A stretch of 64,000 nt of DNA from an uncultured Hyphomicrobiales bacterium (GCA_964472015.1 CAYYIP010000007.1:7219-71218); one strand, 5' to 3'. Positions 1 to 64,000 are shown, counted from the stretch's first letter. Program-made: numbers and translations. Notes: generated by a model from the letters alone, not told the origin.

Positions 1-1
1 A

Positions 2-1165
2 AACTCCATTGTTCAAGGTTTACAGACAAGTTTACTTTGGGGTCCAATGCTCAACAAATACAATATCAAAATTCACTTTGCACATCGTACTTTTAAATGG
101 AGTAACGAAGCTCGGGGAAATGCAGCAGTTTATTGTGTGATAGTTGGCTTTGCCAACTACGATACTAATAACAAAAGCATTTTTGAATATGAAGACATTA
201 AAGGAGAAGCACACGAAATACAGGTAAAGAACATAAATCCTTACTTAGTTGATGCTAAAGACATTTTAGTAGAAAGAAGACAGAAAGCAATTTCAAAGGT
301 ACCTGAAATGTATTTTGGTAATATGCCAGCCGATGGTGGCGAATTACTATTTACAACTGAAGAAAAAAATGAATTTGTAGCAAAAGAACCAAATGCAGAA
401 AAGTTTATTAAAAAGTTTATTGGTGCTGATGATTTTATAAATAATAAGGAACGATGGTGTTTGTGGTTACAAGACATAAATCCAACAGAATTAAAATCTC
501 TAAAATTAGTTTTAGATAGAGTTCAAAAAGTTAAAGCGATTCGTGAAAAATCTTCTAGACCACATCTTGCACAAATACCACATTTATTTGCTCAAATTAC
601 ACAACCCAAAGATGTTGATTACATTTTGATTCCAAGAGTATCATCTGAAAACAGAAAATATATACCAATGGGTCTTTTTGATAAAAACTCGATTGTAAGT
701 GATACTTGTATGTTTATTCCCAACGGAAATAAATATCATTTTGGCGTTCTTATGTCGGCAATGCATATGGCTTGGGTAAAGTACACTTGTGGAAGACTTA
801 AAAGTGATTATCGATATTCAAAAGATATAGTTTACAATAATTATCCTTGGCCTGATAATCCAACCGAAAAGCAAATAATTGCAATTGAAACAGCAGCCCA
901 AAAGGTTTTAGATGTTCGCTTGCAATTTCCAAACAGTAGCCTTGCTGATCTTTACGATCCTTTGACAATGCCATCTGAATTGGTAAAAGCACACAACGAA
1001 CTCGACAAAGCTGTTGATTTGGCTTATAGACCACAAGCATTTACAAGTGAAGCTAATAGAATGGAATTTTTATTTGGGCTTTACGAAAAATATACAGCGA
1101 ATTTATTTATAAAAGTAAAGCCGAAAAAGATAAAAAAACTGAACACTAAAAACAAAGAAAATTAG
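2..1165 (+). CDS. C-terminal part (5'-partial, runs off the window start) of an MmeI-family type IIL/IIG restriction-modification enzyme or DNA methyltransferase, covering the target-recognition and C-terminal domains
   Basis: The frame is open from base 2 with no upstream stop. The translation (..GNMPADGGELLFTTEEK.., ERWCLWLQDINPTELKSL, VLDRVQKVKAIREKSSRPH) matches my memory of the MmeI TRD and C-terminal domain conserved blocks. The N-terminal endonuclease and methyltransferase motifs lie upstream of the window. Confidence 0.55.
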   Translation, partial: NSIVQGLQTSLLWGPMLNKYNIKIHFAHRTFKWSNEARGNAAVYCVIVGFANYDTNNKSIFEYEDIKGEAHEIQVKNINPYLVDAKDILVERRQKAISKVPEMYFGNMPADGGELLFTTEEKNEFVAKEPNAEKFIKKFIGADDFINNKERWCLWLQDINPTELKSLKLVLDRVQKVKAIREKSSRPHLAQIPHLFAQITQPKDVDYILIPRVSSENRKYIPMGLFDKNSIVSDTCMFIPNGNKYHFGVLMSAMHMAWVKYTCGRLKSDYRYSKDIVYNNYPWPDNPTEKQIIAIETAAQKVLDVRLQFPNSSLADLYDPLTMPSELVKAHNELDKAVDLAYRPQAFTSEANRMEFLFGLYEKYTANLFIKVKPKKIKKLNTKNKEN

Positions 1166-1267
1166 GCAGTAACACGCAGTATTGTTAATTGCTGGTGCAG
1201 TAATAATATTGTCTGAACTATAATTTTTTTTGATTTGTGGGATTTATGTGTTTTTGAGATGTTTTTT

Positions 1268-1341
1268 ATTCCCCTTCAAATTGAATGTTGGGGCGTATTG
1301 CTATACGTCCTTATTGTCCTCGACGGGGTAGTTATAAAAAA
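1268..1341. repeat. 74-bp direct repeat, copy A, REP-like; contains the hairpin cgtat-tgct-atacg, extendable to gggcgtat/atacgtcc
   Basis: Identical to 2224-2297 except for one C/T difference (1321 vs 2277). Read directly from the sequence: attccccttcaaattgaatgttggggcgtattgctatacgtccttattgtcct(c/t)gacggggtagttataaaaaa. Confidence 0.9.
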
Positions 1342-1620
1342 TAGTATTATTTTTATTTTAAGATAATACTAATCTTTTTTTTCGTATGTTCTTATTTTGT
1401 TTTGAGATAATGTTTCTATTTTTTCAAAATGATTTCAAAGATTAATTTTTTTTTGTTTATATTTGAAATAACAATTTAACTATAAAATTAAAACTAAATA
1501 CTAAGCACTAAAAACTGCATTTTATCTTGCATTGAAATTTGATAAATGGAGATGCGATGTTTATATTAATAAATTTAATGCTAATTTTATTACCACTTTT
1601 AAAATAATGATACATATATT

Positions 1621-2037
1621 ATGGCAAAAAACAAAAGTATAATGGTTGAAGGCAGGGAAATATCGGTTATTATTGAAAAAGAACAAGAATATATTTCGTT
1701 GACGGATATGCTAAAAGCTAAGGACGGTGATTTTTTTATTTCCGATTGGCTTCGTAATCGAAATACGGTTGAATATCTTGGCATTTGGGAGTCGATTTAT
1801 AACCCAAATTTTAATTATGGCGAATTTGCCATAATTAAAAGTCAAGCAGGTTTGAATAGTTACAAACTTAGCGTAAAAGAATGGGTTGATAAGACTAAGG
1901 CAATAGGACTAAAGGCAGCTGCAGGTAGATATGGTGGGACGTATGGCCACCCCGACATCGCTTTTGAATTTGGAATGTGGATTAGTCCACAATTCAAAAT
2001 TTATCTTGTGAAAGACTTCTACAACTCAACAAAGTAG
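1621..2037 (+). CDS. KilA-N domain protein
   Basis: 138 aa. ISLTDMLKAKDGDFFISDWLRNRNTVEYLGIWESIYNPNF matches the KilA-N (APSES-like) consensus found in phage and Bacteroides KilA-N proteins. G+C is higher than in flanking DNA. Confidence 0.7.
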   Translation: MAKNKSIMVEGREISVIIEKEQEYISLTDMLKAKDGDFFISDWLRNRNTVEYLGIWESIYNPNFNYGEFAIIKSQAGLNSYKLSVKEWVDKTKAIGLKAAAGRYGGTYGHPDIAFEFGMWISPQFKIYLVKDFYNSTK

Positions 2038-2223
2038 CTATTACACAGATGAAATCACTACTTGCAAGTAACACAATGAAAAAATTGAAATAAAAAAACA
2101 ACGAACCGCTAACATATGCTATATGCGATGGCGATTCAGTGGTTAATGAATATTTTAATCTGTTTGATTTTGACTTTACATAAAGTTAATTTCAAACAGT
2201 TTTTGTCTGAGCTGGGATTTAAA

Positions 2224-2297
2224 ATTCCCCTTCAAATTGAATGTTGGGGCGTATTGCTATACGTCCTTATTGTCCTTGACGGGGTAGTTATAAAAAA
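2224..2297. repeat. 74-bp direct repeat, copy B, REP-like
   Basis: Second copy of the 1268-1341 repeat. The two copies bracket the KilA-N gene. Confidence 0.9.
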
Positions 2298-2377
2298 AAA
2301 TTTAACTACTACATTTGGGGCAAATAGTTATTCAAAATGGTATGTTTCAACACATTTTTTTTATGTTTTTCTTTAAT

Positions 2378-3607
2378 TTATTTTATTTTTTCCTCAAAAG
2401 GTAATTCAATAGCAAATGTAGTTCCTTTTTTTAAGTTAGATTCTTTAACATAAATTTTTCCATTATGGTATTCTTCTATAATTCTTTTAACAAGATTTAA
2501 TCCAATTCCCCAACCTCTTTTTTTTGTTGTGAACCCAGGATCAAAAATTTGAAATTTCATTTTTTTCGTCATTCCTTTTCCGGTGTCTTTAACTAGAATT
2601 AATATTTTTTTATTACTAATTTCTTGTGTAGATATTTCTATATTTCCAACTTTTCCTTCCATAGCTTCCGCTGCATTTTTTATTAAGTTTTCAAATACCC
2701 AAGTCATTAACATAGGATTAGCAAATATTTTAGTTCTTCCAGTAAAACTTCTGTTAATTGTAACTTTTTTTGAAATGTGTGGTAAGCGTTTTTCATAATA
2801 ATTAGCAACTTCTTCAATAATATTATCAATATTTATATTCTTTTTATCTGGCTTAGAACCTATTTTAGAAAATCTAATAGCAATAGTATTTAATCTATTT
2901 AAATCGTTTTCAATTTCATTAGTAGTTATATTTATCATTTCTTTATCATCTTTATTATTCCTTAATATTTCTAACCATGCTAGTAAACTTGATAATGGTG
3001 TTCCTAATTGATGCGCTGTTTCTCTTGCCATCCCTATCCATATTTTAGATTGTTCATTATTTCTTATTGAAGCAAGTGCAAAATATCCAAATCCAACAAT
3101 AGTAGATATTAATATTATTGATACAAAAGGAAATAGCTTTAATACTTCTACTAAATTCGAGTGAGAATAATAAAATTTGCTAATAACATTCCCAGAATTA
3201 TCATAAACCAATATAGGTTTATAATTTTTTTCCATTTTTTTTATAAGCTTTAATAAATAAGCACGTTGTTTTTCAATCGTTTTATATTTTTCTACATCAG
3301 TATTAAGAGTATATAAAGAGTAATCTTGTAAAGGTTCACCTTCTAAATCAGTTGTTATTATAGGAAAAACAATTGATGGAGTTATGCTTTCTAAAAAGAA
3401 AAACATATTCTCATAATTACTTGCATTAGGTGATAAATAATATCTATATATTTCAACATATGATTGCATTATAGATTTTTCTCTTTCAATTAACTGCTTT
3501 ATCAATATATTTGAATAAAATATAATTCCTATAAATACACTCGACATTGCAATTAATAGAGTAATTTTTATTGTAAGATTAAATATAGGTGTTGTTCTAA
3601 AAGACAT
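2378..3607 (-). CDS. Sensor histidine kinase with two N-terminal TM segments plus HisKA and HATPase_c domains
   Basis: H-box AHQLGTPLSSLLAWLEIL; N-box NLIKNAAEAM; G-boxes DTGKGM and GFTTK..GWGIGL. Confidence 0.85.
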   Translation of the reverse strand: MSFRTTPIFNLTIKITLLIAMSSVFIGIIFYSNILIKQLIEREKSIMQSYVEIYRYYLSPNASNYENMFFFLESITPSIVFPIITTDLEGEPLQDYSLYTLNTDVEKYKTIEKQRAYLLKLIKKMEKNYKPILVYDNSGNVISKFYYSHSNLVEVLKLFPFVSIILISTIVGFGYFALASIRNNEQSKIWIGMARETAHQLGTPLSSLLAWLEILRNNKDDKEMINITTNEIENDLNRLNTIAIRFSKIGSKPDKKNINIDNIIEEVANYYEKRLPHISKKVTINRSFTGRTKIFANPMLMTWVFENLIKNAAEAMEGKVGNIEISTQEISNKKILILVKDTGKGMTKKMKFQIFDPGFTTKKRGWGIGLNLVKRIIEEYHNGKIYVKESNLKKGTTFAIELPFEEKIK

Positions 3608-3778
3608 AAAAAAATAATAATAATTTATTCAAAAAATATAAGTATATTTAAACATAATAAAAATATTATAAAATTTTAATATTTTAATAATATTATAATA
3701 TAATTATAATTTTAAAAATACTAAATTAAAATATATTTTTATATATTATATTGTATTAATAACTAATTTAGCATAAAA

Positions 3779-6646
3779 ATGTTTTTTCATAAGTTATATA
3801 TTTTTATATTATTATTTATATTTCATTTCTGTTTTTTTTCTCAAAATTTATTTTCAGATGAAGGAAAAGGATGTGAATTTATATTTTCTATTCCACCAGT
3901 ATATGAAGAACAATCAAATGGTAATTTTGTAACAATTTGTGCTATAGCTTTAGAAGATTGTGAAATATCAGTTGAAGTTCAATCTTTATATTTTAATAAA
4001 AAACGAGTAAAGAAAAACGAGACTGTATTTTTTCAAATAGATGCTTCTTTTGGCCAAGTATCTAATTGGACTTCTGAAAGTAAACATAGTGCTCCTTCTA
4101 TTTCGGGTATATATAAAAATAGTGCTATAACAGTAAATTCTAGTAATTATATTTTATGTTATGTATTATGTCAATACTATTGGACTGGAGATGGTTTTGT
4201 AGCTTTCCCAACTTCAGTTCTTGGGAATAAATATATAGTATCTTCTTATTCTGATATGGGCAGTTATTATGGACATTATTATCCATCTGAACTTACAATA
4301 AGCGGAATATTTGATAATACAAATGTAGAATTTATTGTTGGCGGAAACTCAGCAACAAATATTCAATTTCAAGATTCTACTTATTATTTAGGAGATACAA
4401 TTTTAATATCTTTAAATAAAAAAGATGTTTGTTTATTAATGTCAGGTGGAATTTTAAAAGAATATCCTGATTTATCAGGTAGTAGAATTAATTCAAATTA
4501 TCCTATCGCAGTTAATTCAGGTAATGTATGTGCAAATATTCCAGTTAAAAGTCCTAGTTGTGATTATATAGTAACTATGGATTATCCTACATATATGTGG
4601 ACAAATAAATATTTAATACCTCCTATAAGTAGACGTAAATTTAGTCAAATAGTAAGAATATATGCAAAAGAAGATTCTACAATAATATATCATAATTATG
4701 TACCAATAGATACTCTTTTTAATAGTTATGTGCAAAATGAAGGATGGTGTGAAATAAGATTAAATGGAATGAAAGAGCCAAAACCAACTGTAATTTCAAG
4801 TAATAATCCTATTTATGTTATTTTTTATTATCCAAGTTGGACAGAAGATTCTACGATGTTTAGTGATCCTTTTATGATGCCTATTGTTCCTTTAGATATG
4901 TTTAATAAAAATTTAATATTTTCAACTCCTAAAAAGACTACTGTAAGTTCATTTGATTCAAATTTTATAAATATTGTTTATAAGTCAAATAATAGAGATA
5001 CCCTATCATTATCTTATTTTAATTTTCAATATGTTAATGATATGCAAGAATTTGAAGAAATATCTTTGGATGATTTAGAAATAGTTTCAAGTGGTCCTTT
5101 CCCTTTTGAAAATGGTAGTAATGATAGATATTATTATTTATTGATTAAATTACCTAAAATAGGGCAATATTATATATCGTCAAAAAAATTATTTGCCTGT
5201 TATTTATTTGGATGTTCTGATTTTACTTCTTTTGGTTTCCCGACTTATCCTATAGATATTTTTTTTAATGATGAAGATATTGAAGCACCAACTATGTTGG
5301 CAGATATTAATTGTGATGGTTCTGTTTTTAATGGAATTGTGAAAGATTTACCAGAAAAAAAATTAGGACGTTCTAATTTAAATAGTATAGTTTTTATTGA
5401 AGATGAAAGTAATAATGTTGAGTTTTCTTATTCACCTTTTACTCCCGGGATATCCTATGAAACTTATTGGAATTTAAATGTAATAGATATAAAATATGAT
5501 GCAACTGCAACTGTTAAAGTTTCTGATGTTGCAGAGAATGAGGAAACATTTGTTTTTAATTATTATGGATTAAAAGGAATTAACTTATTGCCTGTTAGAG
5601 ATTCTATTTGTTTAGATTATTATGCTACAGATTCTTTAATATTTGATTTGTATAATCCTAAGGATACTTCTTTTAATATAAATATATATCTAAATACTAC
5701 GTCAGAAAACTTAAGAATAAAATCTAAAAGAGATATAGAATTAAAACCCAAATCGTCAGAACGAATTGTTTTTGAAACTAAATTTGTAGATAATCCTGAT
5801 ACTCTTTTTCTTGTTTTAGAAAAATGTGATAACCAAGATACTATATGGTTGCCTATTAAATATAAATTGATACATTATCCAGTAAATGTTATATTAAAAA
5901 CAAATAAGAAAATTTATTCAATTGGCGATACTATTTATTGTAATTTAATTTTAAATACTAATGCTAATAAAGAAGATTTAAGTAAGATTAATTCAATAGA
6001 TGTAGAATTTAATATTTGTAATGTATTTGCTAATATTAATGAAAATAATTTTATATATCTTCCTACAGAAAATTTTACATTAAAAAATGTTATTATAGAA
6101 CGTTCTTCAGAAGAATTAAATACTAAATTAAATTTTACTATTTTTTCGTCTGATGGGATTTTTAAAAATATACAAAATAATAAATCTCTACTTTGTAATA
6201 TAAAATTATTATTAGTCTTACCTAATAATTCTTCTAATTATTATGGTGAATATTTTTCTATAAAGCCTGAGTTTTATTATTTAAATTTAAAGCCGAATAT
6301 TACATCTAATTTTTTCCCTTGTGTAAGTTTTAATTCTTTAAGTCAAGATATAAAAATTGATCCTATATGTGCCGATAATTTAAGATTACTAAATGTAACA
6401 GATCATTTATTTGATGTTAAATATGAAGATAATAATATATTATATTCAATAGGATTAGATGGTTATATAGAAATAAAAATATATAATTCTATTGCTAATA
6501 TTGTATATAATAAAGGTCTAGAATATAAACGAGCTGGCGTTTATAACCTAAATATTAAAGAATTAAATTTAGTAAATGGATTATATTTTTTTGAATTGAA
6601 TATGAATGGAGTTTATAGAAAATTTATAAATTTTATTAAACTATAA
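3779..6646 (+). CDS. Large secreted protein of unknown function with a T9SS C-terminal sorting domain
   Basis: N-terminal signal peptide. The C-terminus (..NGLYFFELNMNGVYRKFINFIKL) has the T9SS CTD pattern. Confidence 0.7.
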   Translation: MFFHKLYIFILLFIFHFCFFSQNLFSDEGKGCEFIFSIPPVYEEQSNGNFVTICAIALEDCEISVEVQSLYFNKKRVKKNETVFFQIDASFGQVSNWTSESKHSAPSISGIYKNSAITVNSSNYILCYVLCQYYWTGDGFVAFPTSVLGNKYIVSSYSDMGSYYGHYYPSELTISGIFDNTNVEFIVGGNSATNIQFQDSTYYLGDTILISLNKKDVCLLMSGGILKEYPDLSGSRINSNYPIAVNSGNVCANIPVKSPSCDYIVTMDYPTYMWTNKYLIPPISRRKFSQIVRIYAKEDSTIIYHNYVPIDTLFNSYVQNEGWCEIRLNGMKEPKPTVISSNNPIYVIFYYPSWTEDSTMFSDPFMMPIVPLDMFNKNLIFSTPKKTTVSSFDSNFINIVYKSNNRDTLSLSYFNFQYVNDMQEFEEISLDDLEIVSSGPFPFENGSNDRYYYLLIKLPKIGQYYISSKKLFACYLFGCSDFTSFGFPTYPIDIFFNDEDIEAPTMLADINCDGSVFNGIVKDLPEKKLGRSNLNSIVFIEDESNNVEFSYSPFTPGISYETYWNLNVIDIKYDATATVKVSDVAENEETFVFNYYGLKGINLLPVRDSICLDYYATDSLIFDLYNPKDTSFNINIYLNTTSENLRIKSKRDIELKPKSSERIVFETKFVDNPDTLFLVLEKCDNQDTIWLPIKYKLIHYPVNVILKTNKKIYSIGDTIYCNLILNTNANKEDLSKINSIDVEFNICNVFANINENNFIYLPTENFTLKNVIIERSSEELNTKLNFTIFSSDGIFKNIQNNKSLLCNIKLLLVLPNNSSNYYGEYFSIKPEFYYLNLKPNITSNFFPCVSFNSLSQDIKIDPICADNLRLLNVTDHLFDVKYEDNNILYSIGLDGYIEIKIYNSIANIVYNKGLEYKRAGVYNLNIKELNLVNGLYFFELNMNGVYRKFINFIKL

Positions 6647-6739
6647 TAATCTTTTTGTATAATATTTTTTGCTAAAAATTTTTAATTTATAGGATAATTA
6701 GTTATATTTAAATCTTATTAATTATGATGTATAATTAAA

Positions 6740-7981
6740 ATGTTTAAAATATTTATTATAGAAAAGACTTGTTTTTTATTAAAGAATATATTGATTCCTT
6801 TTTTTATAATAATTTTTTTATATTTTCAGTTATTTTTTCAATTATATTGTCAAACAAAGAATGTTGTAGATCCGTCTTTAACATTAGAACCAAATAATTT
6901 TGTTATAAAAATTGAAGTTGAGACGAGTTTAATTGCTAAATTTCCTTTTGTTAATGCGATATTTTTTGAAAGAAATAGCAGTAAGTTGCCTAATTATTTG
7001 TTATTAGAAACATTAACTAAAGATGAATATTTTAATAAAAACATTATAGATAAGAATAAATATATATTTTCTTATATAAAAAATATTTTAATTGATAATC
7101 CTAATACAGAAATTGTATTGGAAGGATCAAGTTCAGGGGAAAATATAGAAGAAAATGCAGAAAACTTACCTTATTTAAGGGCTAAAACGGTAAAAGATGC
7201 AATTGTTAAATTAGGGATAGATAGTAGTAAAGTAAGTATAAGAGAAAATAATGCTAAAAAAATATATTCAAATAATAATTATATAGAAGGTCAAGAAGAA
7301 AATCAAAGAGTTAATATTTATTTTAATAATATAAAGGTTGTCTCAAATTATATTCGTACAATAGATTTTGCTAAATTATTTTGTGAAAAAGAATATAAAG
7401 TAAGAATATTAAATACAAATAGAGAAGGTGTTTTATATTCGTGGTTAGCTGATAGTTCAATAATTGTTCAACCTAATATAGAATTTAAGACATATAAATT
7501 TTATATAAATGCTATTTTGGATAATTCTAAGTTTATTAATGGAGTTTTAGATAGTGTTTTAATTGATGAAACAATTTTGAGTTTAGGAAGTAATGATATA
7601 AGTTTTGTAGATACTATAAATTTAAAGAATGTAAAACAAAAAGTAATCAAAACAAATTATAATAATTTTAAACAAATAATTTTATTTGATTATAATTGTT
7701 ATAAATTATCTGAAAAAGCAAAAATGGATATATATCAATTATTGGATGAAATCCCTGCTAATTGTAGATTAAAAATATATGGAACGACTGATAATATTGG
7801 TAGTAAACAATATAATAAGTTATTAGCATTAAATCGTGCAAAAGAGATTAGAAATTATATAAATAGTTTAAAAAATGATTTAGTTATTGAGGTAGGTATA
7901 AATGATAATGATAAATTTCCAAATTCAACCCAATATGGTCGTTTTTTGAATAGAAATGCAATTATAAATATTGTTTTATAA
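6740..7981 (+). CDS. OmpA-family protein with two OmpA_C-like domains
   Basis: Motif YGTTDNIGSKQYNKLLALNRAKEIRNYI fits the TDxxGxxxYNxxLSxxRA peptidoglycan-binding signature. A degenerate copy lies upstream (LEGSSSGEN..LPYLRAKTVKDAI). N-terminal hydrophobic segment. Confidence 0.6.
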   Translation: MFKIFIIEKTCFLLKNILIPFFIIIFLYFQLFFQLYCQTKNVVDPSLTLEPNNFVIKIEVETSLIAKFPFVNAIFFERNSSKLPNYLLLETLTKDEYFNKNIIDKNKYIFSYIKNILIDNPNTEIVLEGSSSGENIEENAENLPYLRAKTVKDAIVKLGIDSSKVSIRENNAKKIYSNNNYIEGQEENQRVNIYFNNIKVVSNYIRTIDFAKLFCEKEYKVRILNTNREGVLYSWLADSSIIVQPNIEFKTYKFYINAILDNSKFINGVLDSVLIDETILSLGSNDISFVDTINLKNVKQKVIKTNYNNFKQIILFDYNCYKLSEKAKMDIYQLLDEIPANCRLKIYGTTDNIGSKQYNKLLALNRAKEIRNYINSLKNDLVIEVGINDNDKFPNSTQYGRFLNRNAIINIVL

Positions 7982-8069
7982 TTTTTTTATTTATGAATTA
8001 TAATATTAAAAATATAAATATACAAAATAGTAAAAATAAAAATCTAAATTTAATAAAAGAGGTAAAATT

Positions 8070-9881
8070 ATGAAATTTTACAAATTAATAGCATTAATTA
8101 TTTGTTTTATAATATTATCAAGTAATATATCTGCTCAAGTTTATGAAGTTGAGCCTAATGTTGCTAATTGTGAATGTGGTTCTTTAACTATGACTGAAAA
8201 ACAAAAAATTATTAATTTTATTAATAAGATAAGAAAGCATCATAAACTTGGTGAAATTGTTTGGTCAAATAAGCATGATAAACGTGTTCAAAGTGCTGCA
8301 TTAAGTATGTTAGCAACAGGTATTATCTCTCATAGTCCAGTTTCTGGGAAATGCTCGAGTGCAGATTCTGATTCAGGACGTGCAAGTTCAAATTTATCTA
8401 TTAAGTCGTCTACTGTTAATGATGGTTTTGGTTCAATAGAACACATTATTGGTTGGTTAAAAGACAATCATAGTCAAACGCAGCCTCATTCGGTTGGTCA
8501 TAGACGATTAATTATTAATCCATTTTTATCAGCTACTTGTTTAGGTAAAGCTGAAGGCACACATCCTACTAATACTGGTTGGTATTTAGGAACAGCTGCT
8601 TTATGGGGTATAAATACTGATGTAATGGCGCCGTCTACTTGTGCAAATGATTTTGTTGCCTATCCTTATGAAAATTATCCTATTGATTGGGTAGATAAAA
8701 CATTCTATTTAAGTTTCTCACCATTAGCAGATCCATCTTGGTGGTGGGGTGGTAAGAACAAAGTTGCTTTTGATAATGCAGTTATTACTATGACTACTGA
8801 AAGTGGGCAAGCAGTCCAAGTATCAGATAAAGCATATGATTATGATGCATGGGGATGTTTTATAAATAATTTATCGTGGAAAGTAGTGGGTGGTCTAAAA
8901 GATGAAGTTAAGTATTTTGTTAAAATTAGTAATGTTATAGTAAATGGTTCTACACGTGAATATTCATATTGGTTTAAACTTACTAATCAAGATGACGATC
9001 CTGTAGCTGTAGCACCAGAGCTTATTTTGCCTGTGAATGGTGAACAAAATATTGATTTAACTAATCCTGTTTGTTTTAGATGGAAACGGGGACAAAATCT
9101 TACTAAGTATGAATTACAATTATCATATAGTAAAGATTTCACTTATATTTTTGATAATTTTGAGACTTCAGATACAAATATGTATGTTTCAACATTAGTT
9201 AGTGGACAACAATTCTATTGGCGAGTAGCAGGATTTCCTAGTGGTAGTGATACTCCACTGTATTCTAGTGTATGGAGTTTTACAACAAAAGCAGAAGTAA
9301 TAGATCCGCCTTTAATTTTAAATCCAAAAAATAATGCTGTAAATGTTTATCAACGAGAAGTATATAGGTGGACTAATATTAATTCTGCGATTCATTATAG
9401 GATTCAAATTTCTGAAAATGAAACAAATAAAATTGTTGTTGATGAAAGTGAAATTGTTGATACAACTTATTATTTAACAGCAGAACAAGCACTAGAAAAA
9501 AATACATCTTATAGTTGTCGTGTGAGTGCTAATTTATCTAATGGTACTGCAACTGCTTGGTCAGATATTGTGAAATTTACAACAGGAGATAATTATACAT
9601 CTATAAATGAACCGGAACAGCTTGTTTCTTCTATTATTTATCCAAATCCAACAAGAATGTCTTTTGCTGTATCAATGACTTTGGAATCTCCTGCAAATAA
9701 TTTGACTATTAGTATTACAGATGTTAACGGTAGGATTATCAAGAAAGAAAATTATGGTTATGTTACTGCTGGTAATCTAACTTATTATTTTAATACTGGT
9801 AAATTAAGTAATGGTATTTATAATATTATTTTAACTATTGATGGTAAATCAAAAGTTGAAAAATTAGTTATTTATAATTAA
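8070..9881 (+). CDS. Secreted CAP/SCP-like domain protein with Ig/FN3-like repeats and a T9SS C-terminal sorting domain
   Basis: Signal peptide; block GHRRLIINPFLSATCLG; C-terminus IYPNPTRMSFAVSM..LSNGIYNIILTIDGKSKVEKLVIYN (Por_Secre_tail). Confidence 0.65.
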   Translation: MKFYKLIALIICFIILSSNISAQVYEVEPNVANCECGSLTMTEKQKIINFINKIRKHHKLGEIVWSNKHDKRVQSAALSMLATGIISHSPVSGKCSSADSDSGRASSNLSIKSSTVNDGFGSIEHIIGWLKDNHSQTQPHSVGHRRLIINPFLSATCLGKAEGTHPTNTGWYLGTAALWGINTDVMAPSTCANDFVAYPYENYPIDWVDKTFYLSFSPLADPSWWWGGKNKVAFDNAVITMTTESGQAVQVSDKAYDYDAWGCFINNLSWKVVGGLKDEVKYFVKISNVIVNGSTREYSYWFKLTNQDDDPVAVAPELILPVNGEQNIDLTNPVCFRWKRGQNLTKYELQLSYSKDFTYIFDNFETSDTNMYVSTLVSGQQFYWRVAGFPSGSDTPLYSSVWSFTTKAEVIDPPLILNPKNNAVNVYQREVYRWTNINSAIHYRIQISENETNKIVVDESEIVDTTYYLTAEQALEKNTSYSCRVSANLSNGTATAWSDIVKFTTGDNYTSINEPEQLVSSIIYPNPTRMSFAVSMTLESPANNLTISITDVNGRIIKKENYGYVTAGNLTYYFNTGKLSNGIYNIILTIDGKSKVEKLVIYN

Positions 9882-9965
9882 TAAATTTTTATTTACTAGT
9901 TTTATTTAATATAAAAAGTAGAGGTATAGGAATTTTCTTATATCTCTATTTTATTTATTTTAATT

Positions 9966-10574
9966 TTGACGATGAATATTAATAATTTTGATTTATTAGT
10001 ACTTGGATTAGGAAATCCTGAAAGTAAATATTTAAATACGAGACATAATATAGGATGGAATTGTGTTATAAATTTAATAAAAAAATATGCTAAAGAAATT
10101 TACATAATAAAGAATATTGCAAAATATGCAACATTTAAAATAAAGAATAAAAGAATTCTTGCAGCAGTTCCTTTAACTTATATGAATTTAAGTGGAATAG
10201 CAGCAAAAAAATTATGTAGTAAATTTCAAATATCTTATGATAAGTTATTAGTTATTGTTGATGAATATAATTTCCCCGTTGGAAAAATTCATATAAAACA
10301 AGGTGGAAATTCAGGTGGTCATAATGGAATTGCTTCTATAATAGAAGAAATAGAAACAAATGAATTTTATAAATTAAGATGTGGAATAGGTCATAATTTT
10401 TCTTCGGGAGAATTAATAGATTATGTATTATCTGATTTTAATAAAGACGAAGAAAAAGAAGTTGATTTTATGATTGAAAAAGTTATAAAAGCAATAGAGT
10501 ATTTTGTTATGTTTGAAAGCGGGCGTGCTATGTCTGAGATTAATTCAGGGAATTTATTTATGCCTCAATTATAA
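9966..10574 (+). CDS. pth: Peptidyl-tRNA hydrolase
   Basis: LLVLGLGNPESKYLNTRHNIGW and LSDFNKDE blocks; about 200 aa. Confidence 0.85.
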   Translation: MTMNINNFDLLVLGLGNPESKYLNTRHNIGWNCVINLIKKYAKEIYIIKNIAKYATFKIKNKRILAAVPLTYMNLSGIAAKKLCSKFQISYDKLLVIVDEYNFPVGKIHIKQGGNSGGHNGIASIIEEIETNEFYKLRCGIGHNFSSGELIDYVLSDFNKDEEKEVDFMIEKVIKAIEYFVMFESGRAMSEINSGNLFMPQL

Positions 10575-10664
10575 TATAATAATTTAAAATAATTTTGTTT
10601 TTTTATAAAAAATTATTATTTTTGTATTCGTTATTTTAGTAATAAATGGAATTAAAGAGAAAAA

Positions 10665-10931
10665 ATGGCGCATCATGCATCGGCTCTAAAAAGAATTAGA
10701 CAGAGCAGAAAAAGGAAGCTTTATAATAGAGCAAATAAGAAATTATTAAGAATTGCAATTAAAAATGTTCGTGCAGCAAAAACTTACGAAGAAGGTATCG
10801 AATTATTAAATAAAATGTATAGTGTAGCAGATAGAGTAGCTGCAAAAGGTGTTATACATAAAAATAATGCTGCAAATAAAAAATCCTCTTTAAATGCGTT
10901 TGTAAAACGTTTAGAAAAAAAAGCAGAATAA
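10665..10931 (+). CDS. rpsT: 30S ribosomal protein S20
   Basis: MAHHASALKRIRQSRKRKLYNRANKK..; 88 aa, basic. Confidence 0.9.
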   Translation: MAHHASALKRIRQSRKRKLYNRANKKLLRIAIKNVRAAKTYEEGIELLNKMYSVADRVAAKGVIHKNNAANKKSSLNAFVKRLEKKAE

Positions 10932-10985
10932 TATATAATACATAAAAATAATCTAATAAATAAAAATATATATATTAGAATATAA

Positions 10986-11059
10986 GCACCCGTAGCTCAA
11001 TTGGATAGAGTATCTGACTACGGATCAGAAGGTTATGGGTTCGACTCCCTTCGGGTGTG
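10986..11059 (+). tRNA. tRNA-Arg, anticodon ACG
   Basis: Manual cloverleaf. Acceptor gcacccg/cgggtgt (G1-U72); D arm gctc-aattggata-gagt; anticodon stem tctga/tcaga with loop cTACGga; T arm atggg-ttcgact-ccctt; 74 nt; no encoded CCA. Confidence 0.85.
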
Positions 11060-11119
11060 CGTTTTTAATACTCTGTATAATATGTGATAATTTATATAAA
11101 ATAAAAGTATATTAAATAT

Positions 11120-11152
11120 AAAGAACTTGTTTCTATACAAGTTCTTTTTTGT
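11120..11152 (+). terminator. Rho-independent terminator downstream of tRNA-Arg(ACG)
   Basis: Stem aagaacttgt/acaagttctt (10 bp), loop ttctat, then a tttt-g-tttt run. Confidence 0.7.
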
Positions 11153-11228
11153 TTTATTTATTTATAAATTATGAATCGAGTTACAAAATATTATTTCTAT
11201 TGTTTAAATAAAATTATATAAGAATAGA

Positions 11229-11439
11229 AAAAATCTGCATAATTCATCTGTTCTAAAAAGAATTAGACAGAGTAGAAAAAGGAAGCTTTATAATAGAGCG
11301 AATAAGAGAAATTATTAAAAATTGCAATTAATTTATTAAAAATTACAATTAATTTATTAAGAATTACAATTAAATAGTATTCGTGCAGCAAATAGAGTAG
11401 CTGCAAAAGGTGTTATACATAAAAATAATCTAATATATA
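11229..11439 (+). pseudogene. Decayed tandem duplicate of rpsT
   Basis: Near-identical to the rpsT 5' region (ctaaaaagaattagacagag.agaaaaaggaagctttataatagagc.aataaga) but with no start codon, an inserted triplicated 21-bp motif (aattgcaattaatttattaaa..) and two internal deletions. The 3' deletion lies between direct repeats cataaaaataat. Confidence 0.8.
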
Positions 11440-11464
11440 TATATTAGATTATATGCATCCGTAG

Positions 11465-11538
11465 CTCAATTGGATAGAGCATCTGACTTCGGATCAGAGG
11501 GTTGGGGGTTCGAGCCCCTCCGGGTGTGCTATATTTTT
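11465..11538 (+). tRNA. tRNA-Arg, anticodon TCG (UCG)
   Basis: Paralogue of the 10986 tRNA: the same acceptor and D arm apart from 2-3 substitutions, anticodon loop cTTCGga, and a G-richer T arm ggggg-ttcgagc-ccctc; 74 nt. Confidence 0.8.
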
Positions 11539-11834
11539 AAAGAATATCAATATTTACTTATCATCAATCCTGTTCTATTTATCAAAAAACATATAAAAAT
11601 TAATTTTACTATATTTTTTTAATTTTTTTTTATTTTTATATTGTATATTTGTATTTGGATAAGAAATTATAAAAAAGAATTAAATTAAATAATTATACTA
11701 ATATGTTATCTTAAAATATTAAGAAGAATTAATGTATTAAAAGATATTAAAAGATATTAAAAGGAAGTTAAATTTTATTTTACATTAATATATTTTTATT
11801 ATTTTTAGCTTTGTTATAAATTTATTTAAGCATT

Positions 11835-12632
11835 ATGTTGTTATCGAAATTAGTTAAAATTATAATAAAAAATTCAATAATTTATTTTGTATTATTTTTA
11901 TATTTATTTTTATATGAAACTAATGCACAAGGTTTTCAATGGCAATATTCGGCACGTTTGCCTGTTGAAATTCCTAAATTTTATTATGGTATTAATTTTA
12001 ATTATGGTATTGTTAGTTCAAATGGTAGTTTTAATTTTTCAGAAGATGGTATAATATGCCCTAGTTTTAAGAATGGTACAGGAGGAGTTTTATCTTTTGG
12101 ATTAAATGGTGAATATTGGGATAATAATCAAATTGCTTATGTTTTTTCTGTTAATTATTTAAAATATAATATATTTTGTAGTTTTATTGACTATGTACCG
12201 ATATCTAATACTGTAACAGCATCGTATGAAGATAAACTAAAACTAGATTTTTCTAATATATTATTAAAAGCTGGATTAAAATATAGAATTTTAAATTCTC
12301 ATTTTCATATTGGAGCAGGAATTGATTTTGGCGCTGCTTTTAATAGTACTTTTGCAGTAACAGAAAAAATTATCGGGCCGGATAATATGCCACCTTTTTC
12401 TACTAATCCTCCTTCTTATGAACGTGATATTATAAATGGAAATTTCGATAAACTAAATATATTTGTTTTTTATCCTAGTATTAGTATTGGGTATGACTTG
12501 CAAATTGGTCGTGGGAAATATATAACACCAACTATGTCTTTATATATCCCTCTTTTTGATTTTACTAAGAATGATAATGTTAAAAATTTATTATTATTAT
12601 TTGGAATAAAATCAAGTTTTAATTTTTTATAA
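11835..12632 (+). CDS. Putative outer-membrane beta-barrel protein, possibly PorP/SprF-like
   Basis: Signal peptide ending ..ETNAQG; alternating amphipathic beta-strand-like segments; C-terminal ..SSFNFL (terminal aromatic). Family assignment is uncertain. Confidence 0.4.
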   Translation: MLLSKLVKIIIKNSIIYFVLFLYLFLYETNAQGFQWQYSARLPVEIPKFYYGINFNYGIVSSNGSFNFSEDGIICPSFKNGTGGVLSFGLNGEYWDNNQIAYVFSVNYLKYNIFCSFIDYVPISNTVTASYEDKLKLDFSNILLKAGLKYRILNSHFHIGAGIDFGAAFNSTFAVTEKIIGPDNMPPFSTNPPSYERDIINGNFDKLNIFVFYPSISIGYDLQIGRGKYITPTMSLYIPLFDFTKNDNVKNLLLLFGIKSSFNFL

Positions 12633-12672
12633 ATAATATTTATTATTTATACTTATCTATATTTTTAATTAT

Positions 12673-15600
12673 CTACCTCATAATAATTAAGTTTTTTGTT
12701 TTAATAATATTAGAGTTATTTATAATTTTTATATTATAACTTCCATTACTTAAATAACTAACAGGGAAATTTATTTCATTGTTACCTTTTGTTAATTGCA
12801 CGTCTTGTGTAAGTACTAATTTACCTATTGTATTAAATAATTTTATTGTTACTTTTGTACTAGTGTCAGAGATAAATTTTATTTTTAATTCGTCTTTGAA
12901 TATAATTTCATTAATAATAGTTTCTATGTGATAATTATTAATTTTATTATATACATTAGTGTTACCACAATATCCATATATATTAAATTTACCTTCTTCT
13001 TGCGTTATTTCGCATATTTTATCTGTTAATATATCAAAATTTTTAAAACGTATGGGTGTTTCGTTTGGATATGATAAAAGTGCTATTCCATGAATTTCTA
13101 AAAATTTATTTCTATTGTTTAATATCGTTTGTGCAATATTGCTATTTATACTACCTTTTATACCATCATTAATAGAAAAATTAAATTCTATTTCTTCTTT
13201 TATGTTATTATATATTATATATAATTTTTCAGGATAGAATAGTAAATTATCCATATCTATTGTGAAATCTATAGCTTGTGCATTTATCTCTGATGATACA
13301 GTATCAGTAATAAAAGCGCTAATTATTGCTGTGTTTCCTGGTATAGCTTTTGTTGTATCAAATTTTATTGGTATTATATATTTCTCTATAGGTACAGTTG
13401 CACTTAATGTAATGCTATCATTAACATTACAACTACGTTCAATATTTAATAATATTTTTCCATCATATATATTAGTTTCTGGGCCCGAGAATGAAATATA
13501 AATTTTTTCAGAACTATTTTTTTGTATTAATAAAGGTAGAATTACATTACTTGTAAAGTATATATTTGGTTGAATATTAAAAGTTGTTAAATATACATCA
13601 AATAAAGAAGAATTTGTTATTTCAACTTCCATTGTTTTTTGATGGTTTTTCCATACTTCACCGAAATTTATTATTTTATCAGATATAGTAATTTTTATTG
13701 AATCTGTTATTGAATATAATGTAACATCAAAACTTTTTGGACATACTTTATTTTTTAATATTAATTTAGTTGTATTATAATTTGGTAGATCTATAACTTT
13801 TGAAGGTGTAAAAATTATATCTAATAACTCTTTTGAAAGTGGTTTTATGATAATGGTATCTTTATTAAATTCATAATAATCAGGAATATCAGACGAGGCT
13901 ATAAATAAAGTGTCTTCTAGTGTTCCATTATTTATTATTTCTAAATGTTTTATTATAGCTGAATCACAGTTTTCTGATATATCAAAATTTATACTTTTTT
14001 CATTTATTATTGTATTACTTTTTCTAAATTCATTTTGAAAATAAATAGTATCAAATCTTGTTTCTTGTGTATTGTCATTAAGCATTTCAAATATAATAGA
14101 ATTATTAAAGTTTCCTTCTTTATCATCTATATTATTATATGAAACAATAATTCTTATTTTTTCTACTTGATTTATTTTTAGTGGTAAATTCGGGCACTCT
14201 AATATATTATATTCCGGTTCATTTTTTGTAAAGTTTAATGAAACAAATGTATAAGGCTGAGTATTAGTAACATAAATTGTATCATAAATTATACTATTTT
14301 CACAAGTTGTATAATGTGAAAATGTATGTACGGGATCACCTTTTATGTCTGTGTATTCCAAATTATTGTTAACAAAATCAATTAGAATTGGAATATTTAA
14401 AGTATCAGTGCATTCACTTTTTAAATAAACTAATATGTTTCCTTTATAAGTAAATTCAGTATCTGAAATAGCTTGAAAAGATAAAACTTTTTTACCACTT
14501 GGTGATAAATAAATTGGAAATGTATTTAATAATTCTATCTTAGCATTTTGTACATTTGGTTCTATTATAGCAGAATCTATTCTAATAGTTTGTACAGAAT
14601 TAGAAGTTAAAGTTATATTATATTCTTTAAGTATATTGATATTTAATAAATCATTTATTTCCTTAGGTTCAATAGTTACATCATTTGTTACTCCTTGTCC
14701 ATTTAATACTAATTTAAGAGTATCATTACAAGGTGTTAAAGTTACAATAATTGTATCTTTAAATAATCCTACTTTATATGGTGTAAAACTAATAATATAG
14801 TTTGATTTTTGAGCAGGATCAAGATATTTAGGTGCCTGTTTTACATCAAATCCTTTTAATACATCTTGTTCTATTATATTGGTTAAATCAAATTTTTGAT
14901 TACCTAAATTTTCTATTTCTTTCATTAATGTTATTGAATTTCCTACGCATATATATCCAAAATTAAATTCCAAGATATTATTATTTAATTTATTCTTTTT
15001 AAATATTGCATTAAATTTTATTCTTTTAGGTGCTTCCGAGGTTATTCTTTTTGTATCATTACTTGTTATTAATAATTCACCACTTAATGTATCTAAGTCA
15101 TTTGAATATAAATATAATAATAGTGTATCAGTTGACTTAGGTTTAATAGTAGTAGGTAATGATTTATTATTTGATAGTCCTAGTATTTTTACTTGTCTAT
15201 TTAAAGTTATTGGATTTAATTCATTACTATCTTGTATACTAACTTTGTATACTTCTAAATCATATGTTCCAATATTTTCAATAGGAATTTTTATTGTTGT
15301 ATCATTTTTACAAATAATGTTTATATTATATTCTTTTTTTACATTTATAATAGGTGAGACACCATTTACTTTTAATACAATTGTTTTTGTTTCATTACAG
15401 GGCGAGAATGTAAAAGTATAAGTTACATACGCTATTCCTGTATCACGAGGTGATATTTTAAATTCCATTTTATTGTTTGTATCATTTGGATGTACTGTAA
15501 ATGGAATTTTCGTACTAGCAGAAATATTAGTGAAATCAAGATTATTTGTACTACATTTATATCCTATTATAGTGTCACCAGATTCTGAAAACCATTTTAA

Positions 15601-17055
15601 TGTTCTATAACTATTTGTTTTTACAAACACATCTCCAAAATCAATTGTATCTTGATCTGCATATGTAGTAAATTCTTTTAATGCTCCTTTATAGTATATA
15701 GTATCTATATGTGTTATTTGTTCATCGTACGGATGTAATTTTATAATAATAGAAAAATAATGTTCTCCAACTTCTTTTGGAGCATATTTTACAATTATCT
15801 TTGTTTCATTACATGCAGGTACAGGAAAATATAAATAATCGGGCTTTATTATTGAGTAAAATTCATTATTTTCTAAAATTGATATATCTAATGTTGAACT
15901 TTCAAAATTCATATTTTTGACAGTTACTGTATCATATACTGTTGCAATAGTACAACTATCTCCAAAATCTACAGTATCTTTATTTACTAACATCTTAGAT
16001 GAATTATTGAGTTTATAAATATTATCACCTACAACCCATCCAAAATCTGGGCCAATAAAAAACATATCATCTAGATTATCGTAATCTTCTATGCCACAGT
16101 TTTTTAATTTCCAAGTTATACCGCTATCATTTGTATGATAAATTCCTTTATTTGTGCCACAAACCCAGCCTTCAGAACTACTAAGTAAGAAAGCACCATA
16201 CATAGGATAATGTGTAGTATAATTTCTCCAAGTAGGATATGGATGGTCTATATTAATAGAAAAACGCATACCACCATCTTGTGCTCCACCTGCACAATCG
16301 TTTCCTGAGTAAGGGACCAATATTGAATTATTATAATGAGTTATTTCTTCTTGCCATGATAAAATGTTGCTTGTTTGAGATAATATATTCCAAGTATCAC
16401 CAAAATTTGTTGTTTTCCAAATTAATCCACTACTTGATGCATAACCAATACCACTAGAATATACAATAATATCTGTTAGACCAGAATAATAATTTGTGCT
16501 TCCATTTAATGGAATAAATGATAATGAGTTTGGAGTCCAAGTTGCTCCGCCATCTGTTGTTCGCCATATAATTCTATTATTTTTTATAGAATGCGTATCT
16601 GCAGGTAAACAACCACCGCCTGCTACAAAGATTGTATCACGGTTTAGCATAAAACAACCCCAAATGTCTATATCGCCATTATAAACTAAATTATTTATAT
16701 AAGTTATTGAAGTCCAAGTTGCACCACCATCGGTTGATTTGAAAATACCATCGGGTCCTGAACAGAATCCATATTCTGTATCTATAAAATGTACACTTTC
16801 TAGGAACCAGCCGGGTAATGTACTAACATTCCAAGTTGCACCACCGTCAGTAGTTCTTGCTACACGTCCTAAATAATCACTATAACTTCGACCACATATC
16901 CATCCATTTGTAGGATTTAAAAAATAAACATCTAACCATTGTACTAAATTAGCAGACGATGGTAGATTTTTTACTTTTTCCCAATATTTAGCATTTAAAG
17001 GAATGTTGCAAATCCATATTATAAAAAGAATTATAAATAGTATTTGTTTTTTCAT
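12673..17055 (-). CDS. Giant (1460 aa) secreted BNR/Asp-box repeat beta-propeller protein with Ig-like repeats and a T9SS C-terminal sorting domain
   Basis: Signal peptide. Six SxDxGxTW-type motifs (TTDGGATW x3, STDGGATW, TTNFGDTW, TNDSGITW) near the N-terminus. C-terminus ..SNGSYNIKIINNSNIIKTKNLIIMR matches the T9SS CTD. Confidence 0.75.
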   Translation of the reverse strand: MKKQILFIILFIIWICNIPLNAKYWEKVKNLPSSANLVQWLDVYFLNPTNGWICGRSYSDYLGRVARTTDGGATWNVSTLPGWFLESVHFIDTEYGFCSGPDGIFKSTDGGATWTSITYINNLVYNGDIDIWGCFMLNRDTIFVAGGGCLPADTHSIKNNRIIWRTTDGGATWTPNSLSFIPLNGSTNYYSGLTDIIVYSSGIGYASSSGLIWKTTNFGDTWNILSQTSNILSWQEEITHYNNSILVPYSGNDCAGGAQDGGMRFSINIDHPYPTWRNYTTHYPMYGAFLLSSSEGWVCGTNKGIYHTNDSGITWKLKNCGIEDYDNLDDMFFIGPDFGWVVGDNIYKLNNSSKMLVNKDTVDFGDSCTIATVYDTVTVKNMNFESSTLDISILENNEFYSIIKPDYLYFPVPACNETKIIVKYAPKEVGEHYFSIIIKLHPYDEQITHIDTIYYKGALKEFTTYADQDTIDFGDVFVKTNSYRTLKWFSESGDTIIGYKCSTNNLDFTNISASTKIPFTVHPNDTNNKMEFKISPRDTGIAYVTYTFTFSPCNETKTIVLKVNGVSPIINVKKEYNINIICKNDTTIKIPIENIGTYDLEVYKVSIQDSNELNPITLNRQVKILGLSNNKSLPTTIKPKSTDTLLLYLYSNDLDTLSGELLITSNDTKRITSEAPKRIKFNAIFKKNKLNNNILEFNFGYICVGNSITLMKEIENLGNQKFDLTNIIEQDVLKGFDVKQAPKYLDPAQKSNYIISFTPYKVGLFKDTIIVTLTPCNDTLKLVLNGQGVTNDVTIEPKEINDLLNINILKEYNITLTSNSVQTIRIDSAIIEPNVQNAKIELLNTFPIYLSPSGKKVLSFQAISDTEFTYKGNILVYLKSECTDTLNIPILIDFVNNNLEYTDIKGDPVHTFSHYTTCENSIIYDTIYVTNTQPYTFVSLNFTKNEPEYNILECPNLPLKINQVEKIRIIVSYNNIDDKEGNFNNSIIFEMLNDNTQETRFDTIYFQNEFRKSNTIINEKSINFDISENCDSAIIKHLEIINNGTLEDTLFIASSDIPDYYEFNKDTIIIKPLSKELLDIIFTPSKVIDLPNYNTTKLILKNKVCPKSFDVTLYSITDSIKITISDKIINFGEVWKNHQKTMEVEITNSSLFDVYLTTFNIQPNIYFTSNVILPLLIQKNSSEKIYISFSGPETNIYDGKILLNIERSCNVNDSITLSATVPIEKYIIPIKFDTTKAIPGNTAIISAFITDTVSSEINAQAIDFTIDMDNLLFYPEKLYIIYNNIKEEIEFNFSINDGIKGSINSNIAQTILNNRNKFLEIHGIALLSYPNETPIRFKNFDILTDKICEITQEEGKFNIYGYCGNTNVYNKINNYHIETIINEIIFKDELKIKFISDTSTKVTIKLFNTIGKLVLTQDVQLTKGNNEINFPVSYLSNGSYNIKIINNSNIIKTKNLIIMR

Positions 17056-17252
17056 ATTTATTTCTCTTTTTATTTTTATTAATTAAAATTAGATGAGACT
17101 ATATAAAATTATATAAAAAATATTATAAAAAATTATATTTATTAAAATAATTAAAATAATTTCTCTCTTAATATAAGAATATTTTTTATAATAATTATTA
17201 ATATTAATATATTTTTTTAATTTTTATTAATTTTTTATTATGTGGCAATAAA

Positions 17253-18071
17253 TTATAGAGTTATAAATTCGGGTGTATCAACTGCAAATCCAAGGAATTT
17301 ATGAGCTAATTCATAGAATTGATTTGGAATATCAGTTACATAAAATTTTATATTATATTTTATAGCAAATTCTTGTCGTTCGGGCTTTAATAATTTATTT
17401 TCTGCTAATAACCGTAAAGCAGTTACTGCAGCTTGTTCGCCTGTATCTATTTGAATAACATTAGGCATAATTTCTAGGAAGTTACGAGTAAGTAGGGGAT
17501 AATGAGTACATCCTAAAATAATAGTATCTACATTTTCATTAATAAGTTTTTGTAAGTAATCTTTTACTATTAATTTTGTAGCTGGATGTTCAAGCATTCC
17601 TTCTTCAACTAGTGGTACAAGCAATGGACATTCTTGTGATATTACCTTAATAGAATTTTTATTTGTTATTTGATTTATAGTATTTAAATACGCATTACTT
17701 GCAATAGTAGCACGTGTTCCTATTATTCCAATTTTATTATTTTTTGTACTATGCAAAGCAGCTTTTGCAGCGGGATATATCATACCTATTACAGGTATTC
17801 CTTTTGCAATATTTTTAACTGTTTCTAGTGCAACTGCTGATACGGTATTGCAAGCAACTACTATTAATTTTACATTTTTATCAATAAGGAAATTAGTACA
17901 TTCTTTTGCATATTGTTGCAAAGTATTATTAGATTTATTTCCATAAGGTACTCGGCCGGTATCTCCAAGATATATGTAATTTTCAAAAGGAAGAAATCTA
18001 ATTAACTGCTTTAATACACTTAATCCACCTATTCCGGAGTCAAATACTCCTATTGCGCCATCAACTAACAT
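17253..18071 (-). CDS. murI: Glutamate racemase
   Basis: VFDSGIGGLSV, ACNTVSAVALE and GCTHYPLL motifs. Confidence 0.9.
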   Translation of the reverse strand: MLVDGAIGVFDSGIGGLSVLKQLIRFLPFENYIYLGDTGRVPYGNKSNNTLQQYAKECTNFLIDKNVKLIVVACNTVSAVALETVKNIAKGIPVIGMIYPAAKAALHSTKNNKIGIIGTRATIASNAYLNTINQITNKNSIKVISQECPLLVPLVEEGMLEHPATKLIVKDYLQKLINENVDTIILGCTHYPLLTRNFLEIMPNVIQIDTGEQAAVTALRLLAENKLLKPERQEFAIKYNIKFYVTDIPNQFYELAHKFLGFAVDTPEFITL

Positions 18072-18200
18072 AAATACAAAATAATATCAAAAAAAAATAA
18101 TATACAAAAATAAAACTAAAAAAGATTTACAATATAAAAAAATATATTATAAATCTTTTTATTAAATTAACTGAAACTGAATAAATTAATTAAAAGAATA

Positions 18201-18803
18201 TTATTCTTTTCCACTTTCATCTTGGTTTTCTGCTGATGTATCATCTGCAGCCTTACCTTTTGGATTATTTACAGAACAAATAAGTGAATCCATTGGTAAA
18301 GAGTATTCAATTCCTTCAAGGTTAAGGTCATTCAAATAAATAGCATGTCCTATATCAAGTTTTGATATATCTATTTGAATAGAACTTATAAGATATTTTG
18401 GGAGACAAGTTATTTTAAATTTATGGAATACTTGCTGAAATCTTCCACCTTTTCTAACACCAATTGGTTGCTCTCCAATAAATTCTACTGGTATACTAAT
18501 AGTTACTTTTCTATCTTCTACAATACCTAATAAATCAAAATGAGTAATTTTATCTGTAACGGGATCAAATTTTACTTCTTTTAGTAAACATTTTTCTTGT
18601 TGCCCTTCGATATCCAAATTAACAAGTTTGATATTAGATGTATAAACTATTGGTTTTAAATCTTTAAGATTAGCTGAAATATTTATTCCTTTATTATTTT
18701 TTGAATAAAAAACACCTGGAACTTTATTTTCATTACGTAGTCGCTTGGATATTTGCTTACCTACTTCTCTTTTAGTAACTTTTAAATTAACTTCTTGTAA
18801 CAT
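18201..18803 (-). CDS. rplY: 50S ribosomal protein L25 (general stress protein Ctc form)
   Basis: Length, composition, a conserved N-terminal block and an acidic C-terminal tail; adjacent to prs, the usual arrangement. Confidence 0.75.
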   Translation of the reverse strand: MLQEVNLKVTKREVGKQISKRLRNENKVPGVFYSKNNKGINISANLKDLKPIVYTSNIKLVNLDIEGQQEKCLLKEVKFDPVTDKITHFDLLGIVEDRKVTISIPVEFIGEQPIGVRKGGRFQQVFHKFKITCLPKYLISSIQIDISKLDIGHAIYLNDLNLEGIEYSLPMDSLICSVNNPKGKAADDTSAENQDESGKE

Positions 18804-18823
18804 TTTATTTAATTTCCTATTTA

Positions 18824-19762
18824 TTATCTTGCTATATCAAATAAAGAACTAATAGATCGATTGTCATAAGTACGTAAAATAGCTTCGCCTATTAATTCAC
18901 CTATTGAAATAACTTCTATTTTTTTTATATTTCTTTTTAGAGGTATTGTATCAGTTATGAATAATTTATCTATACCATAAGAATTTTCTATTAATTCTAG
19001 TGCTTTTCCTGAAAAAACAGGATGTACAATAGTACCATAAATTTGTTTAGCGCCTTTATCTTTTAGAGCTTCAGCACACTTAACAAATGTAGTACCTGTA
19101 TCTATCATATCATCTACAATTAAAACATTTTTATTTTCTACTTCACCAATAATTGTTGATATTTCAGCTAAATTATGTGCTGGTCGTCTTTTATCTACTA
19201 AAACAAGCGAACCATTTAATTTTTCAGAATAAGATCTTGCTGTTTTAAGACCTCCGACATCTGGCGAAGCAACTGCTAAAGGTTGTAATTGTAATTTTTG
19301 TAATTTTTTATAAATTACAGGCGCTGCATATAAATGATCTACAGGGATATCAAAATATCCTTGTATTTGTGAAGAATGTAAGTCTACAACTAACACTCTA
19401 TCAGCACCTGCATTAACTAATAAATTAGCTACAAGTTTTGCTGTTAATGAAACGCGAGGCTGATCTTTTCTATCTTGACGTGCATATCCAAAATATGGAA
19501 TTACAGCTGTTACACGTTTTGCTGATGCACGTTTTGCCGCATCTATTAACATTAATAATTCCATTATGTTATCAGAAGGTGCTGTTGTAGATTGAATAAT
19601 AAAAAGATCTACCCCTCTAATATTTTCTTCATATTTAACCCAGATTTCTCCATCGCTAAAATTTCTTATGGAGGTAAGAGTTAAGGGCATTCCTAAATAG
19701 TTTGCAATTTTTTCTGCTAATTGGATATTAGAACGCCCCGAAGCAATTTTTAAATCTTGCAT
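18824..19762 (-). CDS. prs: Ribose-phosphate pyrophosphokinase
   Basis: IFSGSANxxLA-like N-terminus (IASGRSNIQLAEKIANYLG) and PRPP-binding loop VLIVDDMIDTGTT. Confidence 0.9.
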   Translation of the reverse strand: MQDLKIASGRSNIQLAEKIANYLGMPLTLTSIRNFSDGEIWVKYEENIRGVDLFIIQSTTAPSDNIMELLMLIDAAKRASAKRVTAVIPYFGYARQDRKDQPRVSLTAKLVANLLVNAGADRVLVVDLHSSQIQGYFDIPVDHLYAAPVIYKKLQKLQLQPLAVASPDVGGLKTARSYSEKLNGSLVLVDKRRPAHNLAEISTIIGEVENKNVLIVDDMIDTGTTFVKCAEALKDKGAKQIYGTIVHPVFSGKALELIENSYGIDKLFITDTIPLKRNIKKIEVISIGELIGEAILRTYDNRSISSLFDIAR

Positions 19763-19809
19763 TGGAATTATATATTGTAATTAATTAGTAAATAATACTA
19801 GAAAAAAAG

Positions 19810-19882
19810 CTGAGGCGGTAGGGATCGAACCTACGAAATGCCGGACCCAAAACCCGGTGCCTTACCACTTGGCTACACCTCA
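19810..19882 (-). tRNA. tRNA-Gln, anticodon TTG
   Basis: Reverse-complement cloverleaf: tgaggtg-ta-gcc-aagtggtaa-ggc-a-ccggg-tTTTGgg-tccgg-catt-tcgtagg-ttcgatc-cctac-cgcctca-g. The U1-A72 pair and overall sequence closely resemble E. coli tRNA-Gln. Confidence 0.8.
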
Positions 19883-20276
19883 GTATGTACTTGTTTTATA
19901 TTTTATTTGTTGATTATGATCATTGATTATAAAAAATCAATTTTTGATTATCATCAAACAAAGATATACAAACTTAATACTTTTTAAATTTATATACAAA
20001 AAAAATTTTATTTTTTGTCTTAATGTTTTGAAAAATAAAAAAAGAGGAATTATTATTATAGAGTTATTTAATATAATTTAATTTTTAATAACAATTTACT
20101 TTTATTATTTATTTATTATTATCTTTGTATTTTTGATTGTTTACTTAAATCATAAAAATAATAAAAAATAATATTAATATATAAAATAATATAAATATAT
20201 AAATATTATGTATAATAAAATAAGTTTTTAAAAATAAAATTATATTTAATGTATTAACTAAATAAAAAGGTATTTT

Positions 20277-21911
20277 ATGAAGAAGGATTTTAAATATCAA
20301 GCACCTTTTCCTATTGAAAGAGACAATACGGAATATGAACTTTTAACAAAAGATTTTGTTTCTATTAAGAATATGGATGAACAAGAAATTTTGGTGGTAA
20401 AACCAGAAGGGTTAACTTTTTTGTCTAATATTGCAATGAAGAATTGTGCTTTCTTTTTAAGGACAGAACATCAACAACAAGTTGCAGAGATATTAACGGA
20501 TCCAGAAGCGTCTGATAATGATAAATTTGTTGCGCTCACGATGCTTCTTAATGCAGATATTTCGGCTAAAGGTATATTACCATTTTGTCAAGATACTGGG
20601 ACGGCTACTATTGTTGCTAAAAAAGGTGATAATGTATGGACTGGAGGTGGGGATGAAGAAGCTATTTCAAAAGGAGTTTATAAAACTTATACAGAAGAGA
20701 ATTTAAGATATTCTCAAAATGTACCTATTAGTATGTATGAAGAGGTTAATACTGGTACAAATCTTCCGGCTCAAATAGATATTCAAGCAGTTGATGGAAA
20801 CGAATATAGTTTTTTATTTATTGCCAAAGGAGGTGGTTCATCTAATAAGACTTATTTATTTCAAGAATCTAAAGCTTTATTAACTCCTTCTGTCCTTGAA
20901 AAATTTTTAGTAGAGAAGATGAAGACATTAGGTACTGCTGCTTGTCCTCCTTATCATATTGCTTTTGTTATTGGCGGTACTTCTGCTGATGCTTGTATAA
21001 AGACTGCAAAATTAGCATCTGCTAAGTATTATGATGAATTACCAAAAACAGGGAATGAATTAGGACGTGCTTTTCGTGATGTTGAATTAGAGGAGAAAAT
21101 ATTAAAAGAGGCACAAAATTCTGGGTTAGGTGCACAATTTGGTGGTAAATATTTTGCTCATGATATTAGAATTATTAGATTGCCTAGACATGGTGCTTCC
21201 TGTTTTGTTGGTATGGCTGTTTCGTGTTCTGCTGATAGGAATGTGAAAGCTAAAATAAACAAAGATGGTATTTGGATTGAAAAGCTTGAGAAAAATCCGG
21301 CAAGATTTATTCCGAAAGAGTTTTTAATCGAGAAAGAGGATGAAGGTGTAAAAATTGATTTAAATCAACCTATGAAAGATATATTAAATGAATTAAGTAA
21401 ATATCCTGTTGCTACACGGTTATCACTATCTGGTACTATTGTTGTAGGACGTGATATTGCGCATGCTAAGTTGAAAGAAAAAATTGATAAGGGTGAAGGA
21501 TTACCTCAATATATAAAAGATCATCCTATTTATTATGCAGGTCCTGCAAAAACACCATTAGGAAAAGCATCAGGATCTTTTGGTCCTACTACTGCAGGTA
21601 GAATGGATGCATATGTTGACTTGTTTCAAAAAAATGGGGGAAGTATGATTATGATTGCGAAAGGTAATAGGAGCCAACAAGTTACAGATGCTTGTAAAAA
21701 ATACGGTGGTTTTTATTTAGGTTCTATTGGCGGACCTGCAGCTATTCTTGCAGAAAATAATATAACTAAAGTTGAATGTATTGAATATCCTGAACTTGGG
21801 ATGGAAGCTATTTGGAAAATTGAAGTTGTTGATTTCCCTGCTTTTATTCTTGTGGATGATAAAGGTAATGATTTTTTTAAACAAATAAAACCTCTTGATT
21901 GTAAGTGTTAA
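20277..21911 (+). CDS. Class I (Fe-S dependent) fumarate hydratase, single-chain alpha+beta form
   Basis: 544 aa; CQDTGTA motif and overall FumA / L(+)-tartrate dehydratase-like blocks. Confidence 0.8.
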
Positions 21912-21970
21912 ATTATTTAATTAAAAAAATTAATCCCTGTTAAATATATATTTTAAGTATAATTAAAAAT

Positions 21971-22019
21971 AGAGACAAGTTTATATTTCATATAATTATT
22001 TACATATAAACTCGTCTCT
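21971..22019. promoter_or_regulatory. Long imperfect inverted repeat in the fumarate hydratase - ferredoxin intergenic region (16-bp arms, 17-nt spacer)
   Basis: agagacaagtttatat ... atataaactcgtctct, with one mismatch. Confidence 0.4.
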
Positions 22020-22212
22020 ATATAATGTATGTAATTAAATTAAGAAAATAAATAAAATAACTTTTTTGTTTTAATACATTTTTTTTGTAATTTAGTATAC
22101 ATTTAATTGCAATATCTAAATACAATGCAAAATTAGATAGAGAGTTTAAGTTTTTGCAATTAAGATATAATTAATTATTTAATATTTTTATTTCTTTAGG
22201 AGATAATAAAAA

Positions 22213-22404
22213 ATGGCTTATAAAGTTACTGACGAATGCATTAGTTGTGGTGCTTGTATTCCTGAATGCCCTGTAGGTGCTATTAGTGAAGGTGAAGAGC
22301 ATACAGAAATTGATCCATCAAAATGTGTTGAATGTAAAGGATATTTTGATGAATCACAGTGTTCGGCCACTTGTCCAGTAAGTGCTATTGTTAAAGCAGA
22401 ATAA
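22213..22404 (+). CDS. Ferredoxin (small 2-cluster Fe-S protein)
   Basis: CISCGACIPECP and CVECKGY..QCSATCP cysteine motifs; 63 aa. Confidence 0.85.
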   Translation: MAYKVTDECISCGACIPECPVGAISEGEEHTEIDPSKCVECKGYFDESQCSATCPVSAIVKAE

Positions 22405-22551
22405 ACTGCATGGATTAATTTTATAAAAATTATTTTAATAGGATGACTCTAAAAGGGTTATCCTTTTATTTTTTATATAAAGTAATACTCTATATTACAT
22501 AGAATTAAATTATATATTATATAATTTTTTATTATAAGTTTAAGTTATATT

Positions 22552-23664
22552 ATGAAACAAATATTTTTTAGATTAATTATTTTAGTAGTAATATTTTTTT
22601 CTATTGAAAGCTTTGCTTTGTCGCAATGTGATTCTAAATGTGGAGATTGTAATAATTCAACTTGTAATACACAATCGGATACTTCTAATATTAATTCTAA
22701 TATTAATGATATTAAAAATGATATTAAAAATAATGAGAGTAAAAATGAAAGTAATGAGATTTTGGAAGTAGATGAATTTGAAGAGTTTGAAGAATTTGAA
22801 GAGAGTGATACAGGAAGTGTTTCAACTATTGAAATTAAACATAGATTAAAATTTCCATTTTTTACGTTAATATTTACATTAATTGCAGGAATATTTGTTA
22901 GGCATAAAATATTACGTAATTATAGAAAAGTGTTTTTATTTTTTACACTTATATTTTTTGGATTTAGTGGTTATTATGCGGGACCATGTATTTGTCCAGT
23001 TGGGAATTTTCAAAACTTAGTAATTTTTGATGGTAATATAATAAATTATTTATTATATACTGCTTCTATATTAATACTTATACCACTCACATATTTTTTT
23101 GGGAAAGTATGGTGTGGTTGGGTATGCCATTTAGGTGGTCTACAAGAATTTTTATATACAAAAAATAAAATTAAGATATTAAAAGGTGAGAAAGCTCAAA
23201 AGATAATGAAGATAACCAGGATAATTTTAGTTCTTGTAATATTAATTCATGCAGCGGTTAATCAAGATAGGACTTTTTGTAATATAGATCCTTTTAAGGC
23301 TATTTTTTCTTTTGAGTTTGAAAGCACGCTTGTAATAGTTCTTAGTATTGTGATTATTTTATTATCTTTATTTATTTATCGTCCATTTTGCCGTTCTGTT
23401 TGTCCAATAGGAATATTGTTAGGATTAGTATCAAAAATTCCGTTTGCTTATAAAGTTAGATATATAGAGAATGCAGAGCATATAAGTTGTTGTAAGACTT
23501 GTGTAAATATGTGTTTTATGCAGGCAATTACAGAAGATGAAAATAATGCAAAAAATACAATAGATACAAAAAAGAAAATAGATGATTTTAATTGTATAAC
23601 CTGTGGGGAATGCTTTTCTAAATGTACAACAAAAGGTATTAAATTAACAAGTGAAAATAAATGA
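22552..23664 (+). CDS. Integral-membrane 4Fe-4S binding protein (NapH/MauN/CcoG-like polyferredoxin) with a Cys-rich, acidic low-complexity N-terminal region
   Basis: WCGWVCHLGG and FCRSVCPIG motifs in TM helices; C-terminal CCKTCVNMC and CITCGECFSKC; N-terminal CDSKCGDCNNSTC and EVDEFEEFEEFEESD. Confidence 0.6.
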   Translation: MKQIFFRLIILVVIFFSIESFALSQCDSKCGDCNNSTCNTQSDTSNINSNINDIKNDIKNNESKNESNEILEVDEFEEFEEFEESDTGSVSTIEIKHRLKFPFFTLIFTLIAGIFVRHKILRNYRKVFLFFTLIFFGFSGYYAGPCICPVGNFQNLVIFDGNIINYLLYTASILILIPLTYFFGKVWCGWVCHLGGLQEFLYTKNKIKILKGEKAQKIMKITRIILVLVILIHAAVNQDRTFCNIDPFKAIFSFEFESTLVIVLSIVIILLSLFIYRPFCRSVCPIGILLGLVSKIPFAYKVRYIENAEHISCCKTCVNMCFMQAITEDENNAKNTIDTKKKIDDFNCITCGECFSKCTTKGIKLTSENK

Positions 23665-25142
23665 TTAGAGATAAAATTAAAAATCTTGCCAGTGATACAT
23701 TGACTTATGGAATATTTCAAACATTAGGACGTTTTTTGTCCTTTATGTTAACTCCTTTATATTCTAATTATTTGACAAAAGCAGATAATGGAATTGTTGC
23801 TTATTTATTTGCGATTATAGCATTAGTTGTATATATTTATTCTTTTGGGATGGAAGCTTCTTTTTTTCGTTTCTTTGAAGCAGGAAATGAAAAAAACAAT
23901 AGAAAAGTTTTTTCAACTTCTTTTTTTACTATCGTCTTAGTTAGTTTATTTTTTACAGTACTAATATTAATATTTTCGGCACCATTATCTGAATCTATTA
24001 TCGGTGATTTTGAAAATGCTCATTTGATATTACAAATAGCTGCTTTAATTCCTTTTTTTGATATGCTAATGGTTATTCCTTATGGTAAATTGCGTATGCA
24101 ACATAGGGTAAAACAATTTGCTATAACTAGATTTTGTATTATTTTGCTTGCAGTAATCTTAAATATTATATTTTTGATGTATACAGAATTAGGAACATTA
24201 GGCGTATTTGCTGCGCAGCTTATAGCATCAGTTTGTGGTGCTTGTATTTTCTTACCTGAAGTTATTAAAACATTAGACTTAAGTTTTGATAAAGTGCTTT
24301 TTAAGAATATGTTAAAATTTGGGTTTCCTACAATCCCAGCTAGTTTATCTACAGTTGCAATGCAGATGTTAGACAGACCTATTATGAAAATATTTATCAG
24401 TGATGAAAAAATTGGACTTTATCAAATTAATGCTAAGTTAGCAATTCCTATGATGTTAATGGTTACTATTTTTGATTATTCTTGGCGACCTTTTTATCTT
24501 TCTCATTATAAAGACGAAGATGCACCTGTTCTTTTCGGACGTGTTTTGACATATTTTACATTGCTTTGTGCCGGTATATTTTTAACAGCATCTTTATTTA
24601 TAGAAAATATAGTTCGTATTCCTTTATGGGGGGGGAAATTTTTTATCCATCCTGCTTATTGGGAAGCTATGTATATAGTTCCTATATTATTATTTGGATA
24701 TTTTTTATCCGGTGTTACCAATATTTTTTCTGCTGTTTTTCATATAGAAAAAAAGACAAAATATCTTCCTCTTGCTATTTCTATTGCTGCAATAGTTAGT
24801 ATTGTATTGAATTTTATTTTAATTCCAAAATTTGGATTTATAGGAGCGGCAATTGCTCTTGTTATTGCTTATTTTTCAGGTGCTGCTTTAATGAAATTTT
24901 ATCAATCAAAAGTTAAATTCAAAGTAAATTACGAATGGCATAGAATATTATTAATATTTGTTGCAACTATAATAATTTTTGTTGTTGGTAGTTATATTAA
25001 ATGCTTGTTTAATATATATGTATCCTTTATTTTGAAGTTTTTATTAATGGGAGTTTTTATACTTTTATTAAGAATTTTAGGATTTTTTACTAAAAGTGAA
25101 TTACAATTTTTGAAAAATTTTATTAGAGTAGTTAAAAAGTAG
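23661..25142 (+). CDS. Polysaccharide biosynthesis / oligosaccharide flippase family protein (Wzx/PST-type, about 12-14 TM)
   Basis: 493 aa, highly hydrophobic and multi-TM. ATGA overlap with the upstream gene. Confidence 0.55.
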   Translation: MIRDKIKNLASDTLTYGIFQTLGRFLSFMLTPLYSNYLTKADNGIVAYLFAIIALVVYIYSFGMEASFFRFFEAGNEKNNRKVFSTSFFTIVLVSLFFTVLILIFSAPLSESIIGDFENAHLILQIAALIPFFDMLMVIPYGKLRMQHRVKQFAITRFCIILLAVILNIIFLMYTELGTLGVFAAQLIASVCGACIFLPEVIKTLDLSFDKVLFKNMLKFGFPTIPASLSTVAMQMLDRPIMKIFISDEKIGLYQINAKLAIPMMLMVTIFDYSWRPFYLSHYKDEDAPVLFGRVLTYFTLLCAGIFLTASLFIENIVRIPLWGGKFFIHPAYWEAMYIVPILLFGYFLSGVTNIFSAVFHIEKKTKYLPLAISIAAIVSIVLNFILIPKFGFIGAAIALVIAYFSGAALMKFYQSKVKFKVNYEWHRILLIFVATIIIFVVGSYIKCLFNIYVSFILKFLLMGVFILLLRILGFFTKSELQFLKNFIRVVKK

Positions 25143-25192
25143 TTGTTATAAATTGAGTTTTATAAAGATATTAATTTGGAACTAATAAATTT

Positions 25193-25714
25193 TTAATATG
25201 CTGAGTCATCTTTCCATAAAGATAATTTCCAAGCTGACGAAGTATCCGGTCGTTTCAAATAAAGGTTGGCTTTTCCATATATTCTTACTATATCAGATGT
25301 TGAAAATATTATTGAAAGATTAAAACTACGTGTAATATATAATTTCAGACTATCACCTGATTGAGAGATTATATCATTCCATATTAAATCTAAATTTTGT
25401 GCAGCCATAAATAATCTATATGTTGAATGTAGGTCTTCTTTACGACTCCAACTTACGTCTATTCCTGCATCATAATTTCTATATGAAAATATAAAATCAT
25501 CATCAAGTAAATTACTATATGTGATTGTATCTTTAAAATTATAAGAATATTGAAAATTTTTAAAAAATCCATCTATTGTTTTTGGGTCTCCTAATAAATT
25601 ATTATATGAATTATCAAGAGTTATTGCAGGTGCGAAAGGATTTACACAAGAATTATGTATTAGTATTATCAATATAAATATAAAACATTTTAATAGTTTT
25701 TTATACATAATCAA
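25193..25714 (-). CDS. Hypothetical lipoprotein
   Basis: Signal peptide with a lipobox-like ..IHNSC. Confidence 0.45.
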   Translation of the reverse strand: MIMYKKLLKCFIFILIILIHNSCVNPFAPAITLDNSYNNLLGDPKTIDGFFKNFQYSYNFKDTITYSNLLDDDFIFSYRNYDAGIDVSWSRKEDLHSTYRLFMAAQNLDLIWNDIISQSGDSLKLYITRSFNLSIIFSTSDIVRIYGKANLYLKRPDTSSAWKLSLWKDDSAY

Positions 25715-25898
25715 TTTGATTTTTAATTTTAAATATACATATATTATTATTTTTAATAATATAATACTTAGTATAAAAAATAACTATGTTAATATAGAAA
25801 TATAATAGATATTATATATATAATAAAATAATATTATCTAATTTTAAAGTTAGATAATATTAATTTATTATTTAAAGTCTCATTTTTTAATACAAAAA

Positions 25899-26447
25899 TT
25901 AGGTAATAGATTCTATTTTTTCTATTTTATCAATCCCGTCAGATGGACATTTTTGATGTATTTTATATGATGCTGATAAAGTAGTAATAGGAACCGCTAA
26001 CAATCTTTCTTTAGCTATTAAGCAATTACAAACTCTACATATTCCATAAGTTTTGTTTTCTATGCGTACTAATGCTTCATTTAACTTTTGTATATATTCA
26101 GTTATTCTTTGAACTTGTGCATAAGTTTTTTCTTTTTCTAAAGCTTCTGAGCCTTGTTCACCCATATGATCAGAATATACCATTGTATCTTCAATAGATG
26201 TGTTTTTTGTTAAGTCGTATAATCGTTCTTTTAACATTCTAAGTTCATCTATTGCTTCTATCTTATTCATTTCTATTACAGAACGAAAAGTAGTAAGATC
26301 TTTATCAGAATAACGTAAGAATTTATTACTTTTAGCTTCTGAAGTTTCACCAACATCTTGATCTTTTAGTTCATGATCAATTGGCATAAGAATTTGTGGT
26401 TCTATATTCTTTACTTTTTTAGTCTTCTTCGAGGTCTTTGCTGGCAT
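25899..26447 (-). CDS. DksA/TraR-family C4-type zinc-finger protein with an extended N-terminal coiled-coil region
   Basis: C-terminal YGICRVCNCLIAKERLLAVPITTL...HQKC resembles the DksA/TraR finger (YG.C..C...I...RL.A.P). Confidence 0.55.
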   Translation of the reverse strand: MPAKTSKKTKKVKNIEPQILMPIDHELKDQDVGETSEAKSNKFLRYSDKDLTTFRSVIEMNKIEAIDELRMLKERLYDLTKNTSIEDTMVYSDHMGEQGSEALEKEKTYAQVQRITEYIQKLNEALVRIENKTYGICRVCNCLIAKERLLAVPITTLSASYKIHQKCPSDGIDKIEKIESIT

Positions 26448-26926
26448 AATTCTTTTCTCCTTTGTTTAAATTATAATTAAAGTTATTTTAATTTTTAATT
26501 ATAGTAATTAATTTTTATTGTAAATCTTTAATATCTAAACTTTTAAAATACAAAAAAATTATGAAATAATTGCAAAATAAATATTATATTTTTATAAAAG
26601 TTAATATTAAAATAATTAATAGAATTATTAATACTAACCTTTTATATATATAAAATTATTTACAATAGTACAATATAGTTTATTTTAATGTATTAATATT
26701 TTAAATACAATATACTATTTTTATATATAATTTTACTTATTCTTGTTAATTATTATTTAAAATAATTTTAAATATAAATATTTTTTATATAAAAATATAA
26801 TTTTATTTTTATTATCTTTGTTATATTTAAATATTCTATAAATTTATATATTCTATAAGTTTATATATTCTATATAGGTTATGATGATAAGTATTACAAT
26901 AAGATTATATTTTTAAGGAGTTTTTT

Positions 26927-28234
26927 ATGAGTTTTTTTAAAAAATTAAAAGAAAAAATAGGTGAAAAAGCTATAGAAAAAGATTATGATGTAAATAAAAG
27001 TTTAGATAATAAAGAGTCGGAAGTATTAAATCCTCAAAACTATTCAATTCAAGATGAAGAAACACAAACAGTTTCAGAAACAAGTGAAGATTTTCAAGAA
27101 AACATAGTTGAAAATATAAACTCAAATGTTATTGATATTGAAAACGAAACATCTGTTGAATTAGACGAAGTTTCGTATGCAGAAAATTATCAAGTTAATC
27201 GTAGTGAAAATGAAAAAAAGTCTTTTTTTAAAAAGTTCTTTGATAAAACAACAGATGCAGTAAAAACTACATTTGGTTATGAAAAAATCAAAGAAGGATT
27301 AACAAAAACAAGGAAGAATTTTTCTGATAATTTACGTAAGGTTCTTGGTGTAGGTAAGAAAATAGATTCGGGTTTACTTGATAATATAGAAGAGCTTTTA
27401 ATAACGTCTGATATTGGCGTTGATACTACTGAGCAAATTATTAATTCTTTGAAAAATAGAATAAAAAAGGAAAATTTTGAAAATTCTGAAGATTTATATA
27501 AAATATTAAAAGAAGAAATTAGTAAAATACTTATTACGTCATCTTCTGCAAAGAATGACAGTCTTTATGAAATAGATGTTGATAAAAAGCCTTATGTTAT
27601 TTTAGTTATTGGAGTTAATGGTGTTGGTAAGACAACAACGATAGGTAAATTAGCTTATAATTATAAAAATGCGGGGAAAAATGTAATTATTGGGGCATCT
27701 GATACTTTTAGAGCTGCTGCAAATGAACAATTAGAAATATGGGCTGATCGTGCTGGCGTAGATATTGTTCGCCAACAGTCAGGGGCGGATCCTGCAGCAG
27801 TTGCTTATGATACACTAAAATCTGCTCAGGCAAAGAACAAGGATGTAGTAATTATTGATACTGCAGGGCGTTTACATAATAAAACTCATTTAATGTCGGA
27901 ATTAGATAAGATATCGAGAGTATTAAAAAAACTTAAAGAAACTGCGCCGGATGAAGTATATTTAATTTTAGATGCAACAACAGGACAAAATGCTATATTT
28001 CAGGCGAAAGAATTTGAAAAAGTTGCACCAATCACAGGAATTATTTTAACTAAATTAGATGGAACTGCAAAAGGTGGTGTTGTTATTCCTATTGCAAATG
28101 AATTAAAAATCCCTGTTAGATATGTAGGAGTTGGTGAAAAAATTGATGATTTACAAGTTTTTTCTGCTCAAAATTTTGTAGATGCTTTATTTGAATCTTC
28201 TGAAGAAAAAATAGAAACGGATAATATTAATTAA
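26927..28234 (+). CDS. ftsY: Signal recognition particle receptor FtsY
   Basis: Acidic N-domain; GVNGVGKTTTIGKLA (P-loop), DTAGR, TKLDGTAKGG. Confidence 0.9.
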   Translation: MSFFKKLKEKIGEKAIEKDYDVNKSLDNKESEVLNPQNYSIQDEETQTVSETSEDFQENIVENINSNVIDIENETSVELDEVSYAENYQVNRSENEKKSFFKKFFDKTTDAVKTTFGYEKIKEGLTKTRKNFSDNLRKVLGVGKKIDSGLLDNIEELLITSDIGVDTTEQIINSLKNRIKKENFENSEDLYKILKEEISKILITSSSAKNDSLYEIDVDKKPYVILVIGVNGVGKTTTIGKLAYNYKNAGKNVIIGASDTFRAAANEQLEIWADRAGVDIVRQQSGADPAAVAYDTLKSAQAKNKDVVIIDTAGRLHNKTHLMSELDKISRVLKKLKETAPDEVYLILDATTGQNAIFQAKEFEKVAPITGIILTKLDGTAKGGVVIPIANELKIPVRYVGVGEKIDDLQVFSAQNFVDALFESSEEKIETDNIN

Positions 28235-28349
28235 CAATTAACTAATTATATATTTTAATAATTTTAAATAAAAAAGTATTATATAATAACTGATAATATA
28301 ATAAATAATATAATAATTTATATTTAACTGTCACAAATATAAAGTATAT

Positions 28350-29513
28350 ATGAAAGAAGCTCAAGATTTTAATGTACAAAATAACAAAGGACATATAGAC
28401 TGGATTATTTTTATTCCAGTTGTTGGATTAATGTTGTTTTCATTAGTTTTTGTTTATAGTGCTAGTGCACCTTTCTCTGCAGCAAAATATCAGGATGTTG
28501 GGAAAATATTTTTTGACCATTTAATAAGAGTTATTTTAGGATTAATAACGTTACTTATTTTTTCAAAAATAGATTATCATGTTTATAAAAAAGCAGCAAG
28601 ACCTATATTTTATTTTGGATTAATACTATTAGTTGCAGTTTTATTTACGGAAGAAGTAAATGGAGCAAAGAGATGGTTGAATTTTAAAATAATTAGTATT
28701 CAACCTGTTGAATTTATGAAATTTGCTATGATTATATATTTTTCTCATTTATTAGTAGAGAAGCAAAAAGTAATAAAAGATTTTCAAGATGGTTTTTTGC
28801 CTTTTATTATTTGGACAGTAATTATTTGTGTTTTAATTGCCCTTCAGCCAAATTTCTCAAATTTGATTTTAATATTTGTTATTTCTTTGGCTATGATGTT
28901 TATAGGTAATGTTAATTTATTATATTTAATACTTGTTAGTTTTATTGGAAGTATTCTAGTTGGAATATATGCAGTTTCTGCTCAATACAGGGTAAATAGA
29001 CTTATGTCTTTTTTTGATAGTGACTTATCGCCATCTGTAATAGGTTATCAATCGCAACAAGCTTTAATTGCTTTGGGAAATGGGGGGTTTTTTGGACTTG
29101 GACCGGGACAGAGTAAACAGAATCATTTATTTTTGCCTGAATCTCATGTAGATTTTATATTTTCAATAATTGGGGAAGAATATGGGTTTATAGGATTATT
29201 TATTATAGTTGTGATATTTGCAGTAATATTGTGGCGGAGTATGTTAATTGCAAAAAAAGCACCTGATAATTTTGGATATTTTCTTGCTATTGGGATAGTA
29301 ATTACTTTAGCAGTTTACTTTGTTGTTAATGCAGCGGTTAATACTGCTTTATTACCAACAACGGGGATTCCGCTTCCTTTTATAAGTTATGGAGGAACGG
29401 CTATATTAATTTATTCTGCGGTTGCTGGTATTTTACTTAATATATCGTCGCAAGCAAATATATATCCAATTGAAAGTAATGTTAGTAAATTGAAATCTGA
29501 AAAAAATATATAA
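28350..29513 (+). CDS. SEDS-family peptidoglycan glycosyltransferase (FtsW/RodA)
   Basis: About 10 TM; blocks of the FtsW/RodA/SpoVE family (PESHTDFIFS, YGFIG). Confidence 0.75.
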   Translation: MKEAQDFNVQNNKGHIDWIIFIPVVGLMLFSLVFVYSASAPFSAAKYQDVGKIFFDHLIRVILGLITLLIFSKIDYHVYKKAARPIFYFGLILLVAVLFTEEVNGAKRWLNFKIISIQPVEFMKFAMIIYFSHLLVEKQKVIKDFQDGFLPFIIWTVIICVLIALQPNFSNLILIFVISLAMMFIGNVNLLYLILVSFIGSILVGIYAVSAQYRVNRLMSFFDSDLSPSVIGYQSQQALIALGNGGFFGLGPGQSKQNHLFLPESHVDFIFSIIGEEYGFIGLFIIVVIFAVILWRSMLIAKKAPDNFGYFLAIGIVITLAVYFVVNAAVNTALLPTTGIPLPFISYGGTAILIYSAVAGILLNISSQANIYPIESNVSKLKSEKNI

Positions 29514-29543
29514 AAATCTTAAGAAATAAAAAGGAGATTTATA

Positions 29544-29807
29544 ATGACTAGAATAATGAATATATTACTTATTTGTTTATTAATAATTGTTGCAGTTTGG
29601 AGTATATATACACAAAAATGGTTAATTTTAATTAGTAATTTGTGTATTGTATCGGGTGTTCTTATTGATAGTAAAACTACTAAATTATTAATGAAAGAGA
29701 ATACTAATATAGACAAAATAAAAAAAATCAAAAAAATACCTATGTACCTATATTTTATAGGAGCTATTGCTTTAATAATTTATGGAATTACTACATTTAT
29801 GAATTAA
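29544..29807 (+). CDS. Small hypothetical membrane protein
   Basis: Three hydrophobic segments and a good RBS-like context (aaaggagattt). It is also overlapped by an antisense ORF (29519..29731, -), hence the low confidence. Confidence 0.35.
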   Translation: MTRIMNILLICLLIIVAVWSIYTQKWLILISNLCIVSGVLIDSKTTKLLMKENTNIDKIKKIKKIPMYLYFIGAIALIIYGITTFMN

Positions 29808-29880
29808 TAATATTTTATTTAATTTTTTATATAGAATTTTTATATAGAATAATATAATAAATATAAAAGTAAATGTTTTT

Positions 29881-31206
29881 TTATTGTATTAAGGTTGCGT
29901 TAACTGTATAATTGTTATTATTGCTATTTATACTATTTAATTGTATCTTATAAAAATCATTATTTAAGCTTTTGTTATATTTTAATATAATTGGTATATA
30001 GTTTTCTGTATGTCCTATTATTATATATTTTTCTTTTTCTATATTAGATTTTTCTGGTAATAAAGTTAAAATATTATTTAAATTTTTTTCATAATATTGT
30101 TTTGTTTTTTGCTTTGATATTTTTAGCAATTCATTAATTCTATATTTTTTTGTTATATTATCTACTTGTCCGAGCATAGTATAGGCTTCTGTATTATCTC
30201 TTTTTGAAAAAGAGAAGCAATGTAAATAAGTTATATTTAATGAATTTATAAAATTATAAGTTTCTTCAAATAAATTGTTATTTTCTGTTGGGAAACCGAT
30301 TATTACATCAAGTCCTATAGATGCATTAGGCATATAAGAATTAATCAACTCTATATATTTTCTAAACTTATCTGTGTTATATCGTCTACGCATCTTTTTT
30401 AATATTTCGTCGCATCCACTTTGTAATGGAATATGAAAATGAGGGCATATATTTTTTGAATTAATTATAATATCTAACAATTCATTTGTAATAATATGTG
30501 GTTCAATAGAAGATATTCTAAATCTCAATGATAATTCTAATTTTGAGATTAGTTTTAATATATCATAAAAATTTTTATTATTATAATTATAGTCACTAAG
30601 ATTTATACCTGTTAATACAATTTCTTTAAATCCAGAATTATATATTTCTTTTATTTGTGGAAGGATATTATCAAAGTTTATGCTACGTGAATTTCCTCTT
30701 GCTAGTGGTATAGTACAATATGAACATTTATAATTACATCCATCTTGTAATTTTATAATAGCTCTTGTTCGCGATTCACTATCGCCAGAATATGCATAAT
30801 CAAATTTATTAACGATTGGAGACACAAATATCTTACTATTGTATTTATTATTTAAGATATTTTTATTTTGTATTTTTTCTTGAATTATTTGTGCAATATT
30901 AAATTTTTCATTGATTCCAAATACCGCATCAGCTTCTGTATTTTTTATTATTTCCTCCGGGTTAAGTTGTGCGTAGCATCCGAGGACACCAATAAAAGAA
31001 TTTGGATTAATTTTTCTAACTCGTCTGATTAACTTTCTTGAATCGGCAGCTGCCTTATTTGTTACACTACAAGTGTTAATTAATACAATATCTGAATCTT
31101 CTATTTTATCATTAATTATATAGTTTAAATTTTTAAAAATTTCTTTTAGACGAGATAATTCTACAAAATTGACTTTGCAACCTATATTTATAAAATGTAT
31201 TTTCAT
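29881..31206 (-). CDS. Radical SAM methylthiotransferase of the MiaB/RimO/MtaB family, most like MtaB
   Basis: N-terminal MTTase domain (INTCSVTNKAAADSR) and radical-SAM motif CNYKCSYCTIP. Confidence 0.8.
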   Translation of the reverse strand: MKIHFINIGCKVNFVELSRLKEIFKNLNYIINDKIEDSDIVLINTCSVTNKAAADSRKLIRRVRKINPNSFIGVLGCYAQLNPEEIIKNTEADAVFGINEKFNIAQIIQEKIQNKNILNNKYNSKIFVSPIVNKFDYAYSGDSESRTRAIIKLQDGCNYKCSYCTIPLARGNSRSINFDNILPQIKEIYNSGFKEIVLTGINLSDYNYNNKNFYDILKLISKLELSLRFRISSIEPHIITNELLDIIINSKNICPHFHIPLQSGCDEILKKMRRRYNTDKFRKYIELINSYMPNASIGLDVIIGFPTENNNLFEETYNFINSLNITYLHCFSFSKRDNTEAYTMLGQVDNITKKYRINELLKISKQKTKQYYEKNLNNILTLLPEKSNIEKEKYIIIGHTENYIPIILKYNKSLNNDFYKIQLNSINSNNNNYTVNATLIQ

Positions 31207-31410
31207 TCTTTTTTATTTTTATTATAATTTCATTATACAAAAATATAATTTTTGTATAAATTATCTAAATTAATTCTTTTTTATTTTTTGGCTTGATATT
31301 TGCTTATAATACATAAAACAATTAGATTTATAACATAAAATATATATTTAATTAATCTAAAATATATATTAATAATCCTATTTAATTATTTATTTAATAT
31401 AGTAAATAGC

Positions 31411-31785
31411 ATGGATAATACAAGACTTACAGAAGATAAAAATTATATATTTCAAGATGAATTATTTCAAGACATAATTAATTTTAATGAATTGCTTTTA
31501 AATAATGAACCAAAATCATTTGTTGCAAGAGTAAAAAGCAATAAATATAATTCTTTTAATATACAAGAAAATGATATTATTGTAATAAATGTTGCAAAAA
31601 AATTAAGAAATGGGAATTTGGTACTTATAAGATTATATGACGAACTTATTATAAAGAAATATGTAATAATTGATAACGAAGAGTACTTTTCTGATATTGA
31701 TGGAATATTTATGCCTATAGGGATTAAAAATATTATTAACTATGAAATTATAGGTATAATTTCACAATCGATACATAATTTTTAA
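31411..31785 (+). CDS. LexA/UmuD-like S24 peptidase-fold protein without an HTH; the catalytic Ser is possibly lost
   Basis: FVARVKSNKY..ENDIIVINVAKKLRNGNLVLIRLYDELIIKKY aligns with the LexA C-domain F.RV.G.SM..GDL..V....VRNG.VVVAR.DDE.TVKRL. The Lys is retained but the GMSM Ser position is not obvious. Confidence 0.4.
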   Translation: MDNTRLTEDKNYIFQDELFQDIINFNELLLNNEPKSFVARVKSNKYNSFNIQENDIIVINVAKKLRNGNLVLIRLYDELIIKKYVIIDNEEYFSDIDGIFMPIGIKNIINYEIIGIISQSIHNF

Positions 31786-31816
31786 TATTTTTACAGTTAT
31801 TAATATTAAAGTTTAT

Positions 31817-32425
31817 ATGTCTAAAAATATAGATTATTATTATTCAATACAAGATATACAGAGAGCTGAAATTAAAATTAAATCTTCTAAGTTTATTGCT
31901 ACTTCTGCACCAGTTTTTAATGTTGATGAAGCGGTTAATTTTTTGAATAAAATAAGAGCAGAATTTTTTGATGCTACACATAATTGTTTTGCTTATAGAA
32001 TTGGTTGGGATGGTAATACTTTTAGGGCAGTAGATGCGGGTGAACCGAATGGTTCTGCGGGTAAACCTATACTTTTTGCTATACAAAAATATGATATATC
32101 GGATGTTATTGTTATAGTTACTAGATATTTTGGAGGTACTAAACTTGGTGTTGGGGGACTAGTTAGAGCATATTCAGCAGCAACCGAAGCAGTACTAGAA
32201 AAATGTGAAAAAAAAATAATAAATCGTACATTACCAATTACTATAAATTGTCGTTATGAAGATATATCCATTGTTAAACGTATAGTTGATGATTTGGCTA
32301 TTTCTTTTAATGAAGAATATTCTGATTCCGTTGAAATTATTGCTAATATTCCAATCTCAAAAGTAGATTTTTTTATTTCGTCTATTCAAACTGCCACTAA
32401 TGCTAAAGCTAAAATTTATTATTAA
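31817..32425 (+). CDS. YigZ/IMPACT family protein (UPF0029)
   Basis: HNCFAYRIG, DAGEPNGSAGKPIL and VTRYFGGTKLGVGGLVRAY blocks. Confidence 0.8.
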   Translation: MSKNIDYYYSIQDIQRAEIKIKSSKFIATSAPVFNVDEAVNFLNKIRAEFFDATHNCFAYRIGWDGNTFRAVDAGEPNGSAGKPILFAIQKYDISDVIVIVTRYFGGTKLGVGGLVRAYSAATEAVLEKCEKKIINRTLPITINCRYEDISIVKRIVDDLAISFNEEYSDSVEIIANIPISKVDFFISSIQTATNAKAKIYY

Positions 32426-32616
32426 ATTATTAATTTATTAATAAAATATAAATATACAAACTATATTGTATATAAATTTATTTTGTTTAATTAAAAATAA
32501 AATTATATTTTTGTAATTATTTGTATTTTTATATTTAAAATGCTTAAAATATAAAAATATAATATTAAAATTTATATATAAGAATAATACTTTTCTGTGT
32601 TTTTGGGGGAATAAAA

Positions 32617-33396
32617 GTGTATAAAGACACAAAATATTATGAAAATGTAAAAGAAATTAATTTTAAGATTCCTTTTGATAGAAATACCACTATTGGGTTT
32701 TGTATAGGTACACCTATTGTTTTAATACTAATATATTTATTAGTATTTTTTGAGAATATAGAAGTTGAAGTTAGAGCTATAAAATATAACATAGTACCTA
32801 TTGCTGTATTAAATTTTGGTCGAGGAGATGGAACAGGAATGAGTAAAGGAAATTTAAGTGCAGAAGGAATTGCTCATAAAGGAAATGCCCCGCAATCAAG
32901 TTTACATGATGCAGAAACTGCTGCTAATACAAAAATTGCTAAAACGGATGCAGAAACAGATATATCTATAAGTAGTAATTTAAAATCGGTTAGTGATGTT
33001 GCCGGTGATGAAAATAGTGATAATAATATGGGGAATAGCAATAGGAATGTTGGTACAAAAGATGGTTCGGAATCGGGGACAGGACTTGGAACAAGAGGAT
33101 TTGGTCGAGGATTAGGTGAAGGTTTTGGAGATATAGAGTGGGGCGGCGGTGGAAATAGATTTGTGCTTGTAAAGAAGCCACCTAAATATCCAAAAGGAGT
33201 AAATACTTCCGGAACTATAAAAATAAAATTTAGAGTTAGAAAAGATGGTACTATATCTTCAATGGTACCTTTACAAAAAGCTGATCCTGCACTGGAAAGA
33301 GCAGCAATGGATGCTTTAAGACAATGGCGATTTAATCCGATTAATGAAGATATAGAAATGGAAGGTATAATTCCTTTTAATTTTAGATTGAGATAA
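32617..33396 (+). CDS. TonB-family energy transducer (N-terminal TM, Gly/Ser-rich spacer, TonB C-terminal domain)
   Basis: N-terminal TM; C-terminal KIKFRVRKDGTI...ALRQWRFNP. Confidence 0.7.
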   Translation: MYKDTKYYENVKEINFKIPFDRNTTIGFCIGTPIVLILIYLLVFFENIEVEVRAIKYNIVPIAVLNFGRGDGTGMSKGNLSAEGIAHKGNAPQSSLHDAETAANTKIAKTDAETDISISSNLKSVSDVAGDENSDNNMGNSNRNVGTKDGSESGTGLGTRGFGRGLGEGFGDIEWGGGGNRFVLVKKPPKYPKGVNTSGTIKIKFRVRKDGTISSMVPLQKADPALERAAMDALRQWRFNPINEDIEMEGIIPFNFRLR

Positions 33397-33413
33397 ATGT
33401 AAATATTTAATAA

Positions 33414-33450
33414 AAAAGTTACTCTTTTGAGTAACTTTTTTTATTTTTTA
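33414..33450 (+). terminator. Rho-independent terminator after the TonB-like gene
   Basis: aaaagttactc-tttt-gagtaactttt followed by a T-run. Confidence 0.75.
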
Positions 33451-33583
33451 AAACAAAGTAATATAATAAAAGTAGTATAATAATGGAAGTTATAAAATAA
33501 TTTATTATTTTTGAAAAACTATTTTTAATAATATTTTTAATATTTATTTAACAAATTAATATTATTTTATTTAAATTTATTTA

Positions 33584-36500
33584 TTGATTATGTTGATTAA
33601 TATGCAAACTATGAAAAAAAATATATATATATTATTGATATTAAACTTATTTATTATCTTTATAGTAGATAATTGTTTTGCTCAAAAAGAGACTTATAAT
33701 TGGTATTTTGGTAATAATGCAGGTATTAGTTTTTTAACTGATGATTTAGAGCCTGTTTTTTTATCAGGTTCTAAAATGGAGCAAATGGAAGGAGTATCAA
33801 CAATTTCAGATAAAAATGGTAATTTATTATTTTATTCTGATGGTGTTTATGTATGGAATCGGCAACATTCTTATATTTCATATGGTGGCGGATTAAAAGG
33901 TAATTATTCATCTTCACGTTCTGTTATTATTATTCCTAGACCACGTTCGAATCGTTATTATTATGTTTTTACTATTGATGCTTTTGAGCGAAGCCTTGGC
34001 ATATCTTCAGATACTAATGGTTTACGTTATTCTGTAATTGATGTTTTAGGAGATAAATATGGTGCTATTATTCCTGATAAATATAATATAAAATTGTTAG
34101 ATGGTGCGGTTGAAAAAATGATAACAATTAATCACGCAAACAAAATAGATGTATGGTTAGTTACTTATAATCGTAAAAATAATAGTTTTTATACATATTT
34201 GATTAATAGGAATGGAATAAATACGCCTAAAATTACTAAGTTAAATGAATTAGATAGTATAAGTTTGTTAGATGCAGTTTTTAATTTAGAATATGATTTT
34301 GAACATAAAAAATTAATTAATTGTTCGAGAGCATCTTATTCTTTTGAGGTATATGATTTTGATAATTTAACGGGTGAAATAGATGTTGCTAATTCATTAA
34401 AAATTCCGTCTTTTATTCCGCATCCCAATTCTGGTGAAGATTCAACTCAATTTTTTATTCCTTATAGTGCTGCAATTTCAGCAGATGGTACAAAATTATA
34501 TGCCAGTTGTTATCGTAAAAGTATTTTACAATACGATATAAGTTCTAAAAATATTGAAGAGATATGTAAAACTAGGTGTGTTATTGCTGATTCGTTAAAT
34601 GGTGATGGTTCTTTTGGGTCTATAAGAAAAGGACCTAATGGTAAAATATACATTACTTGTGATACAAGTGAGTATTTATCAGTAATAAATTTTCCTAATA
34701 AATTAGGAAAGGAATGTAATTTTGTTAAAAAGGCTATATTTTTAGAGGGAGGATGTTGTAGATTAGGGTTACCTATTATGATGAATTATGATGTACCGCC
34801 ATGTGATTTCTCAGGTTATGCGGGTGATGATAAAATTGTATGCACTGGAGAAGAATTAAAAATAGGAGATGTTGCCGATACAACAAATTTAAAATTTGAA
34901 TGGACACCGCAAATGTTTTTAGATAATCCATATATCTTAAATCCTGTTTGTCGACCTCTAGAAACTATAACTTATGTATTAAAAATAACAGATACGGAAT
35001 TAGATTGTTTTGATTTTGATACAGTAACTATTACGGTTATAGAAGCACCAAAAATATTGAATGCAGAAGATGTTCATACTTGTAAGAATAATTCTATTAT
35101 GATAGGGAATAGTAACAATAGTGATGAATATATTTATCAATGGGAACCAGAACTTTATTTAGATGATTTTAATGCTAAAACGCCTATTTGTAAGCCAGAA
35201 ACTGAAATGACTTATATTTTGACTGTTACTAATGAATTTGGTTGTAAAAGTTATGATACGGTAAGAGTTTTCTTAAAACCTTTATCTGATATTAATATAA
35301 CAGGTGACTCTTATATTTGTGAAGGTGATTCTACGACATTAAGACTGAAAGGTGATTTTATTTCTTGTGAATGGAATACTGGTGAAACGACTAATTCTAT
35401 TGTTGTAAAAAAAACAGGTGTTTATTCTGCAGAAGTTGTTGATAGGAATGGATGCACAGGAGATATATATTTTGAAGTTAAATATTTTGTTTCAGATTCT
35501 ATAAAAATAATTGCGCCAAAAACTATTTGTGAAAATACATATACTAATATTTACGTAGAGGATGTATTTGAAAGTTATTTATGGAGTACAGGAGAAACTA
35601 CATCAAGTATTGATGTTAATAAGAGTGGAAAATACTGGGTAATAGGAGTTAATGAAAATGGTTGCAAGTCTTATGATACGGTAGATATTTTATCTTATGA
35701 ATTAAATTATACTTTATACGATGAAGCTATAAATTTATATTCTTGTCTCTATAATAGTACTTCGCAAGAATTTTATATACAAAATGAAGGCGAAGAAGCT
35801 ATTACTGTAAGTTCTATAAAGTTACTTATTAATGATACAAAAAATAATATTGATATTGTAACTACAAATACTTTACCTGAAAATATAGAAGATAGGTTTT
35901 ATTTTAATATAAATCTAGTTGGACTAGAAGTTGGGAATTATTATGATACAGTATTAGTAGAGGTTTCTTATCCTTGTCAAATGCTAATAAAGATCCCAAT
36001 AAATATAATTATTAATGAGGAATATTTAAGTGTATCATCAAAAGATATAATTATAAGACCGGGGCAAAATATAATTATTCCTATATATACACTGTATCAT
36101 AATGTAAATTCTTATTTGCCTGATACAGCAATATTTTTATATGATTTTTTCTACGATAATGAACTTTTAAAAATAAAAAGTGTAAAAAATGCAAATATTA
36201 TTTTTGATGATTATAATAGTGGTATTTTACATTTATCAAAGAATACATTACAAATAAAACAAGGTGATACTATATTTATAGAAGCATTTACTTCTTTAGG
36301 AACGTCTGAGGAGTTTAATTTAAAAGATGTATTTTCTTTTAGAGTATTTTTAAAGCCACCAGTAGATGTTGATACTAAATATTATTGTATAGATACTTGC
36401 AGTAGTATTCATTCAATCAATATTGATGGATGTATGGTTAGTTTAGAAAAGTTTAAATTATTAAACAATACAGTATTAAAAATAAATAATGTTATAGATA

Positions 36501-36727
36501 ATACTATAAAATGTAATATTTCAACTCAAGAAATAGGAGAGTTAAATGTTGAATTGTGTGGTTTAGCAGGAAATATTATAGATAAAAAAGTATGGATGAG
36601 AAAGGAAGATAATTTTGAAAGTAAGGAAATTATCTTTAATATAGAAAATTATGTTAATGGTATATATTTTATAATTTTAAGAACAAATAATAATTATTTT
36701 TCAGAAAAATTTATTATATTTAAGTAA
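33584..36727 (+). CDS. Large (1047 aa) secreted protein of unknown function with a T9SS C-terminal sorting domain
   Basis: Signal peptide. Repeated Cys-containing about 90-aa modules (..WTPQ..LDNPYILNPVCRP.., ..WEPELYLDDFNAKTPICKP..). C-terminus ..NGIYFIILRTNNNYFSEKFIIFK. Confidence 0.7.
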   Translation: MIMLINMQTMKKNIYILLILNLFIIFIVDNCFAQKETYNWYFGNNAGISFLTDDLEPVFLSGSKMEQMEGVSTISDKNGNLLFYSDGVYVWNRQHSYISYGGGLKGNYSSSRSVIIIPRPRSNRYYYVFTIDAFERSLGISSDTNGLRYSVIDVLGDKYGAIIPDKYNIKLLDGAVEKMITINHANKIDVWLVTYNRKNNSFYTYLINRNGINTPKITKLNELDSISLLDAVFNLEYDFEHKKLINCSRASYSFEVYDFDNLTGEIDVANSLKIPSFIPHPNSGEDSTQFFIPYSAAISADGTKLYASCYRKSILQYDISSKNIEEICKTRCVIADSLNGDGSFGSIRKGPNGKIYITCDTSEYLSVINFPNKLGKECNFVKKAIFLEGGCCRLGLPIMMNYDVPPCDFSGYAGDDKIVCTGEELKIGDVADTTNLKFEWTPQMFLDNPYILNPVCRPLETITYVLKITDTELDCFDFDTVTITVIEAPKILNAEDVHTCKNNSIMIGNSNNSDEYIYQWEPELYLDDFNAKTPICKPETEMTYILTVTNEFGCKSYDTVRVFLKPLSDINITGDSYICEGDSTTLRLKGDFISCEWNTGETTNSIVVKKTGVYSAEVVDRNGCTGDIYFEVKYFVSDSIKIIAPKTICENTYTNIYVEDVFESYLWSTGETTSSIDVNKSGKYWVIGVNENGCKSYDTVDILSYELNYTLYDEAINLYSCLYNSTSQEFYIQNEGEEAITVSSIKLLINDTKNNIDIVTTNTLPENIEDRFYFNINLVGLEVGNYYDTVLVEVSYPCQMLIKIPINIIINEEYLSVSSKDIIIRPGQNIIIPIYTLYHNVNSYLPDTAIFLYDFFYDNELLKIKSVKNANIIFDDYNSGILHLSKNTLQIKQGDTIFIEAFTSLGTSEEFNLKDVFSFRVFLKPPVDVDTKYYCIDTCSSIHSINIDGCMVSLEKFKLLNNTVLKINNVIDNTIKCNISTQEIGELNVELCGLAGNIIDKKVWMRKEDNFESKEIIFNIENYVNGIYFIILRTNNNYFSEKFIIFK

Positions 36728-36758
36728 ATTTATTATTTATATTATTTTGTTATAGACT

Positions 36759-37280
36759 ATGAATTTTGAACAAATTTCACCTTTTGAATTAAATAATAAC
36801 TTTTTTAAAGCCTTGAACAATGATTGGGCATTATTATGTTCAGGCAATCCAGTCTCAGAAAAAGAATGTAACATTATGACTATAAGTTGGGGTGGAATAG
36901 GAATATTATGGAATAAACCTATTGCTATTTGTTATGTGCGACCGCAACGTTATACTTTTGAATTTATTGAAAAAACAGGACATTTTTCAATAAACTTTTT
37001 TGAAAGTGAGAAATATAGAAACGAATTAAATTTATGTGGTACAAAATCGGGACGAGATGTAAATAAATTTTTAGAAACTAGTTTCAAGCTAAAGAAATAT
37101 AATGAAGAATATGTGGGGATAGAAGAGGCTAAATTGATATTAAATTGTAAAGTTTTGTATGCTGATTTTCTTAAGGAAACTAATTTTTTAGACAAAGAAG
37201 TAATAAAAAGTTTTTATCCTAAAAAAGATTTCCATAAATTTTTTATTGGTGAAATAAATAATATTCTACAAGCTAAGTAA
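36759..37280 (+). CDS. Flavin reductase-like domain protein
   Basis: NIMTISWGG..ICYVRPQRYTFEFIEKTGHFSINF matches the flavin reductase-like FMN-binding fold. Confidence 0.65.
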   Translation: MNFEQISPFELNNNFFKALNNDWALLCSGNPVSEKECNIMTISWGGIGILWNKPIAICYVRPQRYTFEFIEKTGHFSINFFESEKYRNELNLCGTKSGRDVNKFLETSFKLKKYNEEYVGIEEAKLILNCKVLYADFLKETNFLDKEVIKSFYPKKDFHKFFIGEINNILQAK

Positions 37281-37289
37281 TTATAAAGT

Positions 37290-37952
37290 ATGAAAAATAG
37301 ACAAACAGAATTTACAATAGAATTACAAAATTATGTATATGAAAATTTTAATGCAGAAGATAAATTATTAAAAGATATTGCTAATAATTGTTGGGAAGAA
37401 GCACAGATTCCACAGATAAATATAACGGGATATCAAGCCCAATTTTTGCAATTTATTATAAAAGCTATAGATGCAAAAAATATTTTGGAAATTGGGACGT
37501 TAGCAGGATATTCGGCAATTGTAATGGCACGTGCTGCTTCAGAAGACGCTAAAGTTTTAACTATTGAAAAAGAGAAAAAATATGCTGATTATGCAAGAAA
37601 TAATATTATAAAAGCAGGACTGGAGAATAAAATAAAGATTATTGTTGAAAACGCACATAGTTTTATAAAAAAATTTGCACCTAATGAACTTTTAGATCTT
37701 ATTTTTCTTGATGCAGATAAATCTGCATATTTTAAATATATAAATGCTTTAACGCCATATCTTAGAAAAGGTGGTATTGTTATTGCTGATAATGCATTTG
37801 CGTTTGGATTTTTATTAGATACTGCACCTGAAAGAAATCCGGAAGAAGTACGTTCTATGATAAACTTTCATAAACATTTACTTGAACGTAAAGATTATTT
37901 TACGACTATAGTACCTATTGGAGATGGTATTTTATTAAGTATTAAAATTTAA
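37290..37952 (+). CDS. Class I SAM-dependent O-methyltransferase (family 3, caffeoyl-CoA OMT-like)
   Basis: ILEIGTLAGYSAI, DLIFLDADK and GGIVIADN motifs. Confidence 0.8.
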   Translation: MKNRQTEFTIELQNYVYENFNAEDKLLKDIANNCWEEAQIPQINITGYQAQFLQFIIKAIDAKNILEIGTLAGYSAIVMARAASEDAKVLTIEKEKKYADYARNNIIKAGLENKIKIIVENAHSFIKKFAPNELLDLIFLDADKSAYFKYINALTPYLRKGGIVIADNAFAFGFLLDTAPERNPEEVRSMINFHKHLLERKDYFTTIVPIGDGILLSIKI

Positions 37953-38050
37953 TATTTCTATTATTTAAATATAGAAAATTTATTGTATTTGTTATATTTG
38001 TTGTAAGTTAATTATAAGATTAATATTTAAGTCTAAATGAATAATATAGT

Positions 38051-38815
38051 ATGAAGCCGCTAACAGAAATTGTAAAATTTAAATGTACTTTAATTGCATC
38101 ACATAGAGGGGATAATAGATTAGGACCTGAAAACACAATTATTGCTTTTAAAGAAGCAATAGAAAATGGTGTTGATATGATAGAGATGGATATACAGTTT
38201 ACAAAAGATAAAAAAATTATTGTTTTTCATAATGATGAAATAGAACTCGGTGATAAAATTTATAAGATAATTGATTTAAATTATGAAGATATAAAAAAAT
38301 ATAAAATATACTATAATTTGGAAGATGGGACGAAAACTTATACTAATATACCGTTATTATATGAAGTTTTTGATAATTTTAAAGATAAAGTTTATTTTAT
38401 TACTGAGATTAAAAATAATTTTGATGATGATAACATTGAAAGTATAAATAACTTATGTAATTTTATTATTAAAAATAATCTTCAAAAAGAGCTTGTTATA
38501 ACTTCTTTCGATATAAAAAATCTTTTATTTATAAAAAATAAATATCCTTTATTATTAACTGCTGTTATTTACGAACCTAATAGTAATATATTACCTAGTA
38601 AATATAAAAAACAATTAAATTGTAACGCTTTTATTTGTGATATAAATGAACTAACAGAAAAATTTGTTTTAGATGCTAATAAGAATAATATATTTATTGG
38701 TGTGTATGGTGCAAATACAAAAGAATTAATTAAAAAAGCAATAAATTATAATGTAAGATTTATTGGCACAGATTGTATAGATTTATTAAAAAATATTTTA
38801 AATGAAATTAAATAA
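38051..38815 (+). CDS. Glycerophosphodiester phosphodiesterase
   Basis: IASHRGDNRLGPENTIIAF..GVDMIEMDIQFTKDKKIIVFHND (GDPD HR(G) and E-D motifs). Confidence 0.8.
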   Translation: MKPLTEIVKFKCTLIASHRGDNRLGPENTIIAFKEAIENGVDMIEMDIQFTKDKKIIVFHNDEIELGDKIYKIIDLNYEDIKKYKIYYNLEDGTKTYTNIPLLYEVFDNFKDKVYFITEIKNNFDDDNIESINNLCNFIIKNNLQKELVITSFDIKNLLFIKNKYPLLLTAVIYEPNSNILPSKYKKQLNCNAFICDINELTEKFVLDANKNNIFIGVYGANTKELIKKAINYNVRFIGTDCIDLLKNILNEIK

Positions 38816-38889
38816 AATATTGTTTATTTAGAAAAAAATTGTATTGTTAATATTATAATAATAAAATTTGTAAAGTATAATAAAAATTA

Positions 38890-40467
38890 ATGTTAAAAAA
38901 ACAAGCAAAAGAAAAAGCAATAGAAGTAGCCTTGTGGGAAACAGCAAATAAATTGCGTGGAAGTGTTGAACCTTCGGAATATAAGCACGTGGTATTGGCG
39001 TTGATTTTTTTGAAGTTTGTGAACGATAAATTTGAGGAGCAACGACAAAAACTAATTAATTGTGGCAAAGAGAAATACATTGAAAACTCGGACTTTTACA
39101 ATAAGGACAAAGTCTTTTTTCTAAAAGAAGAGACCCGTTGGAAATATATTGTTAGTAAAGCTCGCCAAAACGATATTGCGTTGATAATTGATTCCGCTTT
39201 ACACACTATAGAAAAAGACAATAAAGTTCTGAAAGGTGCATTGCCTGATAACTATTTTTCACGTCTTGGACTTGATACCTCTAAATTAGCTGCTCTTATC
39301 AGCGAAATAGATAGCATATATATACTCAAGGACAAAGAGCAAGATGTTATTGGACGTATTTACGAGTATTTTCTGAGTAAGTTTGCCATTGCTGAAGGAA
39401 AAGGGAAAGGTGAGTTTTACACGCCCAAAAGCATTGTAAATTTAATTGCCGAGCTGATAGAGCCTTACAAAGGTTTTATTTATGATCCATGTTGCGGTTC
39501 GGGCGGAATGTTTGTGCAGTCTATCAAGTTTATTGAAGCACACCACGGCAATCAAAAAGAGGTTTCCATTTACGGACAGGAATATACGAACACAACGTAT
39601 AAATTGGCGAAAATGAATCTTGCCATTCGAGGCATTTCTGCTAATTTAGGCGAAAAAGCCGCTAACACTTTTAGCAACGATTTACATAAAGATTTAAAAG
39701 CCGATTTTATTATGGCAAATCCTCCTTTCAACCAAAAAGATTGGCGAGCAGAAAACGAACTTTTAGACGATCCTCGCTGGAAAGGTTACGAAGTACCACC
39801 CAAAAGCAACGCTAATTATGGTTGGATACTTCACATGGCATCTAAGCTTTCGGGAAATGGTGTAGCAGGATTTCTTTTAGCAAACGGAGCATCGAGCGGT
39901 GGCGGTGATGAGTATAAAATACGTAAACAGTTGATTGAAAATGATTTGGTTGAAGCTATCTTGATTTTACCACGAAATATGTTTTACACAACCGATATAA
40001 GCGTAACTCTTTGGATATTGAATAAAAACAAAAAAGAATACGTAAGGGCGTATGGCGATATACCTCAACGAAATTACCGAAATCGACAAAAAGAAATTCT
40101 TTTTATGGATTTGCGGGAAATGGGCGAGCCGTTTGAGAAAAAGTACATACAATTCTCTGAAAAAGATATTAGGAAAATAGCTGATAATTATCATAACTGG
40201 CAATGTACGGGTGAATTGAATTCGCCATATCAAGATATTCCAGAATTCTGCTATTCCGCAGGTATAGAAGAAATTAGAGAGAAAGATTATTCGCTTGTAC
40301 CGAGCAGATACATAGAATTTGTAAATCGTGATGAACAGATTGATTTTGACGAAAAAATGAAAACTTTACAGCAGGAAATTGGTAAATTATTACAAGAAGA
40401 AAAAAAATCGCGAGAAGAATTGTTAGCTGTTTTTAAAAATTTAGGTTATAAAATTGAGTTAAAATGA
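38890..40467 (+). CDS. hsdM: Type I restriction-modification system methyltransferase subunit
   Basis: HsdM N-terminal domain (LWETANKLRG); SAM motif DPCCGSGGMF; catalytic NPPF (IMANPPFNQKDW). G+C is clearly above the genome background. Confidence 0.9.
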   Translation: MLKKQAKEKAIEVALWETANKLRGSVEPSEYKHVVLALIFLKFVNDKFEEQRQKLINCGKEKYIENSDFYNKDKVFFLKEETRWKYIVSKARQNDIALIIDSALHTIEKDNKVLKGALPDNYFSRLGLDTSKLAALISEIDSIYILKDKEQDVIGRIYEYFLSKFAIAEGKGKGEFYTPKSIVNLIAELIEPYKGFIYDPCCGSGGMFVQSIKFIEAHHGNQKEVSIYGQEYTNTTYKLAKMNLAIRGISANLGEKAANTFSNDLHKDLKADFIMANPPFNQKDWRAENELLDDPRWKGYEVPPKSNANYGWILHMASKLSGNGVAGFLLANGASSGGGDEYKIRKQLIENDLVEAILILPRNMFYTTDISVTLWILNKNKKEYVRAYGDIPQRNYRNRQKEILFMDLREMGEPFEKKYIQFSEKDIRKIADNYHNWQCTGELNSPYQDIPEFCYSAGIEEIREKDYSLVPSRYIEFVNRDEQIDFDEKMKTLQQEIGKLLQEEKKSREELLAVFKNLGYKIELK

Positions 40468-42440
40468 ACGAAAAGCAAATAAATCCTTTTGAATTAGATG
40501 ATGAGTATGTTATATACTCACTCATAAACGAAGAATTTTTACCGGAAGAGTACCATGAACTTGAATATAAATCCGGTAAAGATGGATTTCCAAAAGAGAT
40601 TTGGAAAACATATTCAGCCTTTGCCAACACAAATTCTGGTATTATTATCATTGGTATAAAAGAGAAAAGAGGTGTTTTTCTAATTGAGGGATTGACAGAA
40701 GAACAAATTTCAAATTATAAAAAGCATTTTTGGGACAGCTGCAACAATCCGAATACCGTTAGTGTCAATCTTTTGAGTAACGAAGATATAAAAGTAATTG
40801 AGACAAATTCAAAAAAACTGTTAGTTATTCGAGTTCCTTTCGCTCATCGTACCAAAAGACCGGTTTTTCTTACACGAAATCCATTTGGAAACACGTACAA
40901 ACGCAACTACGAAGGCGACTACAGATGTACTGATGACGAAGTAAGAAGAATGTTAGCTGAAGGCGGCACAGAACTTAAAAGAGATAACTTGCTTTTAGAA
41001 AATTTCACGATAGACGATTTAGATCCTGTTAGTATTCGTCAGTTTCGTCAATTGTTTTCATCTACAAGACCGGGGCACCCTTGGCTTGCTTTAGAAGATA
41101 AAGACTTACTAAAGAAACTCGGAGCTTATCGCATTGACCGAAAAACTGGACAAGAAGGAATTACGCTTGCTGGGCTGTTAATGTTTGGCAAAGGAGACAG
41201 CATACGAGAACAAGATGCTTTACCTGATTACTTTCCTGATTTTAGAGAGCGTTTGTCAATAGATGAAAAAGTGCGATGGACAGATCGTATTTATCCCGAC
41301 GGAACTTGGGAAAGTAATTTACTTCAATTTTATTTGAAAGTATTGCCCAAATTATCATCTACATTACCTAAACCATTTCGCTTAGATAAAGATGAACGTG
41401 TTGATGAAACACCTGCTCATATTGCGTTGCGTGAAGCTTTTGTAAATACATTGGTGCATACTGATTATTTGTTAAGTGGTAACATTATCATTGAACTTGA
41501 TACCGAACAATTTGTATTTTCAAATCCCGGTACATTACTCGTTTCTTTGGAACAATATTATGCGGGAGGAGTGAGTGAGTGCCGTAATCCTGCATTACAA
41601 CAAATGTTTATGCTGATTGGTCGTGCTGAAAAAGCTGGTAGTGGAGTGGACAAAATTATGTCAGGCTGGCAAGATTCTCATTGGCGAAAGCCTTTTCTTG
41701 TGTTAGAAAACCGACCTGATAAAGTTAAACTCACTTTACCTATGTTTAGCGTGTTGCCTGAACAAGTACTAAACGAGTTAAATACTATTTATGGCGATGT
41801 GAGTCATTTTAGTTCCGACGAACTAACTGCACTTTCTTTCTGTCTGATAGAGGGTTCAATTTCCAACCACCGCTTGCAATATGTGTTAAATATGCACAGT
41901 TCAGACATTACGAAAATGCTTAAAAAATTGTGTGTGGGTGATTATTTAGAAGCTGAAAATTATGGTCGCTGGACTACTTATAAAATTAAACATAAGGTTG
42001 CAAGCTCAGGCGGAAAGGTTGACACCTCAGGCGAAAAGGTTGCAAGCTCCGATAGAAAGGTTGCAACCTCAGGCGAAAAGGTTGCAAGCTCTGGTGGAAA
42101 CCTTGCAAGCTCTGGTGGAAACCTTGCAAGCTCTGGTGGAAACCTTGCAAGCTCTGGTGGAAACCTTGCAAGCTCAGGCGGAAACCTTGCAAGCTTAACT
42201 GAACTTCCTAAAAGGATAAGTATAGAAAAAATGGAAGATATAATTATGCGAATTTGTAAGGATAATTACGTTAAAAAAGAAGACCTTGCAACATTATTGA
42301 ACCGTTCAGAAAATTATATAAGAAATGAAATTTTACCTAAAATGATAAAAGAGAAAAAAATAGAGAAAAAATATCCGTTTACGCTTAATCATCCTGAACA
42401 AGCTTATAAAACTACAGAGGAATATGCAGAAAAACTATAA
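40464..42440 (+). CDS. COG2865-type Schlafen-like ATP-binding protein / putative transcriptional regulator (AlbA_2 + HATPase_c_4-like + C-terminal HTH), inserted between hsdM and hsdS
   Basis: N-terminal ELEYKSG..IWKTYSAFANTNSGIIIIGIKEKRG matches AlbA_2. TLVHTDYLLSGNIIIELDTEQFVFSNPGTL matches HATPase_c_4. ATGA overlap with hsdM. An internal 7-aa repeat region sits ahead of the C-terminal domain. Confidence 0.75.
   Translation: MNEKQINPFELDDEYVIYSLINEEFLPEEYHELEYKSGKDGFPKEIWKTYSAFANTNSGIIIIGIKEKRGVFLIEGLTEEQISNYKKHFWDSCNNPNTVSVNLLSNEDIKVIETNSKKLLVIRVPFAHRTKRPVFLTRNPFGNTYKRNYEGDYRCTDDEVRRMLAEGGTELKRDNLLLENFTIDDLDPVSIRQFRQLFSSTRPGHPWLALEDKDLLKKLGAYRIDRKTGQEGITLAGLLMFGKGDSIREQDALPDYFPDFRERLSIDEKVRWTDRIYPDGTWESNLLQFYLKVLPKLSSTLPKPFRLDKDERVDETPAHIALREAFVNTLVHTDYLLSGNIIIELDTEQFVFSNPGTLLVSLEQYYAGGVSECRNPALQQMFMLIGRAEKAGSGVDKIMSGWQDSHWRKPFLVLENRPDKVKLTLPMFSVLPEQVLNELNTIYGDVSHFSSDELTALSFCLIEGSISNHRLQYVLNMHSSDITKMLKKLCVGDYLEAENYGRWTTYKIKHKVASSGGKVDTSGEKVASSDRKVATSGEKVASSGGNLASSGGNLASSGGNLASSGGNLASSGGNLASLTELPKRISIEKMEDIIMRICKDNYVKKEDLATLLNRSENYIRNEILPKMIKEKKIEKKYPFTLNHPEQAYKTTEEYAEKL
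41994..42196 (+). repeat. In-frame 21-bp tandem repeat (about 9.7 units), with 4 consecutive perfect copies of aaccttgcaagctctggtgga
   Basis: Units read directly from the sequence (aaggttgcaagctcaggcgga ... aaccttgcaagctctggtgga x4 ...). They encode KVASSGG / NLASSGG heptads. The repeat creates spurious ORFs in other frames and on the opposite strand. Confidence 0.9.
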
Positions 42441-43551
42441 GCGATTAGGCGATTATATACAAGAATTCAATGTCCGTAACACAGATTTAGCTATTACCAA
42501 TCTTTTAGGTGTGAGTATAGAAAAAACTTTTATACCATCCGTAGCAAATCTTAATGGCGTGGATTTATCTGTATATAAAATATTGAAAAAAGACCAGCTA
42601 GCTTGTAATTTAATGATCGTAGAGCGTGATAAAAAACTTCCTGTAGATTTGTATAGAGAAGAAAAACCAGCTATAGTTTCTTCTGCATATTATGTTTTTG
42701 AGCCAAAAAACAAAGAAGAATTATTACCTGAATATTTAATGATGTGGCTTTTTCGACCTGAAAGTGATAGGTATTTTGGTTTTATTAGTGGCGGAGATGT
42801 AAGAGGTGGAATTACTTGGGAGACATTTTGCAGTCTTCCAATTAAAGTCCCAAAAATTGAAAAACAACGAGAAATCGTAAAAGAATACAAAACAGTAGAG
42901 AGACGCATACAGATAAACGAAGAGCTCTGCAAAAAATTAGAAGAAACAGCACAAGCGCTATATAGAAAATATTTTGTAGAAGATATAGACCCAGAAAATT
43001 TACCGGAAGGGTGGAGATGGGGAAAGTTAGAGGAGGTTGCTAAGATTACAATGGGACAATCACCAGTGGGAGAAAGTTATAACACTGATGGAATTGGAGA
43101 AATATTTTATCAAGGTAGAAGCGATTTTGGAATGCGATTTCCCACAATTAGAATGTTTACAAATGAGCCTACCAAAATGGCTAAAAAAGATGATATTTTA
43201 TTAAGTGTTAGAGCACCTGTTGGGGACATAAATATTGCACCACACAATTGCTGTATTGGTAGAGGATTAGCAAGCATAAGAAACAAGAAAAAACAGAAGT
43301 CTTATATGTTTTATCTAACAAAAAATTTAGATACAATTTTTAATATAGCAGACGGAGCTGGAACAATCTTTGGAAGTATTAATAGAGATACACTTTTGAA
43401 TATTGACGTAATAATTCCTAATGAAGAAGTTATTCAATTATTTGAAAAAAAAGTTTCAACAATTGATAAGCTGTATGAATATAATGATATAGAAACGCAA
43501 AAGCTAAAAGAATTACTATCTTTGTTGTTGGCAAAGATGGGGAGAGAATAA
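42424..43551 (+). CDS. hsdS: Type I restriction-modification system specificity subunit
   Basis: Two target-recognition domains separated by, and ending in, the conserved HsdS helical regions (..EELCKKLEETAQALYRKYF.. and ..QKLKELLSLLLAKM). Overlaps the upstream gene by 17 nt. Confidence 0.8.
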   Translation: MQKNYKRLGDYIQEFNVRNTDLAITNLLGVSIEKTFIPSVANLNGVDLSVYKILKKDQLACNLMIVERDKKLPVDLYREEKPAIVSSAYYVFEPKNKEELLPEYLMMWLFRPESDRYFGFISGGDVRGGITWETFCSLPIKVPKIEKQREIVKEYKTVERRIQINEELCKKLEETAQALYRKYFVEDIDPENLPEGWRWGKLEEVAKITMGQSPVGESYNTDGIGEIFYQGRSDFGMRFPTIRMFTNEPTKMAKKDDILLSVRAPVGDINIAPHNCCIGRGLASIRNKKKQKSYMFYLTKNLDTIFNIADGAGTIFGSINRDTLLNIDVIIPNEEVIQLFEKKVSTIDKLYEYNDIETQKLKELLSLLLAKMGRE

Positions 43552-43557
43552 GAAGAT

Positions 43558-44076
43558 ATGAATTTTATTTTAAGATTTTTTTTTACAATTAGCGCTGTAT
43601 CTTTTTTTGTTGTTGTTTATTTAGTACAAAATAAGATAAATCCATTTGATGAGGTTCTTGGAAAATATGCGTGGTTAATTTATATAGTGTACGTACTTTT
43701 TCCATTTATACTGACTTGTATATCACTGCGAATTTGTAAATTATTAGCCAGAAACTCGATTAAAAAAATACAATCAATAGAACCATCGAATAATGATTTC
43801 CTTGCCACCTATCTTGCGTTCTTTTTTGTTGCATTAAGTATTAAAGGAACAATTACTTTTTGGATAGTATTTGGAATGACGGTTCTTTTTACTTTTGTTT
43901 CAAGAGTATCATACTTTAATCCGGTTCTTTTAGTATTTGGTTACAATTTTTATTATATAGTTACAGGGGAGAATGTAAAGATTATGTTAATTAGCAAACA
44001 AAAATTAAAAGCTCCGAATAATTTTGATCATAAAGATGTAGGACGCATCAATGATTATACATTTATAGATATTTAA
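43558..44076 (+). CDS. Hypothetical integral membrane protein (4-5 TM, 172 aa) inside the type I R-M locus
   Basis: Hydrophobic helices FFTISAVSFFVVVYLV, WLIYIVYVLFPFILTCISL, YLAFFFVALSI, FWIVFGMTVLFTFV and PVLLVFGYNFYYIV. No recognisable motif. Starts 7 nt after the hsdS stop. Confidence 0.6.
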   Translation: MNFILRFFFTISAVSFFVVVYLVQNKINPFDEVLGKYAWLIYIVYVLFPFILTCISLRICKLLARNSIKKIQSIEPSNNDFLATYLAFFFVALSIKGTITFWIVFGMTVLFTFVSRVSYFNPVLLVFGYNFYYIVTGENVKIMLISKQKLKAPNNFDHKDVGRINDYTFIDI

Positions 44077-44079
44077 AAT

Positions 44080-44889
44080 ATGGCAGAATTAATAGTAAAA
44101 TACAAATCTGAATACAAAAATGTATTGAAACAAGAAGACAATATTATTGAAAATATTGATCTAACTAATGTAGAACAAATAGATTTTACAACAAGCTATA
44201 AGCTTGAAGATAATGAATGGTTTAAAATTACTGATTTTAGCAATCAAGACTATGTTGTTGAAATATGTAATGAAAATTTCAGTACTGCAAGTCTCGTGCA
44301 AATAGTTAACAAGGAGTATGAAGATATTAAAGAAATAGTTATTTTGCAGAACGAGCAGATGCATTTCCAAAGGGTTACTCCTTCTTATTATGTAAATAAG
44401 AAAACTTTTTTAGACTATTCAGGAAGTCCCAAAGTAGTAGAACACAGAAAACAGATCGAGATAAAAAAAGAATCTGATGCTGTATATTTGTTAGAAACTG
44501 ACACATTGTTATTTAAAGATATATCTAAAATAAAACCTATTTTTAAAGGAATAGAGATGTTGCATCGAGAAGCAACACAAGAGGAAGTTAACACATTTAT
44601 GGAATATGATTTCATTTCAACGTTAAATTTTGACTCTAAACGTGTAGGTGTTCAAAATCGAAAAAGAATAGCTGATATTGGGGTAAAATATGCTAATCTT
44701 TCAAGCGAGAAACAAAAAGGACTAATAACTTATGCAAAAGAGAAATCAGGAATTGATATAGAGGATGGCAAATTTCTAATTAGAAATGATAACGATTTGA
44801 AAAACTTGCTTTACGCAATGGATCAACGTTATTATTATGCTGATATATATGAAGAAAATAGAATTGCTAACTCCATTCGTATTGTGTAA
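44080..44889 (+). CDS. Hypothetical soluble protein (269 aa), translationally coupled to the membrane protein
   Basis: Starts 4 nt after the upstream stop. No catalytic motif that I can recognise. Charged, Lys/Glu-rich. Confidence 0.55.
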   Translation: MAELIVKYKSEYKNVLKQEDNIIENIDLTNVEQIDFTTSYKLEDNEWFKITDFSNQDYVVEICNENFSTASLVQIVNKEYEDIKEIVILQNEQMHFQRVTPSYYVNKKTFLDYSGSPKVVEHRKQIEIKKESDAVYLLETDTLLFKDISKIKPIFKGIEMLHREATQEEVNTFMEYDFISTLNFDSKRVGVQNRKRIADIGVKYANLSSEKQKGLITYAKEKSGIDIEDGKFLIRNDNDLKNLLYAMDQRYYYADIYEENRIANSIRIV

Positions 44890-44960
44890 CGGGTTATTTA
44901 GCAAGTTCATATTATAAAGTAAAATACGGATTTATGAATTATTTTTAAATTAATATTTAA

Positions 44961-45926
44961 ATGATCAATTTTCATGCACATAATCGCAAAAGTATTCGTC
45001 TAAAAGGATACGATTATTCGCAAGAAGGATTGTATTTTATAACGATTTGTTGTCAAGATAAAATTTGTAGGTTTGGACATATTGAAAACGACGAAATGAT
45101 ATGTAACCAATATGGAATTGTGGCATATAATGAATGGATAAAAACGTCACAAATACGTTCCAATATTACGTTGCACGAATTTGTTGTAATGCCCAATCAT
45201 ATCCACGGTATTATTGAAATAAATCGCGATGCGGAATTATATTCCCAAAACCGTGGTTGCGAATTGCGTTCGCCAAATTGTAGTGGCGAATTGTATTCGC
45301 CCGTTCCAAAGGGCGTATTCGATACGCCCCAACAGCCCGATTTCGATACGTCCGTTCGTGGTTGCGAATTTTATTCGCCAAATTGTAGTGGCGAATTGTA
45401 TTCGCCCATTCCAAAGGGGGTATTCAATACGCCCCAACAGCCCGATTTTGATTTGTCCGTTCGTGGTTGCGAATTGCGTTCGCAAAATTGTGGTTGCGAA
45501 TTGCATTCGCCAAATTGTAGTGGCGAATTGTATTCGCCCATTCCAAAGGGGGTATCCGATACGCCCCAACAGCCCGATTTCGATACGTCCGTTCGTGGTT
45601 GCGAATTGCGTTCGCAAAATTGTAGTGGCGAATTGTATTCGCCCGTTCCAAAGGGGGTATTCGATACGCCCCAACAGATTGATTTCGATACGTCCCGATT
45701 GCGATCACCGTCGCAAACGGTTGGTGCCATCGTTCGCGGATACAAATCGGCGGTTACAAAACAATTGAATGCGTTGGGAATGACCGAAAAATTATGGCAA
45801 CGCAATTATTACGAACATATTATACGCAATGAACAATCATATATACATATTTCTGAATATATTCGCAACAATCCCATACAATGGATAAACGATAGATTTT
45901 ATGATTATGAAATTTACAGAAAATGA
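44961..45926 (+). mobile_element. IS200-like REP-associated tyrosine transposase (RAYT) whose ORF carries an in-frame insertion of a REP array
   Basis: N-terminal part with HuH motif VVMPNHIHGII. C-terminal part with the RAYT Tyr motif LWQRNYYEHIIRNEQSY. Together these make about 165 aa, the normal RAYT size. They are separated by about 150 aa encoded by palindromic repeats. Confidence 0.7.
45252..45700. repeat. Four tandem about 105-bp units (unit 3 carries a 27-bp internal duplication), each holding three REP-like hairpins (gcgaa-ttgcg-ttcgc; ggcgaa-ttgta-ttcgcc; gggcgtat-tcg-atacgccc)
   Basis: Direct reading: cgtggttgcgaattgcgttcgccaaattgtagtggcgaattgtattcgcccgttccaaagggcgtattcgatacgccccaacagcccgatttcgatacgtccgtt repeated 4 times with point differences. 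Open in several frames on both strands. Confidence 0.9.
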
Positions 45927-48900
45927 ATTAGAAAAGGCATTTATCAAATTATTAGAGCAAGAGGGCTATACGCATAGTGCAGGTGCTTCGGTATCACGTT
46001 CCTCAATGAACGAGGTGCTGATAAAAGAAGATTTGCGTAGGTTTTTGCATTCGCACTATAAGGCAGATGAGCTGACGGGAAACGAGGTAAATTTCATTAT
46101 CCAGCAACTTAACTCGCTTCCTGCCAGCGATTTATATGAAAGTAATAAACGGTTTATGCAGATGCTTTCAGACGGTTTTATTCTGAAAAGAGATGACCAC
46201 AAGCAGAAAGATCTTTACATTGAGCTTATCAACTATAGATTTTTGAAAAAAAATCTACATCTTAAAACAGAAAAATATACTTCTATAGTTGCGGAAAATA
46301 ATGACGACAATAACATCTACAGATTTGTAACTCAATTGGAAATCGTAGGGAATGAAAAACGTATTCCCGATGGAATTGTTTATGTAAACGGTTTACCATT
46401 AGTGGTTTTTGAATTTAAGACTCCCGTTAAAGAAGAGGTTACTATTTATGATGCTTACAAGCAACTTACGGTGCGTTATCGTCGCGATATTCCCGAACTT
46501 TTCAAGTACAACGCTTTTTGTGTTATCAGTGACGGCGTAAACAGCAAAGCAGGTTCATTGTTTGCCTCTTACGAGTTTTATTACGCATGGAGAAGAATAG
46601 CAAGTTTAGCAAAAGATGTTGACGGAATTGATAGTATGTTTACCCTAATTAAAGGAGTTTTCGACAAAAACCGTTTTCGAGACATACTTCGTAATTTTAT
46701 CTTTTTCCCCGATACAGAAAAAAATGAAAGTAAAATCGTTTGTCGTTATCCTCAATATTACGCTGCCCGTGCTTTGTTCGAAAATATCAAGCAAGCTCAA
46801 AAACCTCACGGCAACGGAAAAGGCGGAACCTATTTCGGAGCAACTGGCAGTGGCAAGAGCTTCACGATGCTTTACCTTACACGTTTGCTGATGAAAAGCG
46901 AACATTTTGCTAGTCCAACTATCGTACTTATTACAGATCGTACCGATTTAGACGATCAGCTCTCTGCACAATTTGTAAATGCCAAGAGATTTATAAGTGA
47001 TGATACAGTGCAAAGCGTTGAAAATCGTGCTGATTTACGCGAGAAGCTACAAGGCAGACAGAGCGGAGGTGTTTTTCTTACTACTATACAGAAATTTACT
47101 GAAGATACGGAATTGCTTACCGAACGCAATAATGTGATTTGTATTTCAGATGAAGCACATCGCACACAAACAAATCTCGATCAAAAAATCCGTATTACCG
47201 AACAAGGAGTTACTAAATCATTTGGCTTTGCTAAATATCTGCACGATTCTTTGCCTAATGCTACTTACGTTGGTTTTACTGGAACACCTATAGATGCTAC
47301 ATTAGATGTTTTCGGTCCGGTGGTAGATTCCTACACAATGACCGAATCAGTTAAAGATGAAATTACTGTGCGTATCGTTTACGAAGGCAGAGCTGCTAAA
47401 GTAGCTTTAGATAACAGTAAATTAGAGGAGATTGAACGTTACTACGAAGCAGCTGCGGAAGCTGGAGCTAACGAATATCAAATTGAGCAAAGCAAAAAAG
47501 AGACTGCTAAAATGAATGCTATTCTTGGCGACCCGAAACGTTTACAAAGTGTTGCCGAAGATTTTGTAGAACATTACGAAAAACGTGTTTCGGAAAAAGC
47601 AACGCTGAAAGGTAAAGCTATGTTTGTTTGTAGCAACAGAGAAATAGCTTATGATCTGTTTAAGCGTATTATTACACTTCGTCCCGAATGGAATGAAATA
47701 CGTGCAGCAGAAGAAGGAGCAGAACTTTCCGATAAGGATAAAAGGGAATTAAAACCTATAGAGCGAATAAAAATGGTAATGACACGGTCAAAAGACGACG
47801 AAAAAGAACTTTGGGATTTGTTAGGGACAAAGGAATATAGAAAAGAGCTTGACAGACAATTCAAAAATGAAAAATCTAACTTTAAAATAGCTATCGTGGT
47901 TGATATGTGGCTCACAGGATTCGACGTGCCTTTTTTGGATACAATTTATATAGACAAACCAATACAACAACATAATCTAATACAAACTATTTCGCGAGTA
48001 AATCGTCGAGTGGAAGGAAAAGATAAAGGGCTTGTGGTTGATTATATCGGCATAAAGAACAAGATGAATTTGGCACTTGCTCAATACGATAAAATTGAAG
48101 GTGATAACTTTGAAGATATTTCTCAATCACTTGTGATAATGCGAGAGCATTTGGATTCGTTGAAACATTTGATGCATACGTTCGACGATACAAAGTATTT
48201 TAAAGGTTCAAATTTAGAACAACTAAATACACTTAATTTGGCTGCTGAATTTGTACAACAAACCAAAGAAACTGAAAGCCGATTTATGGGACTAACAAAA
48301 CGTTTGAAAGCTGCTTATGATATTTGTGTGGGAAGCGAACAAATAACACAGAAAGATCGAGATTATGTACATTTTTATATAGCTATTCGTTCCATTGTTT
48401 TTAAACTGACTAAAGGCGATATTCCCGATGTGGTACAAATGAATAACCGAGTACGTCAGATGATTGAAGAAGCTTTACAAAGTGACGGTGTTGAGGAAAT
48501 ATTAAAAATTGGCGATGAAACTAAAAGTGAACAAGATTTGTTTGATGAAAAGTATTTGGCAAAAATCAATAAGATAAAGCTACCTAATACGAAAATTAAA
48601 CTCTTGCAGAAGCTCTTAGCAAAAGCTATCGGGCAACTGCGAAAAATTAATCGCATAAAAGGAATTGACTTTAGCCATCGAATGCAAAAGTTAGTGGATC
48701 AATACAACGACCGTTCAGTAAACGATATTTTGCGAAGCGAGGTATATGAAGAGATGGCTGAAAAACTTACCGCTATGATTTGGGATGTACACGAAGAATT
48801 TTATGCCGGCGAAAAGTTGGGAATTGATTTTGAAGAAAAAGCCTTTTACGATATTCTAAAAGAATTGTGTGTGAAATACGATTTTAAATATCCCGACGAC

Positions 48901-49110
48901 AAAATGATAAAGTTGGCTAAAAAAGTCAAAGAGCTAGTTGATTTTATAGCCAGTTATCCCGATTGGAATAAGCAAGAGAATATAAAATCAGAGTTGAAAG
49001 CTGGATTAATTGTGTTGCTTGATGAATACAATTATCCGCCTGTTGAACGAGATGAAGTTTATGTAGAAATTTTTGAACAAGCGGAGAATTTTAAGAAAAA
49101 TAGAGAATAA
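45901..49110 (+). CDS. hsdR: Type I restriction-modification system endonuclease subunit
   Basis: HsdR N-terminal domain (MKFTENELEKAFIKLLEQEGY); SF2 helicase motifs including Walker A GATGSGKS and DEAH (ICISDEAHRTQ); 1069 aa. Overlaps the RAYT 3' end by 26 nt. Confidence 0.9.
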   Translation: MIMKFTENELEKAFIKLLEQEGYTHSAGASVSRSSMNEVLIKEDLRRFLHSHYKADELTGNEVNFIIQQLNSLPASDLYESNKRFMQMLSDGFILKRDDHKQKDLYIELINYRFLKKNLHLKTEKYTSIVAENNDDNNIYRFVTQLEIVGNEKRIPDGIVYVNGLPLVVFEFKTPVKEEVTIYDAYKQLTVRYRRDIPELFKYNAFCVISDGVNSKAGSLFASYEFYYAWRRIASLAKDVDGIDSMFTLIKGVFDKNRFRDILRNFIFFPDTEKNESKIVCRYPQYYAARALFENIKQAQKPHGNGKGGTYFGATGSGKSFTMLYLTRLLMKSEHFASPTIVLITDRTDLDDQLSAQFVNAKRFISDDTVQSVENRADLREKLQGRQSGGVFLTTIQKFTEDTELLTERNNVICISDEAHRTQTNLDQKIRITEQGVTKSFGFAKYLHDSLPNATYVGFTGTPIDATLDVFGPVVDSYTMTESVKDEITVRIVYEGRAAKVALDNSKLEEIERYYEAAAEAGANEYQIEQSKKETAKMNAILGDPKRLQSVAEDFVEHYEKRVSEKATLKGKAMFVCSNREIAYDLFKRIITLRPEWNEIRAAEEGAELSDKDKRELKPIERIKMVMTRSKDDEKELWDLLGTKEYRKELDRQFKNEKSNFKIAIVVDMWLTGFDVPFLDTIYIDKPIQQHNLIQTISRVNRRVEGKDKGLVVDYIGIKNKMNLALAQYDKIEGDNFEDISQSLVIMREHLDSLKHLMHTFDDTKYFKGSNLEQLNTLNLAAEFVQQTKETESRFMGLTKRLKAAYDICVGSEQITQKDRDYVHFYIAIRSIVFKLTKGDIPDVVQMNNRVRQMIEEALQSDGVEEILKIGDETKSEQDLFDEKYLAKINKIKLPNTKIKLLQKLLAKAIGQLRKINRIKGIDFSHRMQKLVDQYNDRSVNDILRSEVYEEMAEKLTAMIWDVHEEFYAGEKLGIDFEEKAFYDILKELCVKYDFKYPDDKMIKLAKKVKELVDFIASYPDWNKQENIKSELKAGLIVLLDEYNYPPVERDEVYVEIFEQAENFKKNRE

Positions 49111-49465
49111 GGCTTTTTATATATATTCATCGAACAAGTTTTATATTATCGATTTTTGAAACACTAAAACTCATCGAATTTGCAAAAAAGATTGGGATAA
49201 TAAAAAGAGTAGAAAGAGAAATAACAGAATAAATTAACAATATATATTTTTTATAGTTTTTGACGATTTAATTAAATTACTTTTTAATTTATAAATATTA
49301 AGTCGTCTTTTTTTATATTATATTTGGCTAAGAATTAAGTTATAAAAATACTTCTGATTATATTTATTAATTTTAAAATATATTAAATAATTAAAATAAT
49401 TAAAAATATAGTTTTTTTTTGTATTTTAGTATTTTTATTAAAGGTTAAAATTAGGATAATATAAT

Positions 49466-50917
49466 ATGTCAGTACGAGTTAGATTTGCACCTTCTCCTAC
49501 AGGTTACTTACACATTGGTGGACTTAGAACAGCTTTATATAATTATCTTTTTGCAAAACATCATAATGGGAAATGTATTTTAAGAATAGAAGATACTGAT
49601 AGAACAAGATTTGTAGAAAATGCTCAGGAAAATTTAATATCTTCTTTACGATGGGCAGGTATAGAATTTGATGAAAGTCCTGAAATAGGTGGTGAATATG
49701 GTCCTTATATACAATCTGAACGATTTGATTTATATAAAAAATATGCTTTTCAACTTATAGAAAATGGTTCAGCGTATTATGCTTTTGATACAAGTGACGA
49801 ATTAGATTCTATGCGAGATCGTCAACAAAAAGCAGGTATTGTTCCTAAATATGATAGGACAACTATGCGTAATGAATTTACTCTTGGTAAAGAAGAAACA
49901 AAAAAAATGATAGAAAATGGTGTTTCTTATGTTATACGTCTAAAAGTTCCTATAACCGAAAATATAAAATTTGTCGATATAATTAGGGGAGAAGTTATTG
50001 TAAATGGTCACGATATAGATGACCAAATTTTACTTAAATCAGATGGTTTCCCAACATATCATCTTGCTAATGTTGTCGATGACCATTTAATGGGAATAAC
50101 TCATGTTATTCGCGGAGAAGAATGGTTACCGTCAACTCCTAAACACGTAATACTTTATAAATCATTTGGATGGGATAGTCCTACTTTTGCTCATCTTCCA
50201 CTCTTGTTGAATAAAGATAAAACTAAATTAAGTAAAAGGCAAGGTAGTGTAGCAGTTGAAGATTTTATTGAACAAGGATATTTCAAAGAAGCCTTTGTAA
50301 ATTTTGTAGCATTACTTGGATGGAATCCTACTGCCGATAGAGAAATATTTTCTATGCAAGAATTAATTCAACATTTTAATTTAGAAAAAGTAAATAAAAG
50401 TGGTGCCGTTTTTGATATTAAAAAGTTAGAATGGGTTAATTCTCAATATTTAAAAATATTACCATTGGATTATATGGCTGATATTTTGATACCTGAATTA
50501 AAAAAATATAATTTTAATAATATAGATAAAGATTATGTTATACAAGTTATTAATTTATTAAAAGAACGTATTACTTTCTTAAACCAAATTCCTATTTTTG
50601 GTAATTATATGTTTGAAAAACCAAAAGAATTTGAACAAGATTATTTACAAAAACATTGGAAAGAAAATACTTTTGAAATAATGTTACCGCTTATTAATCT
50701 TTTGAAAAGTATTAAAAATTGGCGACACGATGATATGTATAACGTAACAAAACAGTATGTAGAAGAAAATGAGTTAAAACTTAAAGATGTTATACATCCT
50801 TTAAGATTAATGATAACAGGTAAATCAGTTGGTGCAGGTATGTTTGAAACTATGGAAGTTTTAGGAAAAGAACAGTGTATTGAACGTATTGATTCTTTTA
50901 TAGATACTTATAAATAA
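49466..50917 (+). CDS. gltX: Glutamyl-tRNA synthetase
   Basis: RFAPSPTGYLHIGGLRTAL (HIGH region) and KLSKR (KMSKS variant). Confidence 0.9.
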   Translation: MSVRVRFAPSPTGYLHIGGLRTALYNYLFAKHHNGKCILRIEDTDRTRFVENAQENLISSLRWAGIEFDESPEIGGEYGPYIQSERFDLYKKYAFQLIENGSAYYAFDTSDELDSMRDRQQKAGIVPKYDRTTMRNEFTLGKEETKKMIENGVSYVIRLKVPITENIKFVDIIRGEVIVNGHDIDDQILLKSDGFPTYHLANVVDDHLMGITHVIRGEEWLPSTPKHVILYKSFGWDSPTFAHLPLLLNKDKTKLSKRQGSVAVEDFIEQGYFKEAFVNFVALLGWNPTADREIFSMQELIQHFNLEKVNKSGAVFDIKKLEWVNSQYLKILPLDYMADILIPELKKYNFNNIDKDYVIQVINLLKERITFLNQIPIFGNYMFEKPKEFEQDYLQKHWKENTFEIMLPLINLLKSIKNWRHDDMYNVTKQYVEENELKLKDVIHPLRLMITGKSVGAGMFETMEVLGKEQCIERIDSFIDTYK

Positions 50918-51089
50918 TTATTTATTATATATACTTGAATTAAATAAATTCTTTATAAATCAAAATTATATTATTTATAAATATTATAATAATATATTTA
51001 CATTATTATTGTAATTAGTATTGGGAACTTTAATTAAAGTTATATTATAATTAAAGTAATTTAAATAAAAGCATACAAATTTTAAATTA

Positions 51090-51752
51090 GTGTTTATGAT
51101 TTATAAGCGTGAAATTTTAAATCTTATAGAAAAAGGAGAAAGTAATATTGTAGAATTTAAACGACAAGGAACAACCCCGGAAAAATTATCTAAAGAAATT
51201 TGTGCTTTTTCTAATACCAAAGGTGGATATTTATTTATAGGAGTTGATGACGATAGAAAAATAATAGGTGTAAAAAACGAAAAAGCTGAACTTGATATTA
51301 TTCAACAAGCATGTTATTTTAATATTGTTCCTGTTCCTAAATATGAAGTTTCTATTTTTTCTATAAAAAAAACAATAGATATTATTGTTGTATATATTCC
51401 TCAAAGTTTAAATAAGCCACATAAAATAAAGTTATTTGATACAATAAACAATAAATTTTATTGGCGTGCTTATATTAGGAATAAAGATGAATCGGTTCTT
51501 GCTAGTAGAGAAATGACCAATTTGATGGCTTATATTTCTAAAGATGAACCTATGACGAATATTACTATTGGTAAAACCGAACGAATTCTTTTTGAATATC
51601 TTTCGATAAATAAAAAAATTAATATTCAAGAATTTTCAAAAATTGCAAATATTTCACGAAGACGAGCGGAGCGTATTTTAATTCAATTAGTCAAATTGGG
51701 TTTAATTATGATACATACAGATTTGCAACAAGATTATTTTACTGCTATCTAG
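51090..51752 (+). CDS. AlbA_2 (Schlafen-like) domain protein with a C-terminal HTH; putative transcriptional regulator
   Basis: IVEFKRQGTTPEKLSKEICAFSNTKGGYLFIGVDDDRKIIGV fits AlbA_2. C-terminal NIQEFSKIANISRRRAERILIQLVKLGLI is HTH-like. Confidence 0.6.
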   Translation: MFMIYKREILNLIEKGESNIVEFKRQGTTPEKLSKEICAFSNTKGGYLFIGVDDDRKIIGVKNEKAELDIIQQACYFNIVPVPKYEVSIFSIKKTIDIIVVYIPQSLNKPHKIKLFDTINNKFYWRAYIRNKDESVLASREMTNLMAYISKDEPMTNITIGKTERILFEYLSINKKINIQEFSKIANISRRRAERILIQLVKLGLIMIHTDLQQDYFTAI

Positions 51753-51799
51753 TGTCTTCGTTTTAAGTAAATGTTTATTTAAAAATATTATAAACAAAA

Positions 51800-52930
51800 A
51801 TGTTATATTTTTTAGCACATTGGATTGAATTAGTATTTTCACCTCCTGGGTTTGGAATTTTTCAATATATTACAGTACGAGCTGCCTCAGCTGCTATTAC
51901 TGCTTTAATAATTAGTTTTATTTTTGGACCATTTATAATAAAAAAATTAAAGAACCATCAAATTGGTGAACAAAATAAAATAGAACTCACAGGCGTAGGT
52001 AATCATCATTTAAAATCAGGCACGCCAACTATGGGTGGATTGATAATTTTATTGGCAGTACTTTTGCCTACAATATTATGGGCTAACATGTCAAATTGGT
52101 ATGTATTATTAGTACTTATAACTACTTTATTTCTAGGACTTGTTGGTTTTTTAGATGATTATTTAAAAGTTGTAAAAAAATATCAAAAAGGATTGATAGG
52201 ACGTTATAAGATAGTTGGACAGGTTTTTATTGGTATTGTTTTAGGTGGAGTTATTTATTTTTTCCCCGAGTTATTTGGTAAAAATTTTGAATTATTTAAT
52301 ACTTTAACAACGGTACCATTTTCAAAAAATTTAAATTTTGATTTTGGTTTATTATATATTCCTGTTGTTATTTTTATTCTGACTGCAACATCTAATGCAG
52401 TAAATTTAACAGATGGGCTAGATGGGTTAGCAATAGGAACCGTGGGGATCGTTGCGTTAGCACTTGCTTTAATTTGTTATGTTACCGGGAATGTAGGCTT
52501 TGCTAAATATTTAAATATAGTATACTTAAATGGTGCAGGAGAACTTACTATTTTTGCTGCTGCATTAGTAGGTGCATCTTTAGGATTTTTATGGTATAAT
52601 GCTTATCCCGCACAAGTATTTATGGGTGATACGGGTTCGCTTGCATTAGGAGGTGCTATTGGCGCATTATGCATATTAGTTAAAAAAGAATTTTTATTAC
52701 CTATTTTAGGATGTGTTTTTTTTCTAGAAGCTTTATCAGTTATTATACAGGTAACTTATTTTAAATATACAAAAAAGAAAAATGGCGAAGGACGTAGAAT
52801 TTTTCTTATTGCACCAATTCATCATCATTTTGAAAAAAGAGGTGTGCACGAATCTAAAATTGTTATTAGATATTATATAATTGCAATTATTGTTGCTATT
52901 ATATCACTTGCGACTTTCAAAGTCAGATAA
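51800..52930 (+). CDS. mraY: Phospho-N-acetylmuramoyl-pentapeptide transferase
   Basis: MraY N-terminus (GFGIFQYITVRAASAAITALIISF), GTPTMGG, NAVNLTDGLDGLA and VFMGDTGSLALG motifs. Confidence 0.9.
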   Translation: MLYFLAHWIELVFSPPGFGIFQYITVRAASAAITALIISFIFGPFIIKKLKNHQIGEQNKIELTGVGNHHLKSGTPTMGGLIILLAVLLPTILWANMSNWYVLLVLITTLFLGLVGFLDDYLKVVKKYQKGLIGRYKIVGQVFIGIVLGGVIYFFPELFGKNFELFNTLTTVPFSKNLNFDFGLLYIPVVIFILTATSNAVNLTDGLDGLAIGTVGIVALALALICYVTGNVGFAKYLNIVYLNGAGELTIFAAALVGASLGFLWYNAYPAQVFMGDTGSLALGGAIGALCILVKKEFLLPILGCVFFLEALSVIIQVTYFKYTKKKNGEGRRIFLIAPIHHHFEKRGVHESKIVIRYYIIAIIVAIISLATFKVR

Positions 52931-52951
52931 AGTATGAATTTGATAAAAAAA

Positions 52952-52986
52952 AGAGTAATCAAATTAATTATGATTACTCTTTTTTG
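52952..52986. terminator. Bidirectional rho-independent terminator between the convergent mraY and M24 peptidase genes
   Basis: agagtaatca-(aattaatta)-tgattactct followed by ttttttg, with an A-run on the other side. Confidence 0.7.
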
Positions 52987-53032
52987 TTTTATTTAAGTTA
53001 CATAAAAATATATGTTATGTAAGTTATTATAT

Positions 53033-54220
53033 TTATAGATTTAATATTGGAATAACTTTTTCTTGTTGTTCTCCAGAAACTTCAACATTTCCTTCATCAG
53101 TTACGAATATGTTTATTTCAGTTCTATATCCTAATTTTCTTTCAGGCATATATATCCCCGGTTCTATAGAAAAACAAGTACCTGGAATAATAATTCTTTC
53201 GTCTTTTGTTTCTAGATTATCTATATGACATCCATTCCCGTGTACTTCTTCACCTATATTATGTCCTGTTCTATGAATAAAATATTCTCCATAACCTGCA
53301 TTTGTTAGTACATTACGGCATGCGTCATCTACTTCCCATCCATAAACCGGCTGTTTTTTTGCATAACGTTCTTTTACAAGTTCTAATGCAGCATTACGTC
53401 CAGCACGTGCTATTTGGAATATATCTTCTATTTCTTTTGGTACATTTTCACCTATGTATCCCATCCAAGTAATATCATAATATATTGCCCCAGGCTTATT
53501 TTTTTTAGCCCATAAGTCTATAAGTACTAAATCGCCATTTTTCATTTTTGTAGCATTTTCTTTTGTAGGCTCAAAATGAGGGTCAGCGGCATGTTCATTT
53601 ACTGCTACAATAGGTCCATCTTCACATACCATATTATGTTGCTTGTATAATTCTAACATAAATTCATAAATTTCATACTCGGTTGGTGGATCATTTGCTT
53701 TCATTCGTCTTGCAATTTCTTTGAAAGCAGAATCTTTTATGAATTGCATACTTTTACCTGCTTCGCAATGACTGTTATAATCTTCCATAGTAAGATGAGA
53801 TTCAAACATACTAACTAAATTAGCACTTGAAACTATTTCAACTCCAAAACTACGAATTAAATCTATTGTACCTCCATCTACAATAGATACATATGGTATT
53901 GCATTATTAGGGGAGTATTGCATAGCTATTTTTTTTGCACCATTTAGGATGTTTTTCAAAAGATTATGCTGCTGTTGCCAAGGCAAGTAAATATTTTTTT
54001 TGCCCGGTAAATGGTCGCAACGCCATGATTCTATACTATGAACTAATTTCTCAGGTTCACCTTTAGCTGGAATATAATAAAACCATCTGCGAGACGCAAA
54101 ACGTGATGTATTCATATTTAATATTCTTGCTGCTATTGCATCTCTATTATGAAAATCATAAAATAACCAACCATCTATTCCTATTTTTTGTAATTCTTTT
54201 TGAATTGCTTGTAAATTCAT
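53033..54220 (-). CDS. M24-family metallopeptidase (Xaa-Pro aminopeptidase / prolidase-like)
   Basis: Pita-bread fold metal-ligand blocks (DLVLIDLWA, HRTGHNIGEEVHGNG, and the E residues in FSIEPGIY..E). Confidence 0.8.
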   Translation of the reverse strand: MNLQAIQKELQKIGIDGWLFYDFHNRDAIAARILNMNTSRFASRRWFYYIPAKGEPEKLVHSIESWRCDHLPGKKNIYLPWQQQHNLLKNILNGAKKIAMQYSPNNAIPYVSIVDGGTIDLIRSFGVEIVSSANLVSMFESHLTMEDYNSHCEAGKSMQFIKDSAFKEIARRMKANDPPTEYEIYEFMLELYKQHNMVCEDGPIVAVNEHAADPHFEPTKENATKMKNGDLVLIDLWAKKNKPGAIYYDITWMGYIGENVPKEIEDIFQIARAGRNAALELVKERYAKKQPVYGWEVDDACRNVLTNAGYGEYFIHRTGHNIGEEVHGNGCHIDNLETKDERIIIPGTCFSIEPGIYMPERKLGYRTEINIFVTDEGNVEVSGEQQEKVIPILNL

Positions 54221-54618
54221 ATTTATCCTCTTATTTGTATTTTATATTAATTTATTTATTTGACTTAGTTATTTATATTAATAGTATTTATAAAATTAAT
54301 AATATTTTATAAAATTATTAAAACAAATCAAATAAAAATACACAAAAAAAATGATATAAACAAAAAGATATAAATAAAAATATATAAACAAATACTGTAA
54401 GTTATGTATATTTTATTTTTTTTTATATATATTTTTTGTATTATTGTAGTTTATAAAATTTACAATATTTTATATTTTTCTATAATACAAGTAACAAAAA
54501 ACTAAAAATAAGATATTTAAACTAAACGATTTTTTATTTTTATTTTAGAGGTTTTTATATTTATAATAATTTTTTATATAGTTATATAGTTTAATTATTT
54601 ATATAAATTTTAAATTTA

Positions 54619-55815
54619 ATGGAATCAATAAAAAATATATATAAAATTGGATATGGGCCTTCTAGTAGTCATACTATGGGTCCGACTAAAGCAGCTGAAA
54701 TTTTTAAATCAAAAAATCCTACTGCTAATTCTTTTAGGATAACTCTTTATGGTAGCTTAGCAGCAACAGGGAAAGGACATTTAACAGATATTGCTATAAA
54801 ATCTACATTAGGACCTAAAAAATGTGAATTTATTTGGAAGCCAAACGAAGTATTACCTGCCCATACAAATGGAATGAAATTTGAGGCTATTGATGCTATG
54901 GGAATAGTCAAATCAAATTGGATAGTTTATAGTATTGGAGGAGGCGAAATAATGAGTGATGAATTATTGCCAGATAAAAAGTATATTTATACTATGTATA
55001 AACTGAGTGATATAATGGAATGGAGTAATAAAACAGGTAAAAGTTTTTGGGAATATGTACTTGAAACAGAGGAAAGTGATATATTTGATTATTTGAACGA
55101 AGTTTGGAAAACAATGTGTCGTACTATAATAAATGGACTTGAAGCAGAAGGAGTTATTCCTGGTGGTTTAGGATTACAACGTAAAGCAAATTCATATTAT
55201 ATAAAAGGAGGTGGATATAAAGAATCATTAAAAAGTCGTGCTTTATTATTTGCATATGCTCTTGCAACAGCAGAAGAAAATGCTTGTGGTGGAATAGTGG
55301 TTACAGCACCAACTTGTGGCTCCGCAGGTGTACTACCTGCAGTTTTATATTATATTTATGAAAAACATAATTTTTCTGATAAAAGTATATTACGAGCCTT
55401 AGCAACTGCGGGATTATTTGGGAATATTATAAAGAAAAATGCTTCTATTTCAGGTGCAGTAGTAGGATGTCAAGGTGAAATAGGTAGCGCTTGTGCAATG
55501 GCATCAGCTGCAGCTAACCAACTATTTGGAGGGAGTATTGCTCAAATAGAATATGCAGCAGAAATGGGATTAGAACATCATCTGGGATTAACTTGTGATC
55601 CAGTTTGTGGACTTGTACAAATCCCTTGTATTGAGAGATGTTCTTTTGCAGCTGCACGTGCTTTTAATTGTAATATGTATTCTATGCTTTCTGATGGTAT
55701 ACATAGAGTACATTTTGATAAAGTTGTAGAAGTTATGAAGCAAACCGGGAAAGATCTTCCAAGTTTATATAAAGAAACATCACAAGGTGGTTTAGCTGCA
55801 AAAGTTATTGTATAA
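54619..55815 (+). CDS. sdaA: L-serine ammonia-lyase (iron-sulfur dependent L-serine dehydratase)
   Basis: N-terminal GYGPSSSHTMGP block, internal CGG..TAPTCGSAG cysteine block and GEIGSACAMA. Confidence 0.75.
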   Translation: MESIKNIYKIGYGPSSSHTMGPTKAAEIFKSKNPTANSFRITLYGSLAATGKGHLTDIAIKSTLGPKKCEFIWKPNEVLPAHTNGMKFEAIDAMGIVKSNWIVYSIGGGEIMSDELLPDKKYIYTMYKLSDIMEWSNKTGKSFWEYVLETEESDIFDYLNEVWKTMCRTIINGLEAEGVIPGGLGLQRKANSYYIKGGGYKESLKSRALLFAYALATAEENACGGIVVTAPTCGSAGVLPAVLYYIYEKHNFSDKSILRALATAGLFGNIIKKNASISGAVVGCQGEIGSACAMASAAANQLFGGSIAQIEYAAEMGLEHHLGLTCDPVCGLVQIPCIERCSFAAARAFNCNMYSMLSDGIHRVHFDKVVEVMKQTGKDLPSLYKETSQGGLAAKVIV

Positions 55816-55919
55816 TATTAAAGTTTATAACTATAAACATTAAATTATAAGAATTAATTAAAATATTAAAATTTTAAATTAGAAGATTTTAAAAATAAAA
55901 ATATAATAAATACTATATT

Positions 55920-56912
55920 ATGATGAATATGAATTTAAATAGGGTAAATAATATATTTAGTAACATAAAAGGTCAAAAAGTAGCAGTTGTGGGCGATGTT
56001 ATGTTAGATAGATACTTTTGGGGGAATGTTTCTAGAGTATCGCCAGAAGCTCCCGTTCCAGTTGTTGATATTGAAAGTGAAACTTTTCATCTCGGTGGCG
56101 CTGCTAATGTTGCAAAAAACTTGTGTTCATTAAAAATAACACCTATTTTATGTGGATTACTTGGGAACGATGAGCCTGCTGAAATTTTTATTAATCAATG
56201 TAATAAATGTGGTATACTTGCTGATGGACTTTTTGTAGAGAACGAGAGAGTTACGACTGTAAAAACTCGTGTTATTGGTAATAATCAACAAATAGTTAGA
56301 CTGGATAGAGAAGTTAGATGTATAATATCAAAAGAAGGTGAAAACTTTATTTTGAATAAAGTAAAAAGTATTGAAGGCCTAGCAGGAATTATTTTTGAAG
56401 ATTATGATAAAGGGACTATTAGTGATACACTAATTAAAAATATTACTAATTTTGCTAATAAAAATAATATACCAGTTTTTGTTGATCCTAAGTTTGATAA
56501 TTTTAATAAGTATAAAAATGTTACTTTATTTAAACCTAATAAAAAGGAAACAATGCAGGGGTTAGGAATTCAATTAAATTCTTATGAAGATATAAAGTAT
56601 GCGGGGAATAAATTATTAGAAAAACTGAAAGCTGAATATATATTAATTACTTTAGGTTCGGCGGGAATGGTACTTTTTGAAAAAAATGGTGATATTACTA
56701 AGATACCTACTGTTGCAAAAAAAATTGCTGATGTTTCAGGGGCCGGTGATACTGCTATTGCTACTTTTGCAACAATGTTAATATCAGGTGCAACTTGTAA
56801 AGAAGCAGCTATATTAGCAAATTTTGCTTCGGGATATGTTTGTGAAAAACCGGGTATTGTTGCTATAAATCAAGAACAACTATTGAAAGCAGCATCTATA
56901 ATGAAGATATAA
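55920..56912 (+). CDS. D-glycero-beta-D-manno-heptose-7-phosphate kinase (RfaE domain I; PfkB-family sugar kinase)
   Basis: VAVVGDVMLDRY, HLGGAANVA and C-terminal GAGDT.. blocks; 330 aa, kinase domain only. Confidence 0.7.
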   Translation: MMNMNLNRVNNIFSNIKGQKVAVVGDVMLDRYFWGNVSRVSPEAPVPVVDIESETFHLGGAANVAKNLCSLKITPILCGLLGNDEPAEIFINQCNKCGILADGLFVENERVTTVKTRVIGNNQQIVRLDREVRCIISKEGENFILNKVKSIEGLAGIIFEDYDKGTISDTLIKNITNFANKNNIPVFVDPKFDNFNKYKNVTLFKPNKKETMQGLGIQLNSYEDIKYAGNKLLEKLKAEYILITLGSAGMVLFEKNGDITKIPTVAKKIADVSGAGDTAIATFATMLISGATCKEAAILANFASGYVCEKPGIVAINQEQLLKAASIMKI

Positions 56913-57021
56913 TTTTTTTATAATTTTTATTTTTTTTTTATAAAAATTTGGAATTAATGAAAAAAGGTCGTAAATTTGTGTTTATTAATTATTTATATTA
57001 ATATAATATAAACTTGAAAAT

Positions 57022-57093
57022 GGTCCTATAGACTAACGGTTAGGTCACCAGCCTTTCACGCTGGCAGTAGGGGTTCAAATCCCCTTAGGATCA
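57022..57093 (+). tRNA. tRNA-Glu, anticodon TTC
   Basis: ggtccta-ta-gact-aacggtta-ggtc-a-ccagc-cTTTCac-gctgg-cagt-agggg-ttcaaat-cccct-taggatc-a; 72 nt; resembles E. coli tRNA-Glu. Confidence 0.8.
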
Positions 57094-58089
57094 CAAAAAT
57101 ATTAAAAAATGCTTCCAATACTCTTTTTATTTTCATATCTAAAAGGTAAATCACTTTAATTTCTCAATAATATAAATATAATAAGTATATAAAATAATAT
57201 AGTATATAAATATATATATATCAAAATATAAATATGTTCTTTTGAAGTATTATATTTTATTATTAATTTTTTTTATTATTATTTTTCATTATTTTAAATT
57301 AAAATAATGTTGTTATAAACTCATATTTATATGATTTTTTATTATGATTTATTATAGTATTAATTAATTATATTATTGTTATTAGAAATGTCAGTATGTA
57401 GTTAAATAAGTTATTAATAAAGTAAATTTTTGACTACAAATTTAATAATTATATATGAATAAAGTAATAATAAATAAAAATTAACAAAAGTTGGTTTTTT
57501 GTTGTCTTTATTATATTGCGTTTATTATATTTAAATTGTATTAAGGTATATTAAAATTATAGTAATACTGTAAAATTATTCATTGTTTTATTTTTTTGGC
57601 AAATTTTTTGATAGTAATAATAACTTGTATAGAAATAATAATAACTTGAATTATATTAATTTGTAATGCAATATTTATGATAAATTAAATTAAGTTTTGT
57701 TAATTATATCTTTATATCATAAAAAAATATAATCTAAGTATGTATGTTATCAAAATATAATATTAAAATAGTAACAAAAGATACACATATTTTTTATTAT
57801 AGTATATCAAATTATAAATATTACTTATTTTTACATTCTTTTTACAAAAATTTATTTTGTAATATCAAAAAAAATGTATATTTTGCAATTTAAATTTATA
57901 TATTTATAATTTATTATTTTTTATTTTTTATTTTGTAGTAGCAAATACTCTATTATAGTATGGAGTTTTTTATTTAAATAAAAAAATAAAAAAAGTAAAT
58001 TATTATATATAATTTTAAGTTTAATATAAAATGTTAAGTTATTGAAAAGTAAATTAAAATTTTTAAATAAAATAAATTATAGGTTTTTT

Positions 58090-61000
58090 ATGAATACTCA
58101 ATTAAAAACACCAAAGTTCTTTAAACTATTGTATTTTGTATGTTTAGTAATATTTGGTTTTTTAGGGAAGCCATTATTAGCGCAAAATGACAATGGTATA
58201 ATGGACCCTAATTATCAAATAACTGTAAGTAATGAAACTTATACAGAGCTTACTTCATATACACAATTGTATGGTACAGCAGATGATGGATATAGTAGAA
58301 TATATGTTCCATTTGCATTTAAATGGGATACAACAGTTTATCCAGCAAACTTTCTTTTAGCTGTTTCGCCTAATGGATGGGTTGGGTTTCCAGGTTATTA
58401 TTTTTATGATAGTTATGAATCTGGTTCTATTTCTAGTAATAATCCATTAACATATTCAAGTACTCCAACAACTGGGTTTGTTAAAACTATACACTTTTTA
58501 ACAGGTGATAATTATGTTAGAACCAGTTTAAGATATGCTACTTTAGGGTCAGCCCCTAATCGCAGATTTGTTGTTCAATGGCAAGGTTTTTCTCCAATAT
58601 CTTATTCTAGTAATCTCTCTAATTTTCAACTAATTTTATATGAGAATGGTGGTGCAGATGCAGGGAAAATGAGAATGCATTGGGGGACTTGTAATCCTTA
58701 TACTCAAAATAATTCTAATGTTTGTTGTTTAATTGGTGGTAGAATGGAGAGATATATTAACATACAACCTCAAGCTTCAGGGTTAACATTCTATAAAGGT
58801 AATTCAACAAATACTTATGTTACTAATGCTACAATTGGATATTTATTTTCAAATGGAAAATGTATAGATTATGAATTGGATTTGTTACCAACGTTGGTTG
58901 CAGTTTATCCTACTAATGGTAGTACTTTTATTGGTAATACAGTAATGGATCCTTCACAACGACCGGGTGTAACTGTAAAAAGAAGCAATGCGTCGATACC
59001 TAAGCCAATAATGAAATATGAGATATTTAATGCAGATGGTGATATTGTTTATACAACGAATAATATTGCTATTGATGTAGTAGGTACACAACGTTATAAT
59101 ATTACATCAGCAACTGGTTCAAGAGCTAATTCTGATGGTACTTTTAACTTAACAGGCGCTCCGGGTGGATGGTATACTGTTAGAGTAACATTTGATAATA
59201 CAGAAACAGTAGAAACAAGGACTTCATCATTTTTTGTAGATAATAAATGTGCAACGTATATAAGAAGTTATCCGGCTCCAGGAACACTACTAACAAGTGG
59301 AGTTGCAGTGCCAGTAGAGGAGAGACCTTCGGTAGTTATTACAAAAGAATGGCCAGTACCAATAGCACCAAATCCATTAGTAAAATATAAAATTCTTAAT
59401 GATAGAGGTGAAGCAGTATATACTGCTTTATCAAATTCAGGGTTGTCAGAATTTGAAGTAAATGTTTTTGGTGTAAATCAAAGATATTATTTTTCTAATG
59501 CTGTGGGTCCATTCGCTGGTATAAGTGGTAATTTGGATTTAACAAATGCACCTCCGGGTACTTATACAATAGTAGTGGAATTTGATGACAAAGTAAATCC
59601 AAAAGTAGAGATTCCAACAACACAGTTTTATATAATTAGAACTTATGATCTTATTTTGAAAGATATTATAGTTCCAAGAGGCTGGTTATCTACTGATACT
59701 ATATCAGCAGATAAATATAGATATTCATATGGAGCACAATTCCCTGTAGAATTTGAAGTATATAATGGTGGTGGTGTTCAAATAGATTCTTTTAAAGTAG
59801 ATGTAGATATTTATAATTCAAGTAATACATTAGTAACTGAATTTACTAATGCATTTTCTTTAAGAAATAATCCATTATTAAAAACAGAATCACGTATTTA
59901 TACAACTGCAACTCAAATAAATTCTAGTACATTAGGAGTTGGTTTATATAAAATAGTATGTACAGTTACACCTTTGGTACCGTCACAAGATGAAGATTTA
60001 GCTAATAATGTGTTCCCACGTGCTAATAGTACTAGATATTTTGAAATAGCTCAGCCTATAGATGTTGCTATAAATAAAACTATGGCAGTGCCTGGTAGTA
60101 ATACATACAGATATCCATTCTATCCGACTATAGAAATAACAAATCTAGGAACTGAAGATTTAAGTGGTTCTATGGCAAATATAGAAATAAAGCATAATGG
60201 TAAAGTGGTTTACACTGGGGTGGTAATGTTACAAAATATTACTTTCAATACTCCATCAAAAATAAAATTCCCAGAAATCTTTATGCCTGAAGAAATTGGT
60301 AAATATGAAGTAACGTTAACATTAGATTTACACGGTTTACCAAAAGTTGAAACATTTGTTTTTGTAGTTGGCGATGGTCTTAAAGGTACTTATACAATAG
60401 GAGCAGCAGGTACATATAAAACATTTAATGAAGCTGTTGAAATGTTGTATTTAAGAGGTGTAGGTGGCAATGTTGTATTTGAATTATTAGATGAAGAATA
60501 TGTATTAGGACATAATTCTGCATTACCAGAATTCCGTTCAAAAATAGTAGGTGTTGGCCCTAATGCTACCATTACATTTAGGCCAAGTCAACTTAGAATG
60601 CTATCTTTTACTCCAATAAGAATGGTGTTAGAATCAACAGATGGTTATGGTATTAGATTTGGTCAAGCATTAGAAACAGGTGATTATAAGGTACCAGCAG
60701 TTAACATTATTACAGATTTAGATCTAAGACGTGAATTTGCTACCTCAGAAGGTTATATTACTTTTGATGGCGGTCCAAGAAAAAATATAAAATTTGTTAT
60801 GTATCAACCTGATAATATAAAATTTAGCGCTCCTATTTATATGGGTGAGGGATCAAAAAATATTACAATAACAAATTGTCGTATAACTGGTAATAATTAT
60901 AATAGTAGTGAATTACCAACAGTACAATATACAAATGAAGCTTTAGGATTTGAATTTGATAATGATATTTTTGTTAATAAATTTGATTTTTATGATACAT

Positions 61001-63999
61001 TAACTTATAGTACAGGTATACTAATAAGAAATAAACCATATAAAAATAATTTAATAGGTATAGCTGATTATAAAGTTGATACAGTTGCTACTTCTAATAT
61101 AACAATAGATGGAAATATAATAGAAGGATTTGGTTATGGTATAGTATCTATTGGTATGGGACCTATATATCAATTAAACAGTGGGAATGTTGAAATTATA
61201 TATAACCGTAATAATAAGTTTACTAATAACTATATTACAAAAATTGCAAAAGCAGGTATATTCTTAGGTTTTGAAGATGGAGCTGTTATTAGTGGTAACC
61301 GTATAGATTCAATAGGTGGATTAAAAAAACTAAATGAAGAAATATATGGTATTAAACTTGGTGGTAATTATCGTTATGATAATTGCTTCGGATATCATAA
61401 TATTAATGTAACAGTTAGCGAAAATGAAATAAGTAATATACAATCTAATTTATTTTCTTATGGTATAAAAATTGAACAACATAAATTAAATATAGGTTAT
61501 AATAGTATAGGTTATTCATTCCCATCAGAAGATAATGATGTATTTAAAGTATATAATAATGTAATTAATAAATTAACAACAACAAAAAATGCTTCTAACT
61601 GTAAAGTTGGTATTGCTGTAAGTACAACAAGAAAAGTAGTAGATGATATAGAACTTGATTATGAAGGTCCTATTTATAATAATGGTAATTTAGAAGTATA
61701 TGCTTTATATCCTTTTGAAGAAAGTTTTAAGGTAACTAATTCTTTAATAAATAATAATACAATTAGTATATCAGAAGGAGAATACGATTTAAATAATAAT
61801 GGTAGAATGATTGGTATCTTAGTTCAAGATGTTGATTACTTTGAAATATTAAATAATGCTATTAGTATTGAAGGTGTTGCTAATTCTTTGAGAGAAAATT
61901 CTGCTGTTGCATTACAAGGATTAAATCCAAAGAAATTACGTTCAAGATTAAATCATAATGCTTATTACGTAACTCCTCTGGGATTAGATTTTAATTCAAG
62001 TTATGTTAGATTATATGAAATGGATGAAGTAGGTCGTTTCTTAGAAGATGGTGGTTATCCTAATGAATATATGAAATTAACACAATGGATAGGTTGGACA
62101 GGTGAAGATGTTAATTCAATATCTGGTTTTGATTTTAAACGCGATATGCAAGAACAAGATGTTTTATTAAATGGAATAAAACTTTATAATGTATGGCGTA
62201 TGAAAGAAAAGAAACATATTACAAGAAATTCTCAACTAAATAACAGAGCTGAATTAATTACTTATATACAAAAAGACTTAACAGGTGCTTCAAGAATTAA
62301 TTTAGATCAAAATCCTGATATAGGAGCTTTTGAATTTGATAGCGAAGTATATTTAACTGATATGGAAGTTAAAATGATTACTGCACCTGCTGCTTATTGT
62401 GATTATAGAGGACGTTTTGCAGATGCTGAATATGTAATGGTAGGTGGTTCTGCAGTAGATGTAAAAGCACTTATAAGAAATAATGGTTATGTTGTTGTTC
62501 CTAATCATCCTATAAGATGTGAAATTTATAAAAATCCTAATTATACAGTTCCGGTTAAGGATACAACAGTTAGGATAACGCTTGCACCAGGTGAAGAACG
62601 TGAAGTTGTATTTTTCTCGTCAATGGAAGAAAGTAACTTAAGATTTGAGCCCGAACCTTTCAATGGTGAAATGCCTGATAAAGAATGGTTTATGACAATG
62701 CGTACAAATGTAACGCCTTTATATTACATAAAAGTTACTGCTGATCCTAATCACGTAACTGATGAATATCGTCCAAACGATGCTATGAGTAAATATGTAA
62801 GATTTTATGTGCCTTCTAATTCAATAGATAAATTGTATTTGATTATTTCGGCTGAAAATACAACAGCTGATTTATCAGAAAATAATTTACCTAATTTAAA
62901 TGCAGATATTATTGCTGGTAAATTAAATTATGATACACTTTTAGCTGCTTTCAATAATTTGAAATATTTTGTTGCAACTACTGAACAGAAAGCAAGACAT
63001 ATTGATATTATGGATAGAAATGGATGGGAACAACGTTCTATTGATTATACAGTACAACGTTATAATAAAGGAAAAGGATTATATGAACCTGTATATAATA
63101 ATTTATTCTGGGCAGATGGTGATGATAAAGAATTAACTTATTGGGAAAAACAATCTTTAATAGATTTTGAAAATGCAGGTGTTTATAACTATAAGAAAAA
63201 TATAGTAATAGCTTCACAAGAAATTTCTAGAGAAAATTTAGCAGGTGTAAATGCATTTAATACAGAATTGAATTTTGATATTTTACGTTCAAAATCTAAG
63301 GGTGATGGTTTCCTTGGTGATGAATTTGTATTAGCTGATCCTCCTGCTTACAAAATCAAGGGATTTTATCAAGCTCATAATATTGTATTAGATATAAAAC
63401 CTACAAAATATGTTCCTGATAATGGACCAGAGCCAGGTATATTTGCTAAGATAGATACTATATTAGGACAAAATTATGTTGGATATTATTATTACAATCC
63501 TAATGATATAGATGCAGATAAAGATATTGAAAATAAAATGAGTTTAATTTCTAATAAAAAATTAAATAATAATAATATCTATGGTGCATTTGATTGGAGA
63601 CATTTAGGAAATGCAACTGCTTTTGTTGCTGGGGTGCTAGATGATATTGGTGATGATTTAGTTGTGCCAGTTGAATTAGTAAGCTTTAATGCTAATAATA
63701 TAGGTAGAAAAGTTATGTTGGATTGGCGTACTGCTTCTGAAATTAATACTAATTGTTTTGAAATAGAAAGAGCTAATGTATTAAATAATGGTGCAGGATA
63801 TGGTATATTCAATAATATAACAACAATTAAAGCAGCTGGCAATAGCAATACTACATTAGATTATAACTATACTGATAGAAATGTTATATACGGTGAAAGT
63901 TATGCTTATAGATTGAAAGTAACTGATATTGATGGTACTTATTCTTATTCAGGAATAAGAGAAGTTACTATTGAAAATGCAAACGGTCTAAGGATAAAC
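58090..63999 (+). CDS. Giant secreted protein (over 1970 aa, 3'-partial) with beta-helix-like and Ig-like repeat regions. It probably ends in a T9SS C-terminal sorting domain, but that would lie beyond the window and was not seen.
   Basis: ATG at 58090. Signal peptide MNTQLKTPKFFKLLYFVCLVIFGFLGKPLLAQ. I translated frame 1 by eye and found no stop through to the window end. The supplied ORF track lists no + strand ORF after 56912, consistent with an ORF lacking an in-window stop. NxxxGxxxxG-type parallel beta-helix-like segments (ITIDGNIIEGFGYGIVSIG, AVISGNRIDSIGG). Confidence 0.7.
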   Translation, partial: MNTQLKTPKFFKLLYFVCLVIFGFLGKPLLAQNDNGIMDPNYQITVSNETYTELTSYTQLYGTADDGYSRIYVPFAFKWDTTVYPANFLLAVSPNGWVGFPGYYFYDSYESGSISSNNPLTYSSTPTTGFVKTIHFLTGDNYVRTSLRYATLGSAPNRRFVVQWQGFSPISYSSNLSNFQLILYENGGADAGKMRMHWGTCNPYTQNNSNVCCLIGGRMERYINIQPQASGLTFYKGNSTNTYVTNATIGYLFSNGKCIDYELDLLPTLVAVYPTNGSTFIGNTVMDPSQRPGVTVKRSNASIPKPIMKYEIFNADGDIVYTTNNIAIDVVGTQRYNITSATGSRANSDGTFNLTGAPGGWYTVRVTFDNTETVETRTSSFFVDNKCATYIRSYPAPGTLLTSGVAVPVEERPSVVITKEWPVPIAPNPLVKYKILNDRGEAVYTALSNSGLSEFEVNVFGVNQRYYFSNAVGPFAGISGNLDLTNAPPGTYTIVVEFDDKVNPKVEIPTTQFYIIRTYDLILKDIIVPRGWLSTDTISADKYRYSYGAQFPVEFEVYNGGGVQIDSFKVDVDIYNSSNTLVTEFTNAFSLRNNPLLKTESRIYTTATQINSSTLGVGLYKIVCTVTPLVPSQDEDLANNVFPRANSTRYFEIAQPIDVAINKTMAVPGSNTYRYPFYPTIEITNLGTEDLSGSMANIEIKHNGKVVYTGVVMLQNITFNTPSKIKFPEIFMPEEIGKYEVTLTLDLHGLPKVETFVFVVGDGLKGTYTIGAAGTYKTFNEAVEMLYLRGVGGNVVFELLDEEYVLGHNSALPEFRSKIVGVGPNATITFRPSQLRMLSFTPIRMVLESTDGYGIRFGQALETGDYKVPAVNIITDLDLRREFATSEGYITFDGGPRKNIKFVMYQPDNIKFSAPIYMGEGSKNITITNCRITGNNYNSSELPTVQYTNEALGFEFDNDIFVNKFDFYDTLTYSTGILIRNKPYKNNLIGIADYKVDTVATSNITIDGNIIEGFGYGIVSIGMGPIYQLNSGNVEIIYNRNNKFTNNYITKIAKAGIFLGFEDGAVISGNRIDSIGGLKKLNEEIYGIKLGGNYRYDNCFGYHNINVTVSENEISNIQSNLFSYGIKIEQHKLNIGYNSIGYSFPSEDNDVFKVYNNVINKLTTTKNASNCKVGIAVSTTRKVVDDIELDYEGPIYNNGNLEVYALYPFEESFKVTNSLINNNTISISEGEYDLNNNGRMIGILVQDVDYFEILNNAISIEGVANSLRENSAVALQGLNPKKLRSRLNHNAYYVTPLGLDFNSSYVRLYEMDEVGRFLEDGGYPNEYMKLTQWIGWTGEDVNSISGFDFKRDMQEQDVLLNGIKLYNVWRMKEKKHITRNSQLNNRAELITYIQKDLTGASRINLDQNPDIGAFEFDSEVYLTDMEVKMITAPAAYCDYRGRFADAEYVMVGGSAVDVKALIRNNGYVVVPNHPIRCEIYKNPNYTVPVKDTTVRITLAPGEEREVVFFSSMEESNLRFEPEPFNGEMPDKEWFMTMRTNVTPLYYIKVTADPNHVTDEYRPNDAMSKYVRFYVPSNSIDKLYLIISAENTTADLSENNLPNLNADIIAGKLNYDTLLAAFNNLKYFVATTEQKARHIDIMDRNGWEQRSIDYTVQRYNKGKGLYEPVYNNLFWADGDDKELTYWEKQSLIDFENAGVYNYKKNIVIASQEISRENLAGVNAFNTELNFDILRSKSKGDGFLGDEFVLADPPAYKIKGFYQAHNIVLDIKPTKYVPDNGPEPGIFAKIDTILGQNYVGYYYYNPNDIDADKDIENKMSLISNKKLNNNNIYGAFDWRHLGNATAFVAGVLDDIGDDLVVPVELVSFNANNIGRKVMLDWRTASEINTNCFEIERANVLNNGAGYGIFNNITTIKAAGNSNTTLDYNYTDRNVIYGESYAYRLKVTDIDGTYSYSGIREVTIENANGLRIN

Positions 64000-64000
64000 G

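Follow-up and report, generated by a model that had tools for sequence, protein, structure and literature searches.

The 995-bp A+T-rich gap between tRNA-Glu and the gene for a giant type IX secretion system cargo protein: probably an intergenic spacer followed by a candidate promoter close to the gene

In the 64,000-nucleotide stretch of DNA analysed here (“the window”), a tRNA-Glu gene is separated by 995 bp from a reading frame that stays open to the window end. It is quite probable that this stretch is an unusually long, compositionally normal intergenic gap 3' of the tRNA and no special leader, that the gene beyond it encodes a type IX secretion system (T9SS) cargo protein, and that this gene has a promoter of its own in the gene-proximal part of the gap, these three statements being taken jointly. 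The layout of the locus would be as follows.

56947-56978, + strand: promoter of tRNA-Glu, Bacteroidota-type, TTTG-N20-TAAATTTG, an exact consensus match 44 nt 5' of the tRNA
57022-57094, + strand: tRNA-Glu (anticodon UUC), found by ARAGORN and as Rfam RF00005 at 67.5 bits, at an unchanged position in each of the three ortholog lineages
57095-57855, no strand: A+T-rich intergenic spacer, without an Rfam match, its ORFs, repeats and homopolymers within chance, unlike the orthologous gaps
57856-57886, + strand: candidate giant-gene promoter, made up of TTTG (57856-57859), a 19-nt spacer and TATTTTGC (57879-57886), a block conserved with the orthologous locus L002
57891-58089, + strand: predicted 5' UTR, about 199 nt long when counted from the predicted transcription start site (TSS)
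about 57890-58018, + strand: long A-U hairpin, predicted by RNA folding
57947-57966, + strand: terminator-like tip stem ACUCUAU/AUGGAGU of that hairpin, followed by U6 at 57967-57972
58090-63999, + strand: giant gene, coding here for residues 1-1970 of the 2,052 of a T9SS type A cargo, in an open frame that leaves the window

The gap from the tRNA to the ATG (57095-58089) had been described in the original prediction as a stretch of about 1 kb, 85-90% A+T, with no ORF, and its coordinates and lack of coding potential were confirmed: each of the six frames contains 23-39 stop codons, and the longest ORFs that touch the gap encode 49 aa (57744-57893, + strand) and 32 aa (- strand, overlapping the tRNA). 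The measured composition, 88.1% A+T compared with 72.8% for the whole window, agrees with the range given, but it is not unusual for the intergenic DNA of this window, in which the 18 other gaps of at least 150 bp are 70-95% A+T and 10 of the 18 equal or exceed the 995-bp gap. Length alone sets the gap apart, the next longest in the window being 640 bp. The homopolymeric runs that had been thought noteworthy are at chance level, since the longest is 8 nt and dinucleotide-preserving shuffles give 8.7 +/- 1.5 nt; they include a T8 tract at 57267 and an A8 tract at 57867-57874, the latter inside the spacer of the candidate promoter. Tandem Repeats Finder (TRF) returned no arrays in the gap beyond low-scoring A+T-rich rows, and the inverted repeats of the gap are of low complexity and 70-87% complementary, with no sharp ones among them and no defined pair flanking the promoter. 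A cmscan of 56800-58300 against Rfam 15 at E<=1 found the tRNA and otherwise two below-threshold matches that overlap the tRNA itself, and the spacer (57095-57855) resembled the window's other intergenic regions through low-complexity sequence only. A between-sample check, in which two assemblies were compared, found the gap sequence in the second (L001) to be 100% identical and of the same length, while the 11 kb shared by the two hold five nucleotide differences, all of them elsewhere. Given the chance-level repeats, the identity between samples and the single Rfam family, the suggestion that the leader holds complex regulation or phase-variable tracts was not borne out.

Two orthologs of the giant protein have 65% and 58% identity to it and lie in conserved synteny, with the order M24 peptidase, SdaA, RfaE-type kinase, tRNA-Glu, giant gene and tRNA_SAD protein kept. 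The orthologous gaps measure 585 and 448 bp, which makes the window gap longer by 410-550 bp, and comparison with them gave no significant similarity except in one block common to the window and L002. Neither peptide conservation among the leaders (by tblastx) nor an RNA structure conserved across them was found.

The conserved block, whose alignment score was reached by one of 500 shuffles, has the form of a promoter. Bacteroidota sigma-A promoters carry TTTG at -33 and TAnnTTTG at -7 (PMC9723704), and in a motif scan the tRNA-Glu promoter fits TTTG-N17-22-TAnnTTTG exactly, as does the promoter of a tRNA-Gln within the window the main Bacteroidota consensus; a block resembling the former is also visible by eye 5' of the orthologous tRNA in L005 and L006. 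The strict consensus TAnnTTTG has no match near the ATG of the giant gene, where the candidate -7 box is instead the variant TAnnTTGY, shorter by 1 nt, which is known as SM5 from Flavobacterium psychrophilum (PMC9723704); the block shares the TTTG with these promoters and has an SM5-type -7 box. The pattern TTTG-N18-21-TAnnTTGY occurs once in each of the window and L002 leaders, at 204 and 213 nt 5' of the start codon, as TTTG-N19-TATTTTGC and TTTG-N20-TATTTTGT respectively, while at least one match per leader would be expected by chance with a probability of 0.068 (window) and 0.048 (L002). The block also resembles a consensus promoter region at 32474-32537, and the same motif class is present 96-256 nt 5' of the gene in five of eight family loci; the full motif is absent from the third ortholog, L003. 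The element at 57856-57886 is most likely, as judged from these comparisons, the giant gene's own promoter.

Transcription would then start near 57891, and the gap would consist of about 760 bp of non-conserved spacer, the promoter and some 200 nt of 5' UTR, a length far above the 24-32 nt reported as the median in Bacteroidota (PMC9723704). Because only the promoter-like block is conserved, with no repeats, structure or peptide alongside it, most of the supposed leader probably consists of spacer that lies upstream of this promoter, and the segment 57095-57855 probably lies outside the mRNA. The original prediction had named an untranscribed spacer with a TSS near the ATG as the outcome that would speak against it, and the predicted promoter position would place about four-fifths of the stretch in that state.

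It is unlikely that the whole of the approximately 1 kb is instead transcribed, with the giant gene co-transcribed with tRNA-Glu from 56947-56978 and its leader cut off at the tRNA. The perfect consensus of the tRNA promoter would favour such an arrangement, as would the adjacency of tRNA and giant gene, which is present in all three lineages, and the lack of a recognisable terminator in the window lineage, where no terminator-like hairpin was found in the 100 nt after tRNA-Glu or in a scan of 56800-58300. L002 and L003, however, have strong terminator hairpins with U-runs directly 3' of the same tRNA (z = -4.7 and -3.2), and because of these terminators co-transcription is not a conserved feature; moreover, a separate promoter-like block is conserved nearer the giant gene, and the stretch between the tRNA and this block is entirely unconserved. 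That the region holds an unrecognised small RNA or cis-regulatory RNA, for example the 57890-58018 hairpin acting as an attenuator or thermosensor, is quite unlikely. The fold of 57890-58110 has an energy of -37.5 kcal/mol, which is lower than expected from shuffled sequences (z = -3.18, with 1 of 200 as stable), its tip hairpin reaches z = -2.1 on its own and is followed by U6, and both the length of the predicted UTR and the distance of the promoter motifs from the gene in the five family loci are in keeping with a regulatory role. On the other side, the matching stretches of L002 and L003 have no excess structure (z = -0.8), which marks the predicted hairpin as specific to the window lineage, no Rfam family matches, pairing between T-rich and A-rich arms arises easily by chance at 88% A+T, and three lineages of unalignable sequence offer no basis for covariation.

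Large surface proteins are a class that is often phase-varied, and the product here is such a protein, with the A8 tract lying in the candidate promoter spacer and a T8 tract elsewhere in the gap; it is nevertheless very improbable that the gap is a contingency region that switches the protein on and off through slipped-strand changes in homopolymers or through promoter inversion. The longest run is within the shuffle expectation, the leader is the same base for base in a second assembly that differs by SNPs elsewhere, the inverted repeats are at most 87% complementary with no defined pair around the promoter, and no recombinase gene adjoins the gap, the neighbours being the kinase, SdaA, M24 peptidase and tRNA_SAD genes. 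The excess length of the window gap over the orthologous gaps could also be read as a decayed gene or mobile element inserted beside the tRNA, tRNA genes being common integration sites. This too has very little probability in our view, as tblastx between the leaders recovers no conserved peptide, neither an integrase nor a directly repeated copy of the tRNA 3' end is present, gene order is conserved on both flanks in all lineages, and the only likeness to other parts of the window is to low-complexity A+T-rich intergenic DNA.

The gene downstream of this probable spacer was confirmed to stay open in frame 1 between its ATG at 58090 and position 63999, a run of 1970 codons (about 5.9 kb) with no in-frame stop. 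The downstream sequence in which a stop and a T9SS C-terminal domain were to be sought is supplied by L001, which holds the complete gene; its copy of the protein (P0001) is 2,052 aa long, of which the window lacks the last 82 residues, and ends in a Por_Secre_tail domain (PF18962, aa 1974-2047, 41.8 bits, cut-off 27). P0001 also matches TIGR04183 (24.7 bits, cut-off 23), and the original assignment to the T9SS is thereby upheld by both curated cut-offs. The type A sorting domain begins just past the end of the window, since aa 1974 would correspond to position 64009. By its sequence, this ORF is an ordinary T9SS type A cargo gene whose product is a new member of a large unnamed family, for which 221 cluster representatives were found at E<=1e-30. 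Family members are roughly 1,850-2,050 aa long (most 1,800-2,050 aa) and align across the whole C-terminal 1,050 residues, and the sorting domain was found in 24 of the 25 that were scanned. The protein can be divided into the following segments.

58090-58185, + strand: signal peptide, aa 1-32, MNTQLKTPKFFKLLYFVCLVIFGFLGKPLLAQ, from the hydropathy profile and reading of the sequence
58237-58689, + strand: NIDO-like domain, aa ~50-200, assigned indirectly by BLASTP to segments of P0005 and P0006
58888-60369, + strand: all-beta region, aa ~267-760, read as two Ig/CarboxypepD_reg-like and two CARDB-like sandwiches, boundaries inferred
60373-62349, + strand: right-handed beta-helix-like core, aa ~762-1420, with repeats NITITNCRI, NIIEGFGYGIVS and NNYITKIAKAGIFLG
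62803-63663, + strand: family-specific conserved domain, aa 1572-1858 (~285 aa), delimited by alignment, without a PDB sequence match
63664-63984, + strand: module before the sorting domain, aa 1859-1965, LVSFNANN...LDWRTASEINTNCFEIER, defined by likeness to the C-terminus of P0004

The signal peptide that had been proposed was supported by hydropathy: a basic N-terminus is followed by a core of hydrophobic residues (about aa 10-26), where 11-residue windows that begin at aa 10-16 have Kyte-Doolittle means of 2.3-2.8, and then by an ...LLAQ end; the family consensus retains the ...AQ motif that comes behind the hydrophobic residues. Pfam, NCBIfam and PDB sequence searches of the giant protein found nothing significant outside the sorting domain. 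The N-terminal region matches segments of P0005 and P0006 (E = 5e-10 and 5e-9) which are themselves borderline Pfam NIDO matches (25.9 and 26.5 bits, cut-off 25), the giant protein itself having no Pfam match to NIDO (PF06119) at E<=1. In the all-beta region, CarboxypepD_reg matches weakly at aa 340-376 (E = 3.3e-4, below cut-off), and a low-confidence structure model contains strands only; CARDB is found in 4 and MG2 in 3 of 25 family members, matches which leave the positions in the giant protein unassigned. Two AlphaFold models built on shallow alignments had mean pLDDT values of 35.6 and 30.9 and were unusable.

The beta-helix-like repeats of the original prediction are supported through relatives, 3 of 25 matching Pfam Beta_helix (PF13229) and 6 of 25 NCBIfam choice_anch_Q (NF041518), but not by the giant protein itself, which matches neither model significantly. 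Its repeats at aa ~900-1300 are nonetheless like those of choice-of-anchor Q and Beta_helix proteins, as is its asparagine ladder (N1047, N1070, N1112, N1157, N1223, N1256 and N1290), invariant in 60 sequences. The protein matches no catalytic family, be it a pectate lyase, a glycoside hydrolase or another. In the domain at aa 1572-1858, for which 27 of 28 members have no Pfam match at E<=1 and a PDB sequence search gave none at E<=10, the 60-sequence alignment has N1613, D1639, R1643, W1646, S1709, W1836, R1837, H1838 and D1851 as invariant residues, to which the domain's own 28-sequence sub-alignment adds E1647, D1676 and K1702. The LVSFNANN module that had been seen near the window end was located at aa 1863-1894; its residues F1866, A1868, W1879, E1884 and E1893 do not vary across the family. 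Module and sorting domain taken together have 30% identity (E = 6e-20) to the C-terminus of P0004, an otherwise unrelated T9SS protein, and the module reads as a pre-sorting-domain unit common to many T9SS proteins. The architecture suggests, by inference only, a protein that binds, or possibly cuts, a polymeric substrate, most likely a glycan, at the cell surface.

In model organisms, T9SS cargo is carried by the PorV shuttle and the SprA/Sov translocon, its sorting domain is removed by the PorU sortase, and it is then attached to anionic LPS or released (PMC10202324). By analogy, the signal peptide would direct the giant protein through Sec to the periplasm, where the C-terminal type A sorting domain, a computed match, would pass it to the T9SS for the same sequence of steps, and its probable fate is display at the cell surface or release from it. 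With known type A cargo (RgpB and Hbp35 of P. gingivalis and RemA of F. johnsoniae) it shares a Sec signal peptide, a large multidomain build and, at the very C-terminus, an Ig-like sorting domain some 75 aa long; its export, PorU cleavage and anchoring are predicted by likeness to these proteins. Its passenger part has no detectable relation to the gingipains, RemA or solved structures. With SprB of F. johnsoniae and the giant gliding adhesins it has in common that it is a very large, repeat-rich surface protein, predicted to be exported by the T9SS. SprB has a type B sorting domain (PF13585) and its cognate SprF encoded alongside (PMC10202324), whereas the giant protein has a type A domain, no sequence similarity to SprB was seen, and neither the Pfam and NCBIfam scans nor the gene tables of the loci that were examined show a sprF/porP-like gene beside the giant gene. 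Among the window ORFs scanned with Pfam or NCBIfam, which comprise most ORFs of the 64 kb, there are no genes for T9SS machinery (core and attachment components GldK/L/M/N, SprA/Sov, PorV and PorU). At least two other genes in the window encode type A cargo above the Pfam cut-off, and these argue indirectly for a T9SS in the host.

The reading frame that opens at the ATG at 58090 (+ strand) can be translated for 1970 codons without an in-frame stop, so that, as had been proposed, it remains open to the end of the window. The motif LVSFNANN...LDWRTASEINTNCFEIER lies at residues 1863-1894 of this translation. A word-indexed protein search retrieved three full-length relatives, one of which, P0001, is encoded on L001, a near-identical contig that carries the complete giant gene. 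Since P0001 is 2,052 aa long, the true protein is 2,052 aa in length and extends 82 residues beyond the window. The two contigs differ at 5 positions over the 11 kb that they have in common (58409, 58417, 59903, 60411 and 60753 in the window), all of them within the giant ORF, and at none in the remaining ~5 kb of the overlap; the resulting protein changes are D107G, E110Q and T605I, the other two differences being synonymous. The other relatives are the orthologs P0002 (65% identity, from a goat-omasum MAG labelled "Bacteroidetes bacterium") and P0003 (58% identity, from biogas-reactor assemblies, of which one bears the label "Ignavibacteria bacterium").

The N-terminus of the giant protein consists of a basic segment and a hydrophobic core followed by an ...LLAQ end, and the last 82 residues of P0001 form a type A sorting domain of a type IX secretion system (T9SS), with a Por_Secre_tail match at aa 1974-2047 (41.8 bits, cut-off 27) and a TIGR04183 score of 24.7 (cut-off 23). 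With this domain above both cut-offs, the proposal that the protein is a T9SS cargo is upheld as far as sequence goes, and the giant gene is a T9SS type A cargo gene that is remarkable for little besides its size. Cargo of this system crosses the inner membrane via Sec and then passes the T9SS translocon, PorU cuts off the sorting domain, and the cargo is joined to anionic LPS or released (PMC10202324). By analogy with the cargo that has been studied, the giant protein would be exported through Sec and the translocon and then processed by PorU. No T9SS machinery genes were detected within the 64-kb window. Large T9SS cargo proteins of obscure function are commonplace in Bacteroidota and their relatives, and the window holds, besides the giant gene, at least two cargo genes that score above the cut-off and one with a match below it:

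8070-9881, + strand: gene with a type A sorting domain, above the Pfam cut-off
12673-17055, - strand: gene with a type A sorting domain, above the Pfam cut-off
33590-36727, + strand: gene with a type A sorting domain, below the Pfam cut-off

The protein encoded at 12673-17055 (1,460 aa) also contains BNR/Ycf48-like and choice-of-anchor D-like parts. The gap upstream of its gene is just 197 bp, from which it follows that long gaps are no general companion of large cargo genes.

The giant gene is separated by a long gap from the tRNA gene that precedes it:

57022-57094, + strand: tRNA-Glu(UUC), called by ARAGORN and Rfam
57095-58089: gap, 995 bp

The original prediction described this gap and the ORF behind it correctly with respect to coordinates, A+T content and the absence of long ORFs. 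The gap is 88.1% A+T, compared to 72.8% for the whole window; the longest ORFs that touch it encode 49 aa (57744-57893, +) and, on the - strand, 32 aa, the latter ORF overlapping the tRNA, and each of the six frames contains 23-39 stop codons. The further, implied claims that the leader is unusually A+T-rich and carries notable homopolymer runs are not borne out. Among the window's 18 other intergenic gaps of 150 bp or more, A+T content ranges from 70 to 95%, and 10 of these gaps equal or exceed the value of this one. The longest homopolymers in the leader, a T8 tract at 57267-57274 and an A8 tract at 57867-57874, reach 8 nt, compared to 8.7 +/- 1.5 nt in dinucleotide-preserving shuffles. Long A+T-rich gaps are normal for a 27% G+C genome; it is the length of this gap that is exceptional, the next longest in the window being 640 bp. 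Elsewhere in the window, similarity to the leader is confined to A+T-rich intergenic DNA, including the region 32474-32537, which holds an exact consensus promoter.

The three lineages in which the locus could be compared (the window and the orthologous loci L002 and L003) share one gene order: M24 peptidase, SdaA, RfaE-type kinase, tRNA-Glu, gap, giant gene and tRNA_SAD protein. The gap itself varies across the three lineages from 995 to 585 and 448 bp, with A+T contents of 88.1, 83.2 and 81.7%. Global alignment of the orthologous gaps with MAFFT was uninformative, yielding no alignment, and local alignment with +1/-1 scoring is unsuited to this composition, as its scores equal those of shuffles, so the results rest on +1/-2 scoring. 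Under this scheme, the window and L002 have one block of ~60 nt in common (window 57846-57907), which was matched by 1 of 500 shuffles; the comparisons of the window with L003 and of L002 with L003 gave scores no better than shuffles. No conserved peptide was found in the gaps by tblastx.

An exact Bacteroidota promoter, TTTG-N20-TAnnTTTG, lies ahead of both the tRNA-Glu and the tRNA-Gln gene, which fixes the promoter type of the organism. The conserved block contains a variant of this pattern, TTTG (57856-57859)-N19-TATTTTGC (57879-57886) in the window, 204 nt before the ATG, and TTTG-N20-TATTTTGT in L002, 213 nt ahead of the ATG; motif SM5 of Flavobacterium psychrophilum is the same TAnnTTGY variant (PMC9723704). 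Each of these two leaders contains the motif a single time (6.8% and 4.8% of shuffles, respectively, have at least one match), and the same motif class is found 96-256 nt upstream in five of the eight family loci examined. The full motif is absent from L003, and a strict scan for TAnnTTTG gave no match near the ATG. A scan with the sigma-70 consensus, which does not describe the promoters of this group, returned 21 sites, compared to 20.4 in shuffles. On the strength of the conserved, motif-bearing block and the recurrence of the motif class among the family loci, a TSS is predicted near 57891, which would give a 5' UTR of ~199 nt and would make the ~760 bp upstream of the predicted promoter spacer. 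A 5' UTR of this length would be long compared to the phylum medians of 24-32 nt (PMC9723704), and if the promoters of the family truly lie 96-256 nt upstream, the unusually long 5' UTR could be a conserved regulatory trait.

The leader had been proposed to be regulatory or phase-variable. This is not supported, since the Rfam search of the leader region found the tRNA and nothing else, homopolymers are at chance level, and the leader in L001 is identical to that in the window. Repeat finders returned only low-complexity A+T-rich matches in the leader, and the 10-11 bp periodicity of A-tract phasing or curvature is absent from it. The stretch 57890-58110 is predicted to fold as a long hairpin of A-U pairs, the tip of which resembles a terminator and precedes a U6 run (z = -3.18; tip hairpin by itself, z = -2.1); the equivalent stretches in L002 and L003 have no excess structure (z = -0.8), and the hairpin is treated as a lineage-specific feature that is predicted only. 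Strong intrinsic terminators directly follow tRNA-Glu in L002 (5806-5843) and L003 (~9634-9668), and none occurs within 100 nt after it in the window lineage. The 49-aa ORF at 57744-57893 is not considered a gene, being low in complexity, overlapping the promoter block and not conserved, and a genomic island at tRNA-Glu was rejected because the gene order is kept on both sides. The gap appears to be a spacer of great length but normal composition, its predicted promoter lying ~200 nt upstream of the ATG. As the locus shows, the -33/-7 motifs of Bacteroidota allow the position of a promoter to be predicted, which tells "spacer" from "leader" in A+T-rich genomes.

Judged by its sequence, the giant protein is one member of a large, unnamed family, which came into view only with an exhaustive HMMER search, beyond the three full-length relatives of the word-indexed search. 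A word-indexed search with A8, a profile of the conserved domain at aa 1572-1858, found only 2 fragments, while the exhaustive search with the C-terminal 1,050 residues as query found 221 cluster representatives at E<=1e-30, so that the family comprises at least 221 clusters at 50% identity. Its members are mostly 1,800-2,050 aa long, with alignments that span the entire query, and most are 28-31% identical to the query in a full-length alignment of 60 sequences. A look-up of the family clusters yielded only "hypothetical protein" and no informative names. The gaps upstream of other members range from 198 to 932 bp, so that a long gap does not characterise the family. At one family locus, L012, two giant paralogs of 1,999 aa (3001-9000) and 1,971 aa (9417-12000) stand in tandem, 416 bp apart, the first of them preceded by a gap of 932 bp (72% A+T) in which no gene was called.

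Among 25 members scanned with Pfam, Por_Secre_tail was found in 24, GEVED in 6, CARDB in 4, MG2 in 3 and Beta_helix in 3, and among 25 scanned with NCBIfam, TIGR04183 in 23 and choice-of-anchor Q, a beta-helix domain, in 6. Seven asparagines (N1047, N1070, N1112, N1157, N1223, N1256 and N1290) are invariant in the 60-sequence alignment, which is compatible with the Asn ladder of a beta-helix. The predicted beta-helix-like repeats thus gain indirect support, through the family matches and these asparagines; the support is only indirect because the window part of the giant protein itself has no significant match in Pfam or NCBIfam. BLASTP found no internal repeats in the protein. Residues ~50-200 resemble stretches of two unrelated proteins (E = 5e-10 and 5e-9 by BLASTP), and these stretches have borderline NIDO matches; D107G and E110Q, three codons apart, both fall within this NIDO-like domain. 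Residues 1859-2033 share 30% identity with the C-terminal end of a T9SS protein that is otherwise unrelated, and the LVSFNANN motif is therefore part of a common module ahead of the sorting domain.

Between these parts, aa 1572-1858 (~285 aa) form a family-specific conserved domain with invariant polar residues:

Invariant residues of the domain at aa 1572-1858: N1613, D1639, R1643, W1646, E1647, D1676, K1702, S1709, W-R-H at 1836-1838, D1851

No relative of this domain was found by Pfam or PDB sequence search, and the PDB sequence searches with the profiles A3, A4, A6 and A8 gave only weak FlgD-like matches, on the sorting domain. Structure prediction of the protein in two halves from 3-sequence alignments reached mean pLDDT values of 35.6 and 30.9, too low for a usable model. 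The architecture suggests that the mature protein may bind or process a polymer at the cell surface, and should the domain have a catalytic or ligand-binding role, its family would constitute a novel class of surface enzymes or receptors exported by the T9SS. We consider it rather improbable that the family centres on a new functional domain at 1572-1858 together with a long 5' UTR as a conserved regulatory feature. What remains of interest is the uncharacterised family, of whose length Pfam covers little, and its one invariant-polar domain without known relative, which a model built from a deep alignment could resolve; with a good structure model, giant surface proteins of rumen and digester bacteria could be given a function by the hundreds.

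The remaining features of the window lie apart from the giant gene:

47-1165: MmeI-type restriction/methylase, C-terminal part
1621-2037: KilA-N domain gene
10986-11060: tRNA-Arg (ACG)
11455-11529: tRNA-Arg (UCG)
23661-25142, + strand: Polysacc_synt (Wzx-like flippase) gene
38890-49110: type I restriction-modification island with HsdM, a Schlafen/AlbA_2 + HATPase_c_4 protein, HsdS, a Y1-transposase-like ORF and HsdR

The MmeI-type part, whose called ORF begins near the window start, comprises the methyltransferase end, the target-recognition domain and the C-terminal domain. The G+C content of the type I island, 32-40% against a window mean of 27%, suggests that it was horizontally acquired. 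The flippase gene of this 27% G+C genome contains a G8 homopolymer (24628-24635); no other G or C run in the window is as long, and nothing in the leader makes as good a candidate for slipped-strand phase variation. Both tRNA-Arg genes sit in 1.26 kb of DNA free of long ORFs (10575-11834), which is divided into A+T-rich gaps of 411, 394 and 305 bp; here, too, tRNA genes of this genome are surrounded by long A+T-rich spacers.
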